Positions 1 through 64,000 of a stretch of 64,000 nt of DNA are shown in pieces (position 1 is the first letter of the stretch; every line of letters begins with the position of its first letter). This stretch comes from Bacteroidota bacterium (GTDB lineage Bacteria > Bacteroidota > Bacteroidia > Flavobacteriales_D > Crocinitomicaceae). Position numbers and translations under genes: made by a program. The stretch covers positions 22,523 to 86,522 of the forward strand of contig JAJRQK010000025.1 in assembly GCA_024280295.1 (NCBI GenBank), given 5' to 3'. The notes beneath the pieces are model-generated. The model saw only the letters and a list, made by a program, of their open reading frames with translations, was not told the origin of the DNA and did not search any database.

Positions 1-2825
1 GAATTATTTGGATCTGAATTGTCATTATTTGGGATAAAAATTCCTGACCTAATCCAATTTGTCGGAAAAAAGCTATCATCATCAGAAACCCCTGTAAGCC
101 AAATTTTAGAACTATCAGCAAACTCAATACTGGCACCAAGTATCCCAGTTGATAATGCAAATCTCCCCGTATTAGCTGCATCTTTGGGTAAAAAATACAT
201 TTCCTGATGAATCTGTACCGAAATACCCCATTTGGGAATTAGTTGCTCATTGTTATTTTCAATGGTTCGATCTGAATGTACAGAATCTAGGAGTGCTCCA
301 TTTAATTCAGAGTAGCGATAAATTACCCAACTTGCAGTGTCCGCACCATTTGAGTTATTGCTACTCCCAGCAACGTAGTTAGTAAACTTACATTCGAAAT
401 AGCCATCTGCAACATTTAATGGATCTATCACTTTAACATTTAATGGACCTTTTCCAAAATCATACGTTGGGTTTTCCATAAAACCATTTGCTAAGATGTA
501 ATCGCTAGAACTTACTGTGAGGTCGAGGTAGTGATTCCCATTTCCATGTCCATCTAGTCTAGTAATCTGAGGGGTTGAACCATAGGCAACATTTTGTACC
601 GTTCCATTTGCTTCAGGTATGGGGTTATGTGGAATTACTTCAATGATCTTTACCTCTCCAAATGCTGCTTTTCGACTTGCTATGTACCTCTTTTTTTGAC
701 CATCTAAACCAAGTGGATCTGTTGGATTGTACTCTTTGAAATTATTGTGGGCATAGGCAATCGCTATAAAGTAATAACGCTTAAAATTAACTAATCGATT
801 ATCGCCCTGGGCAAATAAATCAGTTGTTACTCGAAAAGAATGTTGAATTCCTTCATTTGCTCCATCCACTCGTTCTACGGGAATACTTGCCTGTAACTCT
901 TCATCAAATTCGAAATTGATAATTTGATCAATCTCATCTTTAATGTCACATTGTGCTGTTATTCTTGCTTTAGTTGCATCCGTTAAATCAGAAATCGCAA
1001 CATTATCACTAATAAGTTGATAGATTTGATATCCTTGGAAACGATAATTGAAATCTGCAAGTGAATCCGAAGAAACTAAAAACGGATCAAACTCTATGTA
1101 TTGCTCATTCGCGTTGTTCGAATTGGAGGGATTGCTTAACATTAATATCACCTCGTTTTCCAATTCTTGAAAATTTAAATCTGGTGCATGTGGAGCTTCC
1201 AAAACCTTGAAACAATTTTCGAATAATGCCTGTGCTTTGTCATCAGCTTGTTGTAAAACTTTGACCGACGCAAAAGGGTCACCAGAGGATGCTTGCGCCC
1301 AAACAATTCCAACAGTAATATTATTGACTGCGCCAGGCGTTAAGATAAATGGTCCAGCAGATTGCACAAAACGTCTATCGAAAGGGACATTTCCCGCTGT
1401 TTGCTCCGTCCATTCAGGTAAAACTTGACCACCAGTTCCCCAACCTAACGGATCAGAATCTCCTGGGAAAATAAACTCACAAGGAGCTGAAAGATTAGCT
1501 TGTGGGTCTGATAGATGACCAGATCCCCCATAATAGAAAGGACTTCCGTCTTTCCAAAATCCACGCAAATAATTGTAATAATCAGCCGCTGCGATTGGGT
1601 CTGTTTGATTGACGTTTCCTTGGCCGAGGTTATTATAGTATAAAAAGCGTCTCATTCCAAACCGTTCATTGTCAATTATACCATCACCAAATCCAATACC
1701 GTTGAGTGCTTCTCCAGGGCCAATCCCAATTGCATTATCTATTCCATCATTGTCCTGAAACGGTCCTTCGAAGAAATCGACTCCTACCGCAGGAGGATTA
1801 TCACCATAACCCAAGAAACCAGAATTATCACCATCGAAATTATTTCCATTGTAATAATATCCTAAACCTCGCTGAACATCACACCCAACATAATCATCAA
1901 ATGGATCTCCAAGTGCACCATCCGTAAAATAACCGAAGTAAGTATCATAAAGCGTTTGAGTCCCTCTATTAATCAGTTCATAATTGTAAAAAGTCATATT
2001 GTTGATCTCATCGTTGGAAGCGAAAGAAAACGCTTGAGCTCGAATTTCCATTCCTATAGGATCTCCACCTGTCTCAGTATGAATGTTGCCTTTATCATTC
2101 ATCACCCACCAATAATTTAGATCTCCAAACAACGAAACTCGCCGATCAATCCCACAGTCTTTTGTTTTATGGATATCATGCCATGGATAATCTCCTAGCT
2201 CCCATTGATAAGTCCCATCATTATTACGATCAAAAAACGGAGCCAAGTAATAATCCTGTCCAGCTGCAGCGTCACCATGAGCAGGCCATTTTTTTATAAT
2301 ATCTGGTACTTGATAATCTGGATACAATGTACTTTGGGTATTTGTTCCGTTTTGGGCATCCATCTCTCCAGCTGTGTACCAAGAATCAAACAAACGAATT
2401 TCATCCTGTGCAGAAACAAAATGCTTATCGTATTTGCTGCAATTATCAGAATTAGTCTCAGCTGCTCCTTCTGTAAGTGGCCCTGTCCAGTAATCTTGAC
2501 CATTACGATAGCGAAGCGCTGCAAGTTTAAGTTGGTTGTTGACATCCGTTCCTCCTAACCACAATGCAGAAGTAAATAGTGCCATTCTTCCAGAATTTTT
2601 AGGGATTTCATATTGCGAGAAGTTCTGTCCAGGCACCTGCCACATATTACCTGCGGTGTGTACCAACATACGAACATTATTCAGCTCCATATAAGTGGAT
2701 GTTGACGGAGGGATACATCCTGCTGCTTTCTCTATTTCTGTTTCTAGATGTGTATAACCAGCGTATGGCTGTCCAAATACTAGTAGCCCAGAACCTATTA
2801 ATAGAAGTGTGAGGATGATTTTCAT
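1..2825 (-). CDS. Large secreted protein of unknown function; N-terminal ~941 codons only, because the 3' end runs off the window start
   Basis: ATG at 2825-2823 is followed by a signal-peptide-like MKIILTLLLIGSGLLVFGQ. Hand translation of the minus strand stays open to position 1. It is absent from the ORF track because it has no in-window stop. The only other ORFs in 1-2900 are short and out of frame. Confidence 0.7.
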   Translation of the reverse strand, partial: MKIILTLLLIGSGLLVFGQPYAGYTHLETEIEKAAGCIPPSTSTYMELNNVRMLVHTAGNMWQVPGQNFSQYEIPKNSGRMALFTSALWLGGTDVNNQLKLAALRYRNGQDYWTGPLTEGAAETNSDNCSKYDKHFVSAQDEIRLFDSWYTAGEMDAQNGTNTQSTLYPDYQVPDIIKKWPAHGDAAAGQDYYLAPFFDRNNDGTYQWELGDYPWHDIHKTKDCGIDRRVSLFGDLNYWWVMNDKGNIHTETGGDPIGMEIRAQAFSFASNDEINNMTFYNYELINRGTQTLYDTYFGYFTDGALGDPFDDYVGCDVQRGLGYYYNGNNFDGDNSGFLGYGDNPPAVGVDFFEGPFQDNDGIDNAIGIGPGEALNGIGFGDGIIDNERFGMRRFLYYNNLGQGNVNQTDPIAAADYYNYLRGFWKDGSPFYYGGSGHLSDPQANLSAPCEFIFPGDSDPLGWGTGGQVLPEWTEQTAGNVPFDRRFVQSAGPFILTPGAVNNITVGIVWAQASSGDPFASVKVLQQADDKAQALFENCFKVLEAPHAPDLNFQELENEVILMLSNPSNSNNANEQYIEFDPFLVSSDSLADFNYRFQGYQIYQLISDNVAISDLTDATKARITAQCDIKDEIDQIINFEFDEELQASIPVERVDGANEGIQHSFRVTTDLFAQGDNRLVNFKRYYFIAIAYAHNNFKEYNPTDPLGLDGQKKRYIASRKAAFGEVKIIEVIPHNPIPEANGTVQNVAYGSTPQITRLDGHGNGNHYLDLTVSSSDYILANGFMENPTYDFGKGPLNVKVIDPLNVADGYFECKFTNYVAGSSNNSNGADTASWVIYRYSELNGALLDSVHSDRTIENNNEQLIPKWGISVQIHQEMYFLPKDAANTGRFALSTGILGASIEFADSSKIWLTGVSDDDSFFPTNWIRSGIFIPNNDNSDPNN

Positions 2826-2912
2826 AATGCAGCTTTGAGTGCAAAATACTGAATATTTGGGCGTTGAACCAATACCATGAGATTCAATTTCAACAGGGGT
2901 ATGCTATTCAAA

Positions 2913-4190
2913 TTAGTTCGTTTTCCGCAATCGCTCAACGAAAGTGACTAAGAGTGTAGTAATATCATGGTATTCCATAAAACTAAGTTCTGAATATTTA
3001 TCAAAAACATCATGGTAATTTTTATTCGGTCCCATTGTATAAATGAAGAATGCTGGCACTCCTTTTTCGGTAAACCAGTAGTGATCAGAATTCGCTGCTG
3101 GACCTCTTTTCTTCACTTTAGCAAGTAAGTCCATTTCCGTATTTATAGATTGGAGGAGTTCAAATTCTTTTTCAAAAAGAGTCGCATTTACAGCAGTGAT
3201 TCCTTCTTCACCAGAACCCATAATATCCAGGTTAATTAAAAACCTTATTTTTTTAAGCGGCAGCACTGGATTCTCAGTGAAGTATTTTGAGCCTACCAAT
3301 CCAGCCTCTTCACCTGAGAATGCAACAAACATTATATTGAAGTCGGATGGATGCTCTTTGAAATACTTAGCCATGGTTAAAAGCATCGCAGTTCCAGAAG
3401 CATTATCGTTTGCTCCGGGGAAATAAGTGTCGGTTCCCATTCTACCAAGATGATCGTAATGAGCTGTGAATAAGATCGTTTTTGCGCATTTCTTCTTCGA
3501 AGCAATATAAGTTACAATATTCTGTGTGGTGTAGGAGTCAATTAATTCTGCATCAATGTTGATAGTGAATTCTGCATTACGTTTAACAATAGAATCTTGA
3601 ATTTGTATGAGTGGGAATGCCAATTGATTTCGACTTACAGACCAAGTAAATTTACTATCTACGATCTCAATGACTGGATGATATGCTGCAATAGCTTGAG
3701 CCAAACCAGCGATTTCCTTTTTTTGATCTGCGGTAGCATTAGCAAAATCAAGTAAGAGAGCATTATATTCTTCAGACTCCATGTATCGACCCATTGCTAA
3801 TCCCAATTCTTTTTGATTGAGGGCCGTCTCCAAGCTAATTAAATAAGGCTTTAATTGACCTCGCATTCCACCGGACGAAGGATTCAATAAGAAATGAATA
3901 CCTGGTTTTAATTCTTTTGAACCTTGAATAACTGAAGCATTTCCAGGGAAAGTATTGACTCCTTTTAATTCGTAATGCTGTAATACATCCAATTTTTTAA
4001 ATCCACCAACTTCCAATTTTGCGAACTCTTTTACAATATAATCTGCGGCCAATGAATCTCCTTTTGCGTAATAGCCTCTACCATGAAATTCCGGAGCGCA
4101 AAGCTGTTTAGTAATTCTCCGGACTTCCTCAATTTGGGATATGGCGGAAAATGAGTAAAGAACGACTGCAACTATAAGAAACCTAAGCAT
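2913..4190 (-). CDS. M28 family metallo-aminopeptidase
   Basis: 425 aa with a hydrophobic N-terminus. M28 metal-ligand motifs are readable: HYDHLG, GANDNASG, FSGEEAGLVGS, NLDIMGSG, SDHYWF. Confidence 0.85.
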   Translation of the reverse strand: MLRFLIVAVVLYSFSAISQIEEVRRITKQLCAPEFHGRGYYAKGDSLAADYIVKEFAKLEVGGFKKLDVLQHYELKGVNTFPGNASVIQGSKELKPGIHFLLNPSSGGMRGQLKPYLISLETALNQKELGLAMGRYMESEEYNALLLDFANATADQKKEIAGLAQAIAAYHPVIEIVDSKFTWSVSRNQLAFPLIQIQDSIVKRNAEFTINIDAELIDSYTTQNIVTYIASKKKCAKTILFTAHYDHLGRMGTDTYFPGANDNASGTAMLLTMAKYFKEHPSDFNIMFVAFSGEEAGLVGSKYFTENPVLPLKKIRFLINLDIMGSGEEGITAVNATLFEKEFELLQSINTEMDLLAKVKKRGPAANSDHYWFTEKGVPAFFIYTMGPNKNYHDVFDKYSELSFMEYHDITTLLVTFVERLRKTN

Positions 4191-4914
4191 ATCGTCGTTT
4201 GATTATTGACATAAACTCCAAAACAGCCTCCTCTTCAAGATCCCATGAATTAGAAAATGCCAGCTCTTCCACCTTAACGCTTGCGTCTTCCAACGAAGGT
4301 TGACTGTCTAACGATGAAATTGCTTCTGAAAACAGATCATTTGACCCATCAAATAATTCGCGTATATAACGCAAGCGTTCATTCAAGCCAAACGCACCAT
4401 TCAATGACTCAATCTTACTTTCAGAGAACTGCGAACTTACAGAATTTGGCAGTGTTTTTATCCGCTCTAAGAAGTTGCCTTTCTGATCATCATCAGATTT
4501 AATGGGCTTGGATAGGTTGACTTCCTTGTTAGGTGCTATCTTCTTCTCTTCGACCGCTGGCATTTCAACGATTGTTTCATTTACAACCTCTTCATTAGGT
4601 TTTTCAACTTCGATCACTTCTTCTGCGGTTTCCTCCTCTGGTTCTTTAGTCGAACTCGGCTCTTCGAACAACGAGAATTCTAATCCATTATCATCAACCT
4701 TATCCTCCATTTCCTCCTCAATCTCAACCACTTTTGTTAGGCCAACCTTCTTTTCAAATGCTTTATATTTGAGGATGATACTTCGCTCGTGTAAATAACG
4801 CGTTAGGTCTTCCAGTTCAGATAACTCATCAATAGAGAGGGTTCCGTTCTCTATCTTTTCAATAAGCGTGCTGAGTGACTTTAGTTTTGACTTATATTTT
4901 TCTAATCCTTCCAT
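4183..4914 (-). CDS. Hypothetical acidic protein
   Basis: 243-aa ORF that overlaps the downstream M28 gene by 8 bp. It has an E/D/S-rich central region and no motif I recognise. Confidence 0.5.
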   Translation of the reverse strand: MEGLEKYKSKLKSLSTLIEKIENGTLSIDELSELEDLTRYLHERSIILKYKAFEKKVGLTKVVEIEEEMEDKVDDNGLEFSLFEEPSSTKEPEEETAEEVIEVEKPNEEVVNETIVEMPAVEEKKIAPNKEVNLSKPIKSDDDQKGNFLERIKTLPNSVSSQFSESKIESLNGAFGLNERLRYIRELFDGSNDLFSEAISSLDSQPSLEDASVKVEELAFSNSWDLEEEAVLEFMSIIKRRYA

Positions 4915-5091
4915 GTGTTCCTGATGAATGTTTTTTCAACATTTATGCCAAGTTGCTAACGAAGCTTTTGCTCTGTCCTGCAATTTAGCGAATTTGGTTG
5001 TTCAAAGTTAGTGAAGGATGGTAATTAATCTCAATAAAACTTATCGAGTTGTTGTTGCTCACCTGTTGAAAACCTGTAAAACAAACAAATT

Positions 5092-5667
5092 ATGTTTTTA
5101 GAACATTTCCCAGAAGAAGGAAAAGTACACGGATGGATTGAGGTTGTATGTGGATCAATGTTTTCAGGAAAAACAGAAGAATTAATACGACGATTACGTC
5201 GTGCAGAATTCGCTAATCAGAAGATTTTATTGGTTAAACCGAAAATTGACGATCGCTACCACAAGAAGAATGTTGTAAGTCATCAAGGCACAAGCTTTGA
5301 AGCAATTTGTGTTGATAATTCTAAAGAGATCTTAGTCGTTTGGAAAAAAGAGCGTGTAGTTGCTATTGATGAAGCACAATTTTTTGACGCTGGAATAGTA
5401 GATGTCTGTCATCATTTATCTGCCAATGGTGTACGTGTGATTATTGCGGGTTTAGATATGGATTTTCAGGGAACACCTTTCGGCCCCATGCCACACTTGC
5501 TTTCAATTGCCGAATATGTAACTAAGGTTCATGCGATTTGCGTATCTTGTGGTAACTTAGCACAATTCTCACATCGAACTGTTGCGGAGAAGGAACAGGT
5601 TCTAGTTGGAACTGTTGATCAATACAAACCTCTTTGCAGATCGTGCTTCAATAAAATAGCGCATTGA
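5092..5667 (+). CDS. tdk: Thymidine kinase
   Basis: 191 aa with P-loop GSMFSGKTEEL, DEAQFF, and a C-terminal zinc ribbon CVSCG...CRSC. Confidence 0.9.
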   Translation: MFLEHFPEEGKVHGWIEVVCGSMFSGKTEELIRRLRRAEFANQKILLVKPKIDDRYHKKNVVSHQGTSFEAICVDNSKEILVVWKKERVVAIDEAQFFDAGIVDVCHHLSANGVRVIIAGLDMDFQGTPFGPMPHLLSIAEYVTKVHAICVSCGNLAQFSHRTVAEKEQVLVGTVDQYKPLCRSCFNKIAH

Positions 5668-7943
5668 AACTAAATTACGAATACGGTAAAATTGCTTCTC
5701 TTCTTTCTAGCTCATCCAATTCGGATTCAGTTATCCAATCGATTGGTTATGATACACGCAAGATTTCACAAGGAGAAAATGTCTTGTTTTTTGCCTTGAA
5801 AGGAGATTTCAGAGATGGGCATGATTTTATTGATCAAGCGTATTCAAAAGGAGTTCGCCATTTTGTTGTTTCAAATGTTGGAAGTACAAATCATCTAGAA
5901 GGTACAAATGAAATTGTCGTTGCAGATACGTTCGAGGCACTTCAGCAACTTGCTCACTACCATCGGTCTCAATTTGATTACCCTGTAATTGCGATTACAG
6001 GGAGTTACGGAAAAACAACGGTGAAGGAGTGGTTGAGTGAATTGTGCACACCTGTTTTCAACATAATTCGAAGTCCAAAAAGTTATAATTCTCGACTTGG
6101 TGTTGCCCTTTCATTATTTGAGATGAATGAAGATGCTAGTCTAGCAATCATTGAAACCGGAATTTCAGCCCCAGGCGACATGTCTTCGTTGCAAAAGATG
6201 ATTACTCCATCGCATGGTATTTTCACCTCACTAGGGAATGCACATATTGAACATTTCAGATCAAAGCAAGACCTTAAACTTGAAAAACTCAACCTATTTG
6301 AGACGATTGATCTACTGATTCATCCAAGTTCGATTGAAATCAATCATCCTAATGCAAAAGTTGTTAATAAAAGAGATTTTCAGTCGTTAAAATCTCAGTT
6401 TCAACTAAATGACGATCTTCAATGGCAAAACTGTCAATTAGCAATTGCTATGGCGATAGAATTAGGAGTTCCCGAATCAGTAATTGAGCGAAGTGTTTCG
6501 AAACTTGGAGCTTTATCAATGCGATTGGAAACTTTTGACGGGATTAAAAACAACACAATTATTAATGATGCCTATAATCTTGATAAAGATTCACTCAGAC
6601 ATGCGCTCGAATATCAGCAATTATCTGCTGGGGGTAAGTCGAGAGTTGTCCTTATCGGACTAAGTGAAAAAAATCAAGATGCACGAAGTTGGATTACTGA
6701 AATGGTAAATTCATTTTCTCCAATTAATTTACAGATTGTGAACTCGACTGATTCAGTTGACACTTCAATTTCTGATAGTTCAATCTTGATTAAGGGAGAT
6801 CGAAGTACAAACATGGAGTTAATTGCTGGGAAGTATAAGCGACAACAACATCAGACTTATTTACAAATTGATTTCGGAGCAATACGAAAGAATATCCGTG
6901 CTTACAAGGCAAAATTGAATGTAGAAACCAAAATCCTGTGTATGGTTAAGGCATCTTCTTATGGTTCAGATGCTACTAAGACTGGATTATTTCTGGAGCA
7001 GATGGGTGTCGATTATTTGGGTGTCGCCTATCCAGATGAAGGAGTCGAATTACGAAATCATGGTGTTACGCTACCAATTTTAGTAATGAATTGTGAAGCA
7101 GCAGCTTTTTCGACTTGCATTGATCACAAATTAGAGCCAGCAATATTTTCATTTAGTCAGTTAGAATCATTTGTGCAAGAATTGATTTTACATGCCAAAT
7201 TGAACTACCCTATTCATTTAAAATTAGAAACAGGGATGAATCGAATGGGGATTGATATTCAAGAATTCAATGCTATCGTTCAAAAAATAAATGCTCAACC
7301 AGAGGTGACAATTATTAGCGTTTATTCTCACCTCTCAGAAGCTGATGTTGAAAACTCGGATCATGTTCAAGATCAAATTGATCGTTTTCTGAAGATGTCC
7401 GATAAAATACAATCAACCATTTCTTATCCAATTTTACGTCATTTAATTAACTCTGAAGGGATTGTAAATTACTCAAAGGCACAATTTGATATGGTGCGCC
7501 TAGGAATCGGAATGTATGGTGTGTCAGATAATGAAAATTGGCGAAAAAAATTAGCCCCTTCACTCGCTTGGTACAGTGCTGTTTCTCAAGTTAAACGGCT
7601 AAATCCAGATGATGCTGTTGGTTACCGTAGACGATTTACAGCCGCAAAATCGATGGAGATTGCAATTATTCCTGTTGGCTATGCTGATGGATTTCGAAGA
7701 CAGTTAAGTAATGGGAAAGGTGGGGTTTTCATCAAGTCTACTTTCTGTCCCACAGTTGGTAATGTTTGCATGGATATGATTATGGTTGATGTTACTGGAT
7801 TAAATGTTAAGGAAAAAGATTCTGTTGAAATTATAGGAGTACATCAATCAATTTACGAATTTTCAGAAAAACTTGGAACAATTCCATACGAAGTAATGAC
7901 ACACTTTTCAGGAAGGATGCATCGGAAATTTATTGAGGGGTAA
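5664..7943 (+). CDS. murF-alr: Bifunctional UDP-MurNAc-tripeptide--D-Ala-D-Ala ligase (MurF) / alanine racemase (Alr) fusion
   Basis: 759 aa. The N-terminal Mur-ligase half carries the ITGSYGKTT P-loop. It is fused in frame to an alanine racemase half with the MVKASSYGSD PLP-lysine motif and C-terminal PYEVMT. It overlaps tdk by 4 bp. Confidence 0.85.
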   Translation: MKLNYEYGKIASLLSSSSNSDSVIQSIGYDTRKISQGENVLFFALKGDFRDGHDFIDQAYSKGVRHFVVSNVGSTNHLEGTNEIVVADTFEALQQLAHYHRSQFDYPVIAITGSYGKTTVKEWLSELCTPVFNIIRSPKSYNSRLGVALSLFEMNEDASLAIIETGISAPGDMSSLQKMITPSHGIFTSLGNAHIEHFRSKQDLKLEKLNLFETIDLLIHPSSIEINHPNAKVVNKRDFQSLKSQFQLNDDLQWQNCQLAIAMAIELGVPESVIERSVSKLGALSMRLETFDGIKNNTIINDAYNLDKDSLRHALEYQQLSAGGKSRVVLIGLSEKNQDARSWITEMVNSFSPINLQIVNSTDSVDTSISDSSILIKGDRSTNMELIAGKYKRQQHQTYLQIDFGAIRKNIRAYKAKLNVETKILCMVKASSYGSDATKTGLFLEQMGVDYLGVAYPDEGVELRNHGVTLPILVMNCEAAAFSTCIDHKLEPAIFSFSQLESFVQELILHAKLNYPIHLKLETGMNRMGIDIQEFNAIVQKINAQPEVTIISVYSHLSEADVENSDHVQDQIDRFLKMSDKIQSTISYPILRHLINSEGIVNYSKAQFDMVRLGIGMYGVSDNENWRKKLAPSLAWYSAVSQVKRLNPDDAVGYRRRFTAAKSMEIAIIPVGYADGFRRQLSNGKGGVFIKSTFCPTVGNVCMDMIMVDVTGLNVKEKDSVEIIGVHQSIYEFSEKLGTIPYEVMTHFSGRMHRKFIEG

Positions 7944-8349
7944 CTATTGGATAATCACGAAGGATAAGGAAAGAAAAAAGGGAATCCAAAAATGCCCCCC
8001 CTTGAAAAGATCGCTTAGATTTACCAAACCGAAGTATTGCTGAGGTTTATATTTTATCGTGTTTAATTTAACATAGATTCAACTAGGTAATACTGAAAAT
8101 GAAATTACTATCTCAATTTTTTTCATAAAGACTTATTTAGAATGATATTGCGCTACATTTTTAGTGTTTAACGATGCCTCTAAATGCTTTACCTTGACTC
8201 GTTTGTACTTCTTAGTGTATAACTTCCATTACTGACACTTGAGATGAGAATTTCAGATTCTAAAGCGTTAGGAGTTAGTTTCTCTTTCTCCCTTCCAAAT
8301 GATCAAATTCGAGATTTTCTTTAATCATCTGTTCTGCCTTACTATCAAT

Positions 8350-10371
8350 CTACTTATTAATGTTTTTACATTTGATGAGGTCAGCACCTTTGCCATCTTC
8401 GGAATACTTTGGTCCGATGAATACGGGTTTACCCCATGAGTTCCCACCAGTGTTTTTAATGTCAATCGAAAACGCATTGGAATAGAAGCACTGACCTTGG
8501 TTATTCTTCCATGCAATGCACACACCTCTATGTAATTGCTTGTTCACAGGACGATTATAGGCATCTGTAAAGAGTTCGAATTGCTCCTTGATAACACTTA
8601 CTGCTTGCACATTATATCCAAGATTTTTAGCTCCCGATGTTGCTAAATTGACGTACTGAGAATGCAAAGACCCAGATTTCGGCATTCTTGCAGCTTCCAC
8701 CTCCGCCTCAGCTATAGCTTTTCGTAATTCCACTAATTTTTTAATTCCAGATTCGGTGATTTCCAGATCATACGTTTTCTTGAATGATTTATCTCTATGT
8801 CCAGTAAAGAATATTTCAACTTCCATTTTATGTGTTTCTCCAGGCATCAATCCCATCACGCAACCTGCAAATAGCCAATAGGTATCATCAAACCACTTAT
8901 TTCTTGAGTATTCCTCGACACTTGGAAAAAGAGGCAGGGATAAATACGAATTTGCTTCTTCGGCATTTGAGATGTCGTATTGTCGTGCATTGTGTGTTCC
9001 TCCACAACCTTCCCACTCAATTCCAACTTGGTCGTTGAAGCGAATTACTGCACCCACCATCGTTGATCGATCCAATAAATCTTTGAGTGGAGTATTGGCA
9101 AGAAGTAAAAAATGCAGCGATGCTGTGTTCTCGTCAATTACAATTTTCTCACCACAGAAATTAGTTTGTGACGTTTTGTTATAGTCAATCGCTTGGTGCG
9201 CGATCAACAACTCTCCTCTGTGCTGTTTATGGAAATCATTACCCAAGTATTTGCTGTAAGTACTCATCAACTTATCATCTATAAATTTCCCTTCTTTAAT
9301 AGAATACGACAAATAGGAAGCATATTCAGAATTTCCAGGATCTGCACCTAAGTAGACATTCATCATCCCTTCAAACACTTTCCATTCCTTTAGAGCGGCT
9401 TCTTGTTGATGGGTTGTTGCATTAACTGGGTGTTTTGCCGCTTTGGTTGCTTCTTTTGCGCGGTCAAATCGAGTTTTAACCTGACTTGGATAATTTTCAG
9501 CAATCAATTTGGGAAGTTTCTCAAGTACATAGCCTCTATAGTTTGTCAGAGGGTCTGCTGTTTTGCCTTGCTCTGTATATTCTCTAAATGACGTAAACAG
9601 CTTTTCGAAATCTTCTGGTGATCCAAGTTCAGACCAGTTTTTGTATGCATTGGCATTTGAAATTTCGGGCATTTGAGAATCATTTGAAACTTTTAGCACA
9701 TAGTCGATCATTCTCTTTAGCTCAGCACTTTCCTCCTGAGATAATTCATTTGTAACTTGCGAATTTGTCTCAGCTATTAACTTTTGATCTGATTCACCTT
9801 TCATGGTTGTTAATCTCTGGTCATAGCTTGATCGCAACTTACTGATCATTTTAGTGTAGACATCCCAATTGTATTTACCATCTACGTCTTTGGATTTACA
9901 TAATTCGACGTGGCGCTTGAGTCCTTTAATGGAAGTATTTGCATAACTCGAATATCGATCGTATTTCAATTGTTCCCATTTCGCATCTGATCCGCTACTC
10001 GATTTCGTGCCACTTTTTGTTTTTGTTCCTTTTGTGGGTCTTGCAGCACCTGAATTACTATAGCCTTCTTCTTCTTTCGTAAGTTCTTTGGATACAAGTG
10101 CATCACCTTCATTTCCAGCATCAACTAGGCGAATATAGTACCGGCGAATGGTGCCACCTGTTTCAGGAATAGACAAATCAGGGTACTTATCCCATTTACC
10201 ACTTCCACTAATAGAACTTGTTTCGGGTTTTTTATCGTCTGTCCCTTTAGGAACCTTTACGACACCTTTATTCAATTTCTTTTTAACCCCTTTCAGCGTT
10301 GGTTGCGCTAGGACTCCAAAACTTGTCGTCATCATCACCGCAACCATCAATAATTTCGTTATTAATTTCAT
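8350..10371 (-). CDS. Secreted hypothetical protein
   Basis: 673 aa with signal peptide MKLITKLLMVAVMMTTSFGVLAQ and a K/S/T-rich linker. Its Cys-containing C-terminal ~60 aa resembles the C-terminus of the 15502-16764 product. Confidence 0.55.
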   Translation of the reverse strand: MKLITKLLMVAVMMTTSFGVLAQPTLKGVKKKLNKGVVKVPKGTDDKKPETSSISGSGKWDKYPDLSIPETGGTIRRYYIRLVDAGNEGDALVSKELTKEEEGYSNSGAARPTKGTKTKSGTKSSSGSDAKWEQLKYDRYSSYANTSIKGLKRHVELCKSKDVDGKYNWDVYTKMISKLRSSYDQRLTTMKGESDQKLIAETNSQVTNELSQEESAELKRMIDYVLKVSNDSQMPEISNANAYKNWSELGSPEDFEKLFTSFREYTEQGKTADPLTNYRGYVLEKLPKLIAENYPSQVKTRFDRAKEATKAAKHPVNATTHQQEAALKEWKVFEGMMNVYLGADPGNSEYASYLSYSIKEGKFIDDKLMSTYSKYLGNDFHKQHRGELLIAHQAIDYNKTSQTNFCGEKIVIDENTASLHFLLLANTPLKDLLDRSTMVGAVIRFNDQVGIEWEGCGGTHNARQYDISNAEEANSYLSLPLFPSVEEYSRNKWFDDTYWLFAGCVMGLMPGETHKMEVEIFFTGHRDKSFKKTYDLEITESGIKKLVELRKAIAEAEVEAARMPKSGSLHSQYVNLATSGAKNLGYNVQAVSVIKEQFELFTDAYNRPVNKQLHRGVCIAWKNNQGQCFYSNAFSIDIKNTGGNSWGKPVFIGPKYSEDGKGADLIKCKNINK

Positions 10372-10406
10372 GTTATTTCAGTATTTATTAATTTCAACTC
10401 AAGAAT

Positions 10407-12782
10407 TTACCTCCGTTTTAACACCTTCACCACAAGCACATCACCCTTTTCTGAAACAATCTCCATAAAGTAAACGCCGGCACTTCCTTCAATACTAAGT
10501 TGGAAGTGTGACGAATTAAAGAAAGAATCAATTAACATGATCTCACCCAAAACATTCGTAACCCTTACATCCACCTTAGAATATTTTCTGCCCAGATCAA
10601 CGTAAACGTGTTCAGTCGTAGGATTTGGAAAGACAACGATCTGCATCCCAAAAGTGTTTTCGAAAACATCCTCTACATTAACACTCACGCAGGCAGAAGT
10701 GTCGGTACAACCGTTTTCAATTATTTGAACAGCATAATTGCCAATAACAGTTGCTGTAAAAATCTGATTTGTTTCTCCAGAAATTATTGAATAGTTATTG
10801 TCGCAATCTAACCATTGATACGTCACTCCTGAATTATTAGCTGTAATGGTAGGCTCTACAACAGACGTCGTAACATCAACCGTATTGATTGTTAAATCTA
10901 ATGTAACGATTGAATCACATCCCGATGTATTGACCAATGTAAATGTCGCAGAATTATTATTTGCCGTATATGTATTTCCATCAATCCATGTGTATGAATT
11001 GCAGGCTGTTTGTGGATCGGTCCCAGAGTTAGAATTCAGGATTGTTAAATCTAGCGTTACCAATGAATCACAACCTGCTGCGTTCATTATCGTAAATGTC
11101 GCGGTGTTATTACTTGCTGTATATGCATTTCCATCGATCCAGGTATAAGAGTCGCACTCCGTTTTAACATCTGTGCTTGAACTGGAATTCAGGATTGTTA
11201 AATCTAAGTTCACTAGAGAATCACAACCTGCTACATTCATCAATGTATATGTCGCGGTGTTATTACTTGATGTATATGTATTTCCATCAATCCAAGTATA
11301 AGTTTCACATTCCAATTTGATATCGGTAGCGGCAGTAACTAAGCACTGACTCATTTTCTGAACAAAACTATCATTTGAACCCGAAGTTGACATATTGAAC
11401 ACTCCCAATCCAGGATCAAAATCTACGGATGAGGCTTTGAAATAACCAATTGTATGAACGCTGGTATATTGATCAACATAAATCGAAATACCTAGATCAT
11501 TCTGAAAATCTCCTCCTATTGAGTACGCCCATTCAAAATTACCATTCATGTCTAATTTCTGAATAAAAACATCTTGTAATCCGATTGAGGAAAGGTTACT
11601 TACACCAGGGCCTGGATCAAAATCAACAATAGCACCTAAGAACGTACCCGTTACATAAATATTTCCTACCAAATCTATATCAATACTATTCCCAGCATCA
11701 GTTGATCCACCACCTTCTGAAATAGCCCATAAAAAGTCTCCGTTAGCATCAATTTTATAAATAAAAATGTCCGATCCTGAACTCGCGGTCAAATTGAAAA
11801 TACTCGGCCCCGAATCAAAATCAACTGTACCCCAAAAACGTCCAGTAAGGCATACATTTCCAGCAGCATCCGCCTGAAGTGAATTACCTTCTATGTCATT
11901 AGAGCCCTTAACAGTATTGGCCCATATAAAATTACCTGAAGGATCTAATTTTTCTACAAATAAAGCATTGGCTCCACCTATACCCGTCAATAGAAAAGTA
12001 CCTGGGCCAGGATTGAAGTCAACGGTAGCGATGTAGAAGCCTGTTGTATAAACATTTCCAAAACCATCCGTTGAAACAGAGTAACCACGCTCAACTCCAA
12101 ATCCTCCAAAGGACTTCGCCCACAAGAAAGTTCCGAACGCGTCGAATTTTTGAATAAAGACATCCGTAGCACCATTAGAACTTAGATTCGTATTTGCAGG
12201 ACCTGGGTCAAAATCTACTGTTCCTGTGAATAATCCTGTTAAATAAACATTACCTGAAGGATCAATGGTTATTGCTCTTGCCTGATCATTTGATGTTCCC
12301 CCTGTTACTCGTACCCATCCAATATTTCCGTTTGAATCCAGATTGAGCACAAAAATATCATTCGAACCACTAGCGGTAAGGTTCAGTACTCCAGGTCCTG
12401 GGTTAAAGTCCACCGTTCCTTGAAAGAAACCTGTAATGTAAGTTGTGCCAGATGCTGTAGAGACTATCCCCCAACCTCGATCATTTAACGTCCCGCCAAT
12501 TTTAATTGCCCACAAAAAACTGCCATCTGCAGCCACCTTTTGGATAAAAATATCTGCCCCTCCATTTGAGGAGAGATTATAAATCATCACTCCAGGGTCA
12601 AAGTCAACAGTACCTGTAAAGTAACCTGTCGTGTAAACGTTTCCGACAGCATCTACAGAGACTGATCTCCCCTGATCATCTCCAGAACTACCTGCTTTAT
12701 AGGCCCATTCAAAGTCTGCCCCTTGGCTTACAGCGCTATACGATAGCAGGCATAAAATAAGGGTGAAAAGATTATTTATCAT
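10407..12782 (-). CDS. SBBP-repeat beta-propeller protein with three 51-aa Cys-pair modules and a T9SS C-terminal sorting domain
   Basis: 791 aa with a signal peptide. It has repeated SBBP-type units (D-x-x-G-N-V-Y-x-T-G-x-F-x-G-T-V-D-F-D-P-G). The C-terminal ~80 aa (VVFPNPTTEHVYVDL ... VYFMEI ...) fit a type IX secretion CTD. Confidence 0.8.
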   Translation of the reverse strand: MINNLFTLILCLLSYSAVSQGADFEWAYKAGSSGDDQGRSVSVDAVGNVYTTGYFTGTVDFDPGVMIYNLSSNGGADIFIQKVAADGSFLWAIKIGGTLNDRGWGIVSTASGTTYITGFFQGTVDFNPGPGVLNLTASGSNDIFVLNLDSNGNIGWVRVTGGTSNDQARAITIDPSGNVYLTGLFTGTVDFDPGPANTNLSSNGATDVFIQKFDAFGTFLWAKSFGGFGVERGYSVSTDGFGNVYTTGFYIATVDFNPGPGTFLLTGIGGANALFVEKLDPSGNFIWANTVKGSNDIEGNSLQADAAGNVCLTGRFWGTVDFDSGPSIFNLTASSGSDIFIYKIDANGDFLWAISEGGGSTDAGNSIDIDLVGNIYVTGTFLGAIVDFDPGPGVSNLSSIGLQDVFIQKLDMNGNFEWAYSIGGDFQNDLGISIYVDQYTSVHTIGYFKASSVDFDPGLGVFNMSTSGSNDSFVQKMSQCLVTAATDIKLECETYTWIDGNTYTSSNNTATYTLMNVAGCDSLVNLDLTILNSSSSTDVKTECDSYTWIDGNAYTASNNTATFTIMNAAGCDSLVTLDLTILNSNSGTDPQTACNSYTWIDGNTYTANNNSATFTLVNTSGCDSIVTLDLTINTVDVTTSVVEPTITANNSGVTYQWLDCDNNYSIISGETNQIFTATVIGNYAVQIIENGCTDTSACVSVNVEDVFENTFGMQIVVFPNPTTEHVYVDLGRKYSKVDVRVTNVLGEIMLIDSFFNSSHFQLSIEGSAGVYFMEIVSEKGDVLVVKVLKRR
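10890..11348 (-). repeat. In-frame tandem repeat, 3 x 153 bp (51-aa module C-x-S-Y-T-W-I-D-G-N-x-Y-T ... G-C-D-S-x-V-T-L-D-L-T-I)
   Basis: The translation shows three consecutive copies. Coordinates were derived by counting back from the stop codon. Confidence 0.75.
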
Positions 12783-12786
12783 AGTA

Positions 12787-15474
12787 TTAATTTTTAATTA
12801 CTCTTACTGTTCTTTGAGTATCATTGTTGTCTACATGAATGAAGTATATGCCTTTGCTTAAGTCCTTCATAGGCAGTACAGATTCACTTACAGCATAAAT
12901 TTCCCCACGGTAAACCTCTTGCCCCCTCAAATCAGTTATATACACTAGAGTATACTGCTGTAGGAATTCAAATTCCAACGTGACATCGGATATTGTTGGA
13001 TTAGGGTAAACTCTCACTTGAAAAGGATGAGTAAGATCTGTCAGACCAACAGTTGTAATAGCAACACAAGAAGATGTATCTACACACCCATTCTCCATCA
13101 CTTCAACAGCGTAGTTTCCGTTTATTGTAGCTGTAAAGGTTTGATTCGTTTCTCCAGAAATAATGGAGTAGTTATTATCACAATCCAACCATTGATATGT
13201 TGCTCCTATTGCATTGGCAGTGACTGCAAGTCCTGCGGCAGATGTTATGACATCAACAGTATTAATCGTTAAGTTTAGCGTAACGATTGAATCACACCCA
13301 ACAGCATTTGTTAAAGTATGTGGCGCAGCACTATTGGAAGAAGTGTACGTATTTCCATCTATCCATGTATAAGAATCACACGCTGTTTGGACATCTGTTC
13401 CAGTAGTAGAATAATTGATCGTCAAGTTTAGCGTAACGATAGAGTCGCACCCAACTGAATTTGTTAAAGTATGGGTCGCAGCACTATTTGAAGAAGTGTA
13501 CGTATTTCCATCTATCCATGTATAAGAATCACACGCTGTTTGAACATCCGTTCCTGAAGTAGCATAATATAGTGTCAAGTTTAGCGTAACGATTGAATCA
13601 CACCCAACAGCATTTGTTAAAGTATGGGTCGCAGCACTATTTGAAGAAGTGTACGTATTTCCATCTATCCATGTATAAGAATCACATGCTGTTTGAACAT
13701 CTGCTCCTGAAGTAGAATAGTTCATTGTTAAGTTTAGCGTAACAACTGAATCGCATCCTGCAGCATTCGTTAAGGTTTGTGTTGCTGTGACATTTGAAGA
13801 TGTGTACGTAATTCCATCGATCCAAGTATAAGAATCACATGCTGTTTGAGCGTCGGTTCCAGAGGTTGAATAGTTGACGGTCAAATTGAGGGTAATCAAA
13901 GAATCGCAACCAACAGCATTCGTTAATATATGTGTTGCAGTGTTATTGGATGAAGTGTATGCCATTCCATCGATCCAAGTATAAGAATCACATGCAGTTT
14001 GAGTATCAATTACACTGTCTGGAATACACGGACTGAGTTTGATGACAAACACATCTTGTAAACCATTTGATGCTAGACTAGAAACACCCGCATTTGGGTC
14101 GAAATCAACTGTATCACCATAATTACCAGTCACATAGATGTTTCCGGCTGGATCTGTTGTGATTGATCTTCCTAGATCACCTTGCGAACCATTTGTTCCC
14201 ATAGATTTCACCCAAAGAAAGTTGCCATTTGTATCTAACTTCTCAATAAAGATATCTACGCCGTTATTAAATGATGTTAAATTATTAATACCAACCCCAG
14301 GGTCGAAGTCAACTGTACCAGTATAGTAACCAGTCAAATAAAGCCCACTTAGAGGATCAATGTTTATCGATTGAGCATTGTCTGGCATAGAGCCTCCAAA
14401 AGATTTTGCCCAGATAAAATTTCCGTTCGTATCTAATTTTTGAACAAAAACATCTGCACTACCATTTGACACCAAATTAACTATTGGTCCACTCGGGTCG
14501 AAATCTGCCGTGCCATTAAAAATGCCAGTGGAGTATATATTTCCTGAAGCATCTGTACTAATGGCCCTCCCATAATCAGCTGAAGTTCCTCCCATCGATT
14601 TCGCCCAAAGAAAATCTCCATTTGCCTCCATTTTGACTATGAAAACATCATAATTCCCGTTTGTAGTTAGCGTTGACACTCCAGAACCAGGATCGAAATC
14701 TCCAAAACCATTAAAATACCCTAATAACACCACATCTCCATTGCTATCAATAGTAGTCGTATACCCGAGGTCTGCTCCAGTCCCCCCAAAAGATTTAGCC
14801 CATATGAAATTCCCATCTGAACTTAATTTGAGCAAAAAGGCATCATAACTGTTATCCATAGTTGCAGTCATGTCGAAAACAGATGCGCCAGGATCAAAAT
14901 CAACAGTACTTCGATAGAATCCTGAAATGTAGATGTTGTCAGATAAATCAACGGATATAGAATATGCTTGATCTTGATAAACGTTACCAAATGACTTGGC
15001 CCAAACAAAGATTCCGCTCGCGTTTAGTTTCAATACAAAAGGATCTGTACTCCCGTTAGCCGTCATATTGAATACCCCAACACCCGGATTAAAATCGACT
15101 GTTCCACTATAAAAACCACAGACATAAACATTGTTGGAAGCATCTGTAACTATGGAGTATCCTCGGTCAGGATCAACTGATCCGCCTAATGCTTTCGCCC
15201 ATAACAAAGAACCGTTTGCATCTACTTTTTGGATGTAGATGTCATAAACACCATTTGAAACAAGAGTTTCCACTCCTACTCCAGGATTAAAATCTGCAGT
15301 TCCGGTAAACACTCCGGTTGAAAGCACATTGCCAGCTCCATCTACGTGAATAGACCAAGCTTGATCCGTTTGAGTACCCCCGCTTGAATTTGCCCATTGA
15401 AGATCTACTTGAGCATTGATTTGCGTGGATAAAAGACATAAGAGTCCTATTGTAATTCTTTTCATTATTGACAT
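12787..15474 (-). CDS. SBBP-repeat beta-propeller protein with five 51-aa Cys-pair modules and a T9SS C-terminal sorting domain; paralog of 10407-12782
   Basis: 895 aa with signal peptide MKRITIGLLCLLSTQINAQ. It has the same SBBP units, the module QTACDSYTWIDGNTYTSSN..ATHTLTN.VGCDS.VTLNLT repeated five times, and a CTD-like end (VRVYPNPTISDVTLEF ... IYFIHV). Confidence 0.8.
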   Translation of the reverse strand: MSIMKRITIGLLCLLSTQINAQVDLQWANSSGGTQTDQAWSIHVDGAGNVLSTGVFTGTADFNPGVGVETLVSNGVYDIYIQKVDANGSLLWAKALGGSVDPDRGYSIVTDASNNVYVCGFYSGTVDFNPGVGVFNMTANGSTDPFVLKLNASGIFVWAKSFGNVYQDQAYSISVDLSDNIYISGFYRSTVDFDPGASVFDMTATMDNSYDAFLLKLSSDGNFIWAKSFGGTGADLGYTTTIDSNGDVVLLGYFNGFGDFDPGSGVSTLTTNGNYDVFIVKMEANGDFLWAKSMGGTSADYGRAISTDASGNIYSTGIFNGTADFDPSGPIVNLVSNGSADVFVQKLDTNGNFIWAKSFGGSMPDNAQSINIDPLSGLYLTGYYTGTVDFDPGVGINNLTSFNNGVDIFIEKLDTNGNFLWVKSMGTNGSQGDLGRSITTDPAGNIYVTGNYGDTVDFDPNAGVSSLASNGLQDVFVIKLSPCIPDSVIDTQTACDSYTWIDGMAYTSSNNTATHILTNAVGCDSLITLNLTVNYSTSGTDAQTACDSYTWIDGITYTSSNVTATQTLTNAAGCDSVVTLNLTMNYSTSGADVQTACDSYTWIDGNTYTSSNSAATHTLTNAVGCDSIVTLNLTLYYATSGTDVQTACDSYTWIDGNTYTSSNSAATHTLTNSVGCDSIVTLNLTINYSTTGTDVQTACDSYTWIDGNTYTSSNSAAPHTLTNAVGCDSIVTLNLTINTVDVITSAAGLAVTANAIGATYQWLDCDNNYSIISGETNQTFTATINGNYAVEVMENGCVDTSSCVAITTVGLTDLTHPFQVRVYPNPTISDVTLEFEFLQQYTLVYITDLRGQEVYRGEIYAVSESVLPMKDLSKGIYFIHVDNNDTQRTVRVIKN
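13267..14031 (-). repeat. In-frame tandem repeat, 5 x 153 bp; two adjacent copies share a ~75-nt identical core
   Basis: The DNA string tttgttaaagtatgggtcgcagcactatttgaagaagtgtacgtatttccatctatccatgtataagaatcaca occurs twice 153 bp apart (about 13472 and 13625). A near-identical third copy lies at about 13313. Confidence 0.85.
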
Positions 15475-15501
15475 AATATTGATTGTTATTGCTCCAAAGA
15501 C

Positions 15502-16764
15502 CTATTTCAACTTCGAACAAAGCACTTTCTGGGCAATGCCGATTCCACCATAGTATGATTTTCCATAATTACCATTGTTGTAATCTTGCTTCACATTTAT
15601 GCCATAGATATAGCAAATCTTGTCGTCCAATTTTACGCATACAATTACGTTCGCTGTTCTTGATAGCGTAACACCATAAGCAGTCTTTTCCACATACCAT
15701 TTATCGGATTCTATATAAGTCTTATATGGATTCCCTTCAAATTTCTCATCTTTAAACAAACGAATCGCATCATTACAAATAGTGGCATTCTTCATTCCTT
15801 CAGGCGGCACGTTGTTGGCCGCAATAATTTGATATTCAAGCTCATCGATAATTTTCTTCCATTTCGCCTTTCCTTCTTCGGTGACGTTCAGCTCAAAGGT
15901 GCCAATTACGCTTGCTGTTACAGCACCTGGAGAATGACTATCCTCAAGATACATTGTAACCTCATGTTTACCAATTGGCAGCTTATTGAATTTAATTAAC
16001 CTATTTACTCTACGCCCTGTAGTTCGAACAATTTCAATGTCCAAATAATCTTCCCCTCCTTCACATGGGAAAGCAGTATCGTCTGTACTTATTCTTTCAC
16101 CATCTACTTCAAATGATGCGAAGTATTTGGCTTTTTTCATTACATTTTTTACAGGAACGCTAAACTTGGCGCGCACCATAATTATGTCTCCAGAAGTAAA
16201 TTGAGTGACAGATTCCGAAGACTTGAATTCATCCTTAGAAAACACCATTGATTCTAACCAGCTATCAACTTCGCGACGTCTTTTGTTTACTGGAGAGTTG
16301 GCTTCCTGCCTCTCGTCATACGCAGCATCGATATTCGCCAAATTCTGCTTATGTTTATCTACACCATTAGTATAAGCGGATTCAAATTTGCTGAATTCTT
16401 CCTTGTATGCTTGAACATCATATTCTGGATCAAGTTTCTCTATTTTTTGAACCCTTGACGTTAATTCCTCCATTTCATCTTTCACGGTCGTTTCGCGCAA
16501 ATGAGTATTATCAAAGTCACCATTTTCAAGATGTTTATTTAAGGTTTTAACTCGGATGTCAGCCATTTGAATTTCAGATTTCGCGGGACTGTTCTTCTCA
16601 GGTGAATTAATAGTGCCTGTAGTACTTGAATTTTGTTCTACACTTATTGTTTTCTTGGGCTTACCTATTTTAGGTTTCTTCAATCCTCTCAATTGAGCAT
16701 TTATAGAAAACGAGCATGCTGAAGTTAGCATTATAAGAAAACACATCTTTTTCATAGATTCCAA
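15502..16764 (-). CDS. Secreted hypothetical protein; C-terminus related to that of 8350-10371
   Basis: 420 aa with signal peptide MKKMCFLIMLTSACSFSINAQ, a basic K/P-rich stretch and no enzymatic motif I recognise. Confidence 0.55.
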   Translation of the reverse strand: MESMKKMCFLIMLTSACSFSINAQLRGLKKPKIGKPKKTISVEQNSSTTGTINSPEKNSPAKSEIQMADIRVKTLNKHLENGDFDNTHLRETTVKDEMEELTSRVQKIEKLDPEYDVQAYKEEFSKFESAYTNGVDKHKQNLANIDAAYDERQEANSPVNKRRREVDSWLESMVFSKDEFKSSESVTQFTSGDIIMVRAKFSVPVKNVMKKAKYFASFEVDGERISTDDTAFPCEGGEDYLDIEIVRTTGRRVNRLIKFNKLPIGKHEVTMYLEDSHSPGAVTASVIGTFELNVTEEGKAKWKKIIDELEYQIIAANNVPPEGMKNATICNDAIRLFKDEKFEGNPYKTYIESDKWYVEKTAYGVTLSRTANVIVCVKLDDKICYIYGINVKQDYNNGNYGKSYYGGIGIAQKVLCSKLK

Positions 16765-16915
16765 GATTAATTGACGCTACAAAAATATCGTTGGATAGAC
16801 CTATAAATTCAATTCATAAGGGCCTTTGTGATATTTGGTATCATTATAATGACAACTGGCAAATCTTTATTGATGATCGAATTTTTAGGTTCTCAAGATT
16901 GAGTATTTTTGCTCT

Positions 16916-19516
16916 ATGCGAGTCAAAATGACACTATACATACTTCTCATATCTAGCGGTCTATATTCGCAGAGCAACCCTTACAAGCAATACACCCAAA
17001 CTGACGGTTTGAATAGCTCTACGGTGTACTGCTCGTATCAGGACCTTAATGGTCTTATATGGTTTGGTACAGATAAGGGTGTAAACTGGTTTGATGGTAG
17101 TAAATTCACTTCATTTTCTCTAAACGACGGACTTTCCGATTCTGAAATTTTTAAAATTCAAAATGATTCACAGCAGAAAATTTGGCTTTTAACAAACAAT
17201 GGTATTCCAAGTATTTATTATGATTCTGAATTCAAAACACGAAGAACATATTCTGGTCTGACAAAATTTCCGGGAGGATCATTTCTTTGGTGTCAGTTTC
17301 AAGATAAAAATGGAAATCAATGGTTTGGTACACAATCAGATGGCATCTTAAAACTGGACACTACTGGAAAGATCACGAAATATGACCCTGATAATCTATC
17401 AACTTGTTTTCACATTTGGACAGATGAACAAGATAGGTTGTTGTTTGCTACAAAAAGTGGAGTCTATCGATTTGAACGAGGAATGTTCACAAAACTATTT
17501 AGTTATGACCGCAATAAAAAAAGACGCTTTAGTACACAAGATGGATTTGTATTGTTTAGTGAAGGAGAAAAATTAATGACAACCTATGACAATAAAAGTT
17601 ATCGAAGCCTTGTTGAATTTGTTTCTAGCATATTGTTTATTGGGAAAGTTGAAAATAATAAAGTACTAATAGGAACTAACACAGGTCTATTTGAATATAA
17701 TTTCAGCTCTGGGAAGAAAAGAATAATACTGCCAAATATTGCAGTTAGTTCAACACTTAAAGATCATGAGGGCGGTCTTTGGATAACCACTCTTAAACAC
17801 GGCGTATTTTATATTGCGGGAAACAGCCCTAAGCGAATTGATCCATGCGAAGAATGCTCCAACGACGAATACAGACTATATCAGCAACAAAACAAATTAG
17901 TGATAGCTGGAAATACAATCTGTAGCCTTAACACAATAGATTCGAAATGGAATATAGTGCATCAGTTCTTAGACCCAAAGATAAGAGTAAATAAAGTCAT
18001 CACCTCTAAGAAGGAAGATTTCATTGCAACAAATAACGGTCTCTATAAAAAAGTAAACAATAAAGATGTTCTTTACTTATCAGGAACAGCTGTCAAAGAC
18101 ATTGAAATTATTAACAAGACAGATCTAGTACTTGTCTTGTCACGATCTATCGTTAAGATAGCAATAGACAGTCTCGGCCTTCTAGGAGAGCCAACTATTG
18201 ATCGAAATGAATTGAAGAAACACCTCATATTTGATCTTTCAAAACCAACCTGTATAGAAAAAAGTAAATTAGGCATTTGGATTGGTACAGTTGATGGAGT
18301 TTATTTTTATTCTTTAAAAACTCATTCAATCATTGATCTCAGAGAATTGTATCCTGAAATAGCATGCACAATAAACGATTTGCTTCTTATTGGAAATTCC
18401 CTTTGGATTGCAACGAAAGGTAAGGGAGTTTATCAATTGCTACTCAACGAAAATCATCTAATTCATTACACAAAAAAGAATAGCATCCAAAGCAATTATT
18501 GTTCAAGTTTATACTATGATGATCAAACCGATCAAATAATCGCGATTCATACAAAGGGACTTGATATTTGGGATAAAGGGCAGTGGTTAAACATACCCTT
18601 AAACCTTCGAATTAATGAAGGTCGAGGCGCTTTAGCTATTATTAGAGGTAACTATTATTTAAGTGATGGAAACAAACTGTATTCATTTTCTCCATCTCTG
18701 TGGTTGAGTTCTTTGGAGCATCCTAGATTAAATGTTTACTCTTTATATATTAACGACCGACGAGAAGAGTTAATCAATAATTTCACTTCATCCTATGATA
18801 ATAATTCAATCAAATTGAATTTTAGAGCAAGTTCATTTCGACTCAGTAGCTTGATAAAATACCACTATGAATTGAAAAAAAATGATTTAACTATTATATC
18901 TGAAAGTTTGAAGGGATCAGAACTTCAATTGGCGTCACTATCCCCTGGGAAATATAACATCAAGGTTTGGGCAACTTCAAGGAACAATTTAACGAGCAAA
19001 CCCTATTTACTTACTTTTACAATACTTCCTCCATGGTGGGAGTCATGGTGGTTCTTCTTGTTGATCATCATCCTACTACTTGGAGTTATTTATTTGTTCT
19101 TTAAAATTCGTGTATTGACCTATAACAAAGATATTGTTCGGGAAATACTAAGTGCAATCGTAAAACGAATTAAACGAGAGCGGAAAATCGTTTTTAAAGA
19201 TAATGAAGGTAAATACATCACAATAAACAATATGAATGACCTACTACATGTCAAATCAGCAGGTAATTATGTGGAGATTCACTGTACAAATAAGCACTAC
19301 GTGACTCGAATAACAATGAAGGAAATTGAGTTGCAATTATCTGATTATTCAAATTTTGTGCGGATTCATCATTCACACTTAGTAAATATGGACCATATTT
19401 CCGAGGTGGGAAGAGATCATGTAGTAATTCGTGAAGAATTAATTCCCGTAAGTCGAAGAAAAAGAAACCGTCTTATTACACCTAATCAAAAAGAAATCAT
19501 TCATAAAAAGACCTAA
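16916..19516 (+). CDS. Membrane-anchored sensor-regulator: periplasmic two-component-regulator-propeller repeats plus Y_Y_Y domain, one TM helix, cytoplasmic LytTR DNA-binding domain
   Basis: 866 aa. Reg_prop-like repeats are present (YTQTDGLNSSTVYCSYQDLNGLIWFGTDKGV). A Y_Y_Y-like segment (YHYELKKND ... LSPGKYNIKVWA) precedes the TM helix WWESWWFFLLIIILLLGVIYLFF. The LytTR motif is HVKSAGNYVEIH ... FVRIHHSHLVNMDHI ... IPVSRRKR. No kinase or receiver domain is present. Confidence 0.75.
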   Translation: MRVKMTLYILLISSGLYSQSNPYKQYTQTDGLNSSTVYCSYQDLNGLIWFGTDKGVNWFDGSKFTSFSLNDGLSDSEIFKIQNDSQQKIWLLTNNGIPSIYYDSEFKTRRTYSGLTKFPGGSFLWCQFQDKNGNQWFGTQSDGILKLDTTGKITKYDPDNLSTCFHIWTDEQDRLLFATKSGVYRFERGMFTKLFSYDRNKKRRFSTQDGFVLFSEGEKLMTTYDNKSYRSLVEFVSSILFIGKVENNKVLIGTNTGLFEYNFSSGKKRIILPNIAVSSTLKDHEGGLWITTLKHGVFYIAGNSPKRIDPCEECSNDEYRLYQQQNKLVIAGNTICSLNTIDSKWNIVHQFLDPKIRVNKVITSKKEDFIATNNGLYKKVNNKDVLYLSGTAVKDIEIINKTDLVLVLSRSIVKIAIDSLGLLGEPTIDRNELKKHLIFDLSKPTCIEKSKLGIWIGTVDGVYFYSLKTHSIIDLRELYPEIACTINDLLLIGNSLWIATKGKGVYQLLLNENHLIHYTKKNSIQSNYCSSLYYDDQTDQIIAIHTKGLDIWDKGQWLNIPLNLRINEGRGALAIIRGNYYLSDGNKLYSFSPSLWLSSLEHPRLNVYSLYINDRREELINNFTSSYDNNSIKLNFRASSFRLSSLIKYHYELKKNDLTIISESLKGSELQLASLSPGKYNIKVWATSRNNLTSKPYLLTFTILPPWWESWWFFLLIIILLLGVIYLFFKIRVLTYNKDIVREILSAIVKRIKRERKIVFKDNEGKYITINNMNDLLHVKSAGNYVEIHCTNKHYVTRITMKEIELQLSDYSNFVRIHHSHLVNMDHISEVGRDHVVIREELIPVSRRKRNRLITPNQKEIIHKKT

Positions 19517-19733
19517 ATAGTCTATACAAACATCTCATTTAGAGCTAAAACAATTGGATAATATTTATATTTGCTACATGTAATATTTTTGGTCAAGTTT
19601 AGCACCTATGTGCACTATTTTCATGCTAAAATTGTTGTGCAGAGTATAGTCTTCTTATCCGAAGAGAGATTATTCATCACAAACAAAGACTTAACCTAGA
19701 CTTATTTGGTACACTATTCGTAATACAACTAAT

Positions 19734-20588
19734 ATGAAAAAAGCATTGGTCATACAAGGTGGTGGTTTCCGCACAGGATTTACAGCGGGAATACTCGATG
19801 CTTTTATGGCATTCGATTACAATCCTTTTGATCAATATGTAGGTGTTTCTGGAGGTGCAATCGCAGCTTCATATTACTTGAGTAAACAACGCGGTGCAAC
19901 ATTCACCGCGATGAAATTTTTAGCGGAAGATGATGAATTTGTGAAATTCGTTCGTGTAATGAAGGACAAAGGTTATATGAATATCGACAGACTTAGGGCT
20001 GTAGCAATTAATCATGTCCCTTTCGATTTTGATAAAGCAGTTGCCGCTAAAGTTGGGAAAGAAGTCCATTTTGTCGCAACGAACCGTGATACTGGTCAGC
20101 CTGCATACTTAGAGCCAACACCTAAAGATTGGATTGAGAGTGTGATAGCATCGAGTACACTTCCATTTGTAACAAAAGGAACCCATGCGGTAAAAGGCAT
20201 GGACTTGATGGATGGAGGATGGAGTGATCCTCTTCCTGTTGAATGGGCTGTAAAGCAAGGAGCAACCGATATTGTTGTCATTCGAACGTCCGACTTAACC
20301 AAACGAGCAAGTCAAAGCTGGCCAGATTATTTTGGCAGTATCTTTTTTCGATCACAAAAACAGTTAAGTGAATGCTTTGCTAACAGTCATCATCAATATA
20401 ATCGTGCATTGGATTTCTTAGAGAATCCGCCAAAAGGAGTTAAGATTCAACAAATTTGGCCTGAGGATGGATTAAAGTGTACAACTTATAGTTACTCAGT
20501 AGATAGTATCAAAATAGATTATCGATATGGCCTACATGTTGGAATGAAGTTTATTTGGAGACAGCAAAAAACTATGATTCTAAAGTAA
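19734..20588 (+). CDS. Patatin-like phospholipase
   Basis: 284 aa with oxyanion GGGFRTG, nucleophile elbow GVSGGA and catalytic Asp in MDGGWSDPLPV. Confidence 0.85.
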   Translation: MKKALVIQGGGFRTGFTAGILDAFMAFDYNPFDQYVGVSGGAIAASYYLSKQRGATFTAMKFLAEDDEFVKFVRVMKDKGYMNIDRLRAVAINHVPFDFDKAVAAKVGKEVHFVATNRDTGQPAYLEPTPKDWIESVIASSTLPFVTKGTHAVKGMDLMDGGWSDPLPVEWAVKQGATDIVVIRTSDLTKRASQSWPDYFGSIFFRSQKQLSECFANSHHQYNRALDFLENPPKGVKIQQIWPEDGLKCTTYSYSVDSIKIDYRYGLHVGMKFIWRQQKTMILK

Positions 20589-20715
20589 CGTAATCTTGTT
20601 GAAAAAAATAACACTTCGAGTTAATAATAAAATACTTATCCGTTTCACATCTTACTTTTTATTGATTTATTAAAGGCACCAACTTCTTATCTCAAGTAAT
20701 GACACAACCGAATTA

Positions 20716-20767
20716 TTAAGACACTAAAATTCTGAAAATCTTAGTGTCTTAAAGATTTTTTGTTTTT
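20716..20767 (+). terminator. Putative intrinsic terminator for the patatin gene
   Basis: A perfect 12-bp inverted repeat, TTAAGACACTAA (20716-20727) / TTAGTGTCTTAA (20741-20752), encloses a 13-nt loop. It is followed by AGATTTTTTGTTTTT on the + strand. The right arm contains the stop codon of the convergent minus-strand gene. The stem is AT-rich. Confidence 0.45.
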
Positions 20768-22183
20768 CTTCAACGAATATTCCAAAGCAATAAATGCTGC
20801 GCAGAATCCCCAAATTGGAACCGAAGCTTTATCTGTATCAAGATAGTTATTCAAGACGCCATGCACGAAATAAGTTACGAGTGCCAATATCATCGTTAGA
20901 ATAAGTGTGCGCATTTGTCTGTCTTCCTCCGGCCATTTATAATAGAGAGTAATCGACTTGTAGAAAATTGTAGCGACAATTAGTAGCATTGCAATCAAAC
21001 CAAAGATTCCCATTTCTGCCATCGGACCTAAATACTCACTGTGAGCATTACCCATATCCCCAAAATTGGTAGAAATAATCGTTAAGTTCTCCGCCTTTTG
21101 ATATCGAGCATACTCAAATGCATAGGTTCCAGGACCAAAACCAAAGATTGGACGTTCTTTAAACATCGCGATAGCACAAGACCATCGATTGAGCCTTTCT
21201 AGATTAGAAGCATCCGTAGTAACATTTGTTGCACTCTGTAGTTTCTCGCCAAATTCTTCTGTTGTATGTTCGAACTTATTTCGCTCTAATTCCATTTGAA
21301 TAGAATCCCACGAAAAGAACAATAGTACACCTACAATGGTAAGTCCACCAGCAATTAATGAGAATTTAATCTTAAATTTAATAGCTATCAGAACACACAA
21401 TGCCGCAATGACACTTAACCATGCAGCTCTTGTGTAAGAGAAATACAAACCAACGATTGTAATCACCATCATGATCAATAACACAACCTTCATCAGAGGA
21501 TCATGCTTCTTTGAGAGATAAAGTCCGAAAATACATGGTGTAACGAATGCCACAGCAGCTCCATATATTGTGTGATCCTTAAAGAATGGCCACATTACCC
21601 AATGCCCTTCTTTTTCACCAAATGCATAACTCGCATGCACAACTAATGTGTAACTTATTGCAACTGTCATTCCTATACAGAGCAACCATATAAACATGTT
21701 GATACGCTTTTTGGCCTTGAAAACAGTTGGTCCAAAAAATAAAATAGGGACAATAAACCAAAGCTTTGCAAGCAAAAACTTGAATGATGCCATTGGATGT
21801 GAGCTCGAAATTGAAGTGATAAAGATCCAAATCAGGTAAAAACTAACAGCCCACACAATCGGATGTTGCCAAATGTGTTTTTCAAATGTCTGACCTTTCA
21901 ATTGACGTAAAATGAGGAGCATCAGCAAGCCAAATAAGATTGGTTCTGTGGGGATGAATAACCCAAAGCCTTCTGTGTATTCCTCAATATTGATGGACAA
22001 TGGTGTTAGAAAAGCCAGTGCCATGTACGTCCATTGCGAATAGTAAATTGCTGCGTAAACTGCCAACATTCCAATGGGTGCAAGGGTTAAATACGCTTGA
22101 TTACTCCAAACTAAATAGCACGATAATGCAACGTAGAGCAAGGAGATTAATAAGACAATGCTATGTTGTCGAAGGATTTGCAA
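20741..22183 (-). CDS. O-antigen ligase / polymerase family (Wzy_C-type) integral membrane protein
   Basis: 480 aa with about 10-12 hydrophobic segments and a Wzy_C-like FSYTRAAWLSVIAALCVL motif. It starts directly after the Wzz-like gene, with no intergenic gap. Confidence 0.6.
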   Translation of the reverse strand: MQILRQHSIVLLISLLYVALSCYLVWSNQAYLTLAPIGMLAVYAAIYYSQWTYMALAFLTPLSINIEEYTEGFGLFIPTEPILFGLLMLLILRQLKGQTFEKHIWQHPIVWAVSFYLIWIFITSISSSHPMASFKFLLAKLWFIVPILFFGPTVFKAKKRINMFIWLLCIGMTVAISYTLVVHASYAFGEKEGHWVMWPFFKDHTIYGAAVAFVTPCIFGLYLSKKHDPLMKVVLLIMMVITIVGLYFSYTRAAWLSVIAALCVLIAIKFKIKFSLIAGGLTIVGVLLFFSWDSIQMELERNKFEHTTEEFGEKLQSATNVTTDASNLERLNRWSCAIAMFKERPIFGFGPGTYAFEYARYQKAENLTIISTNFGDMGNAHSEYLGPMAEMGIFGLIAMLLIVATIFYKSITLYYKWPEEDRQMRTLILTMILALVTYFVHGVLNNYLDTDKASVPIWGFCAAFIALEYSLKKNKKSLRH

Positions 22184-23179
22184 TTAACTTAACTTTCTCA
22201 ATTGAGCAATTCGCTCTTTTACGAGTAAAGCAAAAACAATGAAGAAGAAAGCTCCAAATGCCGCAACTAGAACGATGATCATTCGTTTTGGTTTGTCTTT
22301 CTTATCGGCAACAACTGCTGGTTCAACAACAAATTTATGATTGAACATCGCATTTGCATCCGATTCTGATTGCTCATAAGAATCTTCGAATTTGGTTAAT
22401 TTCACGATTTTCTCATCACGCAAAATTTCCAATCCATCGTAGCGCGCTCCAAATTGCTGATTGACATCAATTTGATTTTTAATAAAAATTCTGCCTTCTC
22501 CATCTCTAGCTTTGGAGTAATCTGAGTTCAAATTTGCACGCACTTCACTCGACACAACCCCCATACGCGAAAGACTATCCATCTCGATGAGAATCACGTT
22601 TTTTTCTGTTTCAAGTTGTGTTCGTTTCCGCAAGTTGATTTCAAACGCTGGAATTGTTCGCTCCTTTATCATTTCGTTTTTAACGGTATCAATTAAGTCG
22701 ACAATTTTATTGGCAACTTCTGCTGCGAGTTCTCTATCTCGGTCAGAAACATCAATCCGTATAGACCCATATCGTGTTCGCGTAAACTGAATGTGGCTGC
22801 CGTATTCCTTTCCAAGTTTGTAGAACTTATTTGGATCGTCAATATCAATCTCATAATGCTCCAACAATCCAAATTGTTGAACTACTCTGTTTCTAATTCT
22901 AGCCGATTGCAAGATCTGTAATAACTGCTCTGCTTGCTCTTCCTCTCCGAAATCACCTGCAGCAGCTTTAGCATTACTTTGCTCGGAAAAAGATACAGTA
23001 CTTGTCGCAGCAGGAAAAACGATCGCCGTCGATTTAAACATGGGAGTCATCAATAAAGAGATAATCACAGCTGCAACAATTGCAATACCTGTTACTAGGA
23101 GGACAATCTTTCTCTTTCGCCAAATGAAGAGTAATAAGTTACGACTTTCACTCTGAAATTCAGGGGCATTTTCATTCAT
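22184..23179 (-). CDS. Wzz-type polysaccharide chain-length determinant protein
   Basis: 331 aa with an N-terminal TM (IVLLVTGIAIVAAVIISLLM), a coiled periplasmic region and a C-terminal TM (MIIVLVAAFGAFFFIVFALLV). This is the classic PCP topology. Confidence 0.65.
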   Translation of the reverse strand: MNENAPEFQSESRNLLLFIWRKRKIVLLVTGIAIVAAVIISLLMTPMFKSTAIVFPAATSTVSFSEQSNAKAAAGDFGEEEQAEQLLQILQSARIRNRVVQQFGLLEHYEIDIDDPNKFYKLGKEYGSHIQFTRTRYGSIRIDVSDRDRELAAEVANKIVDLIDTVKNEMIKERTIPAFEINLRKRTQLETEKNVILIEMDSLSRMGVVSSEVRANLNSDYSKARDGEGRIFIKNQIDVNQQFGARYDGLEILRDEKIVKLTKFEDSYEQSESDANAMFNHKFVVEPAVVADKKDKPKRMIIVLVAAFGAFFFIVFALLVKERIAQLRKLS

Positions 23180-23260
23180 GTTCTAGTTTTTTGTAGCGCG
23201 AAGTTAACGTTTCTAGTTGAAGATAATAACTGAGTATTTGCCATTTTATTATTAGGGCCA

Positions 23261-23297
23261 AATAAAAAATCCCAATGCTCTGCTAGAACATCAGGAT
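23261..23297 (-). terminator. Putative intrinsic terminator after the exbB-exbD operon
   Basis: The minus-strand RNA would be AUCCUGAUG - 11-nt loop - CAUUGGGAU, a 9-bp stem including two G-U pairs, followed by UUUUUAUU. It begins 19 nt downstream of the exbD stop at 23316. Confidence 0.5.
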
Positions 23298-23315
23298 CTA
23301 TGAAATTTCAACTTA

Positions 23316-23831
23316 TTAGTTTGCGTTCGTGTTATCTTTTACCGCGTACGCGATTTTTAGTGCATCAATGTCTTGAAGTTCTTTACGAATATCGAAGATA
23401 ATTCCTGAAGGCGCACCTTCATCTGCTTTGATACAAGTAATTACTTGTTCAATTGTAGCTGTCATTTGAGTTGGTTTTGATTCAAATTTGTCTAATTTCC
23501 AACGTTTAATTGCGTTTGTATTGTACAAATCACCCGGATCAGGTTGCGCTACATTATCTAAGAAAAGAGCATACCCCATCTTAAACTGTTCAGCACGAGC
23601 CGTATTTCTGGGTGTGCCTAAGTACAAGAAATCAATCTCAGAACGTTGCTTGTATGCAGTTAAATCTTGAGCACGCGTACCATTTGGCTGCGTTACCTTT
23701 ACTGTTGGATCTGACTCTTTACTTGTCGTTGCCACCATAAAGAAGAACAACAGCATAAAAACGATATCCGGAAGCGACGAGGTATTTATCCCTGGTGCTG
23801 GCTTCTTTCCTCCTTTTGAAAACTTTGACAT
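23316..23831 (-). CDS. exbD: ExbD/TolR family biopolymer transport protein
   Basis: 171 aa with the typical N-terminal segment INTSSLPDIVFMLLFFFMV. Confidence 0.75.
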   Translation of the reverse strand: MSKFSKGGKKPAPGINTSSLPDIVFMLLFFFMVATTSKESDPTVKVTQPNGTRAQDLTAYKQRSEIDFLYLGTPRNTARAEQFKMGYALFLDNVAQPDPGDLYNTNAIKRWKLDKFESKPTQMTATIEQVITCIKADEGAPSGIIFDIRKELQDIDALKIAYAVKDNTNAN

Positions 23832-23837
23832 ACGTTT

Positions 23838-24632
23838 CTAGTTTTTAGGTGTTACTTCAATGATTCTATCTGGACACAGTAATTTAAGAAGATCAAACTT
23901 CGCTTTGTATTCCACATTGCCAGCATCATCTGCCAACTTGGCAATAACAGAAGCATAACCGACACCAAAAATCTCCTTGGAGGCGTCATCACGCATTTCG
24001 AAGATTGCCTCTTCAATTTCGGATTGAATCTTAGCGAATAATTCATAATCTGTGCGATCTTGAACCTCAATTCTGATATGTGCTTGCGATGATATTTCTG
24101 GAAGAATTTTCTTTCCGTACAAGTTTAAAGCAAATTTTTTCTTTTCCCACTGCGTAACTTCGTTCCACATGAAAGAAATTAACGTTTCCTCAACACCTTC
24201 CATTTCTTCTACCCTCTCGGCCTCTTTTATGGCTGCTTGAATTCGTTGTTCAATTCCAGCTTTTGAAATTCGAGAATAGAATGGGAAATTGTTTCCGGGG
24301 TGATTAGGATCTCCCATAGCTGCCATCATAGCATCTCCACTTATACTTTCATTAATTCTATAGAACTCCAAAATTCGTTCAGAAATGTCATCAGGATTCT
24401 CCATTAGCTCATCGCGCACCATCAATTGATTTGCACTGTTCGCTTTTATGGCCAAAATATCTCTTTCTGGCACCGGAGCTGGAGGAATAACAACCTCAAC
24501 ATTTTTAGGAATATCCCTAATATACGCCTTATCCCTATCCATCGTCGTCGTTACCAAGAAGAAAATCAATAGCAGGAAGGCGATGTCAGCCATCGAACCT
24601 GCATTAATTTCTGGTATGTCTCGCTTCGCCAT
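23838..24632 (-). CDS. exbD: ExbD/TolR family protein (long form)
   Basis: 264 aa with N-terminal EINAGSMADIAFLLLIFFLVTTTM. Confidence 0.75.
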   Translation of the reverse strand: MAKRDIPEINAGSMADIAFLLLIFFLVTTTMDRDKAYIRDIPKNVEVVIPPAPVPERDILAIKANSANQLMVRDELMENPDDISERILEFYRINESISGDAMMAAMGDPNHPGNNFPFYSRISKAGIEQRIQAAIKEAERVEEMEGVEETLISFMWNEVTQWEKKKFALNLYGKKILPEISSQAHIRIEVQDRTDYELFAKIQSEIEEAIFEMRDDASKEIFGVGYASVIAKLADDAGNVEYKAKFDLLKLLCPDRIIEVTPKN

Positions 24633-24643
24633 ATTGCGTGTTA

Positions 24644-25117
24644 TTATTTTTTAAGTTTCATCACTGCACCAGCAAGAATTGCCAATATCCCGATGGAGAT
24701 CCCAATAATAGCCGTCCAAAGTCCAGCTGTTGTTGCCCCAATCGTTGATAGATCAACTTGTGATTCTTCCCTTAATTGCAGTGTTTCGTTTGTGTCAGCG
24801 GTTCCTGCCATCAAAATAATTAAGTAGATGACGAGTGCTGCAACGATTCCAGCAATTGATAATAAAGTCCGTTTAGGATTAGATATCAATTGAACTACGA
24901 AGAAGAGTAAAATTAATGCTACTCCTATGAAGAGGATAAATCCAGTGAAATTTGTCGCTACCGCTAGTGTAGTCCCATCACGGAATGCTTCAAATTCCTC
25001 TGTTGGCAATCCTTCTGGCTCCGGCCCACCAAGTAAAAAGATACATGATAGTACTCCAGTTGTAATTAATACAACCTTTAGAATTGTTAAATATAAATTC
25101 AGTTTTTGCAACTTCAT
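24644..25117 (-). CDS. Small integral membrane protein within the exbBD operon
   Basis: 157 aa with four hydrophobic segments. There is no Pro-rich or TonB-like region. Confidence 0.5.
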   Translation of the reverse strand: MKLQKLNLYLTILKVVLITTGVLSCIFLLGGPEPEGLPTEEFEAFRDGTTLAVATNFTGFILFIGVALILLFFVVQLISNPKRTLLSIAGIVAALVIYLIILMAGTADTNETLQLREESQVDLSTIGATTAGLWTAIIGISIGILAILAGAVMKLKK

Positions 25118-25174
25118 TGCTTTCGTTTTTAAAGTTAATGATCAATCTAGTATTCCTTTCCGAATGACTGGGAA

Positions 25175-26044
25175 CTAGACTTTAGCGATCTTGTGCTTCA
25201 ACATCATATCCACTAAAGAGATAGAAGCATCTTCCATTTCGTTTACAATTCCGTCAATTTTCGAGACGATATAATTGTAAAAGATCTGAAGGATAATCGC
25301 AGCGATCAAACCAAATACTGTTGTCAAAAGTGATACCTTAATACCCCCGGCAACTGTTGTAGGTGATACTTGACCATCTTCAATAATTTTATCAAAGGCG
25401 AAGATCATCCCGATTACTGTACCCAAGAAACCAAGCATTGGTGCAAGAGCAATAAAGAGTGACAGCCATGAAAGTCCTTTTTCCATCAATCCCATTTGAA
25501 CTCCACCGTAAGAAACGACAGATTTCTCAACCATTTCAATTCCTTCATTGGTACGATCAAGTCCTTGATAATAGATTGAAGCAATTGGTCCTCTTGTGTT
25601 ACGACAAACATCTTTTGCAGCATCAACACCACCGTTTTTGAGTGCTGTTTCAACATCTTCTAAGAATTTTTTAGTGTTAATGGTAGACAAGTTAAGGTAA
25701 ATAATACGCTCGATTGAAAGTGCTAATCCAATAATTAAACAAATCAACGGCAGTGTCATCCATAATGGTGAACCATCGATAAATTGTTTTTTCAACTCTT
25801 GAACGAATGTCAACTCCTTTTTCTTATCATCCTCTCCAGTTGCATTATTTGCACCATCTTTAGCATCACCTGCTGTTGGTCCAGCCACTTCTTCTACAGG
25901 CTCCGCTTCTATTGGATTCCCTTCTTCATCTAATAGTTCAGCCACATTTTGATCTGGCTCCCCTTCAACTTGAGCATTTGAAAAACTTGCAAAACCAAAT
26001 GTTATTACTGCTGCAAATGCTAAAGAACTAATTACTTTTTTCAT
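25175..26044 (-). CDS. exbB: MotA/TolQ/ExbB proton-channel protein
   Basis: 289 aa with a signal-like N-terminus, an acidic linker and a C-terminal MotA/ExbB core (LALAPMLGFLGTVIGMIFAF ... TTVFGLIAAI). Confidence 0.8.
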   Translation of the reverse strand: MKKVISSLAFAAVITFGFASFSNAQVEGEPDQNVAELLDEEGNPIEAEPVEEVAGPTAGDAKDGANNATGEDDKKKELTFVQELKKQFIDGSPLWMTLPLICLIIGLALSIERIIYLNLSTINTKKFLEDVETALKNGGVDAAKDVCRNTRGPIASIYYQGLDRTNEGIEMVEKSVVSYGGVQMGLMEKGLSWLSLFIALAPMLGFLGTVIGMIFAFDKIIEDGQVSPTTVAGGIKVSLLTTVFGLIAAIILQIFYNYIVSKIDGIVNEMEDASISLVDMMLKHKIAKV

Positions 26045-26091
26045 GTTCTATAAAGATTAATTAAATCGTATTCTTTGTTAAAATTTCAAGC

Positions 26092-26099
26092 CAAAAATA
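26092..26099 (-). promoter_or_regulatory. Possible Bacteroidota -7 promoter box (TATTTTTG on the minus strand) for the exbB operon
   Basis: Plus-strand CAAAAATA lies 48-55 nt upstream of the exbB ATG and matches the TAnnTTTG consensus. This rests on the motif match alone. Confidence 0.3.
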
Positions 26100-26321
26100 A
26101 CAAAAATTATTTCACGCTTACACGGATGAATTGATATTCGAAAAAATTTCCGAAATATTGATGGGTTTTGAAGCTTTCTAGTGCATCAAGTGCTCATAAA
26201 TAGATACGGTTCTCGAAAATAGTGATAATATAGAGAATGAAGAAGTCAGACTACTATAAATTGATTGTGGAAGTGGAATTATTGAGTTAAGTGCGAATCA
26301 ATGAATTCAATAATTCTATGT

Positions 26322-27452
26322 TTAATGAGAGATCAGACCTTCCAGAAGCGATTCTAATGTTAGAAAAACAACAATGTCTGGATTAATTTTTTCAATAATA
26401 TCTTCATTCAACTTATACTGCCAAGCATCAAATATGAAAACGCTCTCTTTAAAGTACTCCCGTACGAACGGCATCATTTGATGTCCAAAAGAATCTCGGA
26501 TGAAGAGTATTTTTAATCCAGTTGTATCATCGTTAATTGTATAACGATGTTCAAAATCCCATGGAGCAGCAAATCCAGGCGGACAAGTAAAGTCATACTT
26601 AGCATCCTCGACTGATCTTGACTTAGCACAGATTGGGAACTCTCTTCTTTCGCCTAAATGTTTCATTCCAAGTACAACATAATGAATTCCAGACTTCTCA
26701 ATAGAGTCACCCCAAGTATAAACTGGATTAATTTCATCAATACGATTAGGGAAATCAACTTTTATGTGTGATAAAAGTAAATCAGTAGTGACACTTCCAG
26801 CACGATAATTCCAATGGTTATCTAGCTTATAGTACAATTTATTATCCTTTTTCGCTCTCAGTAATGATGGTGTTGGGTCAATGATCAAGTTTGGCAAAGA
26901 TGATTGAAAATAATCTTTCAACTGATCGACACGGCTTTTTTGAGCTCCTAAAATGTTAAATGGTAATTCTTCTGAATAAACATTGTGCTTTATTGGTGCT
27001 ATTATCCAATAGGTTTTTATGTTTCGCTTAGACAAGTAGTCTGTTCGCCGTTTCCATTCCTTCAATAAAAGTTGAAGTGTATCACTTGTAAAATCGCGCT
27101 CACCAGTGTAACATTCTTTATGTTTACCCGAAGTAAAGTACCAATCATGGCGACCTAAAATAGTTTTATCTGGATGTGGAGAAGTCTGAAAAACATTAAA
27201 TTTCATCGAATGGTATAGATCGAGTAATGGCGCTCGAAACGAAAAATTATCATTCACATAAGCTTCACAGTCTTCAGGGAACTCATCTAAATGAGAAAAA
27301 TCAACCTCTAAAGAATCCGTAAATGTTCTATTCTCATCACTTCTTTCAAATTTCCAGAATTCAAGTTTGTTATTCAACATTGGCAAAAACAGAAGTAGAA
27401 TGAAGGTCACCGGAAGTGCTAATTGATATTTCGAATTGCTCTTTTTATCCAT
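26322..27452 (-). CDS. AlgJ/AlgX-like SGNH-type polysaccharide O-acetyltransferase
   Basis: 376 aa with an N-terminal TM and the D-x-H-W signature (KLDNHWNYRAG). It lies 2 bp downstream of the MBOAT gene. Confidence 0.65.
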   Translation of the reverse strand: MDKKSNSKYQLALPVTFILLLFLPMLNNKLEFWKFERSDENRTFTDSLEVDFSHLDEFPEDCEAYVNDNFSFRAPLLDLYHSMKFNVFQTSPHPDKTILGRHDWYFTSGKHKECYTGERDFTSDTLQLLLKEWKRRTDYLSKRNIKTYWIIAPIKHNVYSEELPFNILGAQKSRVDQLKDYFQSSLPNLIIDPTPSLLRAKKDNKLYYKLDNHWNYRAGSVTTDLLLSHIKVDFPNRIDEINPVYTWGDSIEKSGIHYVVLGMKHLGERREFPICAKSRSVEDAKYDFTCPPGFAAPWDFEHRYTINDDTTGLKILFIRDSFGHQMMPFVREYFKESVFIFDAWQYKLNEDIIEKINPDIVVFLTLESLLEGLISH

Positions 27453-27454
27453 CT

Positions 27455-28873
27455 TTAGAATCTTGAATATATGAATGGATTGTATGAACCAGAATTGATG
27501 TACATTACAGCGTAAACGAAGAGAATAACAATTAGTATGTCGAGACTGATAGCAACTCCTATAGAATTCTGAGTTGTTACCGAAAGCAGTGCTTTTTTCA
27601 GCCGATTAAGTAATCCTGTTGCGAAAAATAAAGCTAAAGACAAAATAGTGATACTCTCATAATCAAGGTAAGATAGAAAATGCCTCTCAGATGAGTCAAA
27701 GCCAACTAACTTACCGATGAACTCAATTGCTAACGGAAGTTCTTCGATTCTAAAGAAAACCCAACCAATCATAACGATCAGCATAGCATAACACCACCTT
27801 AAAAGTCTCGGCGCTTTATCCAAAAACTTATCAAACCCAAGTTTTTCGATTACAAGGAAAAGCCCATGAAATAGACCCCAGAGTACAAAACTCCACGTAG
27901 CTCCATGCCAAAATCCGGTGAGCAGAAATACAATTAGAAGATTTACATACATCCTAAATGCACCTCGCCTATTTCCTCCTAAGGGGATGTACACATAATC
28001 CCTAAACCAAGTTGAAAGTGAGATATGCCATCTTCTCCAAAAATCTTTAACGCTCGTCGCAATATATGGGAAATTGAAATTTTCGAGAATTTTAAACCCA
28101 AACATCCTCCCTAAACCTATTGCCATGTCAGAATAACCAGAAAAATCGAAATAGATTTGTAGCGAGTAGGTAATGATACCAAGCCATGCGATTGGAGCGT
28201 TAATTAAATCAAAATCACTGTTTAAAATTGAATCAGCGATTGCTCCACAGGAGTTTGCAAAAACAATTTTTTTAAACAAACCTATTACAAATCGAATTAC
28301 TCCCGACCTAAATAGTTGGATGGATTCCGTTCTATTTTTAATTTGATCTATTATATCATTATATCGAACAATTGGTCCTGCAATTAGTTGAGGGAAAAGG
28401 CTAATGTATAAGGAATTTTCTACTAATTTAATTCTCTTCGAATTTGGATCTCGGTAAATATCCCAAAGCAAAGACATTTGTTGAAAGGTGAAAAATGAAA
28501 TACCAAGAGGCATCACAATTTTCAGCAGCGCAATAGGCTTGTAGTCATAAGGCAAGAGGTCTCTAATTCCATTAATATTCATAATGAAAAAATCAAGATA
28601 TTTAAACCCACCGATAAGGCCCAAATTGAAGATCAAACCAATAATAAGCCAGTTTTTCTTCTTGCCTAAGCTCTTTTGAATTCTGGTGACAAACAGATAG
28701 TTGAATAAAATAGAGAGTATGAGAATCACAGAATAACTAACCCCTCCGTATGCAAAGAACAGGAGACTTGAGAACAGTAATAGATGATTTCTAAATTTCT
28801 TTGGTAGGATATAATAGAGGGCTATTAATGTCGGAAGAAAATAAAACAAGAAAGTTAGGCTGCTAAATAACAT
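27455..28873 (-). CDS. MBOAT family (AlgI/DltB-like) membrane-bound O-acyltransferase
   Basis: It carries FWRRWHISLSTWFRDYVYIPLGGNRRG with the conserved His. I prefer the ATG at 28873, which gives the family-typical N-terminus MLFSSLTFLFYFLP, over the TTG at 28909 used by the ORF track. Confidence 0.85.
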   Translation of the reverse strand: MLFSSLTFLFYFLPTLIALYYILPKKFRNHLLLFSSLLFFAYGGVSYSVILILSILFNYLFVTRIQKSLGKKKNWLIIGLIFNLGLIGGFKYLDFFIMNINGIRDLLPYDYKPIALLKIVMPLGISFFTFQQMSLLWDIYRDPNSKRIKLVENSLYISLFPQLIAGPIVRYNDIIDQIKNRTESIQLFRSGVIRFVIGLFKKIVFANSCGAIADSILNSDFDLINAPIAWLGIITYSLQIYFDFSGYSDMAIGLGRMFGFKILENFNFPYIATSVKDFWRRWHISLSTWFRDYVYIPLGGNRRGAFRMYVNLLIVFLLTGFWHGATWSFVLWGLFHGLFLVIEKLGFDKFLDKAPRLLRWCYAMLIVMIGWVFFRIEELPLAIEFIGKLVGFDSSERHFLSYLDYESITILSLALFFATGLLNRLKKALLSVTTQNSIGVAISLDILIVILFVYAVMYINSGSYNPFIYSRF

Positions 28874-29254
28874 TATTGTGACCCGTCTGGGAGCTTGTGA
28901 TTTCAGCAAATATAGCGAATCAATGTCATAAAATAATGTCGATTGATCATGTTATTGCGTGTGCTAAATACTGGTAATTCACATTCTTTGTTAGACGTGA
29001 CTTTTTGAGATTTCTATCCCTGAAATCATAATTTTGATGCCATTAGAGGTCCTCCTTGGCGCATCAGAGTTCCATTTCTCACTTCGTTCTCATCCAACTT
29101 TCTCATCCGAAAAACAATAGTCCTTCGGTCTAGCAATCTTAGGAAAGATGGAGTCGTTTTTGTACTCATTGTATCAAGATTTGAAGGTTTTGGATAAACT
29201 TTATGATCAGTCTCCTTATTTTTAACAATTAATTGAACCAAGAAAGAAAAACTA

Positions 29255-29905
29255 ATGGATAGTAATTGTGAGATATATATTTATCAACTTTCGTTAACTA
29301 GCGAAGTAGAATATAAGAGATTTCAAAATATCAACGAGTAATTTCAATATGCAATATTGAGTCATCACATTGGAAGAAGAATTGAAAAAGATGATATCAA
29401 TGTGAATGAGTTTGGGAAACCATATTTTGAAGCGAAAGACATAAAACACATCCACTTTAATATAAGTCATACCAAAGATGAAATTGTTCTTGCTATTGCA
29501 CCCTTTAAACTGGGGATAGATCTTGAAAGAATACAAATGGATTATGATGCACGACTATTATCTAGGGTTGTTAATCTAGAAGATCAATTAAAGATTAATT
29601 CGGCAGTTAATTTTTATGAACTATGGACAATAAAAGAAGCATACGTGAAATTGATAGGCAAGGGGCTTCAGTTGCCATTGAAAGGTGTCATTGTTAGAAA
29701 GAATAGAAGTAACGGATATGTGGTTAGTTCTTCTGAATTCAGTGCAGAAGTAATTGAAATAGAAATTTTAAAGAATCATGTTTGTCATGTTGCATCCGAA
29801 GAGTTATCAAACACAATCTTTAAGATTGTAACTCTTTCGAATTGTGTGGAAATACTTTCGAATCATCTAACTAAGAATGATAAAAAGTTGAGATCAAATT
29901 CGTGA
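29255..29905 (+). pseudogene. Sfp-type 4'-phosphopantetheinyl transferase interrupted by an in-frame TAA at 29339-29341
   Basis: Downstream of the stop are PPTase motifs: FGKPYF, FNISHTKDEIVLAI, GIDLERI, WTIKEAYVKLIGKG. The same frame upstream reads ATG(29255) MDSNCEIYIYQLSLTSEVEYKRFQNINE*FQYAILSHHIGRR, which aligns by eye with the Sfp N-terminus. Confidence 0.7.
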
Positions 29906-31001
29906 TTTCTATTACTTGGCTCAAGTCTAATTCAACATAGAGAGGTAATCGCAATAACGTTTGGGAATAACGTTCAGCGTTTGGTAAAACAAATGTTTCA
30001 GTTGACTTACCTTGAGCATAAGGACTCGAATGGAGAGGTGAATAGTGAAACACAGCCATAATGTTGTTCTTTTTTAAAAAGGAAATAAGGTCATCTCTTT
30101 CATATTGTGAAGCACAAAGAATATAGAAAATATGATAATTATTCGACTGATAATCCTCTAAAGTGGTGAGCTTTATTTTTCCGGATTTCTCCAGGTTTCG
30201 AAGTTGTTTCTCATAAGTTTTCCAGATTAATTTACGCTTATATTGAATAAACTCAATGGACTGTAATTGCGCAAATAATAAACAAGCAGTTATTTCTGAT
30301 GGATAGAAATTTGATCCGAGATCTACCCATTCATACTTCGGAATAATTCCTCTTTGCATATCAAGCTGGTTTGTTCCTTTCACCCATACTTTTTCCGCAC
30401 GATTAATCATTGAGTGATCATTGATCACAAGCATTCCGCCTTGACCAGAACTAATGTTTTTGGTTTCATGAAATGAAAAAGCTGCAAAATGACCAGAAGT
30501 TCCAAGAAACCTATCCTTATATCGACTTGTGATACTATGCGCAGCATCTTCGATGACAAAAAGCTTGTGCCGATTCGCCAATGCCATAATTGCGTCCATG
30601 TCACAAGCTAAACCTGCATAATGCACCACTATTATTGCCTTTGTTTTGGAAGTAATAAGTTGCTCTATCCGCTGTACATCTATATTTGGACTTGACACCT
30701 CACTATCACAAAAAATGATTTTTGCTCCGCGGAGCGCAAAGGGAGTAGCTGTAGAAACAAATGTATACGATGGAATAATAACCTCATCGCCCTCTTTAAT
30801 ATCGCAAAGTAAAGAAGCCATTTCTAATGCAGAGGTTGCGCTATTAGTTAGAAAACAATTCTTAAATCCAAAATACTCATTGAAAAAGGTGTGACATTTA
30901 TTAGTGAAATAACCATTTCCAGAGAATTTTCCTTTACTCAAGGCTTTTTCTATGAGTGCAAATTCATTTCCAGTTAAGTATGGCTTGTTGAATGGAATCA
31001 T
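29871..31001 (-). CDS. wecE: DegT/WecE-family PLP aminotransferase, probably a dTDP-4-keto-6-deoxyhexose 4-aminotransferase
   Basis: 376 aa. It is collinear with E. coli WecE as I remember it: MIPFNKPYLTG, PSYTFVSTA, VHYAG, EDAAH, PLP lysine in SFHETKNISSGQGG, FHYSPLH, LLRLPLY. Sugar specificity is inferred. Confidence 0.7.
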   Translation of the reverse strand: MIPFNKPYLTGNEFALIEKALSKGKFSGNGYFTNKCHTFFNEYFGFKNCFLTNSATSALEMASLLCDIKEGDEVIIPSYTFVSTATPFALRGAKIIFCDSEVSSPNIDVQRIEQLITSKTKAIIVVHYAGLACDMDAIMALANRHKLFVIEDAAHSITSRYKDRFLGTSGHFAAFSFHETKNISSGQGGMLVINDHSMINRAEKVWVKGTNQLDMQRGIIPKYEWVDLGSNFYPSEITACLLFAQLQSIEFIQYKRKLIWKTYEKQLRNLEKSGKIKLTTLEDYQSNNYHIFYILCASQYERDDLISFLKKNNIMAVFHYSPLHSSPYAQGKSTETFVLPNAERYSQTLLRLPLYVELDLSQVIEITNLISTFYHS

Positions 31002-31059
31002 AGATTAAAGTCGCTTTCTGAACTTTTTGTAAAATAACACAAAATCAGTCGAAATAAGC

Positions 31060-31067
31060 TATATTTG
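31060..31067 (+). promoter_or_regulatory. Possible Bacteroidota -7 promoter box TATATTTG upstream of the ACP gene
   Basis: It matches TAnnTTTG 30 nt upstream of the ATG at 31097, within the 95-bp divergent intergenic region. This rests on the motif match alone. Confidence 0.3.
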
Positions 31068-31096
31068 ATTAATTCATACTGACTAAAATCTGATAA

Positions 31097-31318
31097 ATGG
31101 AAATTAATTTTCCAGAATTTGAAAACATAATTAAAGATCTTTTTGATCCTGAAATCTCTTTTGACCCTTCAATAGTTGAATCCTGGTCTTCTATGCAATC
31201 GTTGATAGTAGTTAGTGCGATTGATGAACACTATAATGTTCTTCTCAGTCATCCAGATCTGAAAGCCGCAAAAACGATACAAGATTTACATAGTATTCTT
31301 CTCAAAAAGTATTCTTAA
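31097..31318 (+). CDS. Acyl carrier protein (polysaccharide-locus type)
   Basis: 73 aa and acidic, with a carrier-protein helix II region ESWSSMQSLIVVSAIDEHY containing the candidate phosphopantetheine serine. It lies immediately upstream of the KAS III gene. Confidence 0.65.
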   Translation: MEINFPEFENIIKDLFDPEISFDPSIVESWSSMQSLIVVSAIDEHYNVLLSHPDLKAAKTIQDLHSILLKKYS

Positions 31319-31319
31319 A

Positions 31320-32336
31320 ATGGCTTTGTTCAAGGTTGAAAACACTAAAATTGTTGGCGTATCAGGCGCAATTCCTAAAAACGAAGTCTCTAATAATGAT
31401 CTTGAAGGGTTAACCAGGCAAGAGATTGACTTACTGATTAAGACAACAGGAATTGAGAATAGAAGAGTAGCAAATAATGCTATTTGTGCTTCAGATTTGT
31501 GTTTTTCGGCTGCTGAAAAATTACTCGAAGAACTCCAATGGGATAAAAATGAAATTGAGGTCCTAGTATTTGTTACTCAAACTCCAGATTATCCAATTCC
31601 AGGAACAAGTATGATTTTACAAGATAGGTTAGACCTACCAAAATCATGCATGACAATAGATATTAATCAAGGTTGCGCGGGATACGTATATGGACTTTCG
31701 GTAATAACTAGTATGATGAGCTCAGGAGGAATTAAAAAAGGGCTATTACTTGTCGGAGATACAATTACCAAATTAATCGATAAAGGAGACAATAGTGTCG
31801 CTCCAATTTTTTCAGATGCGGGAACTGCAACTGCAATTCAATTTGACTCCTCTGCGGAGGAAATGGTCTTCAACTTACAAACCGACGGTTCCGGATTTGA
31901 GGCGATTATTGTAAAGGAAGGAGGAGCTCGAAATCAGAAAATTGAAGGTGGAAATAAAATGCGTATGCGCGGACATGATATTTTTGCTTTCGCGCTGAAA
32001 GAGGTTCTGCCAAATATAAATTCGGTGATAGAGCATGCTGATGCAAACAAAGATCAAATTGATTATTACATATTTCATCAAGCGAATAAACTATTGAATG
32101 AATCTATTCGAAGAAAAATGAGAATTGATTCTTCGAAAGTTCCTTACACATTAAACAAGTATGGAAATACAAGTTGTGCAACAATCCCCTTAACTCTTGT
32201 GAGTGAGTTAAGCGAGGAGGCTCGAAATAAAGCCTTGAATTTGCTAATCTCTGGATTTGGAGTAGGTTTGTCATGGGGAAGTGCTCTCGTAAAAATTTCC
32301 GATATTGTGTGTCCCGAACTAATTGAAGAGGAGTGA
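31320..32336 (+). CDS. 3-oxoacyl-ACP synthase III (FabH-like)
   Basis: 338 aa with the Cys-His-Asn triad context: INQGCAGYVYGL, FHQANKLL, YGNTSCATIPL. Confidence 0.8.
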   Translation: MALFKVENTKIVGVSGAIPKNEVSNNDLEGLTRQEIDLLIKTTGIENRRVANNAICASDLCFSAAEKLLEELQWDKNEIEVLVFVTQTPDYPIPGTSMILQDRLDLPKSCMTIDINQGCAGYVYGLSVITSMMSSGGIKKGLLLVGDTITKLIDKGDNSVAPIFSDAGTATAIQFDSSAEEMVFNLQTDGSGFEAIIVKEGGARNQKIEGGNKMRMRGHDIFAFALKEVLPNINSVIEHADANKDQIDYYIFHQANKLLNESIRRKMRIDSSKVPYTLNKYGNTSCATIPLTLVSELSEEARNKALNLLISGFGVGLSWGSALVKISDIVCPELIEEE

Positions 32337-33244
32337 GTCAAGTTGAATATACTGTAATTGTTCCCGTTTACAAAAGTGTAGATACACTCCAACAATTATT
32401 TGATGGCGTGGAGAAGTGCATGTCTGAATTAAATTTCACATTTGAAATTCTCTATGTTGAAGATTCTGGATCAGAGGACAGCTGGAATGAGCTGCTCAGA
32501 TTAAAAACAATCCATCCAAATCATATTAGAATAATCCGTCTTTCTAGGAATTTTGGACAGAATGGAGCTACACTCTGCGGAATTGATGAGAGTAGGGGTG
32601 AAAAGATTATTACTATTGATGATGATATGCAAACTCCACCAAGTGAAATTGCAAAAATGATCAACTTCTATCAAGAAACAGGGGCGGATGTTGTCTATGC
32701 CAAATACTCTGAAAATAAAACATCATGGTTTCGTCGGTCGGGTAGTAAATTGATGAAGCGAATTTTTAGAAAGAGCGATAGTGGGTCAATAGGGTCGTCA
32801 TTCAGGCTTATTGACACACATATTGTAGATCGATTAAGGTTTCACGCGCAAGATCATCTCTTCATCAACCAGGTGATTTCTTGGTACACATTGAATGCTC
32901 AGTATATAGAAGTAGAGCAAAATGCGCGCGTTTCAGGTAAATCAGGATATTCATTGTTCAGATTGGTAGTAATGTCGCTTCGACTCATCATGTATTATAC
33001 AAGTATTCCAATCAAAATTATGATTACGCTAAGTGTCTTGACAGCAATTGGTATTGCGAGTATGACGGCGTACTATATTTATTACCAGCTTAACAAAGGG
33101 GATTCAGTCGATTTATTTATGATCAGTGTCCTATTAGCAATGGCAGTAATCTCTGCTAGCATTAGTGTTTTTGGTGTTTACATTAATCGTATTTATTCAG
33201 CTAGAGTTAAGAAGCCGAACTATGCGATCAAAGTCAAAATGTAA
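32333..33244 (+). CDS. GT2 polyprenyl-phosphate glycosyltransferase (ArnC/GtrB-like)
   Basis: 303 aa. It has VIVPVYKS, YVEDSGSEDS, DDDMQTPP and two C-terminal TM helices followed by YINRIYSARVKKPNY, the layout of ArnC/GtrB/DPM1-type enzymes. GTGA start-stop overlap with the upstream gene. Confidence 0.75.
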   Translation: MSQVEYTVIVPVYKSVDTLQQLFDGVEKCMSELNFTFEILYVEDSGSEDSWNELLRLKTIHPNHIRIIRLSRNFGQNGATLCGIDESRGEKIITIDDDMQTPPSEIAKMINFYQETGADVVYAKYSENKTSWFRRSGSKLMKRIFRKSDSGSIGSSFRLIDTHIVDRLRFHAQDHLFINQVISWYTLNAQYIEVEQNARVSGKSGYSLFRLVVMSLRLIMYYTSIPIKIMITLSVLTAIGIASMTAYYIYYQLNKGDSVDLFMISVLLAMAVISASISVFGVYINRIYSARVKKPNYAIKVKM

Positions 33245-33825
33245 TGATCCTCAGAAAATATGGAGTTGAGCTTGTTTCAATTACAAAAATTGACCTCGAA
33301 ACAATTAGAGTTTGGCGCAATGATCCGGCAGTGAGTACACGAATGTTTTTTCAAAAAAATATTTCCACAGAGAAACAACAGAATTGGTTTAACTCCCTTA
33401 CCAATTCTGATGTTTATATGATGATTTGTTATGATAATATCCAGATTGGATTAATAGACGTGAAGAATATTGACTTTGAAAATCTAACAGGAGAAGCTGG
33501 AATATTTATTGGAGATAAAGATTACAGACAGTCGTACGTTCCAATGCTCGCAATTCTTTGCATGATGCACACATTTTTCCTCGATTTCGGTTTTATATCT
33601 TTATCGGCTATCCTGCGAAGTGATAATAAAATGGCCCTTAAATTCAATCTTGACCTGGGATATGAAATTGTTTCTAAATCTTCAGATCAAATTAACTTGA
33701 AGGTGAGTAGAGAGGCTTTTTTGAATTATATTGATATCAATCAGTCAACTTATGCCTGTTTTGAGAATGACGAACTAGATCATTCACTTTCTTCAATTGA
33801 AGAAACTCTTTTCCGTTTGAAATAG
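33244..33825 (+). CDS. GNAT-family N-acyltransferase
   Basis: 193 aa with the IRVWRNDPAV motif typical of sugar N-acetyltransferase GNATs (PseH/WecD-like). Its start overlaps the preceding stop. Confidence 0.6.
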   Translation: MILRKYGVELVSITKIDLETIRVWRNDPAVSTRMFFQKNISTEKQQNWFNSLTNSDVYMMICYDNIQIGLIDVKNIDFENLTGEAGIFIGDKDYRQSYVPMLAILCMMHTFFLDFGFISLSAILRSDNKMALKFNLDLGYEIVSKSSDQINLKVSREAFLNYIDINQSTYACFENDELDHSLSSIEETLFRLK

Positions 33826-34682
33826 CTAAAAAATCGTTCCTTTTCTAATCGTAGTGCTAGACGAATAGGAATGCTTGGCTGAAGTCCCCATCGAATCAAT
33901 CTAAGAGGAAGCCATAAATTAGAATAAGGTAACTTTTTGGAGGACATTTTTTTTCGCAAAGGTGAGTTCATTGCCATCCAGAATTGTTTTTGATTGTACT
34001 TGAAGTAGTCTCTTGCTGCTCGACCTCTGAATATTTCCATTCCAATATGAAAGGTCAAAATTTCATCTTCGAATAATCGATAGTTTTTAGCAAGAGCAAA
34101 AATGTTTTGAGCAAATGTGATTCCGATAAATGGAACTCCGATGCAAATCTTCTTCAACTCAAAGTCGAGAAATAAATCACGGTGAAATACGAAACAATCA
34201 AATCCAGGATGTTTCTTCCCTTTTTCTTGGTAAATTTCTTCGAGTTGTTCAACCTTTGTGAAATGTGCTTCAAGCCTCCTCCGATTGATAATAAATGCAT
34301 CCAATCCTTCATTAATGAATCGATTTACTTCAGAATAGAAGTCTAGGTAAACACCAATATCAACATTTGTATAGATCAAATACTCGGCATCACTTTCTTC
34401 AAACAGGCGACGGACAATATCATCAATTAATGGAAGTTTTAGTTGCTTTTCAAAGGTTCCGAAATCGAGTACTGACCGATCTAAATCACGTGTGCTACGA
34501 AATCCATCCACAACCATTTCTTTATCCTCAGGATATTGGGCCGTCCATAACTCAACCTCTACAAGTTCTTTGGCTTCCTCTTTTGCGTGCAGCATAGACG
34601 CAAATGTTATGGGCTGTGCGGTAAACAAATCCGAACTTGAATCAGCATGAAATGGATTTATAATATGAGCTATTTTTCGCAC
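33780..34682 (-). CDS. Hypothetical protein, possibly a GT-A-like glycosyltransferase
   Basis: 300 aa with a GTG start. YTNVDIGV is a possible DxD-like site. The function is not supported beyond genomic context. Confidence 0.4.
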   Translation of the reverse strand: MRKIAHIINPFHADSSSDLFTAQPITFASMLHAKEEAKELVEVELWTAQYPEDKEMVVDGFRSTRDLDRSVLDFGTFEKQLKLPLIDDIVRRLFEESDAEYLIYTNVDIGVYLDFYSEVNRFINEGLDAFIINRRRLEAHFTKVEQLEEIYQEKGKKHPGFDCFVFHRDLFLDFELKKICIGVPFIGITFAQNIFALAKNYRLFEDEILTFHIGMEIFRGRAARDYFKYNQKQFWMAMNSPLRKKMSSKKLPYSNLWLPLRLIRWGLQPSIPIRLALRLEKERFFSYFKRKRVSSIEESE

Positions 34683-34751
34683 GTTTCGATTAATGTCTGA
34701 CCAAAACTACAAATAATCAAGCGATGTAAATCAATTCGTAGTTTGTTTAAT

Positions 34752-35726
34752 ATGTGTACCTTAGAAGCCACATTCTGCGACGTGAATAATTATCCCAAAA
34801 TATCAATTGTCACCGTAAACTTTAACAACGGTGAATTTCTCGAACAGACCATCAAATCGGTTATTGAACAGGAGTACCCTAATCTTGAGTACATCTTGAT
34901 TGATGGCGGTAGTACGGACAATAGTTTGGAAATAATCGAACGTTACGCGGACCATTTTTCTTATTGGATAAGTGAACCAGACGATGGACAATATCAGGGC
35001 ATTCAAAAAGGATTTGAAAAATCGACAGGCGAAATCATGGCGTGGCTGAATTCAGATGATAAATATTTGCCCCAATCGCTTTTCAGTGTAGCTGAAATAT
35101 TTACCAAGTACGAAGAAGTAAATTGGTTGATGGGATTAGCGCGAGAATATACAGAAGATGGTGCTCTTGTTGGTCAAATTACCTTACCATGGTGTCGCTG
35201 GTCAAAATACCGCTACCTCACAAATGATTTCCAATTCATACAACAGGAATCATCGTTTTGGTCGAGAGAGTTATGGGATAAAGTAGGAGCAACCCTCGAT
35301 TTTCAATTTGATTTAGCGGGAGATATGGAGTTGTGGTCACGTTTCTTCCGATTCGAGAAATTGCACACAACGACATTAGAATTATCTGGTTTTCGTCACA
35401 GGAAAGAAGGCCAACGATCAAAAGTAGGAAAGAAGACCTACCTCGAAGAATGTCTTCAAGTGGTTAAACGCGAACAAAAACGCTTATCAATTGGAACTAA
35501 AATAGGCTTACCTTTTCGCTACCTTGCCAAATGGTTTTTTGGCCCCTTCTTCTTTCTTGATTGGCCGTTTTTTAGATGGTTGTATCGACTTTCGTTCAGT
35601 ATTCCAGATGTCATTTATTATGATTTCTATAGCCACAACTTTACCAAAGAATCGAAAATGGTGAAATTGCCGCCAATGATGATAGGAAAAAGACAAGTTC
35701 ACCGTAAAATGTTCTCTCAGAAATAA
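34752..35726 (+). CDS. Glycosyltransferase family 2
   Basis: It has ISIVTVNFNNGEFLEQTIKSVIEQEYPNLEYILIDGGSTDNS and NSDD. I prefer the ATG at 34752 to the TTG at 34743. Confidence 0.8.
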   Translation: MCTLEATFCDVNNYPKISIVTVNFNNGEFLEQTIKSVIEQEYPNLEYILIDGGSTDNSLEIIERYADHFSYWISEPDDGQYQGIQKGFEKSTGEIMAWLNSDDKYLPQSLFSVAEIFTKYEEVNWLMGLAREYTEDGALVGQITLPWCRWSKYRYLTNDFQFIQQESSFWSRELWDKVGATLDFQFDLAGDMELWSRFFRFEKLHTTTLELSGFRHRKEGQRSKVGKKTYLEECLQVVKREQKRLSIGTKIGLPFRYLAKWFFGPFFFLDWPFFRWLYRLSFSIPDVIYYDFYSHNFTKESKMVKLPPMMIGKRQVHRKMFSQK

Positions 35727-36541
35727 TGGGAAAGACAGTCATAAATAATAAATCAGCAAAATTCGGAGAATACCTTCGAAGTATTTATCAATACCGACAA
35801 TTGATCTTCTCTTTTGCGAAACGAGATTTAAAAACTCGGTTTATTCAAACAAAACTAGGTGTGCTTTGGATGATTATCCAACCGTTAATCGCACTAACTA
35901 TTTTTACCATTTTCTTCGACCAATTAATTCAACTCGAAACAGGAGATGCTCCCTACATAGCGTTTGCATTTAGTGGAATGACGATCTGGTACTTTTTCAC
36001 AAACATGGTGAACACTGCTGGAACTGCATTGATTAGTTCGCAAGAATTAATCCGGAAAGTTTATTTCCCCAAAATATTACTTCCAATCTCAAAAATTGCC
36101 GTCGCAACGATTGAATTCTTTGTAGCTTTTTCGCTGCTGATCATCATAATGCTCATTCTTGGCTTGAACTTCTCTCCGAAAATTATCTTTCTACCAGTAG
36201 TAATTGTAATGACAATTCTAGTGGGAAGTTGTGTCGCTATTTGGCTAAATATCCTAACAATCAAGAAAAGAGATTTGCAACACTTGATTCCTTACCTCAC
36301 AAACTTTGGAATATGGGTAACTCCAGTTTTTTACCCAACTACATTGATTCCTGAAGAATTCCGTGATTACATTTATTACGTAAACCCAATTGCAACTACG
36401 ATTGATTTCCTAAGATCCATGCTTTTTGACCTCCCATTTCAATGGATGTACTGCTTGTCGTTTATCCCTGTTTTTATCCTACTTATTCTAGGAATTCGTA
36501 CTTTTAAGAATATTGAAAAAAACATGGTTGACTATCTCTAA
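35726..36541 (+). CDS. wzm: ABC-2 type polysaccharide exporter permease (Wzm/TagG/KpsM-like)
   Basis: 271 aa with six hydrophobic segments and the N-terminal RDLKTRFIQTKLGVLWMIIQPL motif typical of ABC-2 permeases. Confidence 0.8.
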   Translation: MGKTVINNKSAKFGEYLRSIYQYRQLIFSFAKRDLKTRFIQTKLGVLWMIIQPLIALTIFTIFFDQLIQLETGDAPYIAFAFSGMTIWYFFTNMVNTAGTALISSQELIRKVYFPKILLPISKIAVATIEFFVAFSLLIIIMLILGLNFSPKIIFLPVVIVMTILVGSCVAIWLNILTIKKRDLQHLIPYLTNFGIWVTPVFYPTTLIPEEFRDYIYYVNPIATTIDFLRSMLFDLPFQWMYCLSFIPVFILLILGIRTFKNIEKNMVDYL

Positions 36542-36550
36542 ACTTCCGCT

Positions 36551-37600
36551 ATGAGAAAGATATTTAAAAATGAAGAACAACAGAAGCAATTTATCAAAGA
36601 CGGATTTGTGCTGCTTCAATTACTCGATGCAAAAGAGGTTGATACATTGTTAAACTATTACAACAATCAGCAATTTGATAATAAAATTGAAGCTGGATTT
36701 CACATCAGCCTTGACAACGAAAATGAAGATTTAGTAAAGGAAGTTGGATCGAAAATTAAAGAAATTGTTGTTCCGAAAACGTCTGATTTATTGGACAATT
36801 GTAAAGTCTTCACAGCAAGTTATGTGATCAAAGAACCAGGCTTACAAAACATCGTCCCACCTCACCAAGATTGGACTTTTGTGGATGAAAATCAATTCTG
36901 CTCGGCAACTGTTTGGACTGCATTGGTTGATGTGACTGAACAAAATGGAGCACTTGGTGTTATTCGAGGAAGTCACAAAATTTTCGATCACAAACGTTCA
37001 TCACCTTCGCCTCAATCTAAATCACCATTATCTGATCATGTTTTTACATTGTTTCCATTCGTCGAAATCATAGAAATGAAAGCGGGGGAAAGTTTAATTT
37101 TTGATAATCGTCTGATTCATGCGTCTCCACCAAATTTATCTGATCAAGCTCGAATTGCAGTCGGAATTGGAATTACACAAAGTGAAGCACAATTGAAACA
37201 TTATTACCAAAATCCTACTTCTGGAAAGTTGGAAGAATATGAGGTGGATGAGAATTTCTATACATGGTTCAACAACAAGCGACTTTCTGATTTATTTGAT
37301 GAAGGAAAATCACCCAGCGGATTAAAGAAAGTGAGGGAGGTTGAACGTGTAGTTCCCGATTTATCGAAAGAAGAAATGGAAAATCTCGTTCAACAATTAG
37401 ATGGAGTGGAGTACAATCGCCCTTTCATGGAGCGTTTGGCAAAATTGTTTGATTATTCAATCGATGGATCGAAAGGTGAAGATCAAGAACCTGAATTAGT
37501 AGTGACTGAAACATGGACTGATAAACGTTCCTTTTTCCAAAAGTATTCACCTGGAAATGTCGTCAGAGAAGTAAGTTGGAGAATAAAAGGTCGACCATAA
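36551..37600 (+). CDS. PhyH-family Fe(II)/2-oxoglutarate dioxygenase, paralog 1
   Basis: 349 aa with FIKDGFVLL, PPHQDWTFVDE, GALGVIRGSH, LIHASPPN and ARIAV. The C-terminal tail is KRSFFQKY...SWRIKGRP. Confidence 0.8.
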   Translation: MRKIFKNEEQQKQFIKDGFVLLQLLDAKEVDTLLNYYNNQQFDNKIEAGFHISLDNENEDLVKEVGSKIKEIVVPKTSDLLDNCKVFTASYVIKEPGLQNIVPPHQDWTFVDENQFCSATVWTALVDVTEQNGALGVIRGSHKIFDHKRSSPSPQSKSPLSDHVFTLFPFVEIIEMKAGESLIFDNRLIHASPPNLSDQARIAVGIGITQSEAQLKHYYQNPTSGKLEEYEVDENFYTWFNNKRLSDLFDEGKSPSGLKKVREVERVVPDLSKEEMENLVQQLDGVEYNRPFMERLAKLFDYSIDGSKGEDQEPELVVTETWTDKRSFFQKYSPGNVVREVSWRIKGRP

Positions 37601-37609
37601 TTGAAAGCG

Positions 37610-38548
37610 ATGAGAAAGACATTTACAGACCAAGGATTAGAAGAACGTTTTCAAAAAGACGGATACGTTGAAGTACCATTTTTGACCTCCAAAGAAGTTG
37701 AAATGCTGAAAACGTATTACTTTGATTCCTTAAATGAAAGCGGAGGAAGACTTGGGCCTGAAGACGAAAAACACCAATCGAATCAGGAAATCACTTATGA
37801 CTTCACGTTTATCGATAAGAATTCTGACTACAAGCAACAAGTGTTCGATATGATCACAAATGCCTTTATGAAACGAGTGGATGATTACCTATTTGATTAC
37901 AAACCGATCATTGCAAATTTTATCAGAAAGAAAGAGGACGGAGGAGAAGTTCCATTGCATCAAAATTGGGCATTTGCTGATGAACATAAATGTGCAACCG
38001 TCTCAATTTGGTGTCCTCTTGTGGACAGCAATAAAGAAAATGGAACACTCGAAGTTGTACCAGGAAGCCACAAACGCTATGGAGAAGTGCGTGGGCCGAT
38101 GATTAAATCGGAATTGGCTGGAATTTAATCTGAAATTATTGATAAGTATATGCAACCCGTTGAAACAAAAGCTGGAAATGCAGTTATCCTCGACGATAGT
38201 ATCGTTCATTATTCTTCCCCAAATCAAACAGATGGATTGCGTTTGGCGATTCAATTGATCCTAATTCCAACAGAAGAAAAATCAATTCATTTCCACATGG
38301 ACTTGGGTAAAGACAGGTCAAATGTTGAAGTTCTAGAAGTAGATAAAGACTTTTACATGAAGTTTAATCCGTGGAAAAAACCTTCAGAAGACGTGAAGAG
38401 AATAAACTCATTTAAGTACGAACCGTTTGATATGACAATCGAAGAATTCGGTGCTAAATTGAACAAACAGCGTTTCGACGAGAATAACCAGCCAGTTGAA
38501 GCACTATCTTGGTGGAAAAAAGTACGATCTAAATTGGCAGGAGCATGA
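37610..38548 (+). pseudogene. PhyH-family dioxygenase paralog 2, interrupted by an in-frame TAA (38126-38128) and with H-Q-N replacing H-x-D
   Basis: ORFs 37601-38128 and 38150-38548 are in the same frame. The junction reads ...KSELAGI*SEIIDKYMQPVETKAGNAVILDDSIVHYSSPN, collinear with the neighbouring paralogs. The metal motif is PLHQNWAFADE, with AAT at 37964-37966. Confidence 0.75.
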
Positions 38549-39471
38549 TTGATTTCGATCAGAAAAAAGGGATTTTTAGTGACCCGAAGCTACAAACAGA
38601 GTTTCATGAGAATGGATTCGTTATTGTGCCGTTTATTTCACCTCAACAAATTAAGGAATTATTTGGAGTTTACAAGTCCTGTTATCCTGATGGAGTGGAA
38701 GGCTTTTTCACCACAACCTTTGCGAATAATGTTGAACACCGAGAGCTTGTCAATCAATCGATAAAGAATATTTGTATTGAACAGATCGAAAACTTGTTTG
38801 AGAACTATAAAATTCTGTTTTCTAGTTTTATTGTCAAGGCTCCAGGAGAAGACAGTCGCCTAATCATGCACCAAGACATGACCCTAGTTGATGAAAACGA
38901 ATACTCTGGGATCAATATTTGGTGTCCAATGGTCGATTTGAACGAACTCAACGGAGCGATTGAAGTGTTGCCAAAGAGCCATCGGTTCTATAAAACATAT
39001 CGAGGTTCTTCTATTCCTGATATCTATGATAATGTAAAGGATGAGGTTGTGAATTTGATGCAACCATGTTTCTTGAAAGCTGGTGAAGCAATCATTTTCG
39101 ATCAAAGTATTATTCACAATTCACCTCCTAATTTATCAGATACGGAACGTCCGACAATCAATACGTTTGTTGCACACAAGAATGCAAAAATTAAAATTTG
39201 CTATTGGGACAAAGACACGTTTGGAGATAACATTGAAGTGTTCGAACAGGAAGATGACTTCTTGGAGAAATTTGAGAACTTCGGACACAATATTTTCAGT
39301 CGGCCAACAATCGGGAAAAGTTTAGGGCTCTTTCCGTATGATTTCCCGAAATTAACTGTGAATCAAATTGAACGTGAATTGGGAGTGACAATTGCTCGTG
39401 CACCTCAAAATCAACCTGAACAGGAAAAACAAAGTTGGTTAAAACGACTTTTTTCAATAAAAACAGCATGA
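38545..39471 (+). CDS. PhyH-family Fe(II)/2OG dioxygenase, paralog 3
   Basis: 308 aa with FHENGFVIVPF, IMHQDMTLVDE, GAIEVLPKSH and IIHNSPPN. The tail is SWLKRLFSIKTA. ATGA overlap with the upstream gene. Confidence 0.8.
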   Translation: MIDFDQKKGIFSDPKLQTEFHENGFVIVPFISPQQIKELFGVYKSCYPDGVEGFFTTTFANNVEHRELVNQSIKNICIEQIENLFENYKILFSSFIVKAPGEDSRLIMHQDMTLVDENEYSGINIWCPMVDLNELNGAIEVLPKSHRFYKTYRGSSIPDIYDNVKDEVVNLMQPCFLKAGEAIIFDQSIIHNSPPNLSDTERPTINTFVAHKNAKIKICYWDKDTFGDNIEVFEQEDDFLEKFENFGHNIFSRPTIGKSLGLFPYDFPKLTVNQIERELGVTIARAPQNQPEQEKQSWLKRLFSIKTA

Positions 39472-40337
39472 AAGAACCCATTTTTAAAGATGCAGAAATT
39501 CAACGCAAGTTTGACGAAGATGGCTTTGTGAAAATCCCTTTGTTGAGTGAGCAAGAAGTGGATACTTTAGCGAAAATGAGAGAAGAATATTTCCCTGAGA
39601 AAGGAAGCGTATTTTTCTCATCGAGCTACTTAGACGACTATGATTTAAAAATGGAAATCAGCAACAAAATTTCTGAAGCAATCAGTGCGGGATTAGAAAA
39701 ACAATGTGTCAATTATCGATTGATTGGAGCAGCATATTTGATCAAAGGAATTGGAAAACACAGCGAAATGCCAATGCATCAAGATTGGACGATTGTAGAT
39801 GAGCAGGAATTCTATGCTGTCAATGTTTGGATTCCACTAACTGACACCAACGAGGAAAATGGAACACTTGAATTGATGAAGGGAAGTCATAAATGGAATG
39901 AAGCATTACGCGCACCAACCTTACCTATGGCGTTTGCAGGATTGGAAGATAAAATAAAACCTAAATTAACAGTAGTTCCTGCCAAAAAAGGTGAGGTAAT
40001 TATACTGAACCAAGCAACAATTCATTATTCAAAGCCAAACACGACAGATGAAATTCGTCCTGCAATCACATCGGGAATGATTAGTCAAAAAGCACCACTC
40101 AAATTCCATTATTGGGACAAGGAACGAAATCAAATAGAGGAGTTCGAACAGGAGGATGATTTCCTTTTGCGTTTCGAGAATTTTATGGATGCAATTTACA
40201 AACGTCCTCTAATGGGCAAGAGTAAGCAATTCTTTGATTATTCAATTCCTAGATGGAACGAACAAGATTTGAATAGGTTGACTAATACAAGAGTAAATAA
40301 ATCGTCATTTTTTAAACGAATATTCGGGAAATCATGA
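39468..40337 (+). CDS. PhyH-family Fe(II)/2OG dioxygenase, paralog 4
   Basis: It has FDEDGFVKIPL, PMHQDWTIVDE, GTLELMKGSH and TIHYSKPN. The tail is SSFFKRIFGKS. The ATG at 39468 forms an ATGA overlap with the upstream stop, so I prefer it to the 39435 start in the ORF track. Confidence 0.8.
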   Translation: MKEPIFKDAEIQRKFDEDGFVKIPLLSEQEVDTLAKMREEYFPEKGSVFFSSSYLDDYDLKMEISNKISEAISAGLEKQCVNYRLIGAAYLIKGIGKHSEMPMHQDWTIVDEQEFYAVNVWIPLTDTNEENGTLELMKGSHKWNEALRAPTLPMAFAGLEDKIKPKLTVVPAKKGEVIILNQATIHYSKPNTTDEIRPAITSGMISQKAPLKFHYWDKERNQIEEFEQEDDFLLRFENFMDAIYKRPLMGKSKQFFDYSIPRWNEQDLNRLTNTRVNKSSFFKRIFGKS

Positions 40338-41197
40338 ATCGAGTTAACTTTAAAAGTCCTGAACTGACAGAACGATTAAAAGTGGATGGATACGCAACAT
40401 TTAATTTGCTGCGTGATCATGATATAGAAGCGTTGACCTCTATTTTTAATGAAAACCATTCATCTACCCCTGAAGGCTTTTATGCCACAACTCATTTGGA
40501 TGACAAGAAGAAACGAAAAACGTTGAGCGATCAAGCAATGTCTATCTTATCTTGTCGGATTGAATCTCATTTTGAAAACATTGAACTATTGGGAGGAGCA
40601 TTTATTTCAAAATCTCCAGGTGAGAAAGGAATTTTACCACTTCACCAAGATTGGAACTTAGTCAACGAAAAACACGCGCGATCCTATAATTTATGGATTC
40701 CTCTGGTTGATGTCGATGAAGTAAATGGCGCGATGAGAATTTTGGTCGGAAGTCACTCAAAGCAGGAAACGTACCGAGGCCCAAATGTTCCGCCAGTACT
40801 GTACTCGATTTCGAATGAAGTAGATCAGCACATGGTTTCGTTAAACATGAAACAAGGTGAGGCTGTGCTATACGATCACGCACTCTGGCATTCTTCTCCA
40901 AAAAACCAAACGGATAAACTACGCCTTGCCTTTGTGTTGGGTGTTGTTCCAAAAGAAGCAGATTTGAAGTATTATCAGCAAAATGGAGATACTGTGGAAG
41001 AATATGCGTCACATTCCAATTTTTTCTTTGAAAATGATCGAGATTCAGGCCCAAAGGGATTATCCTTGCTGCGATCATTCAACTATCCAAATTCTTTTCT
41101 ATCAAAAGAGCAATTTGAAGAAGTGTATCTTGGAAAAGATAAACTGAAACAAGAACCAAAAAAAGGCTTTTTCCAAAAACTATTTGGGACTAAATAA
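40334..41197 (+). CDS. PhyH-family Fe(II)/2OG dioxygenase, paralog 5
   Basis: 287 aa with LKVDGYATF, PLHQDWNLVNE, GAMRILVGSH and LWHSSPKN. The tail is KKGFFQKLFGTK. ATGA overlap with the upstream gene. Confidence 0.8.
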   Translation: MNRVNFKSPELTERLKVDGYATFNLLRDHDIEALTSIFNENHSSTPEGFYATTHLDDKKKRKTLSDQAMSILSCRIESHFENIELLGGAFISKSPGEKGILPLHQDWNLVNEKHARSYNLWIPLVDVDEVNGAMRILVGSHSKQETYRGPNVPPVLYSISNEVDQHMVSLNMKQGEAVLYDHALWHSSPKNQTDKLRLAFVLGVVPKEADLKYYQQNGDTVEEYASHSNFFFENDRDSGPKGLSLLRSFNYPNSFLSKEQFEEVYLGKDKLKQEPKKGFFQKLFGTK

Positions 41198-41203
41198 GAA
41201 ACA

Positions 41204-42175
41204 ATGACTACAACAATATATATCGTATTTATTCTACTTCTAGCGATATGCTGTTTTGTTCTCACGATCCTATTGATGAGAAAAGGAAGTAAGGATAAAA
41301 GGATGATTATTCCCCAAAAACCAGATCATTCAGCTCGAGAAGTTGGTGATTTTTACAACAATCAAACCAATAATTTTTTAAAAGTTTATGGCGAAGTGAT
41401 TCAAGCATTTCGAACAACTGATGTGACCAAATTACTCGATTATCAAATTGAAACAATTGGTTTCGAGAAAGGTCAGCGGGTTTTAGATGCTGGTTGCGGA
41501 GTTTGTGGTCCAGCTCGATATTTTGCGAAAAATGCAGGTGTCCAAGTTGAAGCAATCACCATTTCGGAGGATCAAGTTGAAAAGTCAAAAAAATACATTG
41601 CTGACGAAGGCTTGGAAGGAAAAGTCAATGTTACACATGGCGATTATCACCAATTAGAGAAATATTACGAATCGGATAGTTTTGATGCCGTGTATTTCTT
41701 GGAATCGTTTGGGCATGCTACAAATCATGAGCAGGTAATCAACTCTGCATGGGGAATGTTGAAGCCAGGAGGGAAACTCTACATCAAAGATTTATTCATC
41801 AAGGAAGCGGCAATCCAGTCTTTATCGGATGATATTCAACGCGAAGTGAAAAACATCAATGACGCGTATCGCTACAACATTGCTGATTTATACGAAGTAT
41901 TAAAACATGTTCGAAAAAAAGGATATATCCTATCAAGCGTTAAAACCATCGACCTTCCCTTGGAGGATTTTGAAAACTTAACGATCTCAAATGATTTCCA
42001 AGAACTAACGGGTATCAATAAAATTGAAAACCTACAAGAATATGTGTTTCCCGTCGATTTTTTCGAGATAACATGTATCAAACCTTGGAATGCCCTAGAG
42101 TATGGGAATAGTCGTTATTTCTTGCAGAATTTATTCTACATGCAAATGCATAATCGTAAACAGGAGGAATTGTAA
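41204..42175 (+). CDS. Class I SAM-dependent methyltransferase with an N-terminal TM anchor
   Basis: 323 aa with TM TIYIVFILLLAICCFVLTILLM, SAM motif I VLDAGCGVCGPARYFA and post-I/II elements (VEAITIS, FDAVYFLES, LKPGGKLYI). It ends 2 nt before wzt. Confidence 0.8.
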   Translation: MTTTIYIVFILLLAICCFVLTILLMRKGSKDKRMIIPQKPDHSAREVGDFYNNQTNNFLKVYGEVIQAFRTTDVTKLLDYQIETIGFEKGQRVLDAGCGVCGPARYFAKNAGVQVEAITISEDQVEKSKKYIADEGLEGKVNVTHGDYHQLEKYYESDSFDAVYFLESFGHATNHEQVINSAWGMLKPGGKLYIKDLFIKEAAIQSLSDDIQREVKNINDAYRYNIADLYEVLKHVRKKGYILSSVKTIDLPLEDFENLTISNDFQELTGINKIENLQEYVFPVDFFEITCIKPWNALEYGNSRYFLQNLFYMQMHNRKQEEL

Positions 42176-42177
42176 TC

Positions 42178-43389
42178 ATGGATGACGATAGAAAAGTGTT
42201 GGAAGTCAGAAATCTTCAGAAAGTATTTGTGAAAAATGACGGAACTAAAATTCTTGTCTTGGATGATGTCAATTTTGATCTAAACAAAGGCGAAATTTTA
42301 GGTGTAATCGGACGAAATGGATCAGGAAAAAGCACCTTGTTGAAAGTGTTAAGTAAGATTAGTGGTCCAACCGATGGAGAAATTCAATATTCTGGTATTC
42401 TGAAATCAATTATCGAAATTGGAACCGGGTTTCATCCTGATTTGTCTGGCAAGGAGAATGTAAAGTTGAATGCTCAACTACTTGGTATTCCTTGGAATGA
42501 ATTTAAGTTGATTTATGATGAATTGGTAGAATTTAGCGGACTGGAAGATTTCATGAATATGCCAGTTAAGCATTATTCGAGCGGAATGTATTTGCGTCTA
42601 GCTTTTTCCATTGCTTTCCATTCTAAAATCGATATTCTTTTACTTGATGAGGTTTTGGCAGTGGGAGATGCTGAATTTCGGCGTAAATGTTACCACAAGA
42701 TCAGGGAATTACGAGATGAAGGAACAGCAATTATTTTTGTGAGCCATCAAATGGAACCGATTATTGAATTCTGCGAACGTTGCATGTGGTTGGATAACGG
42801 TCGAGTGGAAATGATTGGAAAACCAATGGATGTAATTGAAAATTACCTAGACTCAAGTTTAAATCAAAATGACAAAATTCGTGGTGAGAGAATTGATTCA
42901 GAGCGAATAGCATATGAGATTGATTACGCTAGTTTAAATTCAGAATTTTTAAAAGTGAATGCCATATTCGTATATGCGCAAGGAAAAGATCTTGATGAAA
43001 ACATTACAGTTTCCGATGATATTATTATAAAAATGGAGTGCGATAAATTGGTGGATTTTAATTCATTTGAAATTATTTATACGCTTTGGAACATAAATAA
43101 TGTTCGCGTACTGACAGACTCATATGGACTTCGGCGTGATTATTCTATTGAGAGTCTGAAAAAAGGAAAGTACGAAGTGATCTGTCGAATACCAGCTAAC
43201 TTGTTAACAAGAGGCGTTTACAGTGTGGGGATTGCAATTGGTCGCTCAAGAGAATTTGTAAAAGAAGTACCGAACGTCTTCAATTTTAAAGTTCATACAG
43301 AAGAAGAGGATGTTTACGGAATCGAGATAAGTTCAATCATTCGTCCTCACTTGGACTGGACTGTTGAACTGAAAAAGTCCAATGTTTAG
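42178..43389 (+). CDS. wzt: Polysaccharide ABC exporter ATPase (Wzt/TagH-like) with a ~160-aa C-terminal extension
   Basis: 403 aa with Walker A GRNGSGKST, signature YSSGMYLRLAFS and Walker B LLLDEVLAVGD. Residues ~245-403 extend beyond the NBD, as in Wzt proteins that carry a glycan-cap-binding domain. Confidence 0.8.
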   Translation: MDDDRKVLEVRNLQKVFVKNDGTKILVLDDVNFDLNKGEILGVIGRNGSGKSTLLKVLSKISGPTDGEIQYSGILKSIIEIGTGFHPDLSGKENVKLNAQLLGIPWNEFKLIYDELVEFSGLEDFMNMPVKHYSSGMYLRLAFSIAFHSKIDILLLDEVLAVGDAEFRRKCYHKIRELRDEGTAIIFVSHQMEPIIEFCERCMWLDNGRVEMIGKPMDVIENYLDSSLNQNDKIRGERIDSERIAYEIDYASLNSEFLKVNAIFVYAQGKDLDENITVSDDIIIKMECDKLVDFNSFEIIYTLWNINNVRVLTDSYGLRRDYSIESLKKGKYEVICRIPANLLTRGVYSVGIAIGRSREFVKEVPNVFNFKVHTEEEDVYGIEISSIIRPHLDWTVELKKSNV

Positions 43390-44273
43390 AAAAATAACCA
43401 CCTTTTCTTTGAAGGAATATGCTTTTTTAAAAGCGATTTGAATTCGCTGTTACTAATCGAATCAAGATTACCGTAATCAATAGTTGTTTTATTCTTCCCA
43501 ATCGGATTCGGATCGTCTTTCTGGTTATTGAAATCGTCGTAATGAATGAATAAATCATCAGGCACATCGTAGCGATTAACTTCCATTCCTCTATTGGTTT
43601 CTGCTCCATGAAAACACATCGTTTCCGCAGGAATTGGAATAATATTATTAATAATCGAAGTTCTTGATGAATCGGAAAGGTTCGGTGGCGAATAATGTAA
43701 AATTCGGCTATCGAAGATTAACGCTTCTCCTACTTTCACATCAATTGGCTTAAGGTGTTTCTTCGCCTCATCTATATTGCCTGAAAATTTTGGGGGAATT
43801 CCTGCTCCACGAATGTTTAACGGAAAACGGTGACTTCCTTTTACAGCATAGAGAGTTCCATTCTGAGTCGTACTATCAACTAAAGGAATCCATAAATTGT
43901 AAGCGCGAAATTTACGTTCATCAATAATACTCCAGTCTTGGTGCAAGTTTAAAACGGAGTTGTCACCGATACCTTTAACCAAAAAGAAATAAGAGAGCAT
44001 TCTATGATTGACGAGCATTGATTCTATACTTGGAGAAAGCATATCACGTATTCCGGCATGTACGTTTCGCTTAATATCAATGTCAGAAATTGAAACACTT
44101 CCATAAAAAGCAGATTCAAAATCTTGGGGATAACCATCCACAGTTGTCTCTAAAAATGAACGATAACTCTCGGAATCGAAATTCGGCAAGCTAATTTTCA
44201 CAATGCCATCTTCACGCAATGATTGATTCAAAGCGTCAGAATGAAATACATCGATCCAATTTTCGGTTTCCAT
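43386..44273 (-). CDS. PhyH-family Fe(II)/2OG dioxygenase, paralog 6
   Basis: It has LREDGIVKISL, NLHQDWSIIDE, GTLYAVKGSH and ILHYSPPN. The tail is SKKRWLFF. I prefer the ATG at 44273 to the TTG at 44282. Its 3' end overlaps the wzt stop by 4 bp. Confidence 0.8.
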   Translation of the reverse strand: METENWIDVFHSDALNQSLREDGIVKISLPNFDSESYRSFLETTVDGYPQDFESAFYGSVSISDIDIKRNVHAGIRDMLSPSIESMLVNHRMLSYFFLVKGIGDNSVLNLHQDWSIIDERKFRAYNLWIPLVDSTTQNGTLYAVKGSHRFPLNIRGAGIPPKFSGNIDEAKKHLKPIDVKVGEALIFDSRILHYSPPNLSDSSRTSIINNIIPIPAETMCFHGAETNRGMEVNRYDVPDDLFIHYDDFNNQKDDPNPIGKNKTTIDYGNLDSISNSEFKSLLKKHIPSKKRWLFF

Positions 44274-44278
44274 TTTTA

Positions 44279-46147
44279 TCAATTAAAGAATGATTTTATT
44301 TTTTGAAAAAAACCATCCGATTCCTCTTGAGTTTTAGCCGTTTTTTGTTGAGGTAAGTTCAGGCCGTCAAAGTGACTTTTGTTATATGGTTTTGGATCAA
44401 CATTAAGTGTTTGAATGTGATCAATTGTCGTTGGATAATCGAATCGATCTTCCCGCAATAAATAGTTAGGATACGATAAGAATTCTTCAGTTCGCTCTCC
44501 AAGAGGAGTTTCATTAATATGATAGAATCGAAACTCAGCATTTTTGTTTGTTATCGCGCAAGCAGATGCTGGACGAACAATGGTGCTATTATTATTTCGC
44601 GATCCATGAATGAAGCGATGGTCATAAATAAAGGCGTGACCAGCTTTCATTGGTTTTAATTCCAAATTATCCCACAGAAAATCTTCTACATCTCGCAATT
44701 GATTTATAACGTTGGGTCCACGATATGTTGGTTGAATCAAATGACTTTTTGGAAGTATTTCAATAGCACCGTTCTCGGCTGTTGTATCAACCAGTGGCAC
44801 CCAAATGTTGCATGATCTAAATCGACGTTCGTCCACCAAGTTCCAATCCCTATGTGGAGTAATGAGCCCTTTTCCGTTTGGAGGTTTTGCAACGAATGTC
44901 CCACCTAATATTTGAGTGTCAACGAAGAGTTCTTCAACGTGTTGAGCGTACATATTTGCAATCCAATCGTTCACGTTTTTTTTCAATTCAACATCTTCGG
45001 AATGACTGATTGCAAATATCCGTTCGGCACTATCTTTATTCTGATCGTTAAAATAGTTCAGTAATTTGGCCACTTCATCTTCATTGAAAAATGGAATGAT
45101 TGCATAACCTTCTTCGCACAATTCCCGCTCTAATTCATCGTCCTTGAAAATGCGTATCGCCTCATGCACGTCAGAATTGTATTCAGCGAACTTCGCTTGC
45201 TCGAGAGGGGTTGTTGTTATTGGTTCAGTGATGAAGTTTTGAACTGGTTCACCATCATGGAACAAAGAAACTTTCTCAATTCCAAGTAAGTCACAATCGT
45301 TTTCGAATTGCTCAGAAGTGATTTTTGGAGAAATAAATGCTCCTTCACCTATTTTTTTACCAATCGTAGGTCGTACAACACAATTGTGAAAGAAATTTGG
45401 ATAATTAATTAAAAAATCATCAGCTTGCTGGTAAAGTTCTATTGGGTCATCTTCTTTATCTTGGTAACTCAACTGGAAGGTCGCTTCTGCCGGAAGGATA
45501 CCACTCACAACCGCAATTCGATCTTTCCCTGATGTGTTTTTTCCAGAAGTATGAATAATCCGAGCATCGAACACGAGTGCTTGACCCGCCTTCAATGCAA
45601 TTGGTTTCAAGTATTTCTTGACTGTTTCTTTAATGTTTGAAAAGGGAGGAGAAAACGACACGCTTCTGAACGGAGAAAACATTTGATGCGTTTTTTCTAC
45701 AACCCATAAAGCACCATTAGTTTCATCAACGTCCTGCAAGGGAATCCATACGCTCAAAGAAGAATGTTTGAATTCATCTACTGCGCTGGAATCTTGGTGA
45801 ATTGAAAATGCGCTATCGTCACCAGATAATTTATTAATGAAAAAATTCAAACCGTTGTTGTACCCTGTAAAATGTTCTTCGAAAACAGAATTGAGTTCTG
45901 TCTGAAGTGCACTATGAATACGTTTACGATAGTCGGTATCTTGAGAATAAACAGAGTAGAACATTCCTCCTTTTTCATCTGTTAGTTGGTGCTCCTGATG
46001 GTAAATCGAAAGCATCTCCTCAATTGTTGAAGGTTCAATTAGATCCACTATTGCATAACCAAATTCCTCAACCTTCTGTTTGATTTCAGAATTTTTGAAA
46101 ATGGTAAATGGAGCGGGAGTCCATGAAAATGGATGGGAATAACTCAT
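44279..46147 (-). CDS. Tandem double PhyH-family Fe(II)/2OG dioxygenase (two complete domains in one polypeptide)
   Basis: Domain 1 has SIHQDSSAVDE, GALWVVEKTH and IIHTSGKN. Domain 2 has TPHRDWNLVDE, GAIEILPKSH and FIHGSRNN. The tail is GFFQKIKSFFN. The start at 46147 forms an ATGA overlap with the upstream stop. Confidence 0.8.
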   Translation of the reverse strand: MSYSHPFSWTPAPFTIFKNSEIKQKVEEFGYAIVDLIEPSTIEEMLSIYHQEHQLTDEKGGMFYSVYSQDTDYRKRIHSALQTELNSVFEEHFTGYNNGLNFFINKLSGDDSAFSIHQDSSAVDEFKHSSLSVWIPLQDVDETNGALWVVEKTHQMFSPFRSVSFSPPFSNIKETVKKYLKPIALKAGQALVFDARIIHTSGKNTSGKDRIAVVSGILPAEATFQLSYQDKEDDPIELYQQADDFLINYPNFFHNCVVRPTIGKKIGEGAFISPKITSEQFENDCDLLGIEKVSLFHDGEPVQNFITEPITTTPLEQAKFAEYNSDVHEAIRIFKDDELERELCEEGYAIIPFFNEDEVAKLLNYFNDQNKDSAERIFAISHSEDVELKKNVNDWIANMYAQHVEELFVDTQILGGTFVAKPPNGKGLITPHRDWNLVDERRFRSCNIWVPLVDTTAENGAIEILPKSHLIQPTYRGPNVINQLRDVEDFLWDNLELKPMKAGHAFIYDHRFIHGSRNNNSTIVRPASACAITNKNAEFRFYHINETPLGERTEEFLSYPNYLLREDRFDYPTTIDHIQTLNVDPKPYNKSHFDGLNLPQQKTAKTQEESDGFFQKIKSFFN

Positions 46148-47064
46148 GTTTTCAGGATCGTTTTTTTGATTTTTCTTAACCAATTAGTAGTGTTTTTAGC
46201 TTTCTGAATAGGCTTGATTACTTTGACTTCTCCCTGAACCAATCTAATTTGCTCGATTAAGTGATTCTCAGAAAGTGAATCAAATGTAAATGAATCAAAT
46301 TCTGCTTCACCTTCTGGTCGCGCTCCTCGTTTTGACGCATAATCAATATAGAAATCAGGTGTTGTTTCAAATCGTTCTAGTTGCTTTTCACCTTCACCAT
46401 TTTCCTTATAATGAAAATAGTGCTGAGCATTTTCTGGTGTGAGTGTTAAGCCCAAACTTACACGGGATTTCGGAGTTTTATTCAAGGTTGATCCGTGAAG
46501 TAAACCATGAAAAAAGAAGATTGCTTCACCAGCTTTCATCGGCACTGATTGCATATTTTTTTCAATAAGTTTCCAGTGATCTCGGTAAACGTCGGGAGTT
46601 CCAACGCCACGAATAGTTCGATTGAATTGATGACTTCCTTTTAAAACAATGATGTTTCCATTTTCATCATTTACATCTTCAAGCGGACACCACATGTTGA
46701 TACTCCAATCATTTCGCTCATCTACAAACGACCAATCCTGGTGCGGAGGAAGATGTCCTTCTTGAGTGGGAGGTTTCACAACAAATAATCCGCCAAATGC
46801 GTTGTATTTGCAAAATGTCGTATTCATTTTCTCCTGAAAGACGCGTATTATTTCATTTTCCACTTCCAGTTTATATTCCATTCGTGGATCGAAATAGGAC
46901 TTGTAAAATGCAGTTGGGTGCTCAGGGTGCCATTTCTTATATAATTCTTTAAACGCCGAAATTTCCTGTTTGTCGATAAATGGAAGTACAATGAAACCAT
47001 CGCGCACCATTTTTTTATCCAATTCTGGATTTAAAAATAGACCAACAGGTTTCTCATTTAACAT
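46144..47064 (-). CDS. PhyH-family Fe(II)/2OG dioxygenase, paralog 9
   Basis: It has MVRDGFIVLPF, PPHQDWSFVDE, GNIIVLKGSH and LLHGSTLN. The tail is NWLRKIKKTILKT. I prefer the ATG at 47064 to the TTG at 47076. Confidence 0.8.
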   Translation of the reverse strand: MLNEKPVGLFLNPELDKKMVRDGFIVLPFIDKQEISAFKELYKKWHPEHPTAFYKSYFDPRMEYKLEVENEIIRVFQEKMNTTFCKYNAFGGLFVVKPPTQEGHLPPHQDWSFVDERNDWSINMWCPLEDVNDENGNIIVLKGSHQFNRTIRGVGTPDVYRDHWKLIEKNMQSVPMKAGEAIFFFHGLLHGSTLNKTPKSRVSLGLTLTPENAQHYFHYKENGEGEKQLERFETTPDFYIDYASKRGARPEGEAEFDSFTFDSLSENHLIEQIRLVQGEVKVIKPIQKAKNTTNWLRKIKKTILKT

Positions 47065-47123
47065 AGAAGAGTTCAAATGTTTCAGGTTTAAAGATACGAC
47101 TTCCTATAGAACTAAATCAAGTT

Positions 47124-48046
47124 TCAAGTCCAGTACTTTAAGGTTTTTTCATCTTCCGTGAAAGCTAAAAATCCCCCAATAGTAATTCTGTTTTGAGTTC
47201 CTTCAACCAATTCTACTTTGTGCCAGATTGGACCTCCAGAAAAGATCAAGAGATCACCTGCATTCGGTTTCACTTTACTTCGCTTCAAGGGGCTGTTTGG
47301 GCTTGTGTCTAGACTTGTTCCGTCTGCTAAAAACACTTCATTATCATGACGAGCACTTTCTTTTGTTTGACCACCTTCCCAGAGTAAATCGAACAAGGTT
47401 AATTCCCCACCAATTTCAGCTGGATTTACCGTTAAAAAATAGCTGAGTTGATCTTTGACATTAACTTCTGTCTGTAAATGATCATAAAATACAGGAAACT
47501 CTTGTTGGAAGTAATTACCGCAGTGAACCATAATGAATCCTTGTCCTGGATAATTAACCCGAATAGAACCACTTGCATAACGCCCTTCTCCATCAAATCC
47601 TTTTGGAACATCTACTGATCGACCTCCTACTAACTTCTCTAAAATTGATTGAAGCCTTTTATTGAAGTCAAAGCCAGTAAGTTTTTTAAATGTTTCAGAC
47701 AACTGCTCGCATTCATTGAAATAGGCTTTGATGTTGTCGCGTTCTTGCGAAAAATCGTCATCTGGTTTACCAATTGTGAAAAATGCCGTGGATACGAATG
47801 TCCAACACCTGTAGGAATCGTTATTTCTGGATCAATCGCTTCGATTGCCGTTTTCATTTTCGATATTTCTTCTTTCGAGCAGACATTTCGAATGATAATT
47901 CCAGTATATTTTTTGTCGTAAATGTCTTTCACGGCATCAGAGAAATTGTCCAATTCGGAAACATCAATGTATTTCCAATTGTATAGGTCATTTTGGATGT
48001 TGGAGACGGAAATTTTCTTTTTGAAAAAATTAAATTGTTTAAACAT
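47124..48046 (-). pseudogene. P4H-like 2OG-Fe(II) oxygenase-fold gene split by a -1 frameshift; the H-x-D position reads H-C-G
   Basis: ORFs 47639-48046 and 47124-47702 overlap in different frames. The downstream frame is open up to 47831. Restoring one base in the A5 run at 47779-47783 (T5 on the coding strand) joins ...GVGHSYPRHF to FTIGKPDDDFSQERDNIKAY.... The fold motifs are VNYPGQGFIMVHCGN, LSYFLTVNPAEIGGELTLF, KPNAGDLLIFSGGPIWHKV and NRITIGGF. Confidence 0.65.
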
Positions 48047-48051
48047 CGTAG

Positions 48052-48582
48052 TTAAAAATCAAAGTTAATTATACAGCCAATTAGTGGCGTTTCTGAAATT
48101 TGAATTTCTTTATTTCCCTTCCATTCCTGAATCGCTAAATCTACATAATTTATGGTTGGTTCATATTTATGTTTTCCAAGTTTGATGTAATAATCATCCA
48201 TTTTTCCAGAATAGATGCACTTTTCACCATCATAGAGCATGATTTGTGGGGTAACTGTCGCTCCGTGTTTCTTGGCAATGTTCAAATTAGTATCGCAAAT
48301 CACCTCAAAAACAATGTCAAATTCGCTCAATGTTTCATCCAGCTTAGTTTGATCCAATTGCGGATCAGATACTATACCAATAACCTTAAGACTTGATGGA
48401 TATCGCTCCGAAATCCGTTGCATCTTAGGGAGGTTATTTCTTGATGCAGGGCAATCAGAAATAAAGAAAAAATAGCATGTCAACTCACCTGAATTTTTCT
48501 GAACCTTTGCGATCGTTTCATTCTTCGAGTCAGAACATCCGAATGTGAGTGCAAAAAGCGATAAAAGTAGTATGATTTTCAT
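48052..48582 (-). CDS. Thioredoxin-fold lipoprotein with a monothiol C-P-A-S motif
   Basis: 176 aa with lipobox LTFGCS. It resembles TlpA/AhpC-type proteins (CYFFFISDCPASRNNLP ... VTPQIMLYD). Its start overlaps the upstream stop by 1 nt. Confidence 0.55.
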   Translation of the reverse strand: MKIILLLSLFALTFGCSDSKNETIAKVQKNSGELTCYFFFISDCPASRNNLPKMQRISERYPSSLKVIGIVSDPQLDQTKLDETLSEFDIVFEVICDTNLNIAKKHGATVTPQIMLYDGEKCIYSGKMDDYYIKLGKHKYEPTINYVDLAIQEWKGNKEIQISETPLIGCIINFDF

Positions 48583-49949
48583 TATTCAATAAGGTGACCT
48601 AGTTTGAGATTTTCATCGTTTTCATCGTACTTCATGTAGGTTAAACAGAGTACGAACATTTCATCTTTTGCTCCGTGCCCAAATCCGACATCACGAATGG
48701 GTGAATTTGGTTGGTACTGATTTTTTGAAGTGTTGTCATAAACAATATTCATAAAGATAATTGATCCTTTTGGGATTGTTTTTGCAGTTTCAAACATGTA
48801 TTGCCCTTGAAAGTAATAATCCCAATCGTCTATTCTGAGTAGTTTGATTTTTTTGTTTTCGGGTGTCAGCGCATAGCATTCCACCATTCGACCTAAGAAA
48901 TGAAAATGAGGAAAAAGTCCTATTAGACTGATCGTCGAGTCAATTTTTTGTTCTATTGTTATAACAGTTACTTCATTGGCGGGAATAGAGAAATCCAGAT
49001 CACTTTGCGTAAGAAATTGAACCTCTTTTTTAACCTCTTCGATATAATGAAGACTGATCGAGATATCACCTGAATGATTTTTATATTCTGGCGCATAATG
49101 TGCTTGAAGAACAATACAACTTCCCTTTGGGATTTTTAGTCCTAAATCACTATCGAATAAAAAGGGTTGTTTTCCTCTGCTCCAAACGCCAATTTGTGTT
49201 CCAATCACTTCTGATTCGATGCAGTCCCAAGTCGAAGGATTATTATCTCCTTTTTTTGCAACGAACACAGTAACATGATGCAATATTTCGGGATTATCTG
49301 TTATTACCTCAAATCCAGAAATGTATCGGTCTTTGGTTGATTCAAGGTCTAATGAAAAGCATTGATAAGTATCTTTATTGCTGCATAATACATGACGTTT
49401 ATCATACCTTAGAATTGTATCGGGAATTGTTTTTCGAGAATAGTTCAAATCATCAGCTTTGTTACTCAGTGTTGCTCCTTGATCTATCCATTCAATCAAT
49501 TTAGCACGTTGATAATCATCTATGTCTGGCGCGTTATAGAAGGTTGAATAAGTGGGGTCAGGAGTCCATGGAGGCATAAGCTTAGTATTCAAAGCTTCTT
49601 TGATTACCTGAGCGCGTTTCTTTATGTCGAAATAGGACGTGAGTGCAAATGGGGCATTTCCTTTTTCACGATGACATAGGATGCAATTTTTCTGAAAAAT
49701 AGGAGCCACGTCTTTGTAATCTAACTCCAGCGTATCAAGATTAAAAGAAGACTTCTGATCTAAAACAGGATGATCCCTTTTCTGTAAATACGCATGAAGA
49801 ATTGAGTCTCTTGCAATTTCATTGATTGAGTTTGCATGAGAAATAGCTCCAGCTGTTTTTTTTGGGGACGTGCAAGATGCTATGAACAGAATAAGGAAAA
49901 ACACACTTGTCAGGTACCGAAACAGATTTGAAATGGGAGTTATTTTCAT
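48582..49949 (-). CDS. Lipoprotein combining a cytochrome c (CxxCH) module with a PHM/DBH-like copper type II monooxygenase domain
   Basis: 455 aa with lipobox FIASC and heme motif CILCH (49671-49685). Copper-site motifs are collinear with peptidylglycine monooxygenase: YQCFSL...ILHHVTVF, VLQAHYAP, LFPHFHFLGR, KDEMFVLCLTYM. Confidence 0.7.
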   Translation of the reverse strand: MKITPISNLFRYLTSVFFLILFIASCTSPKKTAGAISHANSINEIARDSILHAYLQKRDHPVLDQKSSFNLDTLELDYKDVAPIFQKNCILCHREKGNAPFALTSYFDIKKRAQVIKEALNTKLMPPWTPDPTYSTFYNAPDIDDYQRAKLIEWIDQGATLSNKADDLNYSRKTIPDTILRYDKRHVLCSNKDTYQCFSLDLESTKDRYISGFEVITDNPEILHHVTVFVAKKGDNNPSTWDCIESEVIGTQIGVWSRGKQPFLFDSDLGLKIPKGSCIVLQAHYAPEYKNHSGDISISLHYIEEVKKEVQFLTQSDLDFSIPANEVTVITIEQKIDSTISLIGLFPHFHFLGRMVECYALTPENKKIKLLRIDDWDYYFQGQYMFETAKTIPKGSIIFMNIVYDNTSKNQYQPNSPIRDVGFGHGAKDEMFVLCLTYMKYDENDENLKLGHLIE

Positions 49950-50024
49950 TATACTTATTTAATGCATAAGGAGTTATAAATATACATAAATATTTTTTGG
50001 TCGAAAGACGCTAAGTAGTATAGT

Positions 50025-51089
50025 TCACTCCAATTTATTTAGATAAGACCCTAATTTTTCCGCAAACATTTTGTGAGCTTTTGAGCTCGGGTGTTGATCA
50101 AGTGGGGCATTCGTAAATCCTTTTTGAGATAAATCAATGTAAATATCAATGGTATAAATTGATTTATCTTCACAATGCTTGATTAGTCGACGAGTGATTT
50201 CGTCGTTCATCATTGTTGAGATCACAAGTTCAACTCCGTTGTTTTTGCATATTTCATAAATGCGGTCGATCATGGCGAGGGTCACTTTTTCATCTTCTGC
50301 CGCATCAACAGTTTGTTCATCCCATGTGTTTTGAAGTGCATTCATGCTTACTGAATATTCAATTAATGGAAAGGTTGAACTAATTTCATGAATTGAAATG
50401 TGGTCGAATTTTAACTCATTCTCCTCAAACCATCCATAAGGATAGGAGCATTTGAATCTCGCTATCCCGATGTCAGCACGTTTTGTGATTTCATATCCCA
50501 TTCGTAATTTTTGTCGATAAGAAGAATTCAAGGTATTGCGCTCATTGTGAAATGATAAATAATTTAGAATAATGACCTCCGGTTTCTGGGAAGATGTTAA
50601 TTCCTGTTCAAGATTGACAAGAATTTGTGCTTGACCATAACCGGGAACCGCACGATTTTCAATATTCAAATTGGGGAAATCTGCTTGAAGTAAAAACGGA
50701 TAAACTTCGGAATCATTCACGCCAGTTCCGTATGTGAATGAGCAACCATAAAATGCAACAGTGGTTTGTTCCTTAGAGCGATTCTCTAAATTACCGCATG
50801 TTCTTTGTCCATTTTTAAGATGAGTCGCCGTGTATTTTAACTTTTTATTGATTGTTACTTCATAGATGCCTGGATTCATGCGAATACCAAGTTCTTTGTC
50901 TGGCGAAAGGTGACGGTTAGGAGCAGAAGTCATTGAGAATTCAGGGAGTTCAAATACACCAAAACCAAATATTCGCAGACCGACTTCCAAAAGAACGATT
51001 GTGATAATCACCAGTATGAAACCGCGTTTTACGAATGCCATCAACTTTTTACTCATTAATGAGGTGTTTTTGCTAAAGATACGAAACAC
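50025..51089 (-). CDS. TM-anchored SGNH/GDSL-like hydrolase or acyltransferase
   Basis: 354 aa with N-terminal TM GFILVIITIVLLEVGL. Block I is degenerate (FYGCSFTYGTG) and block V is LDQHPSSKAHKMFA. It is a paralog of the SGNH domains at 55308-56882 and 59200-60265. Confidence 0.6.
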   Translation of the reverse strand: MFRIFSKNTSLMSKKLMAFVKRGFILVIITIVLLEVGLRIFGFGVFELPEFSMTSAPNRHLSPDKELGIRMNPGIYEVTINKKLKYTATHLKNGQRTCGNLENRSKEQTTVAFYGCSFTYGTGVNDSEVYPFLLQADFPNLNIENRAVPGYGQAQILVNLEQELTSSQKPEVIILNYLSFHNERNTLNSSYRQKLRMGYEITKRADIGIARFKCSYPYGWFEENELKFDHISIHEISSTFPLIEYSVSMNALQNTWDEQTVDAAEDEKVTLAMIDRIYEICKNNGVELVISTMMNDEITRRLIKHCEDKSIYTIDIYIDLSQKGFTNAPLDQHPSSKAHKMFAEKLGSYLNKLE

Positions 51090-51135
51090 GTCAAAACGTA
51101 ATCCTTTATGTATCTTGGTTGAAATTTATAAGTTC

Positions 51136-52410
51136 ATGGCATTTTGGCGAAAAAAGAAAGAAATTACAGTAAATAACAACGGTCAATTTAAGGATGACGG
51201 TGTTTTTTGTGCAATGCCTTGGGTCCATTTACATGTCACGCAAAACGGGAATATTACTCCATGCTGTCAGGCTCCATGGGGAGATGAAGCAAAACTAGGA
51301 GATATCAATACATCAACGATTCAAGAAATTTGGAAGGGAAAACCATTTGAAGATTTCAGAAAACAAATGCTCAAGGGAAAACCTGCTCCAGCATGCACGA
51401 GATGTTACGAAAAAGAAGAGTTGGGATGGATAAGTCTTCGCGAAATTACCAACGACAAATATGAGAATGAGATCAATGAATTGATTTTAAAAGAATTTCA
51501 TTCTTCCAGTTATGAGACACCCGTCTATTTTGATATTCGTTTTTCGAATGTCTGCAACTTAAAATGCCGCATCTGTAATTTTTCGTCCAGTTCGAGTTGG
51601 TACAATGATGATCTCGCTTTGGGGAATATCAAACCAGAATCGCCAGCTCTTACGACGTCAATTATCGACGAAGAAAAATTCTTTAATGACTTCAAGGAGC
51701 AAATTGGATCAATCAAGGAAATTTATTTTGCTGGTGGCGAGCCTTTGATGATGGATCAACATTATCGGATTTTGGAATTTTTAATCGAAACAGGAAATAC
51801 GAAGTGCAAATTGTTCTACAACACTAACCTATCACGTTTGACCTTCAAACAATTTAACGTTCTAGAACTTTGGAAGCAATTTGATAGCGTTAATCTTGCA
51901 GTGAGTCTTGATGGTATTGGTGAGCGACTAGAGTACCAACGAAAAAATGCCAAATGGGAACAAATGGCATCCAACTTCGAAGCGATTAAGCAGGATGCAC
52001 CCAATGTCGATTTAATGATTAGTCCTACCATTAGCGTTTTCAATATTCTATCGATTACTGAAATGCACAAAACGCTTTTTGAAAAAGGCTACGTTAGAGT
52101 TGAAGATGTGGTTCCAACCTTGCTCGTTTACCCGATGGAATTTAACATAAGGAGTTTAACGAAGGAATTAAAGGGTATTGCTGAAGGACGAATTCTTGAT
52201 CATCTGATTTGGCTAGAAAGTAAAATGGTCGAAGATCGGAAGAAAATGGACTATGTTTTGCGCCAATACCGCAATATTATTGCGTACTTGAATAATGATG
52301 GTGATGAAAAGGCGCGATTAAATTTCCCGCAGAAAATTGCTCAATTGGATGCGTTGCGAGATGAAGATTTCATCGGAGTTTTTCCAGAGTTGAAATCCAT
52401 GATTCACTAG
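51136..52410 (+). CDS. Radical SAM enzyme with an N-terminal Cys-rich (twitch/SPASM-like) domain
   Basis: The N-terminus FCAMPWVHLHVTQNGNITPCC...ACTRC is followed by the CX3CX2C motif in DIRFSNVCNLKCRIC and by YFAGGEPLM. I prefer the ATG at 51136, because the track's 51001 start overlaps the divergent gene. Confidence 0.75.
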   Translation: MAFWRKKKEITVNNNGQFKDDGVFCAMPWVHLHVTQNGNITPCCQAPWGDEAKLGDINTSTIQEIWKGKPFEDFRKQMLKGKPAPACTRCYEKEELGWISLREITNDKYENEINELILKEFHSSSYETPVYFDIRFSNVCNLKCRICNFSSSSSWYNDDLALGNIKPESPALTTSIIDEEKFFNDFKEQIGSIKEIYFAGGEPLMMDQHYRILEFLIETGNTKCKLFYNTNLSRLTFKQFNVLELWKQFDSVNLAVSLDGIGERLEYQRKNAKWEQMASNFEAIKQDAPNVDLMISPTISVFNILSITEMHKTLFEKGYVRVEDVVPTLLVYPMEFNIRSLTKELKGIAEGRILDHLIWLESKMVEDRKKMDYVLRQYRNIIAYLNNDGDEKARLNFPQKIAQLDALRDEDFIGVFPELKSMIH

Positions 52411-53778
52411 CTAGTCCGGGAGCGGGGTTACAAATGACTTAAACAAGTACAAGGCGTGTTCACGATCTATTTGCGGCAAAGACTGTACAACGGTTTTATA
52501 GTCCATTTCAATGATTCGCTGAGTAGCAGTTTCGTGCAAATTGTTCTCGGATGCCACACTCACGATATAATTCAACTTCGCCTCAATGTCTTCAATAGTA
52601 GCTTGTTGCTCTTTTGGGACGATATCAGAATTTTCGTTTATGTATAATTTCAAACCAGCGAAGTACGTTTCCAAATCAACAATTTTTCCTGTTTGATTAA
52701 TTAGTTTCTCTCGTTCCAAAGCTTCTTTTTGCCACAATTCAAAATGACTAACAACTTGGAGGAAACTTAGTTTATTTTCCTTTTGAATAGTAGTGTTAGA
52801 TTGAAGATTTGATTTTGACAGAAATGCAACAATTTTAGAAATTTCGGTAGATGAAAGCGAATTAATGGAACACGATTTTGGATGAAAAACGGTATTGAAA
52901 AAGATGTTACAATCAAGTTCATTGGCAAATTTCACAACATCAGGAAGTTCTTTCCAATTTTGAATCATCGGACAGTATGAAATATGAAAATGGGTTCCTT
53001 TTTCTCTGCAATATTCTCTAAAGAAATGGATGTTCGACAGCACTTTTTTCCACTCGCCATTTTTGCGAATAATTCGATAGTTTTCTTCGATAATTGAATC
53101 AATTGAAACGGCAATATCAAAGTTCATCGAATTGATTATATGCTTAATTCTATTTGTTAAGATAGTACCGTTAGTTTGAATCGAAATTCGAATTTTTGGA
53201 TTGATCGCGACCATCCGCTCCCAAATATTGAGGTAAATAGGTACTAGAAATGGTTCCCCTCCAAGGAAATGTGAATTCTCGAGATAGGGAATAAATTCTT
53301 CCAACTGATCAACGAAATCACTGTCATAAGCTGATTTTATTGGAGGTAGTTTTTCTCTGTTTTTTCGAATGGATGAAGAAAATTCTCCGCGGCACATAAG
53401 GCATTCAAGATTACATTCATTGGACAGCTCAAAATCCATTTTAGAAGGGAAACCTGTTCGAAGAACGGGAAGAGAATCAAAGTTTTTAGCTGGAAGTGCT
53501 TTGAAATTTTCGGCAACAATAAGTTCCTCACAACCCATACATCCAAGAGAGAAATCATTTTGCGCTAGTCGCTGAGTGATTTCCTTTCTTTTGGCACTAT
53601 TCCATATTTCCCGAATAGTAAGATCAGGATATTTTCCAACAACATGAATTTTATTAAAGCAACACACGGATGTGTTCCCTCGAAATCCAAAGTACAAACT
53701 CTTGATTGGAGCCCAGCAGACCATAGTTCGAGCTTCAGGAACGCGCTTTTCGTTATATTTTATTAGTTCATCTCCCAT
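52411..53778 (-). CDS. Radical SAM enzyme with an N-terminal Cys-rich domain (divergent paralog)
   Basis: 455 aa with VCWAPIKSLYFGFRGNTSVCC...LGCMGC, then ELSNECNLECLMCRG (CX3CX2C) and HFLGGEPFL. Confidence 0.75.
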   Translation of the reverse strand: MGDELIKYNEKRVPEARTMVCWAPIKSLYFGFRGNTSVCCFNKIHVVGKYPDLTIREIWNSAKRKEITQRLAQNDFSLGCMGCEELIVAENFKALPAKNFDSLPVLRTGFPSKMDFELSNECNLECLMCRGEFSSSIRKNREKLPPIKSAYDSDFVDQLEEFIPYLENSHFLGGEPFLVPIYLNIWERMVAINPKIRISIQTNGTILTNRIKHIINSMNFDIAVSIDSIIEENYRIIRKNGEWKKVLSNIHFFREYCREKGTHFHISYCPMIQNWKELPDVVKFANELDCNIFFNTVFHPKSCSINSLSSTEISKIVAFLSKSNLQSNTTIQKENKLSFLQVVSHFELWQKEALEREKLINQTGKIVDLETYFAGLKLYINENSDIVPKEQQATIEDIEAKLNYIVSVASENNLHETATQRIIEMDYKTVVQSLPQIDREHALYLFKSFVTPLPD

Positions 53779-53779
53779 T

Positions 53780-55165
53780 TCAAGTATTCTCTCCTATTGA
53801 TTTGGCGAAATCCCACAACGGGCTCAATTCTGGTAATACTGTCCTCGTCGATTCTGTTCGTAAGTGATCTAATTTATCCGTAAAGGCTATAAATTCTGGA
53901 ATTAAGTGCTGGTCAATTTTACTGTCCATGTATGTTATGCAATTCCTAAACTCGTTCAGTTGCATGTCAATTTTTGGATGCCCAGTGGTATTATTCATCC
54001 CAAGGTTATCGAGTAAGCCTTCAAATTGCTCGAGTTCAGCTTTAGTTGGTGCTTGAGGTGGATGATCTTTCGCGTACTCAATCACCCAAGTGATGTGTTG
54101 TTCGAGTTTTTCGCGAATGGTTTCTCGTTCGCCTTCTGGAAAAATTCGAATGCTTAAATAATTCGGACTCCTCAAAGTATGCGGCATGAACTCATCAATA
54201 TTAATTAGTCCAGAAAGCACCCATTCTTTGTGGAAAGCACCGATATTGTTAATGTTCATCACATTGATGGTCGGTGTTACTAAAAAATGAACATGTGGAC
54301 AGACTTCGAGCATTCGCTTTCTTTCCGAAACAGTAATGTCCCATGATTGTCCGCTACGTTGGAGTTCTCCTCGTTTACCTGTATCGTCGAGACTCGCATG
54401 GACATTTACATTTTTAAAATGTGTCCATAACTCAAAAATGTCTCTTCCTTTGTAGATTGTTTGAGAAAAATTGGTCGCGTACCTGAGCTTTATGTCGGTT
54501 TTTCCATGCTCAAGAAGAAGGTCAAGTATTGCCCAATGTTCTTCCATCAACAAGGGTTCTCCTCCAGCAAAATAGATCTCTTCGAGATCATCGAACACAA
54601 AGAGCAATTGCTCCAGTAATTCATCAAAATTCTTTGGACCATGTTGAATTTTTGTTTCGTGGGAAAGTGACCCCATTTCTTTTGCGTCTTTGTACCATTG
54701 TGAACTTGAATGATGTCCACATATTCGACATTTGAAATTACATAAGTTTGAAATACGAATGTCCCAAAAGATAGGCTTGGCCTTTTCTGAGAATCCATTT
54801 CGTTTGGTGTCGAGTGCCCAGTCCAATTTGTCTGCATATAGCGCATTGGTCATTTTCCGGGTGCTTTTCAAACCATTTCGTTCACTTTCGTAACACAATT
54901 TACAGCGTTCATCATGTTGATCTTTTAATAAGGTCTTTCGAAATTGCCTCATTTCGTTGCCGTTCCATATCTCCTTGATTGATTGCTTGTTCACATCTCC
55001 TAATGCACCTTTTTTATCCCAAGGAGTCAAGCAACAAGGAACAACCGAGCCATATTGAGAAACAAAAAGATGCACCCATGGTTTCATGCAAAAAGCTTGG
55101 CTTTCAGCAACTGATTCAGCATCAGTTATCTTTCGATTGGAAAATAAGCTGAACGGTTTTGACAT
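53780..55165 (-). CDS. Radical SAM enzyme with an N-terminal Cys-rich domain (close paralog of 51136-52410)
   Basis: 461 aa with FCMKPWVHLFVSQYGSVVPCC...RCKLC, then DIRISNLCNFKCRICGH and YFAGGEPLLM. Confidence 0.75.
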   Translation of the reverse strand: MSKPFSLFSNRKITDAESVAESQAFCMKPWVHLFVSQYGSVVPCCLTPWDKKGALGDVNKQSIKEIWNGNEMRQFRKTLLKDQHDERCKLCYESERNGLKSTRKMTNALYADKLDWALDTKRNGFSEKAKPIFWDIRISNLCNFKCRICGHHSSSQWYKDAKEMGSLSHETKIQHGPKNFDELLEQLLFVFDDLEEIYFAGGEPLLMEEHWAILDLLLEHGKTDIKLRYATNFSQTIYKGRDIFELWTHFKNVNVHASLDDTGKRGELQRSGQSWDITVSERKRMLEVCPHVHFLVTPTINVMNINNIGAFHKEWVLSGLINIDEFMPHTLRSPNYLSIRIFPEGERETIREKLEQHITWVIEYAKDHPPQAPTKAELEQFEGLLDNLGMNNTTGHPKIDMQLNEFRNCITYMDSKIDQHLIPEFIAFTDKLDHLRTESTRTVLPELSPLWDFAKSIGENT

Positions 55166-55307
55166 GGGATAAAGTGTTAATAGTCAAAAATAACAATCCT
55201 GAGTAAATTATCGAAAATTTAATCTAGGTCTTATCACCAAATATCGTGACATGATTTCAAATCAAGAATAAATGACATATAGAGTATTTATGATGTATAT
55301 TTAACTT

Positions 55308-56882
55308 GTGTTCTATTCTTTGCTTTTGTTTATCTTAATGCTAATGATTTGGCTGTCACGTCGCTATTATGCACAAAAGCATCTTGGAGTTCAATACACG
55401 TTTACTTGGAAATCAGGATATTACTTTGTGATAGGGCTGATGTTAATCTTATCGTTGCCGAAATTTTCAGTTCTATTTATTGTTTTATTTCCACTTTTTT
55501 TATTGACAAGGCACATTCGTGTAATTCGTACGATTAAAGCATCGACATACAATGTAAACATAGCATCAGAATATAAACAGCAATTAAAGACATATCTCGC
55601 GTTGAGATCGAAACGAATGATGTTTTTCCAAAACAATGGACATGTGCTCTTCATTCTTCTCGTTGTTACTGAATTTGGACTTACCCTTGCCAGTTTCGTT
55701 CCTGGTGTGATTTCATACGATGATCATTTTTCAGTTGTTGATGAACTTTTGGTATTTGAGGGGTATAGTGCGGATGAACGAGGAATCATGCATCTTGATA
55801 ATAAGGCAAGAAACTACGCAAGAAAGTATATCAAAGAGAATAACCTAGGGAATAATTTGCTTTTTCAAGCAAAATTAAATTTTGAACACAAACACTATAC
55901 CCCTTATCGCGTCGGTAGAGATTTTCTAGAAATAGCTCAAGGGGAAGTTCAAACTAATTTCCACTTTTTCCTAAAAAAATTGAAAGCCGAAATTAGCCTA
56001 TCTCTCGGTGAAAAAGCGATACTAAATTATATGAGTTCGCCAATTAATTCGGATGGTTTTAGAAGTATTGAGTTTGAATACATACTCTCGAATAAACGGA
56101 AAGTCTTTTTACTGGGAGATTCATTTACTTGGGGATCTGGAGTAGAAAATTTAAGTTCAAGTTTTGCCGATGAATTGACTTCTCAAGGTTTTCTCGTGTA
56201 TAATTCAGGAATTGTAGGAACAAATCTTCCTCAGTATGTTGAAATAGTTCGCAAATACATTTTAACAGTAAAACCAGATGTAGTGGTGCTCAATTTATTT
56301 TTGGGAAATGATATTGTTGAACACAGGATAGACTTAAAACCATTTCATCCACAGTATTACAACACAAACGCTGGTACTCTAATGTGTGCACCTCATGGTA
56401 TGTATGCTAATAGCGCCGAAGATGCCTATGCTAGAATAATTGATCAAACGACGATTCCAAAAAAAATGTCTTGGCTGAATTATCTATCTAGTCAAACAAG
56501 AATTTCGACCTTGCTTTGGAGTGCCTTTGCAGAGATGGGAATTATTGGAAATGTGGCATCCAAAGAATCGGTGGATTATTGGGACTTTGTGAATCAGTCA
56601 AAAGTTGGTTATAAAGTGAATGCTGAGGATCTTGAAGACATTGAACGCATTTGCAAAAAGAATCAGTGTGAATTGATAGTTTCCATCATTTCTGAACGAG
56701 ATAATTTAGACTTATCTGATCTCATAGTAGATAAAATGGTGGGTAACTTCCCGTATGTAAGAATCGCTAATTTAACAAAGGAAGATTATGCACCTGATCA
56801 TCACCTTAATGAATCAGGTAATCGCAAGTATGCTAGATTTCTTCAGTTGCAAATCGAGAAAGAAGCCCTCGACAATCGTTAG
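55308..56882 (+). CDS. Polytopic membrane protein with a C-terminal SGNH/GDSL domain
   Basis: 524 aa with a GTG start and 3-4 N-terminal TM segments. SGNH blocks: VFLLGDSFTWGSG, YNSGIVGTN, LFLGNDIV, PDHHLNESGNRKYA. Confidence 0.65.
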   Translation: MFYSLLLFILMLMIWLSRRYYAQKHLGVQYTFTWKSGYYFVIGLMLILSLPKFSVLFIVLFPLFLLTRHIRVIRTIKASTYNVNIASEYKQQLKTYLALRSKRMMFFQNNGHVLFILLVVTEFGLTLASFVPGVISYDDHFSVVDELLVFEGYSADERGIMHLDNKARNYARKYIKENNLGNNLLFQAKLNFEHKHYTPYRVGRDFLEIAQGEVQTNFHFFLKKLKAEISLSLGEKAILNYMSSPINSDGFRSIEFEYILSNKRKVFLLGDSFTWGSGVENLSSSFADELTSQGFLVYNSGIVGTNLPQYVEIVRKYILTVKPDVVVLNLFLGNDIVEHRIDLKPFHPQYYNTNAGTLMCAPHGMYANSAEDAYARIIDQTTIPKKMSWLNYLSSQTRISTLLWSAFAEMGIIGNVASKESVDYWDFVNQSKVGYKVNAEDLEDIERICKKNQCELIVSIISERDNLDLSDLIVDKMVGNFPYVRIANLTKEDYAPDHHLNESGNRKYARFLQLQIEKEALDNR

Positions 56883-57055
56883 GCTGTACTTCATTGATGC
56901 TATTCACTATAAACACATATAGTATTTGTGGGACCTTACCCGAATCGTTTACTCAGTAAATGGTCAATTCCTATAAGGAAATGAAGAAAGCACCTCTTAG
57001 TTAGTTCAGAACAGTTCTTGTTTCTAGATGGTAAGATTAATTCTTTTTCGTTTCT

Positions 57056-60000
57056 TTGAAACAATTCTTACTGCTAATGATTTCCTTTTTTCAATTCTTT
57101 ACTCAAAAATTGCGACTCAGTAATCCGTGGCGGTACAAAGTTCCACTACTTATTTCGTTTTGTTATTTCTTACTCCTCACAGGTAATGTCCATCCCTATA
57201 TTGCCTCAATGTCATTCTTTGCAGCAATCGGAACAACGATTGGTTTTATGGGCTTCGGATATTTGACAAATGATCTTGCCGACCGAAAAAAAGATGCGCT
57301 TGCTGGAAAAGGAAATGGAACTGCGAAATTATCCTCAGCATCAATTTTACTTTTAGTCCTCACCTTTTTGGCTATTGCAATTTTGCCTTGGATTTATCTC
57401 CCAATGGATCGAGTTTCGGTTGTTTGCATTATTACAGAACTGGTCTTATTCGTGTTGTATGCATTCCCTCCTTTTCGCCTTAAGGAAAGAGGTTTTTTAG
57501 GAGTGATTACGGATTCTCTCTATGCACATGTCGTCCCTGGGTTTCTTGCTTCTTGGACATTTTATTTAGTTGGTAACGAACACTATAAAAACTTCTTTTA
57601 TTTCGCAATTGCACTTTCAGTTTGGCAATTATTCTCAGGAATTCGAAACATAATTTCTCATCACTATAAGGATTACGAAAACGATCAAACGAGTGGAACC
57701 AGAACCTTTGCTACACAGATTGGAAAAGAGAAAGTGTATAAGCTAATCACTCATTTTTTCATTCCGTTGGAGATTATCTCTGCGTTGGGGTTTCTTGTCG
57801 TTATTCAATTTGAAATTGATTTCCTCTTCATTCCAGTGATCATTTTCCCCTTTATTGCTTGGTCGAAGTATCGTAATGGGAGATCGGAAACATCAGCCAA
57901 ACATTTTACTAATACCTTTTTAGATCGATTTTATATTCACTGGTTTCCTTACATCGTTCTTTTCGCTCTAGTATTCGGAATCTACGATTTTTGGTGGATT
58001 GTACTTTTTCACGTATTGATCTTTCATCCATTAACTGGGAGAATTTCACGCCATATTTTTGCGAAGAAAGCGGATGTAACTTCTGAAGAAGTCATCCCAA
58101 ACAAGATTGCGATTCTATCAACAAATCGAAATCAATATTCGGAGACGTTTATTCAATCACACATTCGTTTACTTTCAAATGCAATCATTTATTCGGATGG
58201 ATACTTTCCAACATCAGTCTCTACGAACCGAGGGGAAACGTGGAATAAATTAGAATTTTCAGATAGTCCTAAATCAGATTTAGTCCAGTCATGGAAAGAC
58301 AACAATGTGAAAGTTGTTTTAGCTGAATACGGACCTGCTGGTGTTGAACTAATAAAGGCATGTCAGAAGGCGAATATTCCTTTGGTTGTTCATTTTCATG
58401 GCTTTGATGCGTATCGGGATGATGTTCTGAAATCTTACAAAGAGCGCTACAAAGAGTTGTTTCAAATTGCTTCTAAGATTATCATTGTTTCCAATGATAT
58501 GAAGTCTCAGTTACTCGCATTAGGTTGCCCAAAAGAGAAATTGGAACAAATAACCTACGGCGTTGATGCGGAGCTATTCTCTCCTCCATATCAGAATGAT
58601 AAACGAAATGGTTTCATTGCCTGTGGACGCTTTGTCCCAAAAAAATCTCCGTTAACAACAATTCGAGCTTTCGCAAAAATTGTTGAGTTACATCCGAATG
58701 CAAAATTGACGTTTATTGGTGATGGCGAGTTGCTTGAAGAAGCGATTTCACTGAGTAAAGAGCTTAAAATTGAAGGGAACATTGACTTCAAAGGAGTTTT
58801 GAGTCCTGCAGAGGTTGCCGATGAGTTTAAAAAGCACGCAATTTTTGTTCAGCATTCAGTCCGCACAACTCAAAACGATTCAGAAGGAACACCACTTTCG
58901 TTATTAGAAGCTGCCGCATCGGGATTGGCAATTGTGGCTACAAATCACGGTGGAATTTCTGATGTCATTGTTGATGGTGAATCTGGTTTCCTTGTTGAGG
59001 AAGGGGATGTTGTCGAAATGACTAAGCGCATGCTTCAAGTTTTTGAGGATGATAAACTTAAAAAACAACTCGGATCGAAAGCAAGGGAAACGGTTTTGAA
59101 AAATTACCATTTGGTAGGTTATATATCTTCATTGGAGTCGTGTTTAAATCAAGCTGAAACCCCACCAAAGAAAGAAAGTAAATTGACTATTTGGAAGAAT
59201 CGATTAATTGTCTTTTTAGTCTTGTTTTTAGTTGCGGAAATCGCTCTCAGAATGGTTGGCTATAAAGCGGGAGTCATCGAAGATTTCTATTTTCATCGTG
59301 GAGAAGTGCAATACGATTCCTTGCTTTACGCCGATGAAGTTGGTATTACGCACATAGTTGACGGAGTAGAACTGATTGTTGATGGTGAAATAAATTCCGA
59401 AGGATTTTTGAGCTCGGTAGAATTTACCGCTGAATCAATGGACTCAATTCGAGAATCAGGGAAGAAAATCATTATGCTAATCGGTGATTCATATGCGCAG
59501 GGATGTTGTGCTGATAGTTACAATTACTCGTTTGCGAATCTTATTAACCAATCGGATGATTACGAAGTTCTCAATTTTGGAATTCCAGGAGCAGATCCAG
59601 TTCAATACCGTCTAATTGTTGAGAAATATGCACCAATTCTAAAGCCAGATTTGATTCTAGTAACAGTTTATGGGGGAAATGACATCTTGGAATATGATCG
59701 AACTGCGAAGCCATTTATTCCGATTGCTTATCCAATCAAGAATGGTCCTTGGCTCAATTCAGAAGGTCCAATTTATTTAACAAAGCAAGGAACTTACTTC
59801 AAGGATTTCAATGAAGCTAAGGCGCATTACTTCGAATATTTCTCTCTCTGGAGTGATGAATCTTCGTTCTTTGAGAAAACGATTCGTTACAGTGTAATTC
59901 TATCTCGCCCTTATATGAAATGGAAAACAAGTAAGCAATACAATAAAATCAAGTATCAAATGCCTGATAAATTAGATCACATGCCTTACTCAAAGGAAAA

Positions 60001-60265
60001 TCTTATTTCACTGTCGGCTTTTGCCTCAAATCTTAAAATCCCAATTCAATATACATTGATTCCATCTCCGTCTGATGTTATATCCAATCTAAACCTTCGC
60101 AAGAAATACAATTTTGTTTTTGGAGAAATAAGCTATGGAGTATCTGATAAATTGGTGATTGAAGATTACGATGGAGACGCGGACGCGAATCACTTTAACA
60201 ATCAAGGACATCAGAAATATGCAATATATCTGACAACTTTAATTGATGCAAAACTTTCTGAATGA
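57056..60265 (+). CDS. Triple-domain fusion: UbiA-family prenyltransferase (polytopic) - GT4 glycosyltransferase - TM helix - SGNH domain
   Basis: 1069 aa. The UbiA Asp-rich motifs are NDLADRKKD (57269-57295) and YKDYENDQTSG. The GT4 E-x7-E region is EGTPLSLLEAAASGLAIVATNHGGISDVIVDGESGFLVEE. The TM helix is LIVFLVLFLVAEIALRMVGY. SGNH blocks are MLIGDSYAQG, NFGIPGAD, VYGGNDIL and DANHFNNQGHQKYA. The TTG start is uncertain; ATG at 57077 is an alternative. Confidence 0.75.
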   Translation: MKQFLLLMISFFQFFTQKLRLSNPWRYKVPLLISFCYFLLLTGNVHPYIASMSFFAAIGTTIGFMGFGYLTNDLADRKKDALAGKGNGTAKLSSASILLLVLTFLAIAILPWIYLPMDRVSVVCIITELVLFVLYAFPPFRLKERGFLGVITDSLYAHVVPGFLASWTFYLVGNEHYKNFFYFAIALSVWQLFSGIRNIISHHYKDYENDQTSGTRTFATQIGKEKVYKLITHFFIPLEIISALGFLVVIQFEIDFLFIPVIIFPFIAWSKYRNGRSETSAKHFTNTFLDRFYIHWFPYIVLFALVFGIYDFWWIVLFHVLIFHPLTGRISRHIFAKKADVTSEEVIPNKIAILSTNRNQYSETFIQSHIRLLSNAIIYSDGYFPTSVSTNRGETWNKLEFSDSPKSDLVQSWKDNNVKVVLAEYGPAGVELIKACQKANIPLVVHFHGFDAYRDDVLKSYKERYKELFQIASKIIIVSNDMKSQLLALGCPKEKLEQITYGVDAELFSPPYQNDKRNGFIACGRFVPKKSPLTTIRAFAKIVELHPNAKLTFIGDGELLEEAISLSKELKIEGNIDFKGVLSPAEVADEFKKHAIFVQHSVRTTQNDSEGTPLSLLEAAASGLAIVATNHGGISDVIVDGESGFLVEEGDVVEMTKRMLQVFEDDKLKKQLGSKARETVLKNYHLVGYISSLESCLNQAETPPKKESKLTIWKNRLIVFLVLFLVAEIALRMVGYKAGVIEDFYFHRGEVQYDSLLYADEVGITHIVDGVELIVDGEINSEGFLSSVEFTAESMDSIRESGKKIIMLIGDSYAQGCCADSYNYSFANLINQSDDYEVLNFGIPGADPVQYRLIVEKYAPILKPDLILVTVYGGNDILEYDRTAKPFIPIAYPIKNGPWLNSEGPIYLTKQGTYFKDFNEAKAHYFEYFSLWSDESSFFEKTIRYSVILSRPYMKWKTSKQYNKIKYQMPDKLDHMPYSKENLISLSAFASNLKIPIQYTLIPSPSDVISNLNLRKKYNFVFGEISYGVSDKLVIEDYDGDADANHFNNQGHQKYAIYLTTLIDAKLSE

Positions 60266-60315
60266 ACTATTTTCGCCAAATTGCAATTGATAATGAATAC
60301 GACTAACGAAAAATA

Positions 60316-60465
60316 ATGGACTTTTTAAAAGATATTTGGGGCTTCATCAAGGAACGCAAAAAATACTGGCTTGGACCGGTTATTATTATGTTGCTATTAA
60401 TTGGAGTGCTATTGGTAATTGGCGGAGGAAGTAGTGTTGCTCCATTTATTTATTCACTCTTTTAA
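60316..60465 (+). CDS. Small membrane protein, DUF5989/SxtK-like (49 aa; below the ORF-track length cutoff)
   Basis: ATG at 60316 gives MDFLKDIWGFIKERKKYWLGPVIIMLLLIGVLLVIGGGSSVAPFIYSLF*. Its TAA overlaps the next gene's ATG by 1 nt. It matches my memory of the short proteins that accompany SxtJ and carbamoyltransferase genes. Confidence 0.65.
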   Translation: MDFLKDIWGFIKERKKYWLGPVIIMLLLIGVLLVIGGGSSVAPFIYSLF

Positions 60466-60839
60466 TGTCGTCTCAATCCAAGTCGATTAACCCCTCGAAA
60501 ACGGTACTTGTCATTACTGTCGGATTTCTTGTATTATTCTTCTTTTCAAAACAAAATTTATTATTGTATATCGCATTGAGTGTTGGTATTCTTGGTGCAC
60601 TTTCAAGTTACTTGGCAGACAAAATTGATTGGCTTTGGACCAAAATCGGTTGGATTCTCAGTTTTATCGTTCCAAATATCATCATGACAATTATTTTCTA
60701 TCTAGTTCTAGTACCAACTGCTTTTTTATCTCGCATTTTCGGCAAGTCTGATCCAATGGATTTAAAAAATTCACAGCCATCCTTATTTAAGAAGAAAGAT
60801 ACAATCTTTAGCAAAGAATCATTCGAGAAACCTTGGTGA
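60465..60839 (+). CDS. SxtJ-like small membrane protein
   Basis: 124 aa with three hydrophobic segments. It sits between the DUF5989-like ORF and the carbamoyltransferase gene. Confidence 0.55.
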   Translation: MSSQSKSINPSKTVLVITVGFLVLFFFSKQNLLLYIALSVGILGALSSYLADKIDWLWTKIGWILSFIVPNIIMTIIFYLVLVPTAFLSRIFGKSDPMDLKNSQPSLFKKKDTIFSKESFEKPW

Positions 60840-60840
60840 T

Positions 60841-62706
60841 ATGGCAGCAATTATAGGAATATCAGCCTTTTATCATGATTCAGCAGCAGCGATTGTTGTA
60901 GACGGTAAACTGATTGCAGCAGCTCAAGAAGAACGATTCACAAGAATCAAACACACGGAAGTATTTCCAGGAAATGCCGTTAAGTTCTGTTTGGAAGAAG
61001 CAGGATTAACAATTGATGAATTGGATGCTGTCGTTTTTTACGATAAGCCACTGCTGAAATTTGAACGATTGCTTCAAACATATTACTCATTCGCGCCTAA
61101 AGGATTGATTTCCTTTCTTAAAGCGATGCCTGTTTGGTTGAATGAAAAATTATTTCTTCGAAAGAAAATAAAGGAAGGTCTTGCGGAAGTTGGACCGTAT
61201 GACAAGAGCAAACTGAAAATGCTTTTTACAGAGCATCATTTATCTCACGCCGCAAGTGCATTTTATCCGTCAAATTTTGAAGATGCTGCTATCCTCACAA
61301 TTGATGGAGTGGGCGAGTGGTGTACAGCTTCTATTGGTATCGGAAAAGGAAACTCAATTGAGTTGGTGAAAGAAATGAATTTCCCTCATTCTGTTGGATT
61401 ATTGTATAGCGCTTTCACTTATTATTTGGGATTCAAAGTCAACTCTGGGGAATACAAACTAATGGGACTTGCTCCTTATGGTCATGTCGATTCTGATGAA
61501 ACCAAGAAATTCGTTGAGTTGATAAAATCAAAGTTGATTGACATTAAAGAAGATGGTTCGATCTGGCTGAATCAAGAATATTTCAACTACGCTACTGGAC
61601 TTCGAATGGTGAAGGATGCTAAATGGAAAGCTCTTTTTGGAGTTGTTCGAAAAGAGGATGAAAGCGACCTGACCCAAGCACATTGTAATTTAGCATTGGC
61701 AATTCAACTTGTTACCGAAGAGATCGTCTTGAAAATGGCGCAAGAAGCAAAAAACTTAACGGGTTTGAATAATCTCTGCATGGCTGGCGGTGTTGCACTT
61801 AATTGCGTGGCGAATGGGAAATTAGAGGCGGCGAATATATTTGATGAAATTTACATTCAACCTGCATCTGGCGATTGTGGTGGAGCAGTTGGAGCTGCAA
61901 TGACAATTAGTGCGATGTATTTTGACGAACCTCGAATTCTCAATATCGAGGAAGATGCAATGAATGGAACGTATTTAGGCCCCTATTTTTCTTCCAAGGA
62001 GATTGAGTTGATGTCGCGGAAACGAAAAGCGGTCTTTGATCAGTATGATGATTTTAGTGAGCTAAATGAAATCATTGCAACGAAACTTTCAGAAGGAAAT
62101 GTGATCGGTTGGTTCCAAGATCGAATGGAATTTGGTCCTCGTGCTCTAGGAAATCGAAGCATCATTGCAGACCCAACAAATCGATATATGCAGTCTAAGG
62201 TGAATCTCAAAATAAAATACCGAGAAGGATTTAGACCATTTGCTCCTTCAGTTTTAGAGGAGGATACTTCTGAATATTTTGATCTCAAATCGAAATCGCC
62301 TTACATGTTGCTTGTTGCGCCTGTTACTGAAAAGTATCGAATTGATTTACCTGTGAATTATCACAGTTTACCAATGATGGATCAGCTTAAAACAGAGAGA
62401 AGCAAGTTACAAGCGATCACTCATGTTGATTTTTCTGCTCGAATTCAATCTGTCAGTAAAAAAATGAATCCTCGTTATTGGGAATTAATCAATGCGTTTA
62501 AACAAAAATCAGGTATTGGAATGGTCGTGAATACTAGTTTTAATGTCAGAGGAGAACCAATTGTATGCACTCCTGATGATGCCTTTCGCTGTTTTATGAG
62601 TACGGAAATGGACTACCTTGTAATTGAAAATTATGTTTTCACTAAAACGGCTCAAATTGATTTCGAAAACAAGGGTAATTGGAGAATTGCTTTCGAGAAA
62701 GACTAA
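60841..62706 (+). CDS. NodU/CmcH-family O-carbamoyltransferase
   Basis: 621 aa. The N-terminus IIGISAFYHDSAAAIVVDGKLIAAAQEERFTRIKH, together with EHHLSHAASAF, MAGGVALNC and NTSFNVRGEPIV, is typical of the family. Confidence 0.85.
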   Translation: MAAIIGISAFYHDSAAAIVVDGKLIAAAQEERFTRIKHTEVFPGNAVKFCLEEAGLTIDELDAVVFYDKPLLKFERLLQTYYSFAPKGLISFLKAMPVWLNEKLFLRKKIKEGLAEVGPYDKSKLKMLFTEHHLSHAASAFYPSNFEDAAILTIDGVGEWCTASIGIGKGNSIELVKEMNFPHSVGLLYSAFTYYLGFKVNSGEYKLMGLAPYGHVDSDETKKFVELIKSKLIDIKEDGSIWLNQEYFNYATGLRMVKDAKWKALFGVVRKEDESDLTQAHCNLALAIQLVTEEIVLKMAQEAKNLTGLNNLCMAGGVALNCVANGKLEAANIFDEIYIQPASGDCGGAVGAAMTISAMYFDEPRILNIEEDAMNGTYLGPYFSSKEIELMSRKRKAVFDQYDDFSELNEIIATKLSEGNVIGWFQDRMEFGPRALGNRSIIADPTNRYMQSKVNLKIKYREGFRPFAPSVLEEDTSEYFDLKSKSPYMLLVAPVTEKYRIDLPVNYHSLPMMDQLKTERSKLQAITHVDFSARIQSVSKKMNPRYWELINAFKQKSGIGMVVNTSFNVRGEPIVCTPDDAFRCFMSTEMDYLVIENYVFTKTAQIDFENKGNWRIAFEKD

Positions 62707-62752
62707 TTGATTAATACAGAGTTGTATTTTTACAATAGATAACATTTACTAA

Positions 62753-63730
62753 ATGAAACGAATTCTTGTGCTTGGTGCTGGAGGCTTTATCGGAAGCCAT
62801 TTAGTAACCCGACTGAAAAATAATGGACATCACGTGGTTGGTGTCGATTTGAAGTATCCAGAATTCTCCGAAACACAGGCTGATGAATTTGTTATCGGTG
62901 ACTTACGAGATCCTAATGTTTGCGAAGCAGTAATAAAGGACGAGATTGACGAGATCTACCAACTCGCTGCCGATATGGGAGGTGCTGGATACTTGTTTAC
63001 AGGTGAAAATGATTTTAATGTCATGCACAATTCAGCGTTAATTAATCTAAATGTTTCTCATTTTGCAATTCAGTCGAAAGTTGAAAGGGTGTTTTTCTCA
63101 TCTTCGGCGTGTATTTATCCTCAATTCAATCAAACTGATCCAAACAATCCTAATTGTGAGGAGAGTTCAGCGTATCCTGCCGATCCAGATAGTGAATATG
63201 GTTGGGAGAAGATTTTTTCTGAGAGATTGTATCATGCAGCATCAAGAAATTACGATTTGAATGTACGAATTGCACGTTTTCATAATATTTACGGTCCAGA
63301 AGGAACTTGGAATTCTGGAAAGGAAAAAGCTCCAGCTGCATTATGTCGAAAAGTCGCAATGGCAAAACAAGAAGATACCATCGAAATTTGGGGGGATGGA
63401 ACTCAAACACGATCCTTTCTCTACATTGATGATTGCATTGATGGAATTTTGGCCTTGATGGGATCAGATTGTACAGAAGTACTAAATATTGGTTCAGAGG
63501 AAATGGTAACCATTAACCGCCTCGCGGAAATGATTGCTTCTCATGCAGATAAATCAATTTTATTAAATCACATTGATGGACCAATTGGCGTGATGGGGCG
63601 TAATTCAGAGAATTCCTTGGTAATGAAGTCAATTGGATGGAGCCCAAAAGTAAGTCTTTCAGAAGGACTTTTGAAAACATATCAATGGATCGATTCTGAA
63701 GTTGTTAAATTGAAAGTCTCACACAATTAA
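62753..63730 (+). CDS. NAD-dependent sugar-nucleotide epimerase, GDP-mannose 3,5-epimerase-like
   Basis: 325 aa with Rossmann motif LGAGGFIGSHL. SSACIYP ... YGWEK ... RFHNIYGPEGTW.SGKEKAPAALCRK ... WGDGTQTRSF is collinear with plant GDP-mannose 3,5-epimerase as I remember it. Confidence 0.7.
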   Translation: MKRILVLGAGGFIGSHLVTRLKNNGHHVVGVDLKYPEFSETQADEFVIGDLRDPNVCEAVIKDEIDEIYQLAADMGGAGYLFTGENDFNVMHNSALINLNVSHFAIQSKVERVFFSSSACIYPQFNQTDPNNPNCEESSAYPADPDSEYGWEKIFSERLYHAASRNYDLNVRIARFHNIYGPEGTWNSGKEKAPAALCRKVAMAKQEDTIEIWGDGTQTRSFLYIDDCIDGILALMGSDCTEVLNIGSEEMVTINRLAEMIASHADKSILLNHIDGPIGVMGRNSENSLVMKSIGWSPKVSLSEGLLKTYQWIDSEVVKLKVSHN

Positions 63731-64000
63731 TGTCCGACAAAACACCATACATTTCTTTCGTTGTTACTTCCAGAAATGACAATCATGGGGGAGACCTGCG
63801 CAAGCGAATGATGATTTTCTACAAAGGATTGATTCATCAATGCAACAAGTTCAAGCTTCCTTGCGAGTTAATTATGGTTGATTGGAATTCGCCCGATCAG
63901 AATGAATTGTTGGACAAAGTGCTACCTCCAGTTTCTGCATCTGATTATTTGTCCGTTCGATACGTGATCGTTCCTCCACAAATTCACAATGAACTTCGTT
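63730..64000 (+). CDS. Partial CDS (N-terminal 90 codons), possibly a GT-A-like glycosyltransferase; continues past the window end
   Basis: The ATG at 63730 overlaps the upstream TAA by 1 nt. The translation is MSDKTPYISFVVTSRNDNHGGDLRKRMMIFYKGLI...ELIMVDWNSPDQ and the frame stays open to 64000. The function is a guess from context. Confidence 0.45.
   Translation, partial: MSDKTPYISFVVTSRNDNHGGDLRKRMMIFYKGLIHQCNKFKLPCELIMVDWNSPDQNELLDKVLPPVSASDYLSVRYVIVPPQIHNELR

Follow-up and report, generated by a model that had tools for sequence, protein, structure and literature searches.

LpxO and KdoO are Fe(II)/2-oxoglutarate (2OG) enzymes at the cytoplasmic membrane face that tailor an envelope glycolipid before its export, the known bacterial substrates of LpxO/OlsC-type domains being lipid acyl chains. 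The locus analyzed here, from an uncultured water-dwelling Bacteroidota bacterium, encodes nine PhyH-family Fe(II)/2OG domains in eight genes (36551–47076), for which we predict the same location, whereas LpxO and KdoO are single enzymes of other 2OG families, encoded outside wzm–wzt intervals and without a battery of paralogues. An LpxO-type (Asp_Arg_Hydrox) domain is fused to some members of the PhyH family of this locus, and none of the nine domains in the window (the whole analyzed stretch of 64,000 nucleotides) matched Asp_Arg_Hydrox. In the ABC-transporter-dependent pathway of E. coli O9a, the membrane-associated methyltransferase WbdD lies beside an exporter whose Wzt carries an extra C-terminal carbohydrate-binding module, and the cap is a terminal phosphate/methyl group made by this one bifunctional protein, with no oxygenases. 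Our locus shares a modifying methyltransferase and an exporter ATPase with an extra C-terminal domain, but differs by its oxygenases and by a Wzt_C match below threshold.

By annotation alone, the wzm/wzt LPS cassettes of Xanthomonas are likewise similar, comprising phytanoyl-CoA dioxygenase family genes, UbiA and methyltransferases, but they hold only one or two PhyH genes and place UbiA beside FAD/NAD oxidoreductase and GtrA genes, a set reportedly known from a study of pentofuranose-donor systems. An earlier note on this DNA knew of no exporter-dependent glycan pathway with a multi-paralogue dioxygenase battery. Our literature searches likewise found no description of such a PhyH battery with an exporter, whereas PhyH genes as such are not new to wzm/wzt cassettes, given the one or two annotated in Xanthomonas.

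PhyH-type folds acting on the sugar rings of an assembled glycoside are found in the orthosomycin and nogalamycin oxygenases EvdO1, EvdO2, EvdMO1, AviO1, HygX and SnoK/SnoN. These are among the nearest solved structures and, like our locus, combine several paralogues per pathway with a methyltransferase-oxygenase fusion; however, they belong to actinomycete antibiotic clusters with two to four oxygenases instead of 5–12, are soluble, lack an amphipathic tail and Wzm/Wzt, and HygX uses HxG...E. The fungal oxygenases SptF, AndA, PrhA and TlxI/TlxJ are PhyH-like and oxidize isoprenoid skeletons made by UbiA-type prenyltransferases, but the likeness is at the fold level only, as these are eukaryotic small-molecule pathways with few paralogues and no exporter coupling. 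The solved TlxI/TlxJ heterodimer of two paralogues (PDB 7vbq) is a possible model for the A–B and G1–G2 fusions described below. The PhyH arrangement around the exporter is conserved but uncharacterized and probably oxidizes numerous positions of a membrane-anchored sugar-lipid prior to export.

Architecture of the PhyH–exporter module

The + strand operon opens with a GT2 glycosyltransferase (GT2b, 34743–35726; Pfam Glycos_transf_2, E = 1e-23), whose stop overlaps the start of the gene for a Wzm-like ABC-2 permease (35726–36541, +; ABC2_membrane, E = 1.9e-14; gap −1). Directly 3′ of wzm follow the + strand PhyH genes A (36551–37600; Pfam PhyH, E = 6.9e-23; HQD...H...R), B (37610–38548; matched in two pieces, 2.1e-12 and 5.8e-4; H-Q-N), C (38545–39471; 1.5e-15; HQDMTLVDE), D (39468–40337; 1.2e-22 over the full profile; HQDWTIVDE) and E (40334–41197; 6e-20; HQDWNLVNE), a class I SAM methyltransferase (41204–42175, +; CMAS 8.9e-17, Methyltransf_11 3.9e-16) and a Wzt-like ABC ATPase with a divergent C-terminal domain (42178–43389, +; ABC_tran 5.2e-19). 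The − strand carries the PhyH genes F (43386–44282; 1.2e-18; HQDWSIIDE), G (44279–46147; 1.4e-38 in two stretches) and H (46144–47076; 8.3e-20; HQDWSFVDE). G is a double protein, with domains G1 (HQDSSAVDE) and G2 (HRDWNLVDE) at residues 27–323 and 344–629 in the family HMM. The earlier description of two convergent blocks with start–stop overlaps bracketing the methyltransferase and wzt agrees with our gap readout: gaps from GT2b to wzt range from −4 to +9 nt, the convergent block shows 4-nt overlaps, and 4-nt start/stop overlaps occur at 38545 (ATGA, between B and C), 39468, 40334, 44279 and 46144, while the 3′ ends of wzt and F overlap by 4 nt.

PhyH (PF05721) scored above the gathering score in all eight genes, and scanning all six frames of the complete window with the family HMM yielded the same nine domains and none further. 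The HMM search thus assigned all nine to PhyH, as the earlier note had proposed, rather than to a different fold, and the AlphaFold (AF2) model of paralogue D (pLDDT 92.5) is concordant, matching PhyH-type Fe/2OG structures in Foldseek searches (E = 1e-13 to 1e-10, TM about 0.5). Solved relatives from Foldseek and the PDB profile comprise MysH, PHYHD1, PhyH, SnoK/SnoN, EvdO2, HygX, AviO1, EvdMO1 and KanJ as well as the meroterpenoid oxygenases SptF, AndA and PrhA. Pairwise identities of 18.7–33.6% over the full length bear out that the copies are divergent and not recent duplicates. The alignment recovered every shared motif listed before, i.e. FxxDG(F/Y)V-like, H(Q/R)Dxxx(V/I)DE, NGxLxVxxGSH, (I/L/V/W)HxS and a downstream Arg, and the HxD...H triad with the Arg is intact in eight of the nine domains, again as previously noted, B being the exception. 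Paralogue D has a 100% identical protein in a public collection (P0001). Its best NCBIfam match is TIGR04324 ('sporadic carbohydrate cluster 2OG-Fe(II) oxygenase'), a curated family that likewise already places 2OG oxygenases in carbohydrate gene clusters; D scores 27.9 bits where the cut-off is 150 and hence falls outside the family.

For the exporter, the best NCBIfam matches were KpsM (5e-15) and galactan Wzm/RfbD (3.3e-12) for the permease, both below equivalog cut-offs, and TagH (4.9e-53) and galactan Wzt/RfbE (1e-47) for the ATPase, also below cut-offs; the Wzt_C match reached 25.7 bits against a gathering score of 30.4. The identity of the best matches speaks for a Wzm/Wzt-type exporter, and the sub-threshold Wzt_C and sub-equivalog Wzm/Wzt scores weigh against the explanation favored below. 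No gene of the module is better conserved than that of the methyltransferase (47–90% identity), which has MitM, 5gm1, 3bus and the D-glucose O-methyltransferase 6uv6 as nearest solved relatives. Its free form bears an amino-terminal transmembrane segment (residues 1–29), whereas the form fused to a tailed PhyH domain lacks this segment.

Almost every PhyH protein has a basic amphipathic tail or a transmembrane helix at its carboxy terminus, indicating that the proteins probably reside at the cytoplasmic membrane face. The tails read SFFQKY...WRIKGRP in A (internal/terminal amphipathic), SWLKRLF in C, SFFKRIF in D, GFFQKLF in E, KKRWLFF in F, GFFQKIKSFF in G and NWLRKIKK in H, and we take them to be comparable to MinD-type membrane-targeting sequences. 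The motif was present in 133 of 211 PhyH proteins, compared with 12 of 247 neighboring proteins, and the net charge of the tails was +3.6 and +1.2, respectively. In some relatives genuine carboxy-terminal transmembrane helices replace the tail.

Conservation and domain fusions across loci

We found the module in 39 other genome loci, mostly of Crocinitomicaceae/Flavobacteriales and all from metagenome-assembled genomes (MAGs), and with the same gene order in further metagenomic loci (L042, L047); all loci found come from MAGs or from unbinned contigs of metagenomes. The synteny check proposed earlier thus shows that these genes also lie between wzm and wzt in relatives, with the recurrent order wzm, A, (B), C, D, (E), methyltransferase and wzt, followed by WelO5 and additional PhyH genes, in the 39 genome loci. 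GT2b remains adjacent to Wzm in most Crocinitomicaceae-type loci (52–92% identity). The loci encode 5–12 PhyH domains, and upon clustering each paralogue formed a separate orthogroup with one member per locus, which marks the copies as old paralogues; these orthogroups are spread over 41 loci for D, 39 for A, 38 for C, 36 for E, 34 for B and 24 for G1, and over only 4 for F and 3 each for G2 and H.

An exhaustive profile search placed the family at more than 2,100 sequence clusters. Its fusions include MT-PhyH-PhyH, PhyH-PhyH-MT and PhyH-PhyH-Asp_Arg_Hydrox, and the association with wzm/wzt is further backed by PhyH-PhyH-ABC_tran-Wzt_C as a single polypeptide. UbiA is likewise part of single polypeptides (MT-UbiA-PhyH-PhyH and PhyH-UbiA-PhyH-TPR), and 17 loci have a UbiA gene at most 10 kb from the module. 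At the E position, five loci show a PhyH domain that is fused to the methyltransferase and has an A-type tail. One locus (L046) holds the same paralogue set as the module, with 11 PhyH genes (12 domains), two UbiA genes, a CMAS-like methyltransferase, an FAD oxidoreductase and a type-I ABC exporter at its edge; neither wzm/wzt nor a glycosyltransferase was found there within 20 kb, so that Wzm/Wzt, though a frequent partner, may not always be required.

In the window, a UbiA prenyltransferase–GT4–GDSL fusion (57056–60265, +; Pfam UbiA 1.2e-13, Glycos_transf_1 2.4e-35, GDSL) is likely to make the lipid-linked substrate. Both Asp-rich motifs of its UbiA domain are intact; the domain weakly resembles archaeal prenyltransferases (AfUbiA 1.5e-3, DGGGP synthase 0.035) and showed no match to the phosphoribosyltransferase Rv3806c. 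Additional glycan genes encode GT2s, a WaaL-like ligase, Wzz, MBOAT/AlgX, a WecE-like aminotransferase, a carbamoyltransferase and an epimerase. Between the module and the UbiA fusion lies a periplasmic pair with signal and lipobox sequences, which Pfam assigns as a thioredoxin-like lipoprotein and a monooxygenase of the copper type II (PHM/DBH-like) class that also has a cytochrome c domain (48052–49949, −); it is this pair that in L030 and L031 is located between PhyE and the methyltransferase.

A candidate tailoring line and competing explanations

We consider it reasonably likely that the nine PhyH domains form a membrane-associated oxidative tailoring line within the same pathway as the bracketing Wzm/Wzt-type ABC-2 exporter. 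A polyprenyl-anchored glycoconjugate would be assembled at the cytoplasmic face of the inner membrane by the UbiA-GT4-GDSL protein and the operon-opening GT2, with the basic amphipathic carboxy-terminal helix holding each PhyH paralogue at the membrane. Using Fe(II), 2-oxoglutarate and O2, each paralogue would abstract one particular C–H hydrogen, resulting in hydroxylation or a different 2OG-type outcome. The single SAM methyltransferase would then methylate the oxidized product, which the WelO5-like HxG enzyme may halogenate, before Wzm/Wzt exports the modified glycoconjugate and the periplasmic copper monooxygenase, probably together with the nearby-encoded ligase and O-acyltransferases, finishes it. 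We infer the order of these steps as well as the nature of the substrate, and the assignment of one site to each paralogue is purely conjectural. Whether sugars or the isoprenoid/acyl part carry the oxidized positions is roughly even, leaning slightly to the lipid: the UbiA and LpxO/OlsC-type fusions make it a serious candidate, and together with the 12-domain locus lacking glycosyltransferase and wzm/wzt within 20 kb they suggest that the target may be lipid and not glycan.

An isoprenoid-lipid pathway in place of a glycan pathway, in which the PhyH battery and the methyltransferase modify a UbiA-installed prenyl chain, e.g. by hydroxylating successive isoprene units, is a tentative possibility; its product would be a polyoxygenated terpenoid (glyco)lipid and Wzm/Wzt one of several possible exporters. 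The two types of UbiA–PhyH polypeptide, L046 with its two UbiA genes, the UbiA genes near 17 modules, the LpxO/OlsC-type fusions and the membrane tails all fit this, as do the conserved Asp-rich motifs with a weak match to archaeal prenyltransferases and not Rv3806c, the meroterpenoid oxygenases among the PDB relatives, and the olefin/prenyl methylases (CMAS, CfaB, GPP C-methyltransferase) among the best family matches of the methyltransferase. On the other hand, in the window and in at least 40 loci wzm and wzt flank the genes, in many cases with a GT2 ahead of them, one family member is fused to Wzt itself, and neither a polyprenyl synthase nor a reductase was seen in the loci. The UbiA of the window, of ambiguous subtype, is fused to a GT4 domain, so that a sugar would be attached in any case. 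Xanthomonas LPS cassettes pair UbiA genes, which belong to their LPS biosynthesis half, with FAD/NAD oxidoreductase, GtrA-family and flippase-like genes.

Orthosomycin-like chemistry on a polysaccharide, i.e. oxidative cyclization, epimerization or C–C bond formation on sugar rings that leaves no hydroxyls, appears improbable. Cyclization would yield interglycosidic orthoesters or, following O-methylation, methylenedioxy bridges. A precedent exists in HygX, which forms an orthoester on an assembled glycoside in vitro, and in the several such oxygenases of the everninomicin pathway (PMC13374393). The nearest solved relatives include EvdO2, AviO1, HygX, EvdMO1, SnoK and SnoN, and the methyltransferase-oxygenase fusion of EvdMO1 recurs in the MT-PhyH fusions; however, MysH, PHYHD1 and the meroterpenoid oxygenases are at least as similar, and the PhyH domains of the window are canonical HxD in contrast to HxG...E in HygX. 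Moreover, we know of no orthoester-linked bacterial surface polysaccharide. Least probable, and in our view very unlikely, is that the PhyH enzymes hydroxylate a peptide exported by the ABC-2 pump, the cluster then being one for a RiPP-like peptide or another non-glycan secondary metabolite. The neighboring radical SAM/SPASM-type proteins, PHM-like copper monooxygenase and thioredoxin-like protein, and an HTTM domain protein in L002, belong to enzyme types that also act on peptides, but in-block gaps of at most 9 nt provide no space for a precursor gene, the ATPase best matches TagH and Wzt/RfbE, glycan genes lie all around, and the radical SAM proteins near the module belong to the amino-terminal twitch subfamily NF033640 (NCBIfam), which is not a peptide-maturase equivalog.

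Gene B and the WelO5-like gene

Gene B contains an in-frame TAA at 38126–38128, where nine orthologues of 78–90% identity have Gln; judged from this residue, one base substitution (CAA>TAA) would account for the stop, which reflects either a nonsense mutation or a mistake in the assembly. H-Q-N replaces the HxD triad in 35 of 35 members of the B orthogroup, indicating an old variant; decay of the triad is rejected on this ground. Many loci encode a fusion of A and B, and B may act as a non-canonical or non-catalytic partner of A. A tenth Fe/2OG-type gene adjoins the module (47124–48046, −; Pfam WelO5 1.2e-50 for the carboxy-terminal and 1.6e-8 for the amino-terminal part), encoding a WelO5-family protein with the H-x-G motif VHCGNYF, a halogenase-type or HygX-type site. 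The loss of 1 nt from an A-run near 47767 splits the gene and is seen as a single-base gap in the alignment with the intact 308-aa orthologue of L003. With two broken Fe/2OG genes, the pathway may be partly inactive here, or the assembly may be faulty. The stop and conserved H-x-N variant of B and this tenth gene had been overlooked in the earlier note. A motif search located HxG in eight WelO5-like orthologues and not in the remaining WelO5-like ORFs, and MFLKKLFGKK-type motifs occur at the amino terminus of these proteins. Finally, the most likely start codon of gene G is the ATG at 46147, giving 622 aa compared with 621 aa for the L003 orthologue, and the true start of gene H is possibly the ATG at 47064.

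Nine PhyH domains around a predicted ABC exporter

Eight genes of the window carry PhyH-type domains, namely A (36551–37600), B (37610–38548), C (38545–39471), D (39468–40337) and E (40334–41197) on the + strand, and F (43386–44282), the double-domain gene G (44279–46147) and H (46144–47076) on the − strand. The Pfam PhyH model PF05721 matched 8/8 genes with 48–134 bits against a gathering cut-off of 22, whereby the Pfam search returned two stretches of gene G (G1 and G2), and the carboxy-terminal fragment of the broken gene B reached 20.6 bits by itself. A six-frame scan of the 64 kb window with a domain-counting HMM, for which the window's own sequences were among those used for building, yielded no further PhyH copies. 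Thus, the nine domains in eight genes claimed by the earlier note, made from the sequence alone, were recovered in full, and the 4-nt start/stop overlaps it had described are real. The shared motifs it had reported, including the distal His and the downstream Arg, are all present in the alignment of the nine domains, which extends ~80 residues past the Pfam model and, over its whole length, gives pairwise identities of 18.7–33.6%, in line with the divergence of the copies that it had pointed out. The facial triad HxD/E...H is found in 8/9 domains, the same number as previously counted, with B as the exception. An Arg located 11 residues past the distal His (R197 in D) is invariant in 9/9 domains as well as in the orthologues and is, by analogy, the putative ligand of the 2OG C5 carboxylate. 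The + block comprises a GT2 gene, the ABC-2 permease gene wzm, A–E, a SAM methyltransferase gene and the ATPase gene wzt, with intergenic gaps of −4 to +9 nt, and is convergent with the − block, the 3′ ends of the two overlapping by 4 nt.

An in-frame TAA interrupts gene B at 38126–38128, the remainder of the gene being undamaged. Nine orthologues (78–90% identical) exhibit Gln at this position, from which residue, rather than from the orthologue codons, the TAA would correspond to a single CAA>TAA change, arising either from an error in the assembly or from a nonsense mutation acquired very recently. This TAA is the only lesion of B specific to the window. The H-Q-N replacing H-x-D occurs in the window and in 35/35 members of the B orthogroup (34 loci), with the distal His and the Arg retained; being universal, it does not reflect decay, and the idea that HQN marks B as a decaying pseudogene was rejected. 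We know of no characterised Fe/2OG enzyme with Asn at that triad position. A and B are fused in many Bacteroidota loci. B may act as a non-canonical partner subunit of A, in either a catalytic or a scaffolding role; for two PhyH-like paralogues, the structure of a heterodimer is available (PDB ID: 7vbq).

Conservation and fusions across related loci

We identified 205 database relatives of D, one of which (P0001) is 100% identical, the named ones stemming from Fluviicola, Crocinitomicaceae and Flavobacteriales MAGs. Scanning one genome per GTDB species with two exact peptide patterns specific for D recovered 39 loci, all of them in MAGs; as divergent orthologues would escape such narrow patterns, the resulting taxonomic range is a lower bound. 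Most of the 39 loci belong to Crocinitomicaceae/Flavobacteriales, single ones to a Saprospiraceae and a Pelobium bin, and a few to bins with proteobacterial names, which may be mis-binned. Every locus analysed here is a MAG or an unbinned metagenome contig.

When the PhyH domains of all loci, 271 in number, were clustered at 38% identity, clean orthogroups with one member per locus resulted. The D orthogroup was present in 41 loci, followed by A (39), C (38), E (36), B (34) and G1 (24), an orthogroup without a window member (20), F (4), G2 (3) and H (3). Orthologues share 45–93% identity compared to 19–34% for the paralogues, indicating that the duplications are old and that each copy has been kept, a retention that argues for distinct functions. 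Where the flanks are complete, a locus contains 5–9 PhyH domains. The conserved gene order is wzm > A > (B) > C > D > (E) > methyltransferase > wzt, followed by a WelO5-family gene and one to three further PhyH genes, bearing out for the relatives the synteny of exporter, PhyH and methyltransferase genes that the earlier note had proposed to look for. The same architecture as in the window is displayed by locus L042, with wzm > triple-PhyH > three PhyH > methyltransferase > ABC ATPase > WelO5 plus two PhyH genes. In L030, a tyrosine integrase (1162–2370) lies a few kb from the module, separated from the rest of it by a radical SAM gene (3377–4768) and the first PhyH gene, a hint at possible mobility of the module.

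When 1.84 billion cluster representatives were searched exhaustively with a profile, 2,126 matched at E ≤ 1e-30, among them many two- or three-domain PhyH proteins. Fusions to other families were found as well. In L047, six PhyH genes are followed by a PhyH-PhyH-ABC_tran-Wzt_C fusion, which adjoins an ABC-2 permease, an Asp_Arg_Hydrox gene, GT2s and a B12 radical SAM gene. L043 encodes a PhyH-UbiA-PhyH-TPR protein together with a multi-GT protein of 1,390 aa, a sulfotransferase-TPR protein, the gene of which adjoins wzt, and a Wzt with a Wzt_C match, and L045 a single MT-UbiA-PhyH-PhyH polypeptide. Methyltransferase fusions are also exhibited by the database relatives P0188 and P0198 (MT-PhyH-PhyH and PhyH-PhyH-MT) and by five loci, where the E-position PhyH domain, bearing an A-type tail, is joined to the methyltransferase; the G1–G2 fusion is found in close relatives of the window. 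L044 and the relative P0219 carry PhyH-PhyH joined to an LpxO/OlsC-type hydroxylase domain. The corresponding Asp_Arg_Hydrox model PF05118 had no match among the PhyH proteins of the window, and the domain occurs solely as fusion partner or neighbour (L044, P0219, L047). Together, these fusions link the PhyH domains in function to the methyltransferase, the ATPase of the exporter and a membrane enzyme of the UbiA type, and constitute stronger evidence than synteny alone.

Fold, known relatives and membrane tails

The AlphaFold2 model of D, the only protein modelled, has a pLDDT of 92.5 and a pTM of 0.88, the tail being less confident, and predicts a double-stranded β-helix fold of the PhyH type. 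Foldseek matched this model with a probability of 1.00 to MysH, SnoK, SnoN, EvdO2, PHYHD1, KanJ and SyrB2 at TM-scores of ~0.45–0.59, and the Foldseek and PDB profile matches, all PhyH-type, further include PhyH, AviO1, HygX, EvdMO1, SptF and FtmOx1. Several of these structural relatives work on the sugar rings of assembled glycosides, others on terpenoids or acyl-CoA. As sugar-, terpenoid- and acyl-CoA-acting relatives score alike, the ranking does not discriminate between substrate classes. Membership of D in TIGR04324 ('sporadic carbohydrate cluster 2OG-Fe(II) oxygenase') was rejected, at 27.9 bits against a cut-off of 150.

The orthosomycin pathways employ two to four PhyH-type oxygenases on an oligosaccharide, these being soluble and encoded in antibiotic clusters, and one of their kind, HygX, catalyses orthoester formation in vitro and has an HxG site without halogenation (PMC13374393). 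In contrast to the oligosaccharide-antibiotic clusters of the orthosomycin cyclases, the context in the window is an envelope glycan locus, and identity as a HygX/AviO1/EvdO-type cyclase was rejected, since E-values and TM-scores were no better than those of unrelated PhyH-type enzymes. LpxO and KdoO are single Fe/2OG hydroxylases of LPS from families other than PhyH. Xanthomonas wzm/wzt LPS cassettes carry one or two annotated, uncharacterised PhyH genes and a UbiA gene. Literature on PhyH/2OG dioxygenases with wzt, O-antigen, ABC-transporter-dependent pathways or capsule gave no such battery, only passing Xanthomonas annotations, and no description was found of a multi-paralogue battery in an ABC-exporter operon, its membrane tails or its fusions.

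Almost every PhyH copy ends in a short basic, aromatic and amphipathic segment (e.g. SFFKRIFGKS, GFFQKLFGTK, SWLKRLFS, GFFQKIKSFFN, SWWKKVRSKL, NWLRKIKK). A strict motif for this tail within the last 25 residues was matched by 133/211 PhyH proteins compared to 12/247 neighbouring proteins, with tail net charges of +3.6 and +1.2, respectively. True carboxy-terminal TM helices replace the tail in some relatives, WelO5-like proteins have the same type of segment at the amino terminus (e.g. MFLKKLFGKK), and the methyltransferase is without its own TM helix when fused to a tailed PhyH domain. The tails presumably resemble the MinD-type membrane-targeting helix, a likeness we treat as a lead only. 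No signal peptide was detected in the PhyH proteins of the window, which together with the tails points to peripheral attachment to the cytoplasmic face of the membrane, where the PhyH proteins would meet the lipid-linked intermediates and the exporter.

Predicted exporter, neighbouring genes and possible oxidation targets

The permease matched ABC2_membrane with 54.2 bits (cut-off 26.9) and the ATPase ABC_tran with 69.6 bits. Their nearest NCBIfam families are KpsM and Wzm/RfbD for the permease and TagH and Wzt/RfbE for the ATPase, consistent with a predicted exporter made up of an ABC-2 permease and a separate ATPase of the TagH/Wzt/KpsT clade; neither reached an equivalog-level Wzm/Wzt match (ATPase 162–181 bits vs 320–538, permease 46–56 vs 300–380). 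Residues 266–381 of Wzt scored 25.7 bits against Wzt_C (E = 1.3e-5), below the gathering score of 30.4; the Wzt_C match is also weak in L002 and P0232 and reaches E ≤ 1e-5 among the precomputed hits in L043. The GT2 gene overlaps the start of wzm, and the glycan-assembly genes of the window further comprise another GT2, a GT4, a WaaL-like ligase, Wzz, an aminotransferase and an epimerase, alongside a carbamoyltransferase. The methyltransferase, the most conserved gene of the module, has an amino-terminal TM helix. Its nearest solved relatives (MitM, 5gm1, 3bus and the D-glucose O-methyltransferase 6uv6) are methyltransferases of natural products and sugars, and its family matches include cyclopropane synthases, UbiE/UbiG and a GPP C-methyltransferase.

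The Fe/2OG gene at 47124–48046 (− strand) matches WelO5, a family of carrier-protein-independent halogenases, with 173 bits vs a cut-off of 27, and has the motif VHCGNYF, with the H-x-G typical of halogenases for H-x-D; the motif was read in 8 orthologues (VHSGNYF in one). In the window it is split by a 1-base deletion in an A-run near 47767, its L003 orthologue being intact (308 aa), so that two Fe/2OG genes of the window are broken, B by the TAA and this one by a frameshift. WelO5-like genes adjoin wzt in most related loci, hinting at a chlorinated or brominated product; as HxG is also found in the non-halogenating HygX, halogenation is a candidate activity of this gene. Beyond it, 48052–49949 (− strand) encodes a periplasmic thioredoxin-like lipoprotein and a copper type II (PHM/DBH-like) monooxygenase with a cytochrome c domain, a pair that in L030 and L031 lies within the wzm–wzt operon between E and the methyltransferase gene. 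It is unusual for a bacterial glycan locus to encode a PHM-like enzyme.

The fusion protein encoded at 57056–60265 (+ strand; 1,069 aa) joins a UbiA prenyltransferase, a GT4 and a GDSL domain and is preceded by a GDSL-like protein of 524 aa (55308–56882, + strand); in other loci, UbiA, GT4 and GDSL are encoded individually, immediately upstream of the PhyH/wzm module. Both Asp-rich motifs are retained in the UbiA domain. A single-sequence search against the PDB returned nothing for it, and a profile search gave weak matches to archaeal prenyltransferases only, with none to Rv3806c.

For the module as a whole, we propose that a polyprenyl-anchored glycoconjugate would be assembled at the inner face of the membrane, where each membrane-tethered PhyH paralogue would oxidise a single position and further groups would be attached by the methyltransferase and the HxG (WelO5-like) enzyme, before export by Wzm/Wzt and finishing by periplasmic enzymes. 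Within this scheme the oxidised part could be either the glycan or a lipid, isoprenoid or acyl. The location of the PhyH genes inside a wzm/wzt operon opening with a GT2, the PhyH fusion to Wzt, the glycan genes all round the module and the structural relatives acting on sugars point to the glycan. A lipid target is favoured by the PhyH-UbiA fusions, by the presence of a UbiA gene close to the module in the window and in no fewer than 17 loci, by the LpxO-type fusion partners, by the membrane tails and by a number of paralogues exceeding the C–H positions of one sugar. It is also favoured by L046, where 12 PhyH domains of the same paralogue types stand directly behind a UbiA gene together with a second UbiA, a methyltransferase and an FAD oxidoreductase, without a GT or wzm/wzt in 20 kb. 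A RiPP reading was rejected, as intra-block gaps of ≤ 9 nt leave no room for a precursor gene.

The most far-reaching form of the proposal is a so far undescribed class of envelope glycolipid, in which a polyprenyl/isoprenoid anchor installed by UbiA-GT4 would be oxidised position by position by 5–12 regiospecific Fe/2OG enzymes and also methylated and sometimes chlorinated or sulfated. The enzymes would form an assembly docked on the membrane and on Wzm/Wzt, coupling tailoring physically to export, with the H-x-N paralogue B as a non-canonical partner of A. We put this forward tentatively and regard it as rather unlikely.

The diversity of bacterial surface glycoconjugates usually stems from glycosyltransferases, from the transfer of acyl or methyl groups and from one hydroxylase at most; here, a whole family of C–H-activating enzymes is built into an ABC-transporter-dependent export operon. 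With separate orthogroups maintained across the Bacteroidota MAGs carrying it and > 2,100 related metagenome sequence clusters, the module suggests that abundant aquatic bacteria have an extensive, as yet unexplored chemistry for oxidising the lipids or glycans of their envelope, which would affect recognition by phages and grazers and the make-up of marine dissolved organic matter. The module is also a possible source of regiospecific oxygenases, and perhaps a halogenase, for lipid-linked substrates, and the fusions to Wzt, UbiA and methyltransferase provide a concrete, testable model of tailoring–export coupling.

In L001/L034, genes of the APS kinase, PAPS_reduct and GTP_EFTU families (12728–15455), which we read as cysC, cysD and cysN, separate the methyltransferase gene from wzt as an insertion, implying a sulfated product there, and the wider gene spacing in L013 suggests the same insertion. 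No sulfotransferase was recognised near the sulfate-activation genes of L001/L034. The conserved 300-aa protein of the window at 33780–34682, without a Pfam, NCBIfam or PDB sequence match, is one idea for the sulfotransferase implied by these genes. It belongs to a cassette (29357–34682) with a phosphopantetheinyl transferase, a WecE-like dTDP-4-amino-4,6-dideoxyhexose aminotransferase, a FabH-like KS, an ACP-like ORF of 73 aa (31097–31318), an ArnC-like polyprenyl-phosphate GT2 and a PseH-like GNAT, apparently a pathway towards an N-acylated amino sugar linked to a lipid. Further upstream of the locus, 20741–28909 holds the WaaL/O-antigen-ligase-like gene, Wzz, an ExbB/ExbD set and an MBOAT + AlgX-like SGNH pair of the polysaccharide O-acylation type.

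Three paralogous radical SAM proteins (51001–55165) have a twitch/SPASM domain amino-terminal to the core; this order, considered as an oddity, turned out to be that of the described NCBIfam subfamily NF033640. Radical SAM relatives recur in related loci, in some of which (L030, L044, L047) B12-binding radical SAM genes and a multihaem cytochrome are also present. At the other end of the window, two large β-propeller-repeat proteins with T9SS carboxy-terminal sorting domains (10407–15474, − strand) confirm, as T9SS cargo, the Bacteroidota origin of the sequence.

Follow-up and report, generated by a model that had tools for sequence, protein, structure and literature searches.

Short amphipathic helices that target proteins to membranes are already well known as a device. 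The C-terminus of FtsA, the N-terminus of MreB, and segment A of RNase E are short in-plane helices of this kind, which attach otherwise soluble proteins peripherally to the membrane and can lie at either terminus. WbdD, the kinase/methyltransferase that terminates the chain in the Wzm/Wzt O-antigen pathway of E. coli O9a, has a C-terminal amphipathic region at the cytoplasmic membrane face, and acts on the undecaprenyl-linked glycan before its export. Kdo2-lipid A, a glycolipid embedded in the inner membrane, is hydroxylated from the cytoplasmic side by KdoO and LpxO, which are membrane-associated Fe(II)/2-oxoglutarate (2OG) dioxygenases. Both lie outside the PhyH family (PF05721), LpxO is anchored by transmembrane (TM) helices, and to our knowledge a MinD-type tail has been described for neither. 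EvdO2, AviO1, HygX, and SnoK/SnoN are sugar-modifying oxygenases of the PhyH family; these soluble enzymes of secondary metabolism attack C-H bonds in sugar moieties, and we know of no membrane-targeting tail on them.

The membrane-targeting sequence of MinD is KGFLKRLFGG in E. coli (PMC5471200) and KGMMAKIKSFFG in B. subtilis (bioRxiv 10.1101/2024.06.11.598461); firm tethering was obtained with tandem MinD helices, a single helix being weak (PMC5471200; bioRxiv 10.1101/2024.06.11.598461).

The locus described here was found in a stretch of 64,000 nucleotides, the whole of which is referred to as the window, and carries eight PhyH paralogs with short C-terminal tails. Whereas FtsA, MreB, and RNase E each represent one anchor on one protein, eight paralogs and a halogenase carry the putative anchor in this one locus, and orthologs can have a TM helix in its place. 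WbdD belongs to another enzyme class; it is one protein, equipped with a coiled-coil ruler, and acts without dioxygenases or a halogenase. KdoO and LpxO are single enzymes, whereas the PhyH proteins form a battery of 5-12 paralogs. Our literature search found neither amphipathic membrane-targeting helices on PhyH-family dioxygenases nor a tailoring battery sharing such helices.

PhyH paralogs and their C-terminal tails

All eight genes matched PF05721 with 48-134 bits against a gathering cutoff of 22 (Pfam), which gave nine domains. The iron triad HxD/E...H and the 2OG-binding Arg were present in eight of the nine, the exception being paralog B, in which the HQNW sequence is conserved throughout the orthogroup. 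The position of its in-frame stop is occupied by Gln in orthologs, and the C-terminal fragment of the split gene scored 20.6 bits against the PhyH model. The AlphaFold2 (AF2) model of paralog E had a mean pLDDT of 93 and a double-stranded beta-helix fold, and its Foldseek matches included MysH, SnoN, SptF, SyrB2, EvdO2, and PHYHD1 (E=1e-11 to 1e-13). EvdO2, AviO1, HygX, and SnoK/SnoN were among the closest solved relatives of the core (1e-11 to 1e-12), at an identity of only 16-21% and a TM-score of ~0.5. No substrate was assigned, because a sequence search of the PDB gave only marginal matches (EvdO2, E=0.0014).

Table 1 Positions of the tails, the PhyH genes, and neighbouring genes in the window.
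Feature	Position	Strand	Remarks
ArnC/PgfS-like polyprenyl-phosphate glycosyltransferase (GT2)	32333..33244	+	NCBIfam NF007986, E=2.8e-39, full length, below curated cutoff
Wzm-like ABC-2 permease	35726..36541	+	Pfam ABC2_membrane; KpsM and Wzm matches below curated cutoffs
PhyH paralog A	36551..37600	+	349 aa; Pfam
A-type tail	37523..37600	+	KRSFFQKYSPGNVVREVSWRIKGRP plus stop; longer two-helix motif, distinct from MinD-like tails
PhyH paralog B	37601..38548	+	In-frame TAA at 38126-38128; HQN instead of HxD
Tail B	38504..38548	+	LSWWKKVRSKLAGA plus stop
PhyH paralog C	38545..39471	+	Pfam
Tail C	39430..39471	+	QSWLKRLFSIKTA plus stop
PhyH paralog D	39468..40337	+	Pfam; likely ATG start overlapping the C stop codon
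Tail D	40302..40337	+	SSFFKRIFGKS plus stop
PhyH paralog E	40334..41197	+	287 aa; PF05721 E=6e-20
Tail E	41159..41197	+	KKGFFQKLFGTK plus stop; flagged feature; ORF translation
CMAS/CfaB-like SAM methyltransferase	41204..42175	+	N-terminal TM helix
Wzt/TagH-like ABC ATPase	42178..43389	+	ABC_tran; TagH and Wzt matches below equivalog cutoffs
PhyH paralog F	43386..44282	-	Pfam
Tail F	43386..43412	-	SKKRWLFF plus stop; polybasic-aromatic stub
Paralog G	44279..46183	-	Two fused PhyH domains, one terminal tail
Tail G	44279..44317	-	DGFFQKIKSFFN plus stop; muH 0.65
PhyH paralog H	46144..47076	-	Pfam
Tail H	46144..46185	-	NWLRKIKKTILKT plus stop; muH 0.65, net charge +5
WelO5-like HxG halogenase	47124..48046	-	Frameshift-split; N-terminus MFKQFNFFKKK at 48014-48046

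A sequence-only reading of the window had quoted the eight C-termini with their end coordinates and two MinD sequences, and had concluded that every PhyH paralog ends in a MinD-like amphipathic tail. The C-termini and their ends agreed with the ORF translations for all eight paralogs (Table 1), and both MinD sequences were correct. The conclusion held for most of the paralogs; A carries a longer two-helix tail and F a basic-aromatic stub. Although the pairwise identity among the paralogs is only 19-33%, comparison of the C-termini revealed the pattern [S/G/N]-[F/W]-[F/W/L]-x-[K/R]-[I/L/V/Y] after a variable linker in seven of the eight. Calculation of the hydrophobic moment (muH) placed tails B, C, D, G, and H at 0.49-0.65, the MinD sequences being at 0.52-0.55, and we regard these five as lying within the MinD range, as does their charge; tail D, for example, has a muH of 0.52 and a net charge of +3. 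Lower values were obtained for tail E (0.38) and helix 2 of A (0.32), and tail F showed no helical amphipathicity (0.23). Compared with their own shuffles, the single tails of 8-13 residues ranked at percentiles of 65-97%, none being significant individually. Neither a TM helix nor a signal peptide was found in any PhyH paralog of the window.

The likeness to MinD extends to short stretches of sequence: KKGFFQKLFG of tail E is nearly identical to KGFLKRLFGG of E. coli, and GFFQKIKSFF of tail G to GMMAKIKSFFG of B. subtilis, the hexapeptide KIKSFF being common to the last two. In both systems, a terminal basic amphipathic helix of 8-13 residues lies behind a flexible linker, with two hydrophobic, two other, and two hydrophobic residues in succession, and it is this pattern rather than the exact sequence that is conserved. 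However, the tails here are attached to dioxygenases and not to a ParA/MinD ATPase: the cores are PhyH double-stranded beta-helix domains, with no deviant Walker A P-loop ATPase core, and no ATP-driven dimerisation switch is evident in the paralogs. Because the resemblance is confined to the tail, we regard it as convergence, that is, analogy and not homology.

In the AF2 models of E and, apparently, of A, the tail lies outside the core, behind a low-confidence linker. The core of E had a pLDDT of >90, whereas its last ~20 residues formed a coil with a pLDDT of 56 that was not docked onto the core. The linker of A was disordered and acidic (pLDDT 39-54), and was followed by helices at residues 328-331 and 334-346 (pLDDT 71-81). 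Structure prediction, which the sequence-only reading had proposed as a check, placed the tails outside the folded core, and of these two models only that of A had a tail helix. The coil of tail E is expected for a segment that folds on the membrane, but lends it no positive support; it was taken as uninformative rather than negative. The A-type tail was found on 82 of 428 related PhyH ORFs, and F328, Y332, N336, E340, and R344 were invariant among 50 orthologs of A down to ~50% identity.

Multi-domain fusions of PhyH domains carry a tail only at the terminus, and their internal junctions have none. The sequence VQNFITEP at the junction of the two domains of paralog G (G1 and G2) was considered as a decayed tail. 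FITEP-like sequence proved to be a conserved core motif of G1-type orthologs, and this reading was dropped because standalone G1-type orthologs bear their own tails further downstream.

Conservation of the tails in related loci

The cluster has more than 2000 relatives at E<=1e-10, and 80 genome loci, nearly all from uncultured bacteria, were retained from the scan. The nearest relatives belong to Fluviicola/Crocinitomicaceae MAGs; the cluster as a whole is distributed mainly in uncultured Bacteroidota and occurs sporadically in Proteobacteria and Verrucomicrobia.

Within the window alone, a HeliQuest-type discriminant (0.944 × muH + 0.33 × z) did not separate the PhyH tails from other Lys-rich C-termini; motif, shuffle, and spectrum tests on independent loci were used in its place. 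The sample comprised 428 PhyH ORFs from 82 related loci, with 725 non-PhyH ORFs from the same loci for comparison. A strict MinD-like motif, defined as [FW][FWLIM][^DEP][KR][ILVFYMW] and scored within the last 20 residues, was present in 118 of the PhyH ORFs (27.6%) vs 10 of the non-PhyH ORFs (1.4%), and its density was 17.4 per 1000 positions in PhyH tails vs ~1 per 1000 elsewhere. When each sequence was compared with its own shuffles, the mean z of amphipathicity was 1.07 for the tails and 0.21 for the controls (Mann-Whitney p=1e-35, a value that overstates independence because the sequences are phylogenetically related). The population means of the PhyH tails were also higher (muH, 0.56 vs 0.42; net charge, +2.9 vs +0.8), and a peak at 90-100 degrees in the angular spectrum of hydrophobicity appeared in the tails only, being absent in linkers and controls. 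Since shuffling abolishes the signal, the order of the tail residues matters beyond their composition. These results indicate that alpha-helical periodicity, on which the sequence-only reading had staked its claim, exists at the population level.

The same reading had expected orthologs to keep the tail, and had argued for selection from its conservation across divergent paralogs. Indeed, tails were kept down to ~40% identity and across phyla, and a basic tail of changing sequence is retained by the orthologs of every paralog in the window; among the related PhyH ORFs, those without any tail are a minority. For paralog E, KKGFFQ[KR]LFG is conserved in orthologs, and the alignment entropy was ~3 bits, with gaps, in the linker and 1.4-2.3 bits at the hydrophobic tail positions. 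Orthologs of tail C have SW[IL]KRLFSTKTA, drifting to HWFKSLFSS and HFFSRLFSR, those of tail B have SWWKKVRSKLVGA, drifting to GFVSKLKAMLT and the like, and those of tail F have KKKRWFF, RKKRFFF, and KRKKWLFF.

In relatives, the tails are interchangeable with TM helices. Two PhyH relatives (P0122 and P0188) have C-terminal TM helices, and two others (P0123 and P0158) have an A-type tail with a TM helix directly after it. The methyltransferase has an N-terminal TM helix in 30-32 orthologs, whereas ~11 have an amphipathic motif instead; in three further cases, the N-terminal TM helix is replaced by a fused PhyH domain and its A-type tail, with the methyltransferase following behind. The halogenase, which has an HCGN motif at the HxG site, carries the motif at its N-terminus, and its orthologs begin with MFLKKLFGKK, MLKKIFTKKK, and similar sequences. 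The exchange with TM helices and the N-terminal motif of the halogenases both point, if indirectly, to the membrane.

The genes for export are conserved neighbours of the battery. The permease and the ATPase are present with it in most related loci. Wzm, Wzt, and the ArnC-like GT2 accompany it in roughly half of these loci, and among the closest loci in nearly all, and together with the methyltransferase they co-occur with 3-12 PhyH genes among the 80 genome loci. The C-terminal domain of the ABC ATPase gave a weak match to Wzt_C (E=1.3e-5, 25.7 bits against a gathering score of 30.4). Other glycan genes, namely Wzz, Wzy_C, DegT, and MBOAT/AlgX, were found in the wider window. The conservation of Wzm, Wzt, and the ArnC-like GT2 as neighbours fits a lipid-linked substrate. 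The ArnC-like GT2 is likely to be the maker of that substrate, and its full-length match is suggestive of assembly on a polyprenyl phosphate carrier at the cytoplasmic face.

Probable membrane tethering and alternative explanations

We consider it probable, at roughly 0.7, that the tails are membrane-targeting elements which tether the PhyH battery to the cytoplasmic side of the cell membrane. Each enzyme would consist of a soluble cytoplasmic Fe(II)/2OG catalytic domain, a flexible and poorly conserved linker, and a terminal targeting element. In most paralogs, this element is presumed to be a MinD-type in-plane amphipathic helix that would be disordered in solution and fold upon the anionic cytoplasmic leaflet; its positions i, i+1, i+4, and i+5 hold aromatic or large aliphatic residues, with Lys/Arg on the flanks. 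Paralog A would have a longer helix-Pro-helix version and paralog F a polybasic-aromatic stub. The tails would thus provide reversible peripheral tethering, and may concentrate the dioxygenases beside a membrane-embedded, probably polyprenyl-phosphate-linked, sugar or glycan, so that they are proposed to serve enzyme-substrate proximity, whereas the helix of MinD serves pattern formation. The ArnC-like GT2 and a second GT2 would build the substrate, which would subsequently leave the cell through the Wzm/Wzt ABC-2 transporter. The WelO5-like halogenase may be tethered through its N-terminal motif and the methyltransferase through its TM helix. The binding of one 10-residue MinD-type helix by itself is weak, and with one tail on each monomer the enzymes may therefore depend on oligomerisation or on a partner.

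The weakness of a lone short helix on membranes also fits another explanation, in which the tails are docking peptides for a common protein scaffold in a multi-enzyme complex and do not bind lipid directly. The C-terminal domain of Wzt, the methyltransferase, or another PhyH paralog could be the scaffold. The A-type tail speaks for docking: its near-invariance over the 50 orthologs goes far beyond the need of a generic lipid-binding helix, which hints at a specific partner, and its helices were predicted with a pLDDT of 71-81. The natural PhyH-methyltransferase fusions show, in addition, that these enzymes work in close proximity. However, N336 may cap a helix and E340-R344 may form an i/i+4 salt bridge, in which case these residues would stabilise the helix rather than form an interface. 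The tails other than A vary among the paralogs of the genome and change from ortholog to ortholog, while their charge and hydrophobic periodicity alone are kept; true TM helices replace or abut them; the motif is used at the N- as well as the C-terminus, and by three enzyme folds that are unrelated; and the tails closely resemble the authenticated lipid-binding helices of MinD. We regard docking as unlikely.

Still less probable is a substrate-binding or autoinhibitory lid that folds back over the active site, where it would hold the lipid moiety of the substrate or gate catalysis. C-terminal segments do act as lids in several PhyH-family enzymes, and the hydrophobic residues of the tail could touch a polyprenyl chain; the SptF truncation entry 7fcb was among the Foldseek matches. 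Nevertheless, a linker of 7-20 residues, which is variable, gapped, and often acidic, separates the tail from the core, and AF2 gave no confident docking, as seen from the pLDDT of tail E. Furthermore, the halogenase and the methyltransferase have the motif at the opposite terminus, and a TM helix can stand in for the tail.

That the tails are a functionless compositional by-product of AT-rich sequence, or of overlapping downstream starts in a translationally coupled operon, can be largely dismissed as very improbable: the window has only ~37% GC, many of its unrelated C-termini are basic, the generic discriminant gave no separation, and several tails overlap or adjoin the next start codon, but the amphipathic signal and its periodicity are lost on shuffling of each tail or confined to the tails, respectively, the motif is rare in non-PhyH ORFs of the same loci, the tails of high-GC relatives are amphipathic and rich in Arg, conserved tail residues show synonymous codon changes, and the tails persist regardless of the gene that follows. 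A T9SS C-terminal domain, a secretion signal, and a degradation tag were also considered, and were rejected in view of length, composition, and the absent signal peptide.

Possible implications for surface glycan tailoring

For a conserved gene cluster that is otherwise opaque, the tails offer a concrete and inexpensive point of access. As membrane-targeting elements, they predict the cytoplasmic leaflet as the site of action, and the substrate to seek is accordingly a sugar or glycan that is lipid-linked and leaves the cell through Wzm/Wzt. Should membrane tethering be confirmed, surface carbohydrates in their lipid-linked form would be added to the range of Fe/2OG and halogenase chemistry, and the tails would be natural short anchors for tethering enzymes to membranes.

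More tentatively, this locus could form the core of a widespread pathway in which a sugar or glycan on polyprenyl phosphate undergoes serial radical C-H functionalisation before ABC-2 export. Such a pathway would employ 5-12 membrane-tethered Fe/2OG dioxygenases, a carrier-independent WelO5-type halogenase, and a membrane-anchored methyltransferase, and its reactions at the cytoplasmic membrane face would be hydroxylation, possibly halogenation, and then O-methylation. If this is true, cell-surface glycans would be tailored in a new way, and heavily oxidised or halogenated surface carbohydrates would be implied.

PhyH paralogs of the window and their C-termini

Nine Pfam PhyH (PF05721) domains were found on eight Fe(II)/2-oxoglutarate (2OG) dioxygenase genes (paralogs A to H), of which those on the plus strand directly adjoin one another or share a few bases and are therefore translationally coupled. 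Pairwise identity among the paralogs was only 19-33%, and in eight of the nine domains both the HxD...H iron triad and the Arg that binds 2OG were kept. The AlphaFold2 (AF2) model of paralog E was confident (pLDDT 93) and matched PhyH-family structures only generically (MysH, SnoN/SnoK, SptF, SyrB2, EvdO2, HygX, and PHYHD1; TM-score ~0.5, 16-21% identity); the top PDB sequence match was the sugar-modifying EvdO2 (E=0.0014). In the whole B orthogroup (B-type orthologs, L004-L028), a conserved H-Q-N-W replaces the HxD iron-binding motif, which suggests that metal ligation is altered or that the activity is non-canonical. The in-frame TAA of paralog B, at which more than 10 orthologs have Gln (AGIQSEII), either arose by a recent nonsense mutation, reflects a sequencing error, or is read through; the tail downstream of it is intact.

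Coordinates of the PhyH genes and associated features (window positions)
Feature	Position	Strand	Remark
PhyH region	36551-47076		nine domains, eight genes
Paralog A	36551-37600	+	Pfam PhyH
Paralog B	37601-38548	+	Pfam PhyH
H-Q-N-W in B	~37950-37965
In-frame TAA in B	38126-38128
Paralog C	38545-39471	+	Pfam PhyH
Paralog D	39468-40337	+	Pfam PhyH
Paralog E	40334-41197	+	Pfam PhyH
Methyltransferase N-terminal TM helix	41204-41290	+
Paralog F	43386-44282	-	Pfam PhyH
Paralog G	44279-46183	-	Pfam PhyH, two fused domains
Paralog H	46144-47076	-	Pfam PhyH
WelO5-like halogenase	47124-48046	-	carrier-independent; split by frameshift near 47639-47702
Halogenase N-terminus	48014-48046	-	MFKQFNFFKKK
PPTase, DegT aminotransferase, KASIII, ArnC/PgfS-like GT2, PseH-like GNAT	29357-33825
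Conserved 300-aa protein	33780-34682	-
Thioredoxin-like lipoprotein and secreted copper monooxygenase (PHM/DBH-like) with cytochrome c domain	48052-49949	-	adjoins PhyH genes

The sequence-only reading held that every paralog ends in a MinD-like membrane-targeting tail, and the tail sequences and end coordinates on which it drew agreed exactly with the ORF translations. Its MinD sequences were also correct, namely KGFLKRLFGG in E. coli (PMC5471200) and KGMMAKIKSFFG in B. subtilis (bioRxiv 10.1101/2024.06.11.598461). The pattern [S/G/N]-[F/W]-[F/W/L]-x-[K/R]-[I/L/V/Y] is common to seven tails, where it follows a variable linker; however, the tail of A is a longer motif, KRSFFQKYSPGNVVREVSWRIKGRP, and that of F (SKKRWLFF) is a polybasic-aromatic stub rather than an amphipathic helix. 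The E tail, KKGFFQKLFG, is almost the E. coli MinD sequence, and the single tail serving both domains of G, GFFQKIKSFF, has the hexapeptide KIKSFF in common with B. subtilis MinD. Hydrophobic moments of the B, C, D, G, and H tails (0.49-0.65; net charge +1 to +5) bracketed those of both MinD helices (0.52-0.55), and the values for E, the second helix of A, and F were 0.38, 0.32, and 0.23, respectively. The likeness to MinD would be one of function and does not extend to homology; because the cores are PhyH folds, the match is a case of convergence. Within the window, a generic lipid-binding discriminant did not separate the tails from other Lys-rich C-termini; therefore, related sequences were used for the test.

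Conservation of the tails in related sequences

Searching 1.8 billion representative proteins without a profile yielded 2022 relatives at E<=1e-10, many of them two- or three-domain fusions; P0123, P0129, P0143, P0193, and others contain two or three PhyH domains in up to 1226 aa. A genome scan gave 80 loci (L004-L083), mostly from Bacteroidota (Crocinitomicaceae, Flavobacteriales, Chitinophagales, and Saprospiraceae) with a few from Proteobacteria and one from Verrucomicrobia. Every locus came from a MAG; that the best matches included no cultured isolate may be the reason that the cluster has stayed uncharacterised. With three loci from contig look-ups added and one locus left out for lack of usable sequence, the comparison set comprised 82 loci outside the window; of 437 PhyH ORFs including those of the window, the 428 outside were compared with 725 non-PhyH ORFs.

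The strict MinD-like motif, [FW][FWLIM][^DEP][KR][ILVFYMW], occurred in the last 20 residues of 27.6% of the PhyH ORFs and 1.4% of the non-PhyH ORFs, and the A-type motif (the longer two-helix tail of A) in 19.2% and 0.3%, respectively. The best 11-mer hydrophobic moment (0.56 versus 0.42), the mean z against own shuffles (1.07 versus 0.21), and the mean net tail charge (+2.9 versus +0.8) were likewise higher in PhyH ORFs, although the p-values of these tests overstate independence since the sequences are related. Per 1000 positions, the motif occurred 17.4 times in PhyH tails and about once elsewhere, and most unclassified tails are a looser form of the same design (e.g. KSLFRKILDAVGI, GLLNRIKKLF, and TLFQKLLNLFK). 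Amphipathic periodicity was evident as an angular spectrum peak at 90-100 degrees, which was confined to the tails and absent from the preceding linker and the controls.

The pattern was found again in each of the paralog lineages and across several phyla. In E orthologs, KKGFFQ[KR]LFG is retained, with drift to KRWFSFFGS, KKGWFSKLFGG, SIFSKIFGSR, and similar forms, down to ~40% identity. The E linker is gapped with an entropy of ~3 bits, and hydrophobic tail positions show 1.4-2.3 bits with conservative substitutions; close orthologs have synonymous codon changes within conserved tail residues. High-GC relatives carry Arg-rich amphipathic tails, e.g. LLRRLLRRL and RRVARRVRRLVRR, which excludes an artefact of AT composition. 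The shuffle, spectrum, and control tests, together with the high-GC relatives, ruled out a compositional origin.

Probable membrane targeting and alternative roles of the tails

No signal peptide or TM helix was found in any window PhyH paralog (highest 19-residue Kyte-Doolittle mean, 1.03), and because the enzymes need Fe(II), 2OG, and O2 and signal peptides are absent, they would be cytoplasmic. Five comparative lines point to the membrane. First, a hydrophobic TM helix takes the place of the tail in P0122 and P0188, and directly follows an A-type tail in P0123 and P0158. Second, the methyltransferase of the cluster has an N-terminal TM helix in the window and in 30-32 orthologs (among orthologs from 49 loci), replaced in ~11 by a short basic-aromatic amphipathic motif (MSFFNALKKIF, MKELLKRLFK, LSIFKKLFGE); in three others, which lack the helix (L064, L067, and L078), a PhyH domain with an A-type tail precedes the methyltransferase in a fusion, as in P0170 and P0186. 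Third, the WelO5-like halogenases have the MinD-like motif at the N-terminus, with MFLKKLFGKK, MLKKIFTKKK, or MTLLKRLFKKK in related loci (L006-L046) and MFKQFNFFKKK in the window. Fourth, multi-domain PhyH fusions keep the tail or TM anchor only at the last domain, and standalone orthologs of the G N-terminal domain have their own tails. Fifth, AF2 placed the tails outside the fold. The motif on PhyH, methyltransferase, and halogenase proteins is therefore one device on three unrelated folds, at either terminus.

For A, a disordered acidic linker was followed by a tail predicted as two helices (328-331 and 334-346, pLDDT 71-81), whereas the E tail was modelled as coil (pLDDT 56). Since the MinD helix is established to be disordered until it folds on contact with lipid, the coil prediction for E is neutral rather than supportive. 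A single short helix binds weakly, and in the MinD literature tandem copies are used for firm tethering (PMC5471200; bioRxiv 10.1101/2024.06.11.598461); thus, oligomerisation or cooperative complex formation may be needed.

The main alternative is that the tails are docking peptides, most credibly in the A-type tail, in which F328, Y332, N336, E340, and R344 are invariant; however, another reading of these residues is that they provide hydrophobic contacts, cap a helix, and form an i/i+4 salt bridge. A shared protein receptor is disfavoured because non-A tails are dissimilar within a single genome and diverge among orthologs. A role as a lid is unlikely, as the linker is long and variable and the halogenase and methyltransferase use the opposite terminus. 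Taken together, we give membrane targeting by the tails a probability of about 0.7.

Neighbouring genes and the putative substrate

The conserved neighbours of the PhyH genes are a Wzm-like ABC-2 permease, a Wzt/TagH-like ATPase, and the methyltransferase. The loci nearest the window (about 30 of 80) add KASIII, a PseH-like GNAT, a conserved unknown protein, and a second GT2, and the same ~30 have an ArnC/PgfS-like polyprenyl-phosphate glycosyltransferase, whose full-length match (E=3e-39) lies below the curated cutoff. Upstream in the window are PPTase, DegT aminotransferase, MBOAT and AlgX-like acyltransferases, Wzz, and Wzy_C. The PPTase-to-GNAT group suggests that an N-acylated amino sugar is loaded on polyprenyl phosphate, and the neighbours fit a lipid-linked glycan probably containing such a sugar; tailoring of the glycan would take place at the cytoplasmic leaflet, followed by export through the ABC-2 transporter. 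The earlier proposal of a lipid-linked substrate modified before Wzm/Wzt export is an even bet or slightly better, and the substrate identity and chemistry of the enzymes are likewise presumptive.

The halogenase, broken in the window, is a complete 308-aa ORF in L008, the closest relative. Its halogenase-type HxG motif (HCGN) is kept in the window and conserved in at least 10 loci, with HCEN in two others; a halogenated product is implied. The conserved 300-aa protein, with homologues in ~30 related loci, had no Pfam or NCBIfam match; its C-terminus has a conserved WGLQPSIPIRL(A/G)LRLE followed by a basic-aromatic end, ERFFSYFKRKR. The lipoprotein and copper monooxygenase pair also occurs in L027 and L033.

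The nearest functional analogues are the O9a terminator WbdD, which has an amphipathic membrane anchor in a Wzm/Wzt pathway, and KdoO and LpxO, membrane-associated Fe/2OG enzymes that target lipid A-core. In the searched literature, neither PhyH enzymes with tails of this kind nor the cluster had been described, and the pathway around the tails may be more novel than the tails themselves.

Follow-up and report, generated by a model that had tools for sequence, protein, structure and literature searches.

Genes A, B and C are direct neighbours within a glycan locus, and each encodes a radical SAM enzyme in which a cysteine-rich module of the twitch type precedes the core. The locus lies within a 64-kb window, which is the whole stretch of DNA that was analysed. 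We consider, with moderate confidence, that A, B and C are three anciently diverged N-terminal-twitch radical SAM enzymes, which tailor a surface glycan or glycolipid intermediate in a BtrN-like manner.

Coordinates, architecture and family of the three proteins

Gene A (51136 to 52410, plus strand) encodes a protein of 424 aa, gene B (52411 to 53778, minus strand) a protein of 455 aa, and gene C (53780 to 55165, minus strand) a protein of 461 aa. A GTG at 51001 was rejected as the start of A and the ATG at 51136 was preferred, since the resulting length of 424 aa is that of the 87%-identical homologues. The gap between A and B is 0 bp, and the gap between B and C is 1 bp. C precedes B on the minus strand with this 1-bp gap, so that the two genes are probably co-transcribed.

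The order of motifs in the translations is the same for all three proteins: C-x12-G-x4-CC and C-x2-C are followed by CX3CX2C and then by GGEP. In protein A the cysteine module (C25-x12-G-x4-C43C44 ... C87TRC90; nt 51208-51405, plus strand) precedes the core motif C140NLKCRIC147 (nt 51553-51576) and the GGEP at residue 200. The corresponding residues are C21, C39C40 and C80MGC83 (nt 53530-53718, minus strand) and C122NLECLMC129 (nt 53392-53415) in B, and C26, C44C45 and C88KLC91 (nt 54893-55090, minus strand) and C142NFKCRIC149 (nt 54719-54742) in C. This is in agreement with a preliminary description of this DNA, which had listed the cores CNLKCRIC, CNLECLMC and CNFKCRIC and had placed a cysteine-rich module ahead of the CX3CX2C core in every case. 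Pfam gave the same order, with SPASM (PF13186) at about residues 21-91 and Radical_SAM (PF04055) at about residues 118-295 (25-91 and 135-286 in A, 21-83 and 118-284 in B). CX3CX2C and GGE, the hallmarks of the radical SAM superfamily, are present and 100% conserved across the family, and A, B and C are predicted to cleave SAM to the 5'-deoxyadenosyl radical. Protein A ends with a helical domain (residues ~343-423), and B carries a C-terminal extension of about 100 aa.

A and C are members of the NCBIfam family NF033640 (N_Twi_rSAM, "twitch domain-containing radical SAM protein"; curated cut-off 170 bits). With 388.8 bits for A and 375.2 bits for C, both exceed the cut-off more than twofold, and both aligned to the profile end to end (positions 1-398). 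B shares the architecture of A and C and is divergent in sequence; it reached 154.5 bits, just short of the cut-off, and judging from this score is best called a sub-threshold relative. NCBI gives the homologues the label "twitch domain-containing radical SAM protein" as well. The guess that a profile search would reveal an N-terminal-twitch family proved right, but for the same reason the placement is not novel: since the architecture is already catalogued as NF033640, the domain order is no discovery. NF033640 is defined by sequence alone, and no assignment of a function or substrate to it was found in the searched literature. The family comprises 5,720 clusters at 50% identity (E <= 1e-30).

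Each of the three proteins has its own orthologues in other genomes, with identities of 47-93% (49-86% for B and 47-93% for C), and the mutual identities are 22-34%. They represent three old orthologous groups rather than recent duplicates. The earlier view of two close paralogues and one divergent copy holds for B, which is 22-26% identical to A or C, but it overstates the closeness of A and C, since these share 34%.

Comparison with BtrN and SPASM enzymes

BtrN, the butirosin 2-deoxy-scyllo-inosamine dehydrogenase (PDB 4M7S/4M7T), is the prototype twitch enzyme and acts on an amino-sugar-like cyclitol. Its twitch domain was the best PDB match of the N-terminal module: residues 16-89 of the family profile aligned to BtrN 162-236 (E = 4e-11), and C25, C43, C87 and C90 of A matched all four auxiliary-cluster cysteines of BtrN. 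The four cysteines are conserved to 92-99% in 105 genomic members and to 99-100% in 350 viral members, while the fifth N-terminal cysteine (C44) is just 62% conserved. The AF2 model of A (pLDDT 92.9) has a beta-hairpin (E31-34/E39-41) followed by helices ahead of the barrel, and strands and helices alternate through residues 131-295, in line with the partial TIM barrel of the radical SAM superfamily. At the level of sequence and model, the beta-hairpin with helix and the cluster cysteines of the twitch subclass are therefore present. We regard the module as a real twitch-type auxiliary-cluster domain that would bind an Fe-S cluster, as the preliminary description had proposed; conservation of the N-terminal cysteines across the family, which that description had asked for, was indeed found. 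The arginines R75, R102, R269 and R408 are invariant, which may hint at an anionic substrate.

Besides the homology of the twitch domains there are clear differences to BtrN. The twitch domain is C-terminal in BtrN and N-terminal in A, B and C, the cores show no specific relationship (the score of their alignment is below zero), and A, B and C are about 170 aa longer, with an additional C-terminal helical domain. To our knowledge, the auxiliary domain is located C-terminal to the core in all solved twitch and SPASM structures. A Foldseek search with the whole model revealed no solved structure with an N-terminal twitch domain (best PDB TM-score 0.37).

The SPASM subclass is characterised by seven or eight conserved cysteines (CX9-15GX4C ... 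CX2CX5CX3C ... C) and two auxiliary clusters. In A, B and C the N-terminal module holds only five cysteines, of which four are invariant in the family, and no conserved cysteine was detected C-terminal to the core in the 105 genomic and 350 viral homologues. Considering that only 4-5 auxiliary cysteines are conserved, one auxiliary cluster is expected rather than two. With anSMEcpe, CteB, SuiB and SkfB the three proteins have in common the radical SAM core and the initial half of the SPASM motif, with weak structural matches, but they differ from these SPASM maturases in the number of auxiliary cysteines and in the reversed domain order.

Gene context in the window, in related genomes and in phages

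Divergently to A, a membrane-anchored SGNH/GDSL-like protein is encoded (50025 to 51089, minus strand), which weakly matches the LA_2486 SGNH family (E = 5e-7) and whose cluster is present in 12 loci. A second SGNH/GDSL-like protein, with N-terminal membrane segments, is encoded divergently to C (55308 to 56882, plus strand; Lipase_GDSL_2, E = 4.9e-4, short of the cut-off). It clusters with the SGNH part of a fusion protein (57056 to 60265, plus strand) that combines a UbiA prenyltransferase (33-284), a GT4 (Glycos_transf_1, 513-678) and an SGNH-like part (Lipase_GDSL_2, 809-884), all of which are separate genes in other cassettes. A NodU/CmcH-type carbamoyltransferase (60841 to 62706, plus strand; Carbam_trans_N/C, E = 6e-94 and 3e-73) and an NAD-dependent sugar epimerase/dehydratase (62753 to 63730, plus strand; Pfam Epimerase, E = 9e-48), which is found in 15 related loci, follow.

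Sugar genes assigned by Pfam extend from 29871 to 35726, with a DegT aminotransferase (29871-31001, minus strand), a FabH-like gene (31320), two GT2 genes (32333 and 34743), a GNAT gene (33244) and a gene of unknown type (33780, minus strand). An ABC-2 permease resembling Wzm (35726 to 36541, plus strand; ABC2_membrane) and an ABC ATPase resembling Wzt (42178 to 43389, plus strand; ABC_tran, with a weak Wzt_C match, E = 1.3e-5, short of the cut-off) are present, the latter with homologues in 22 loci. Together with the glycosyltransferases, DegT, epimerase and carbamoyltransferase genes they bear out the earlier assignment as a glycan locus. A CMAS-type SAM-dependent methyltransferase is encoded at 41204 to 42175 (plus strand; CMAS/Methyltransf_11), and every NCBIfam match of it is far short of its cut-off.

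PhyH 2OG/Fe(II) dioxygenases (Pfam PhyH) form two arrays, one from 36551 to 41197 on the plus strand (genes at 36551, 37601-38548, which is split, 38545, 39435 and 40334) and one from 43386 to 47076 on the minus strand (43386, the double-domain gene 44279-46183, and 46144). The second array weakly matches the 'sporadic carbohydrate cluster 2OG-Fe(II) oxygenase' TIGR04324. A WelO5-like 2OG oxygenase (47124 to 48046, minus strand) is split into the ORFs 47639-48046 and 47124-47702; its 3' part matches Pfam WelO5 (E = 1e-50), and both ORFs fall into one cluster with a median of 309 aa. The count of about ten O2-dependent oxygenase domains made earlier is thus reproduced by eight PhyH domains that are intact, a further PhyH that is split and the split WelO5-like gene. 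A copper type II monooxygenase-like gene with a cytochrome c-like segment (48582 to 49949, minus strand; Cu2_monooxygen/Cu2_monoox_C) comes in addition to these 2OG-type domains.

The cassette of the window recurs in 29 of 79 related genome loci. It contains many PhyH dioxygenases, UbiA, GT4, SGNH-like, Wzm/Wzt, methyltransferase and carbamoyltransferase genes, and is spread over Flavobacteriales, Saprospiraceae and Chitinophagales, and also over Lysobacterales and Henriciella MAGs. Glycosyltransferases are located near family members in Paenibacillus, Synechococcus, Verrucomicrobiota and Chryseobacterium loci as well. Radical SAM genes beside O2-dependent oxygenases had been called unusual; the pairing recurs in 25 genome loci besides the window and is conserved. 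Roughly half of the 79 closest loci hold orphan members, surrounded by unrelated and uninformative genes. Gene context thus gives partial support to the suggestion of sugar tailoring, and the label 'glycan enzyme' cannot be extended to the family as a whole.

In phages, the family has undergone strong expansion. Uncultured phage contigs contain arrays of about five paralogues, 31-38% identical to A, in the structural/tail-fibre region and outside the replication modules, directly 3' of tail-fibre-like genes and of a gene for an S/T/G/N-rich protein of ~320 aa. The paralogues are interleaved with genes for a GT8-like protein (glycogenin match, E = 1.4e-4), a carbamoyltransferase (41 of 80 viral cassettes) and SGNH-like proteins (20 of 80). 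The PhyH, UbiA and Wzt partners of the bacterial cassette were absent from the 80 viral cassettes. Proteins of the T4-like vibriophages KVP40 and phi-pp2 match the whole fold (TMq 0.55-0.63), and Vibrio phage K566 has three copies in tandem. The 'host recognition cluster' of pelagimyophages holds radical SAM cassettes (Zaragoza-Solas et al. 2020, PMC7029224), and the setting described there is that of the viral relatives: a large virion structural protein and tail-fibre genes lie upstream, and GT-like genes accompany the cassette. The cassettes from IMG/VR are presumably identical with those of the pelagimyophages.

Proposed reaction and alternative functions

Each protein consists of three parts, the BtrN-type twitch domain, the CX3CX2C/GGEP core and the C-terminal helical domain. 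The four twitch cysteines are expected to provide all ligands of one auxiliary [4Fe-4S] cluster, which would act as an electron relay as in BtrN. A, B and C would work in the cytoplasm. Their substrate would be an intermediate in the synthesis of the surface glycan or glycolipid of this ABC-transporter-type locus, probably a sugar linked to a nucleotide or to polyprenyl phosphate; the cyclitol substrate of BtrN fits this sugar-pathway context. The 5'-deoxyadenosyl radical would abstract hydrogen from a sugar carbon, and the net reaction may be the oxidation of an alcohol to a ketone, or a related epimerisation or dehydration. Each paralogue would act on another position or step.

The enzymes could also act on a glycolipid at its prenyl or acyl moiety, for example by oxidising an unactivated chain carbon or by forming a C-C bond there, a reading we consider rather unlikely. 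Lipid-type genes do co-occur with the family: the window encodes UbiA, the CMAS-type methyltransferase, a FabH-like protein and PhyH (phytanoyl-CoA dioxygenase family), and in Paenibacillus the members share an operon with genes for two ACPs, ketosynthases, an SDR and a GT2. The PhyH name does not argue for an isoprenoid substrate, since enzymes of this family take many substrate types, and the viral cassettes contain the GT8-like and carbamoyltransferase genes but no recognisable lipid genes. Tes/GDGT-MAS are radical SAM lipid enzymes that act on unactivated chain carbons, and the core weakly matches them (NCBIfam E = 5.6e-6; PDB 7TOL, E = 1.2e-4); these matches cover the generic core only, and viperin, NirJ and MoaA match at least as well. 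The core resembles prokaryotic viperin (E = 5e-8 for A, 4e-10 for B) and MoaA, and the best structural matches include viperin and BlsE. Together with the expansion in phages, this could point to glycan-independent nucleotide or nucleoside chemistry, for example in defence, counter-defence or phage DNA modification. We regard this as very improbable: all viperin and MoaA scores are far short of the cut-offs of those families, the phage genes are accompanied by GT-like genes outside replication modules, and the bacterial genes lie inside exporter-linked sugar cassettes.

Most characterised SPASM and twitch enzymes modify peptides or proteins, and SkfB, CteB, SuiB and anSME are among the top Foldseek matches in PDB. 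A, B and C might accordingly be anSME- or sactisynthase-like maturases of their SGNH-like neighbours, the commonest immediate neighbours of family members apart from radical SAM genes (16 loci), or of the Ser/Thr/Gly-rich structural or fibre proteins next to the phage cassettes. The structural matches are weak (TM 0.3-0.37) and confined to the shared core, and SGNH-like genes are missing from most viral cassettes and from orphan loci. Neither Pfam nor NCBIfam detected an RRE/PqqD-like domain in A, B or C, and no credible precursor-peptide ORF was found between the genes or in both flanks, where the intergenic regions are 46 and 142 bp long and the only ORFs (24-28 aa) overlap gene C. In the 79 loci the gaps to neighbouring genes have a median of 18 bp, and 89% are below 150 bp, which leaves too little space for a precursor gene. 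The absence of a short precursor ORF had been noted before, and a link to RiPPs, which would have spoken against a glycan role, was not found. These findings make the maturase function improbable.

The locus is useful for the study of a very large family, for which no characterised member was found in the searched literature. Two settings point one way, namely the oxygenase-rich, exporter-linked sugar cassette across bacterial phyla and the arrays in the tail-fibre region of phages. It is possible, though we put it forward only tentatively, that a dedicated glycan-tailoring family producing keto, epimerised, deoxy or C-C-linked sugars is deployed by both bacteria and T4-like phages in a contest over host recognition, in which phages alter the surface of the host or glycosylate their virions. 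If surface-glycan tailoring by these enzymes holds true, radical chemistry would become a part of polysaccharide biosynthesis, and the diversification of recognition structures in phages and hosts would become accessible to study.

Domain layout and family membership of A, B and C

The three neighbouring radical SAM (rSAM) genes of the window are A (51136-52410, + strand, 424 aa), B (52411-53778, − strand, 455 aa) and C (53780-55165, − strand, 461 aa). ATG 51136 is the likely start codon of A, because homologues of 84-88% identity are also 424 aa long. A and B are convergent with a gap of 0 bp, and C and B, on the same strand, are 1 bp apart. In the translations of all three genes about 20 residues are followed by C-x12-G-x4-CC, about 40 further residues, C-x2-C, and then the rSAM motif (CNLKCRIC in A, CNLECLMC in B, CNFKCRIC in C) and GGEP. 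In Pfam all three proteins gave a SPASM match (residues ~21-91) ahead of a Radical_SAM match (~118-295). Motif positions and domain order thus agree with the preliminary description, which placed a Cys-rich module ahead of the core in each protein. Its view that two of them are close paralogues is an overstatement: identity is only 34% between A and C, and 22-26% between B and each of the others. Each has orthologues in other genomes at 47-93% identity. A, B and C are three old orthologous groups and did not arise by recent duplication.

An N-terminal-twitch family had been named beforehand as a possible home for these proteins. This was borne out by NF033640 (N_Twi_rSAM), the NCBIfam model for N-terminal-twitch rSAM proteins, which was matched above its curated cut-off of 170 bits by A (388.8 bits) and C (375.2 bits), and just below it by B (154.5 bits). 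Homologues at NCBI carry the name of this model, 'twitch domain-containing radical SAM protein'. The N-terminal auxiliary domain, the headline of the preliminary description, is an already curated arrangement and not new; judged by the scores, A and C are new members of the family and B a near relative.

When the family profile was compared with all PDB sequences, BtrN was the best match (E = 4e-11), with query residues 16-89 aligned to BtrN 162-236, the twitch domain of that enzyme. In the printed alignment the cysteines of BtrN are matched by C25, C43, C87 and C90 of A. Poor conservation of the N-terminal cysteines had been named in advance as an argument against the module, but the four twitch cysteines are conserved to 92-99% in 105 distinct genomic family members and to 99-100% in 350 distinct viral members. 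The second Cys of the 'CC' pair is present in only 62% of the viral set, and no conserved cysteine follows the core in either the genomic or the viral alignment. Since only four cysteines are conserved and none lies after the core, the N-terminal module is predicted to be a one-cluster, four-cysteine twitch domain. A two-cluster SPASM domain was ruled out by the cysteine count.

The AlphaFold2 model of A (pLDDT 92.9, pTM 0.89; alignment of 85 sequences) consists of a beta-hairpin and helices, then a strand-helix core, and a helical C-terminal domain (residues ~343-423). No solved structure resembled the whole of A, the best TM-score being 0.37 for the core only (SkfB, BlsE, viperin, anSME). 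Predicted structures of phage proteins, by contrast, align with the model of A over its whole length (TMq up to 0.85). RadicalSAM.org states that in some members of the SPASM/twitch megacluster the barrel is preceded by conserved cysteines, and gives nothing further on this layout. In the searched literature we found no description of an N-terminal-twitch rSAM family or of a function for it.

When 1.84 billion representative proteins were searched with a profile, 5,720 clusters were obtained at E <= 1e-30, some of them with two or three copies fused in tandem. Contigs from one genome per species contained 391 relatives, the majority from Bacteroidota; other carriers are Paenibacillus, Synechococcus, Eubacterium, Legionellales, Verrucomicrobiota and Bdellovibrionota-type MAGs. 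The best match (87%) is from a Fluviicola MAG, which makes a Crocinitomicaceae bacterium the probable source of the window.

Gene context in the window and in other bacteria

According to the annotation, A, B and C lie in an ABC-transporter-type sugar locus. It begins with a DegT aminotransferase, a FabH-like protein, two GT2, a GNAT protein and Wzm; two arrays of PhyH dioxygenases follow, with a CMAS-type methyltransferase and Wzt between them. Next come a WelO5-like oxygenase and two proteins that are AhpC-like and copper monooxygenase-like, then an SGNH-like protein, A, B, C and a second SGNH-like protein, and finally a UbiA-GT4-SGNH fusion, a carbamoyltransferase and an NAD-dependent epimerase. 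About ten 2OG-type oxygenase domains near the rSAM genes had been counted earlier, and this number was upheld.

The WelO5-like gene (47124-48046, −) is broken into ORFs in overlapping frames (47639-48046 and 47124-47702), and a PhyH gene (37601-38548, +) into 37601-38128 and 38150-38548; these splits are frameshifts, pseudogenes or sequencing errors. The UbiA prenyltransferase, GT4 glycosyltransferase and SGNH-like domain are fused in one protein of 1,069 aa (57056-60265, +), whereas a Saprospiraceae cassette (L080) encodes UbiA and GT4 in two neighbouring genes. The copper type II (PHM/DBH-like) monooxygenase homologue (48582-49949, −) has a CxxCH segment like that of cytochrome c and starts with a lipoprotein-like signal at the N-terminus; it adjoins the AhpC/TSA-like gene, and homologues occur again in two other loci (L013, L058).

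For comparison, ORFs were called and clustered in 79 related genome loci, and a locus was counted as carrying the cassette if it had at least two of PhyH, UbiA, GT4, WelO5, methyltransferase and Wzm. The cassette was found in 29 of the 79, often with 3-9 PhyH genes per locus. It is virtually complete on one Saprospiraceae contig, and is also found in Chitinophagales, one Lysobacterales MAG and one Henriciella MAG. The preliminary description regarded rSAM genes beside O2-dependent oxygenases as an unusual combination. As the pairing recurs with the cassette across these contigs, it is instead a conserved design. The presence in Chitinophagales and in the two MAGs indicates that the cassette is a mobile unit. 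Much of the Bacteroidota-type cassette lies on the contigs of both proteobacterial MAGs, and that of Henriciella pelagia (L007) is the more complete, with UbiA, Wzt and Wzm among its genes; rSAM identity to A is 63% there and 42% in the Lysobacterales MAG (L010). These two contigs suggest transfer across phyla, or mis-binning.

The commonest immediate neighbours in the 79 loci are other family members (18 loci), SGNH-like (16) and PhyH genes (10), and the median gap to neighbouring genes is 18 bp. Other settings are arrays of 4-7 paralogues, some of them with other rSAM genes (B12-binding, two loci), asparagine synthase or carbamoyltransferase, and, in Paenibacillus, an operon that also encodes two ACPs, ketosynthases, an SDR and GT2. 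Orphan members are numerous, and no recurrent context was seen among the 129 Pfam families in the de-duplicated ±2 neighbours of non-cassette loci. Given these other settings, the link to glycans, which the preliminary description had proposed from gene context, is strong within the A/B/C lineage but cannot be carried over to the family as a whole. On several Vicingaceae contigs (L081-L085, ~10001-12255), which carry the same rSAM protein, an orphan member is convergent with an adenosine deaminase-family gene; a tie to salvage of 5'-deoxyadenosine is speculation.

Cassettes in tailed phages

The occurrence of the family in phages was unexpected. At least 597 stretches were matched in a scan of IMG/VR; the 80 viral loci that were kept hold 384 members, about five per locus, in a single co-directional, syntenic cassette. 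Its partners include a carbamoyltransferase (41 of 80 loci), SGNH-like proteins (20 of 80) and several families that lack a Pfam match, one of them GT8-like (profile match to glycogenin, E = 1.4e-4). Over about 17 kb or more of these uncultured phage contigs (L086-L244, e.g. L097:1-17210 and L131:1-17197) the cassette comprises about five paralogues, the carbamoyltransferase, SGNH-like and GT8-like genes, and at least six conserved Pfam-less families. The partner clusters c1, c2, c5, c6, c7 and c9 had no match in Pfam, c1, c2, c5, c6 and c7 none in PHROGs, and the profiles of c1 and c2 none in the PDB. By eye, we guess at a GT10-like TEK motif in c2 and an amidinotransferase-like C-terminus in c10.

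The region 5′ of the cassette was located by searching with the first cassette protein. Three kinds of gene precede the cassette there: one for a protein of at least 1,000 aa with a match to a 'virion structural protein' PHROG, one for a conserved protein of 228 aa, and two or three for tail-fibre-like proteins. The carriers are real tailed phages. We infer that this region is of the same kind as the 'host recognition cluster' of pelagimyophages (PMC7029224).

Cultured GenBank phages contain only distant relatives (RsoM2USA of Ralstonia; Vibrio K566/K567, KVP40 group). The cultured Vibrio phage K566 (L245; OZ196521.1, 157844-172662) has three tandem rSAM genes among hypothetical genes, and a PagP-like lipid A acyltransferase gene ~5 kb downstream. 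A 42.7 kb contig assigned to 'Legionellales bacterium SP228' (L061, PBLX01000002.1) carries a viral-type cassette in which six rSAM paralogues occur together with a B12-binding rSAM and a carbamoyltransferase; the viral families c1, c3, c5 and c8 also have homologues on it. The contig may come from a phage and have been placed in a bacterial MAG by binning.

Proposed function

Tailoring of glycans is the function we favour for enzymes of the A/B/C type, with about even confidence. The enzymes would be cytoplasmic and would act on a sugar-bearing intermediate of an exported glycan or glycolipid. As the auxiliary cluster is predicted to be BtrN-like and fully Cys-ligated, we infer that it could serve as an electron relay, and that hydrogen abstraction would lead to net oxidation (alcohol to ketone) or to a related epimerisation or dehydration. 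The presence of four invariant arginines may point to a substrate with a phosphate or carboxylate, for instance an NDP-sugar or polyprenyl-PP-glycan. That the window has three adjacent orthologous groups, and phages five or more, suggests that the paralogues may act at different positions or in successive steps.

Tailoring of a lipid or isoprenoid instead of a glycan is rather unlikely, maturation of a protein somewhat more so, and chemistry on nucleotides would be quite surprising. Maturation of RiPPs was rejected, as RRE domains, precursor ORFs and intergenic space are missing; no credible small ORF was seen in the intergenic regions that flank A-B-C, which measure 46 and 142 bp, in line with the earlier remark that no short precursor-peptide ORF lies beside the genes.

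Glycan tailoring remains the preferred reading. The finding is real, and the family it leads to is attractive and uncharacterised in the searched literature, its coherent theme being surface glycans and host recognition.
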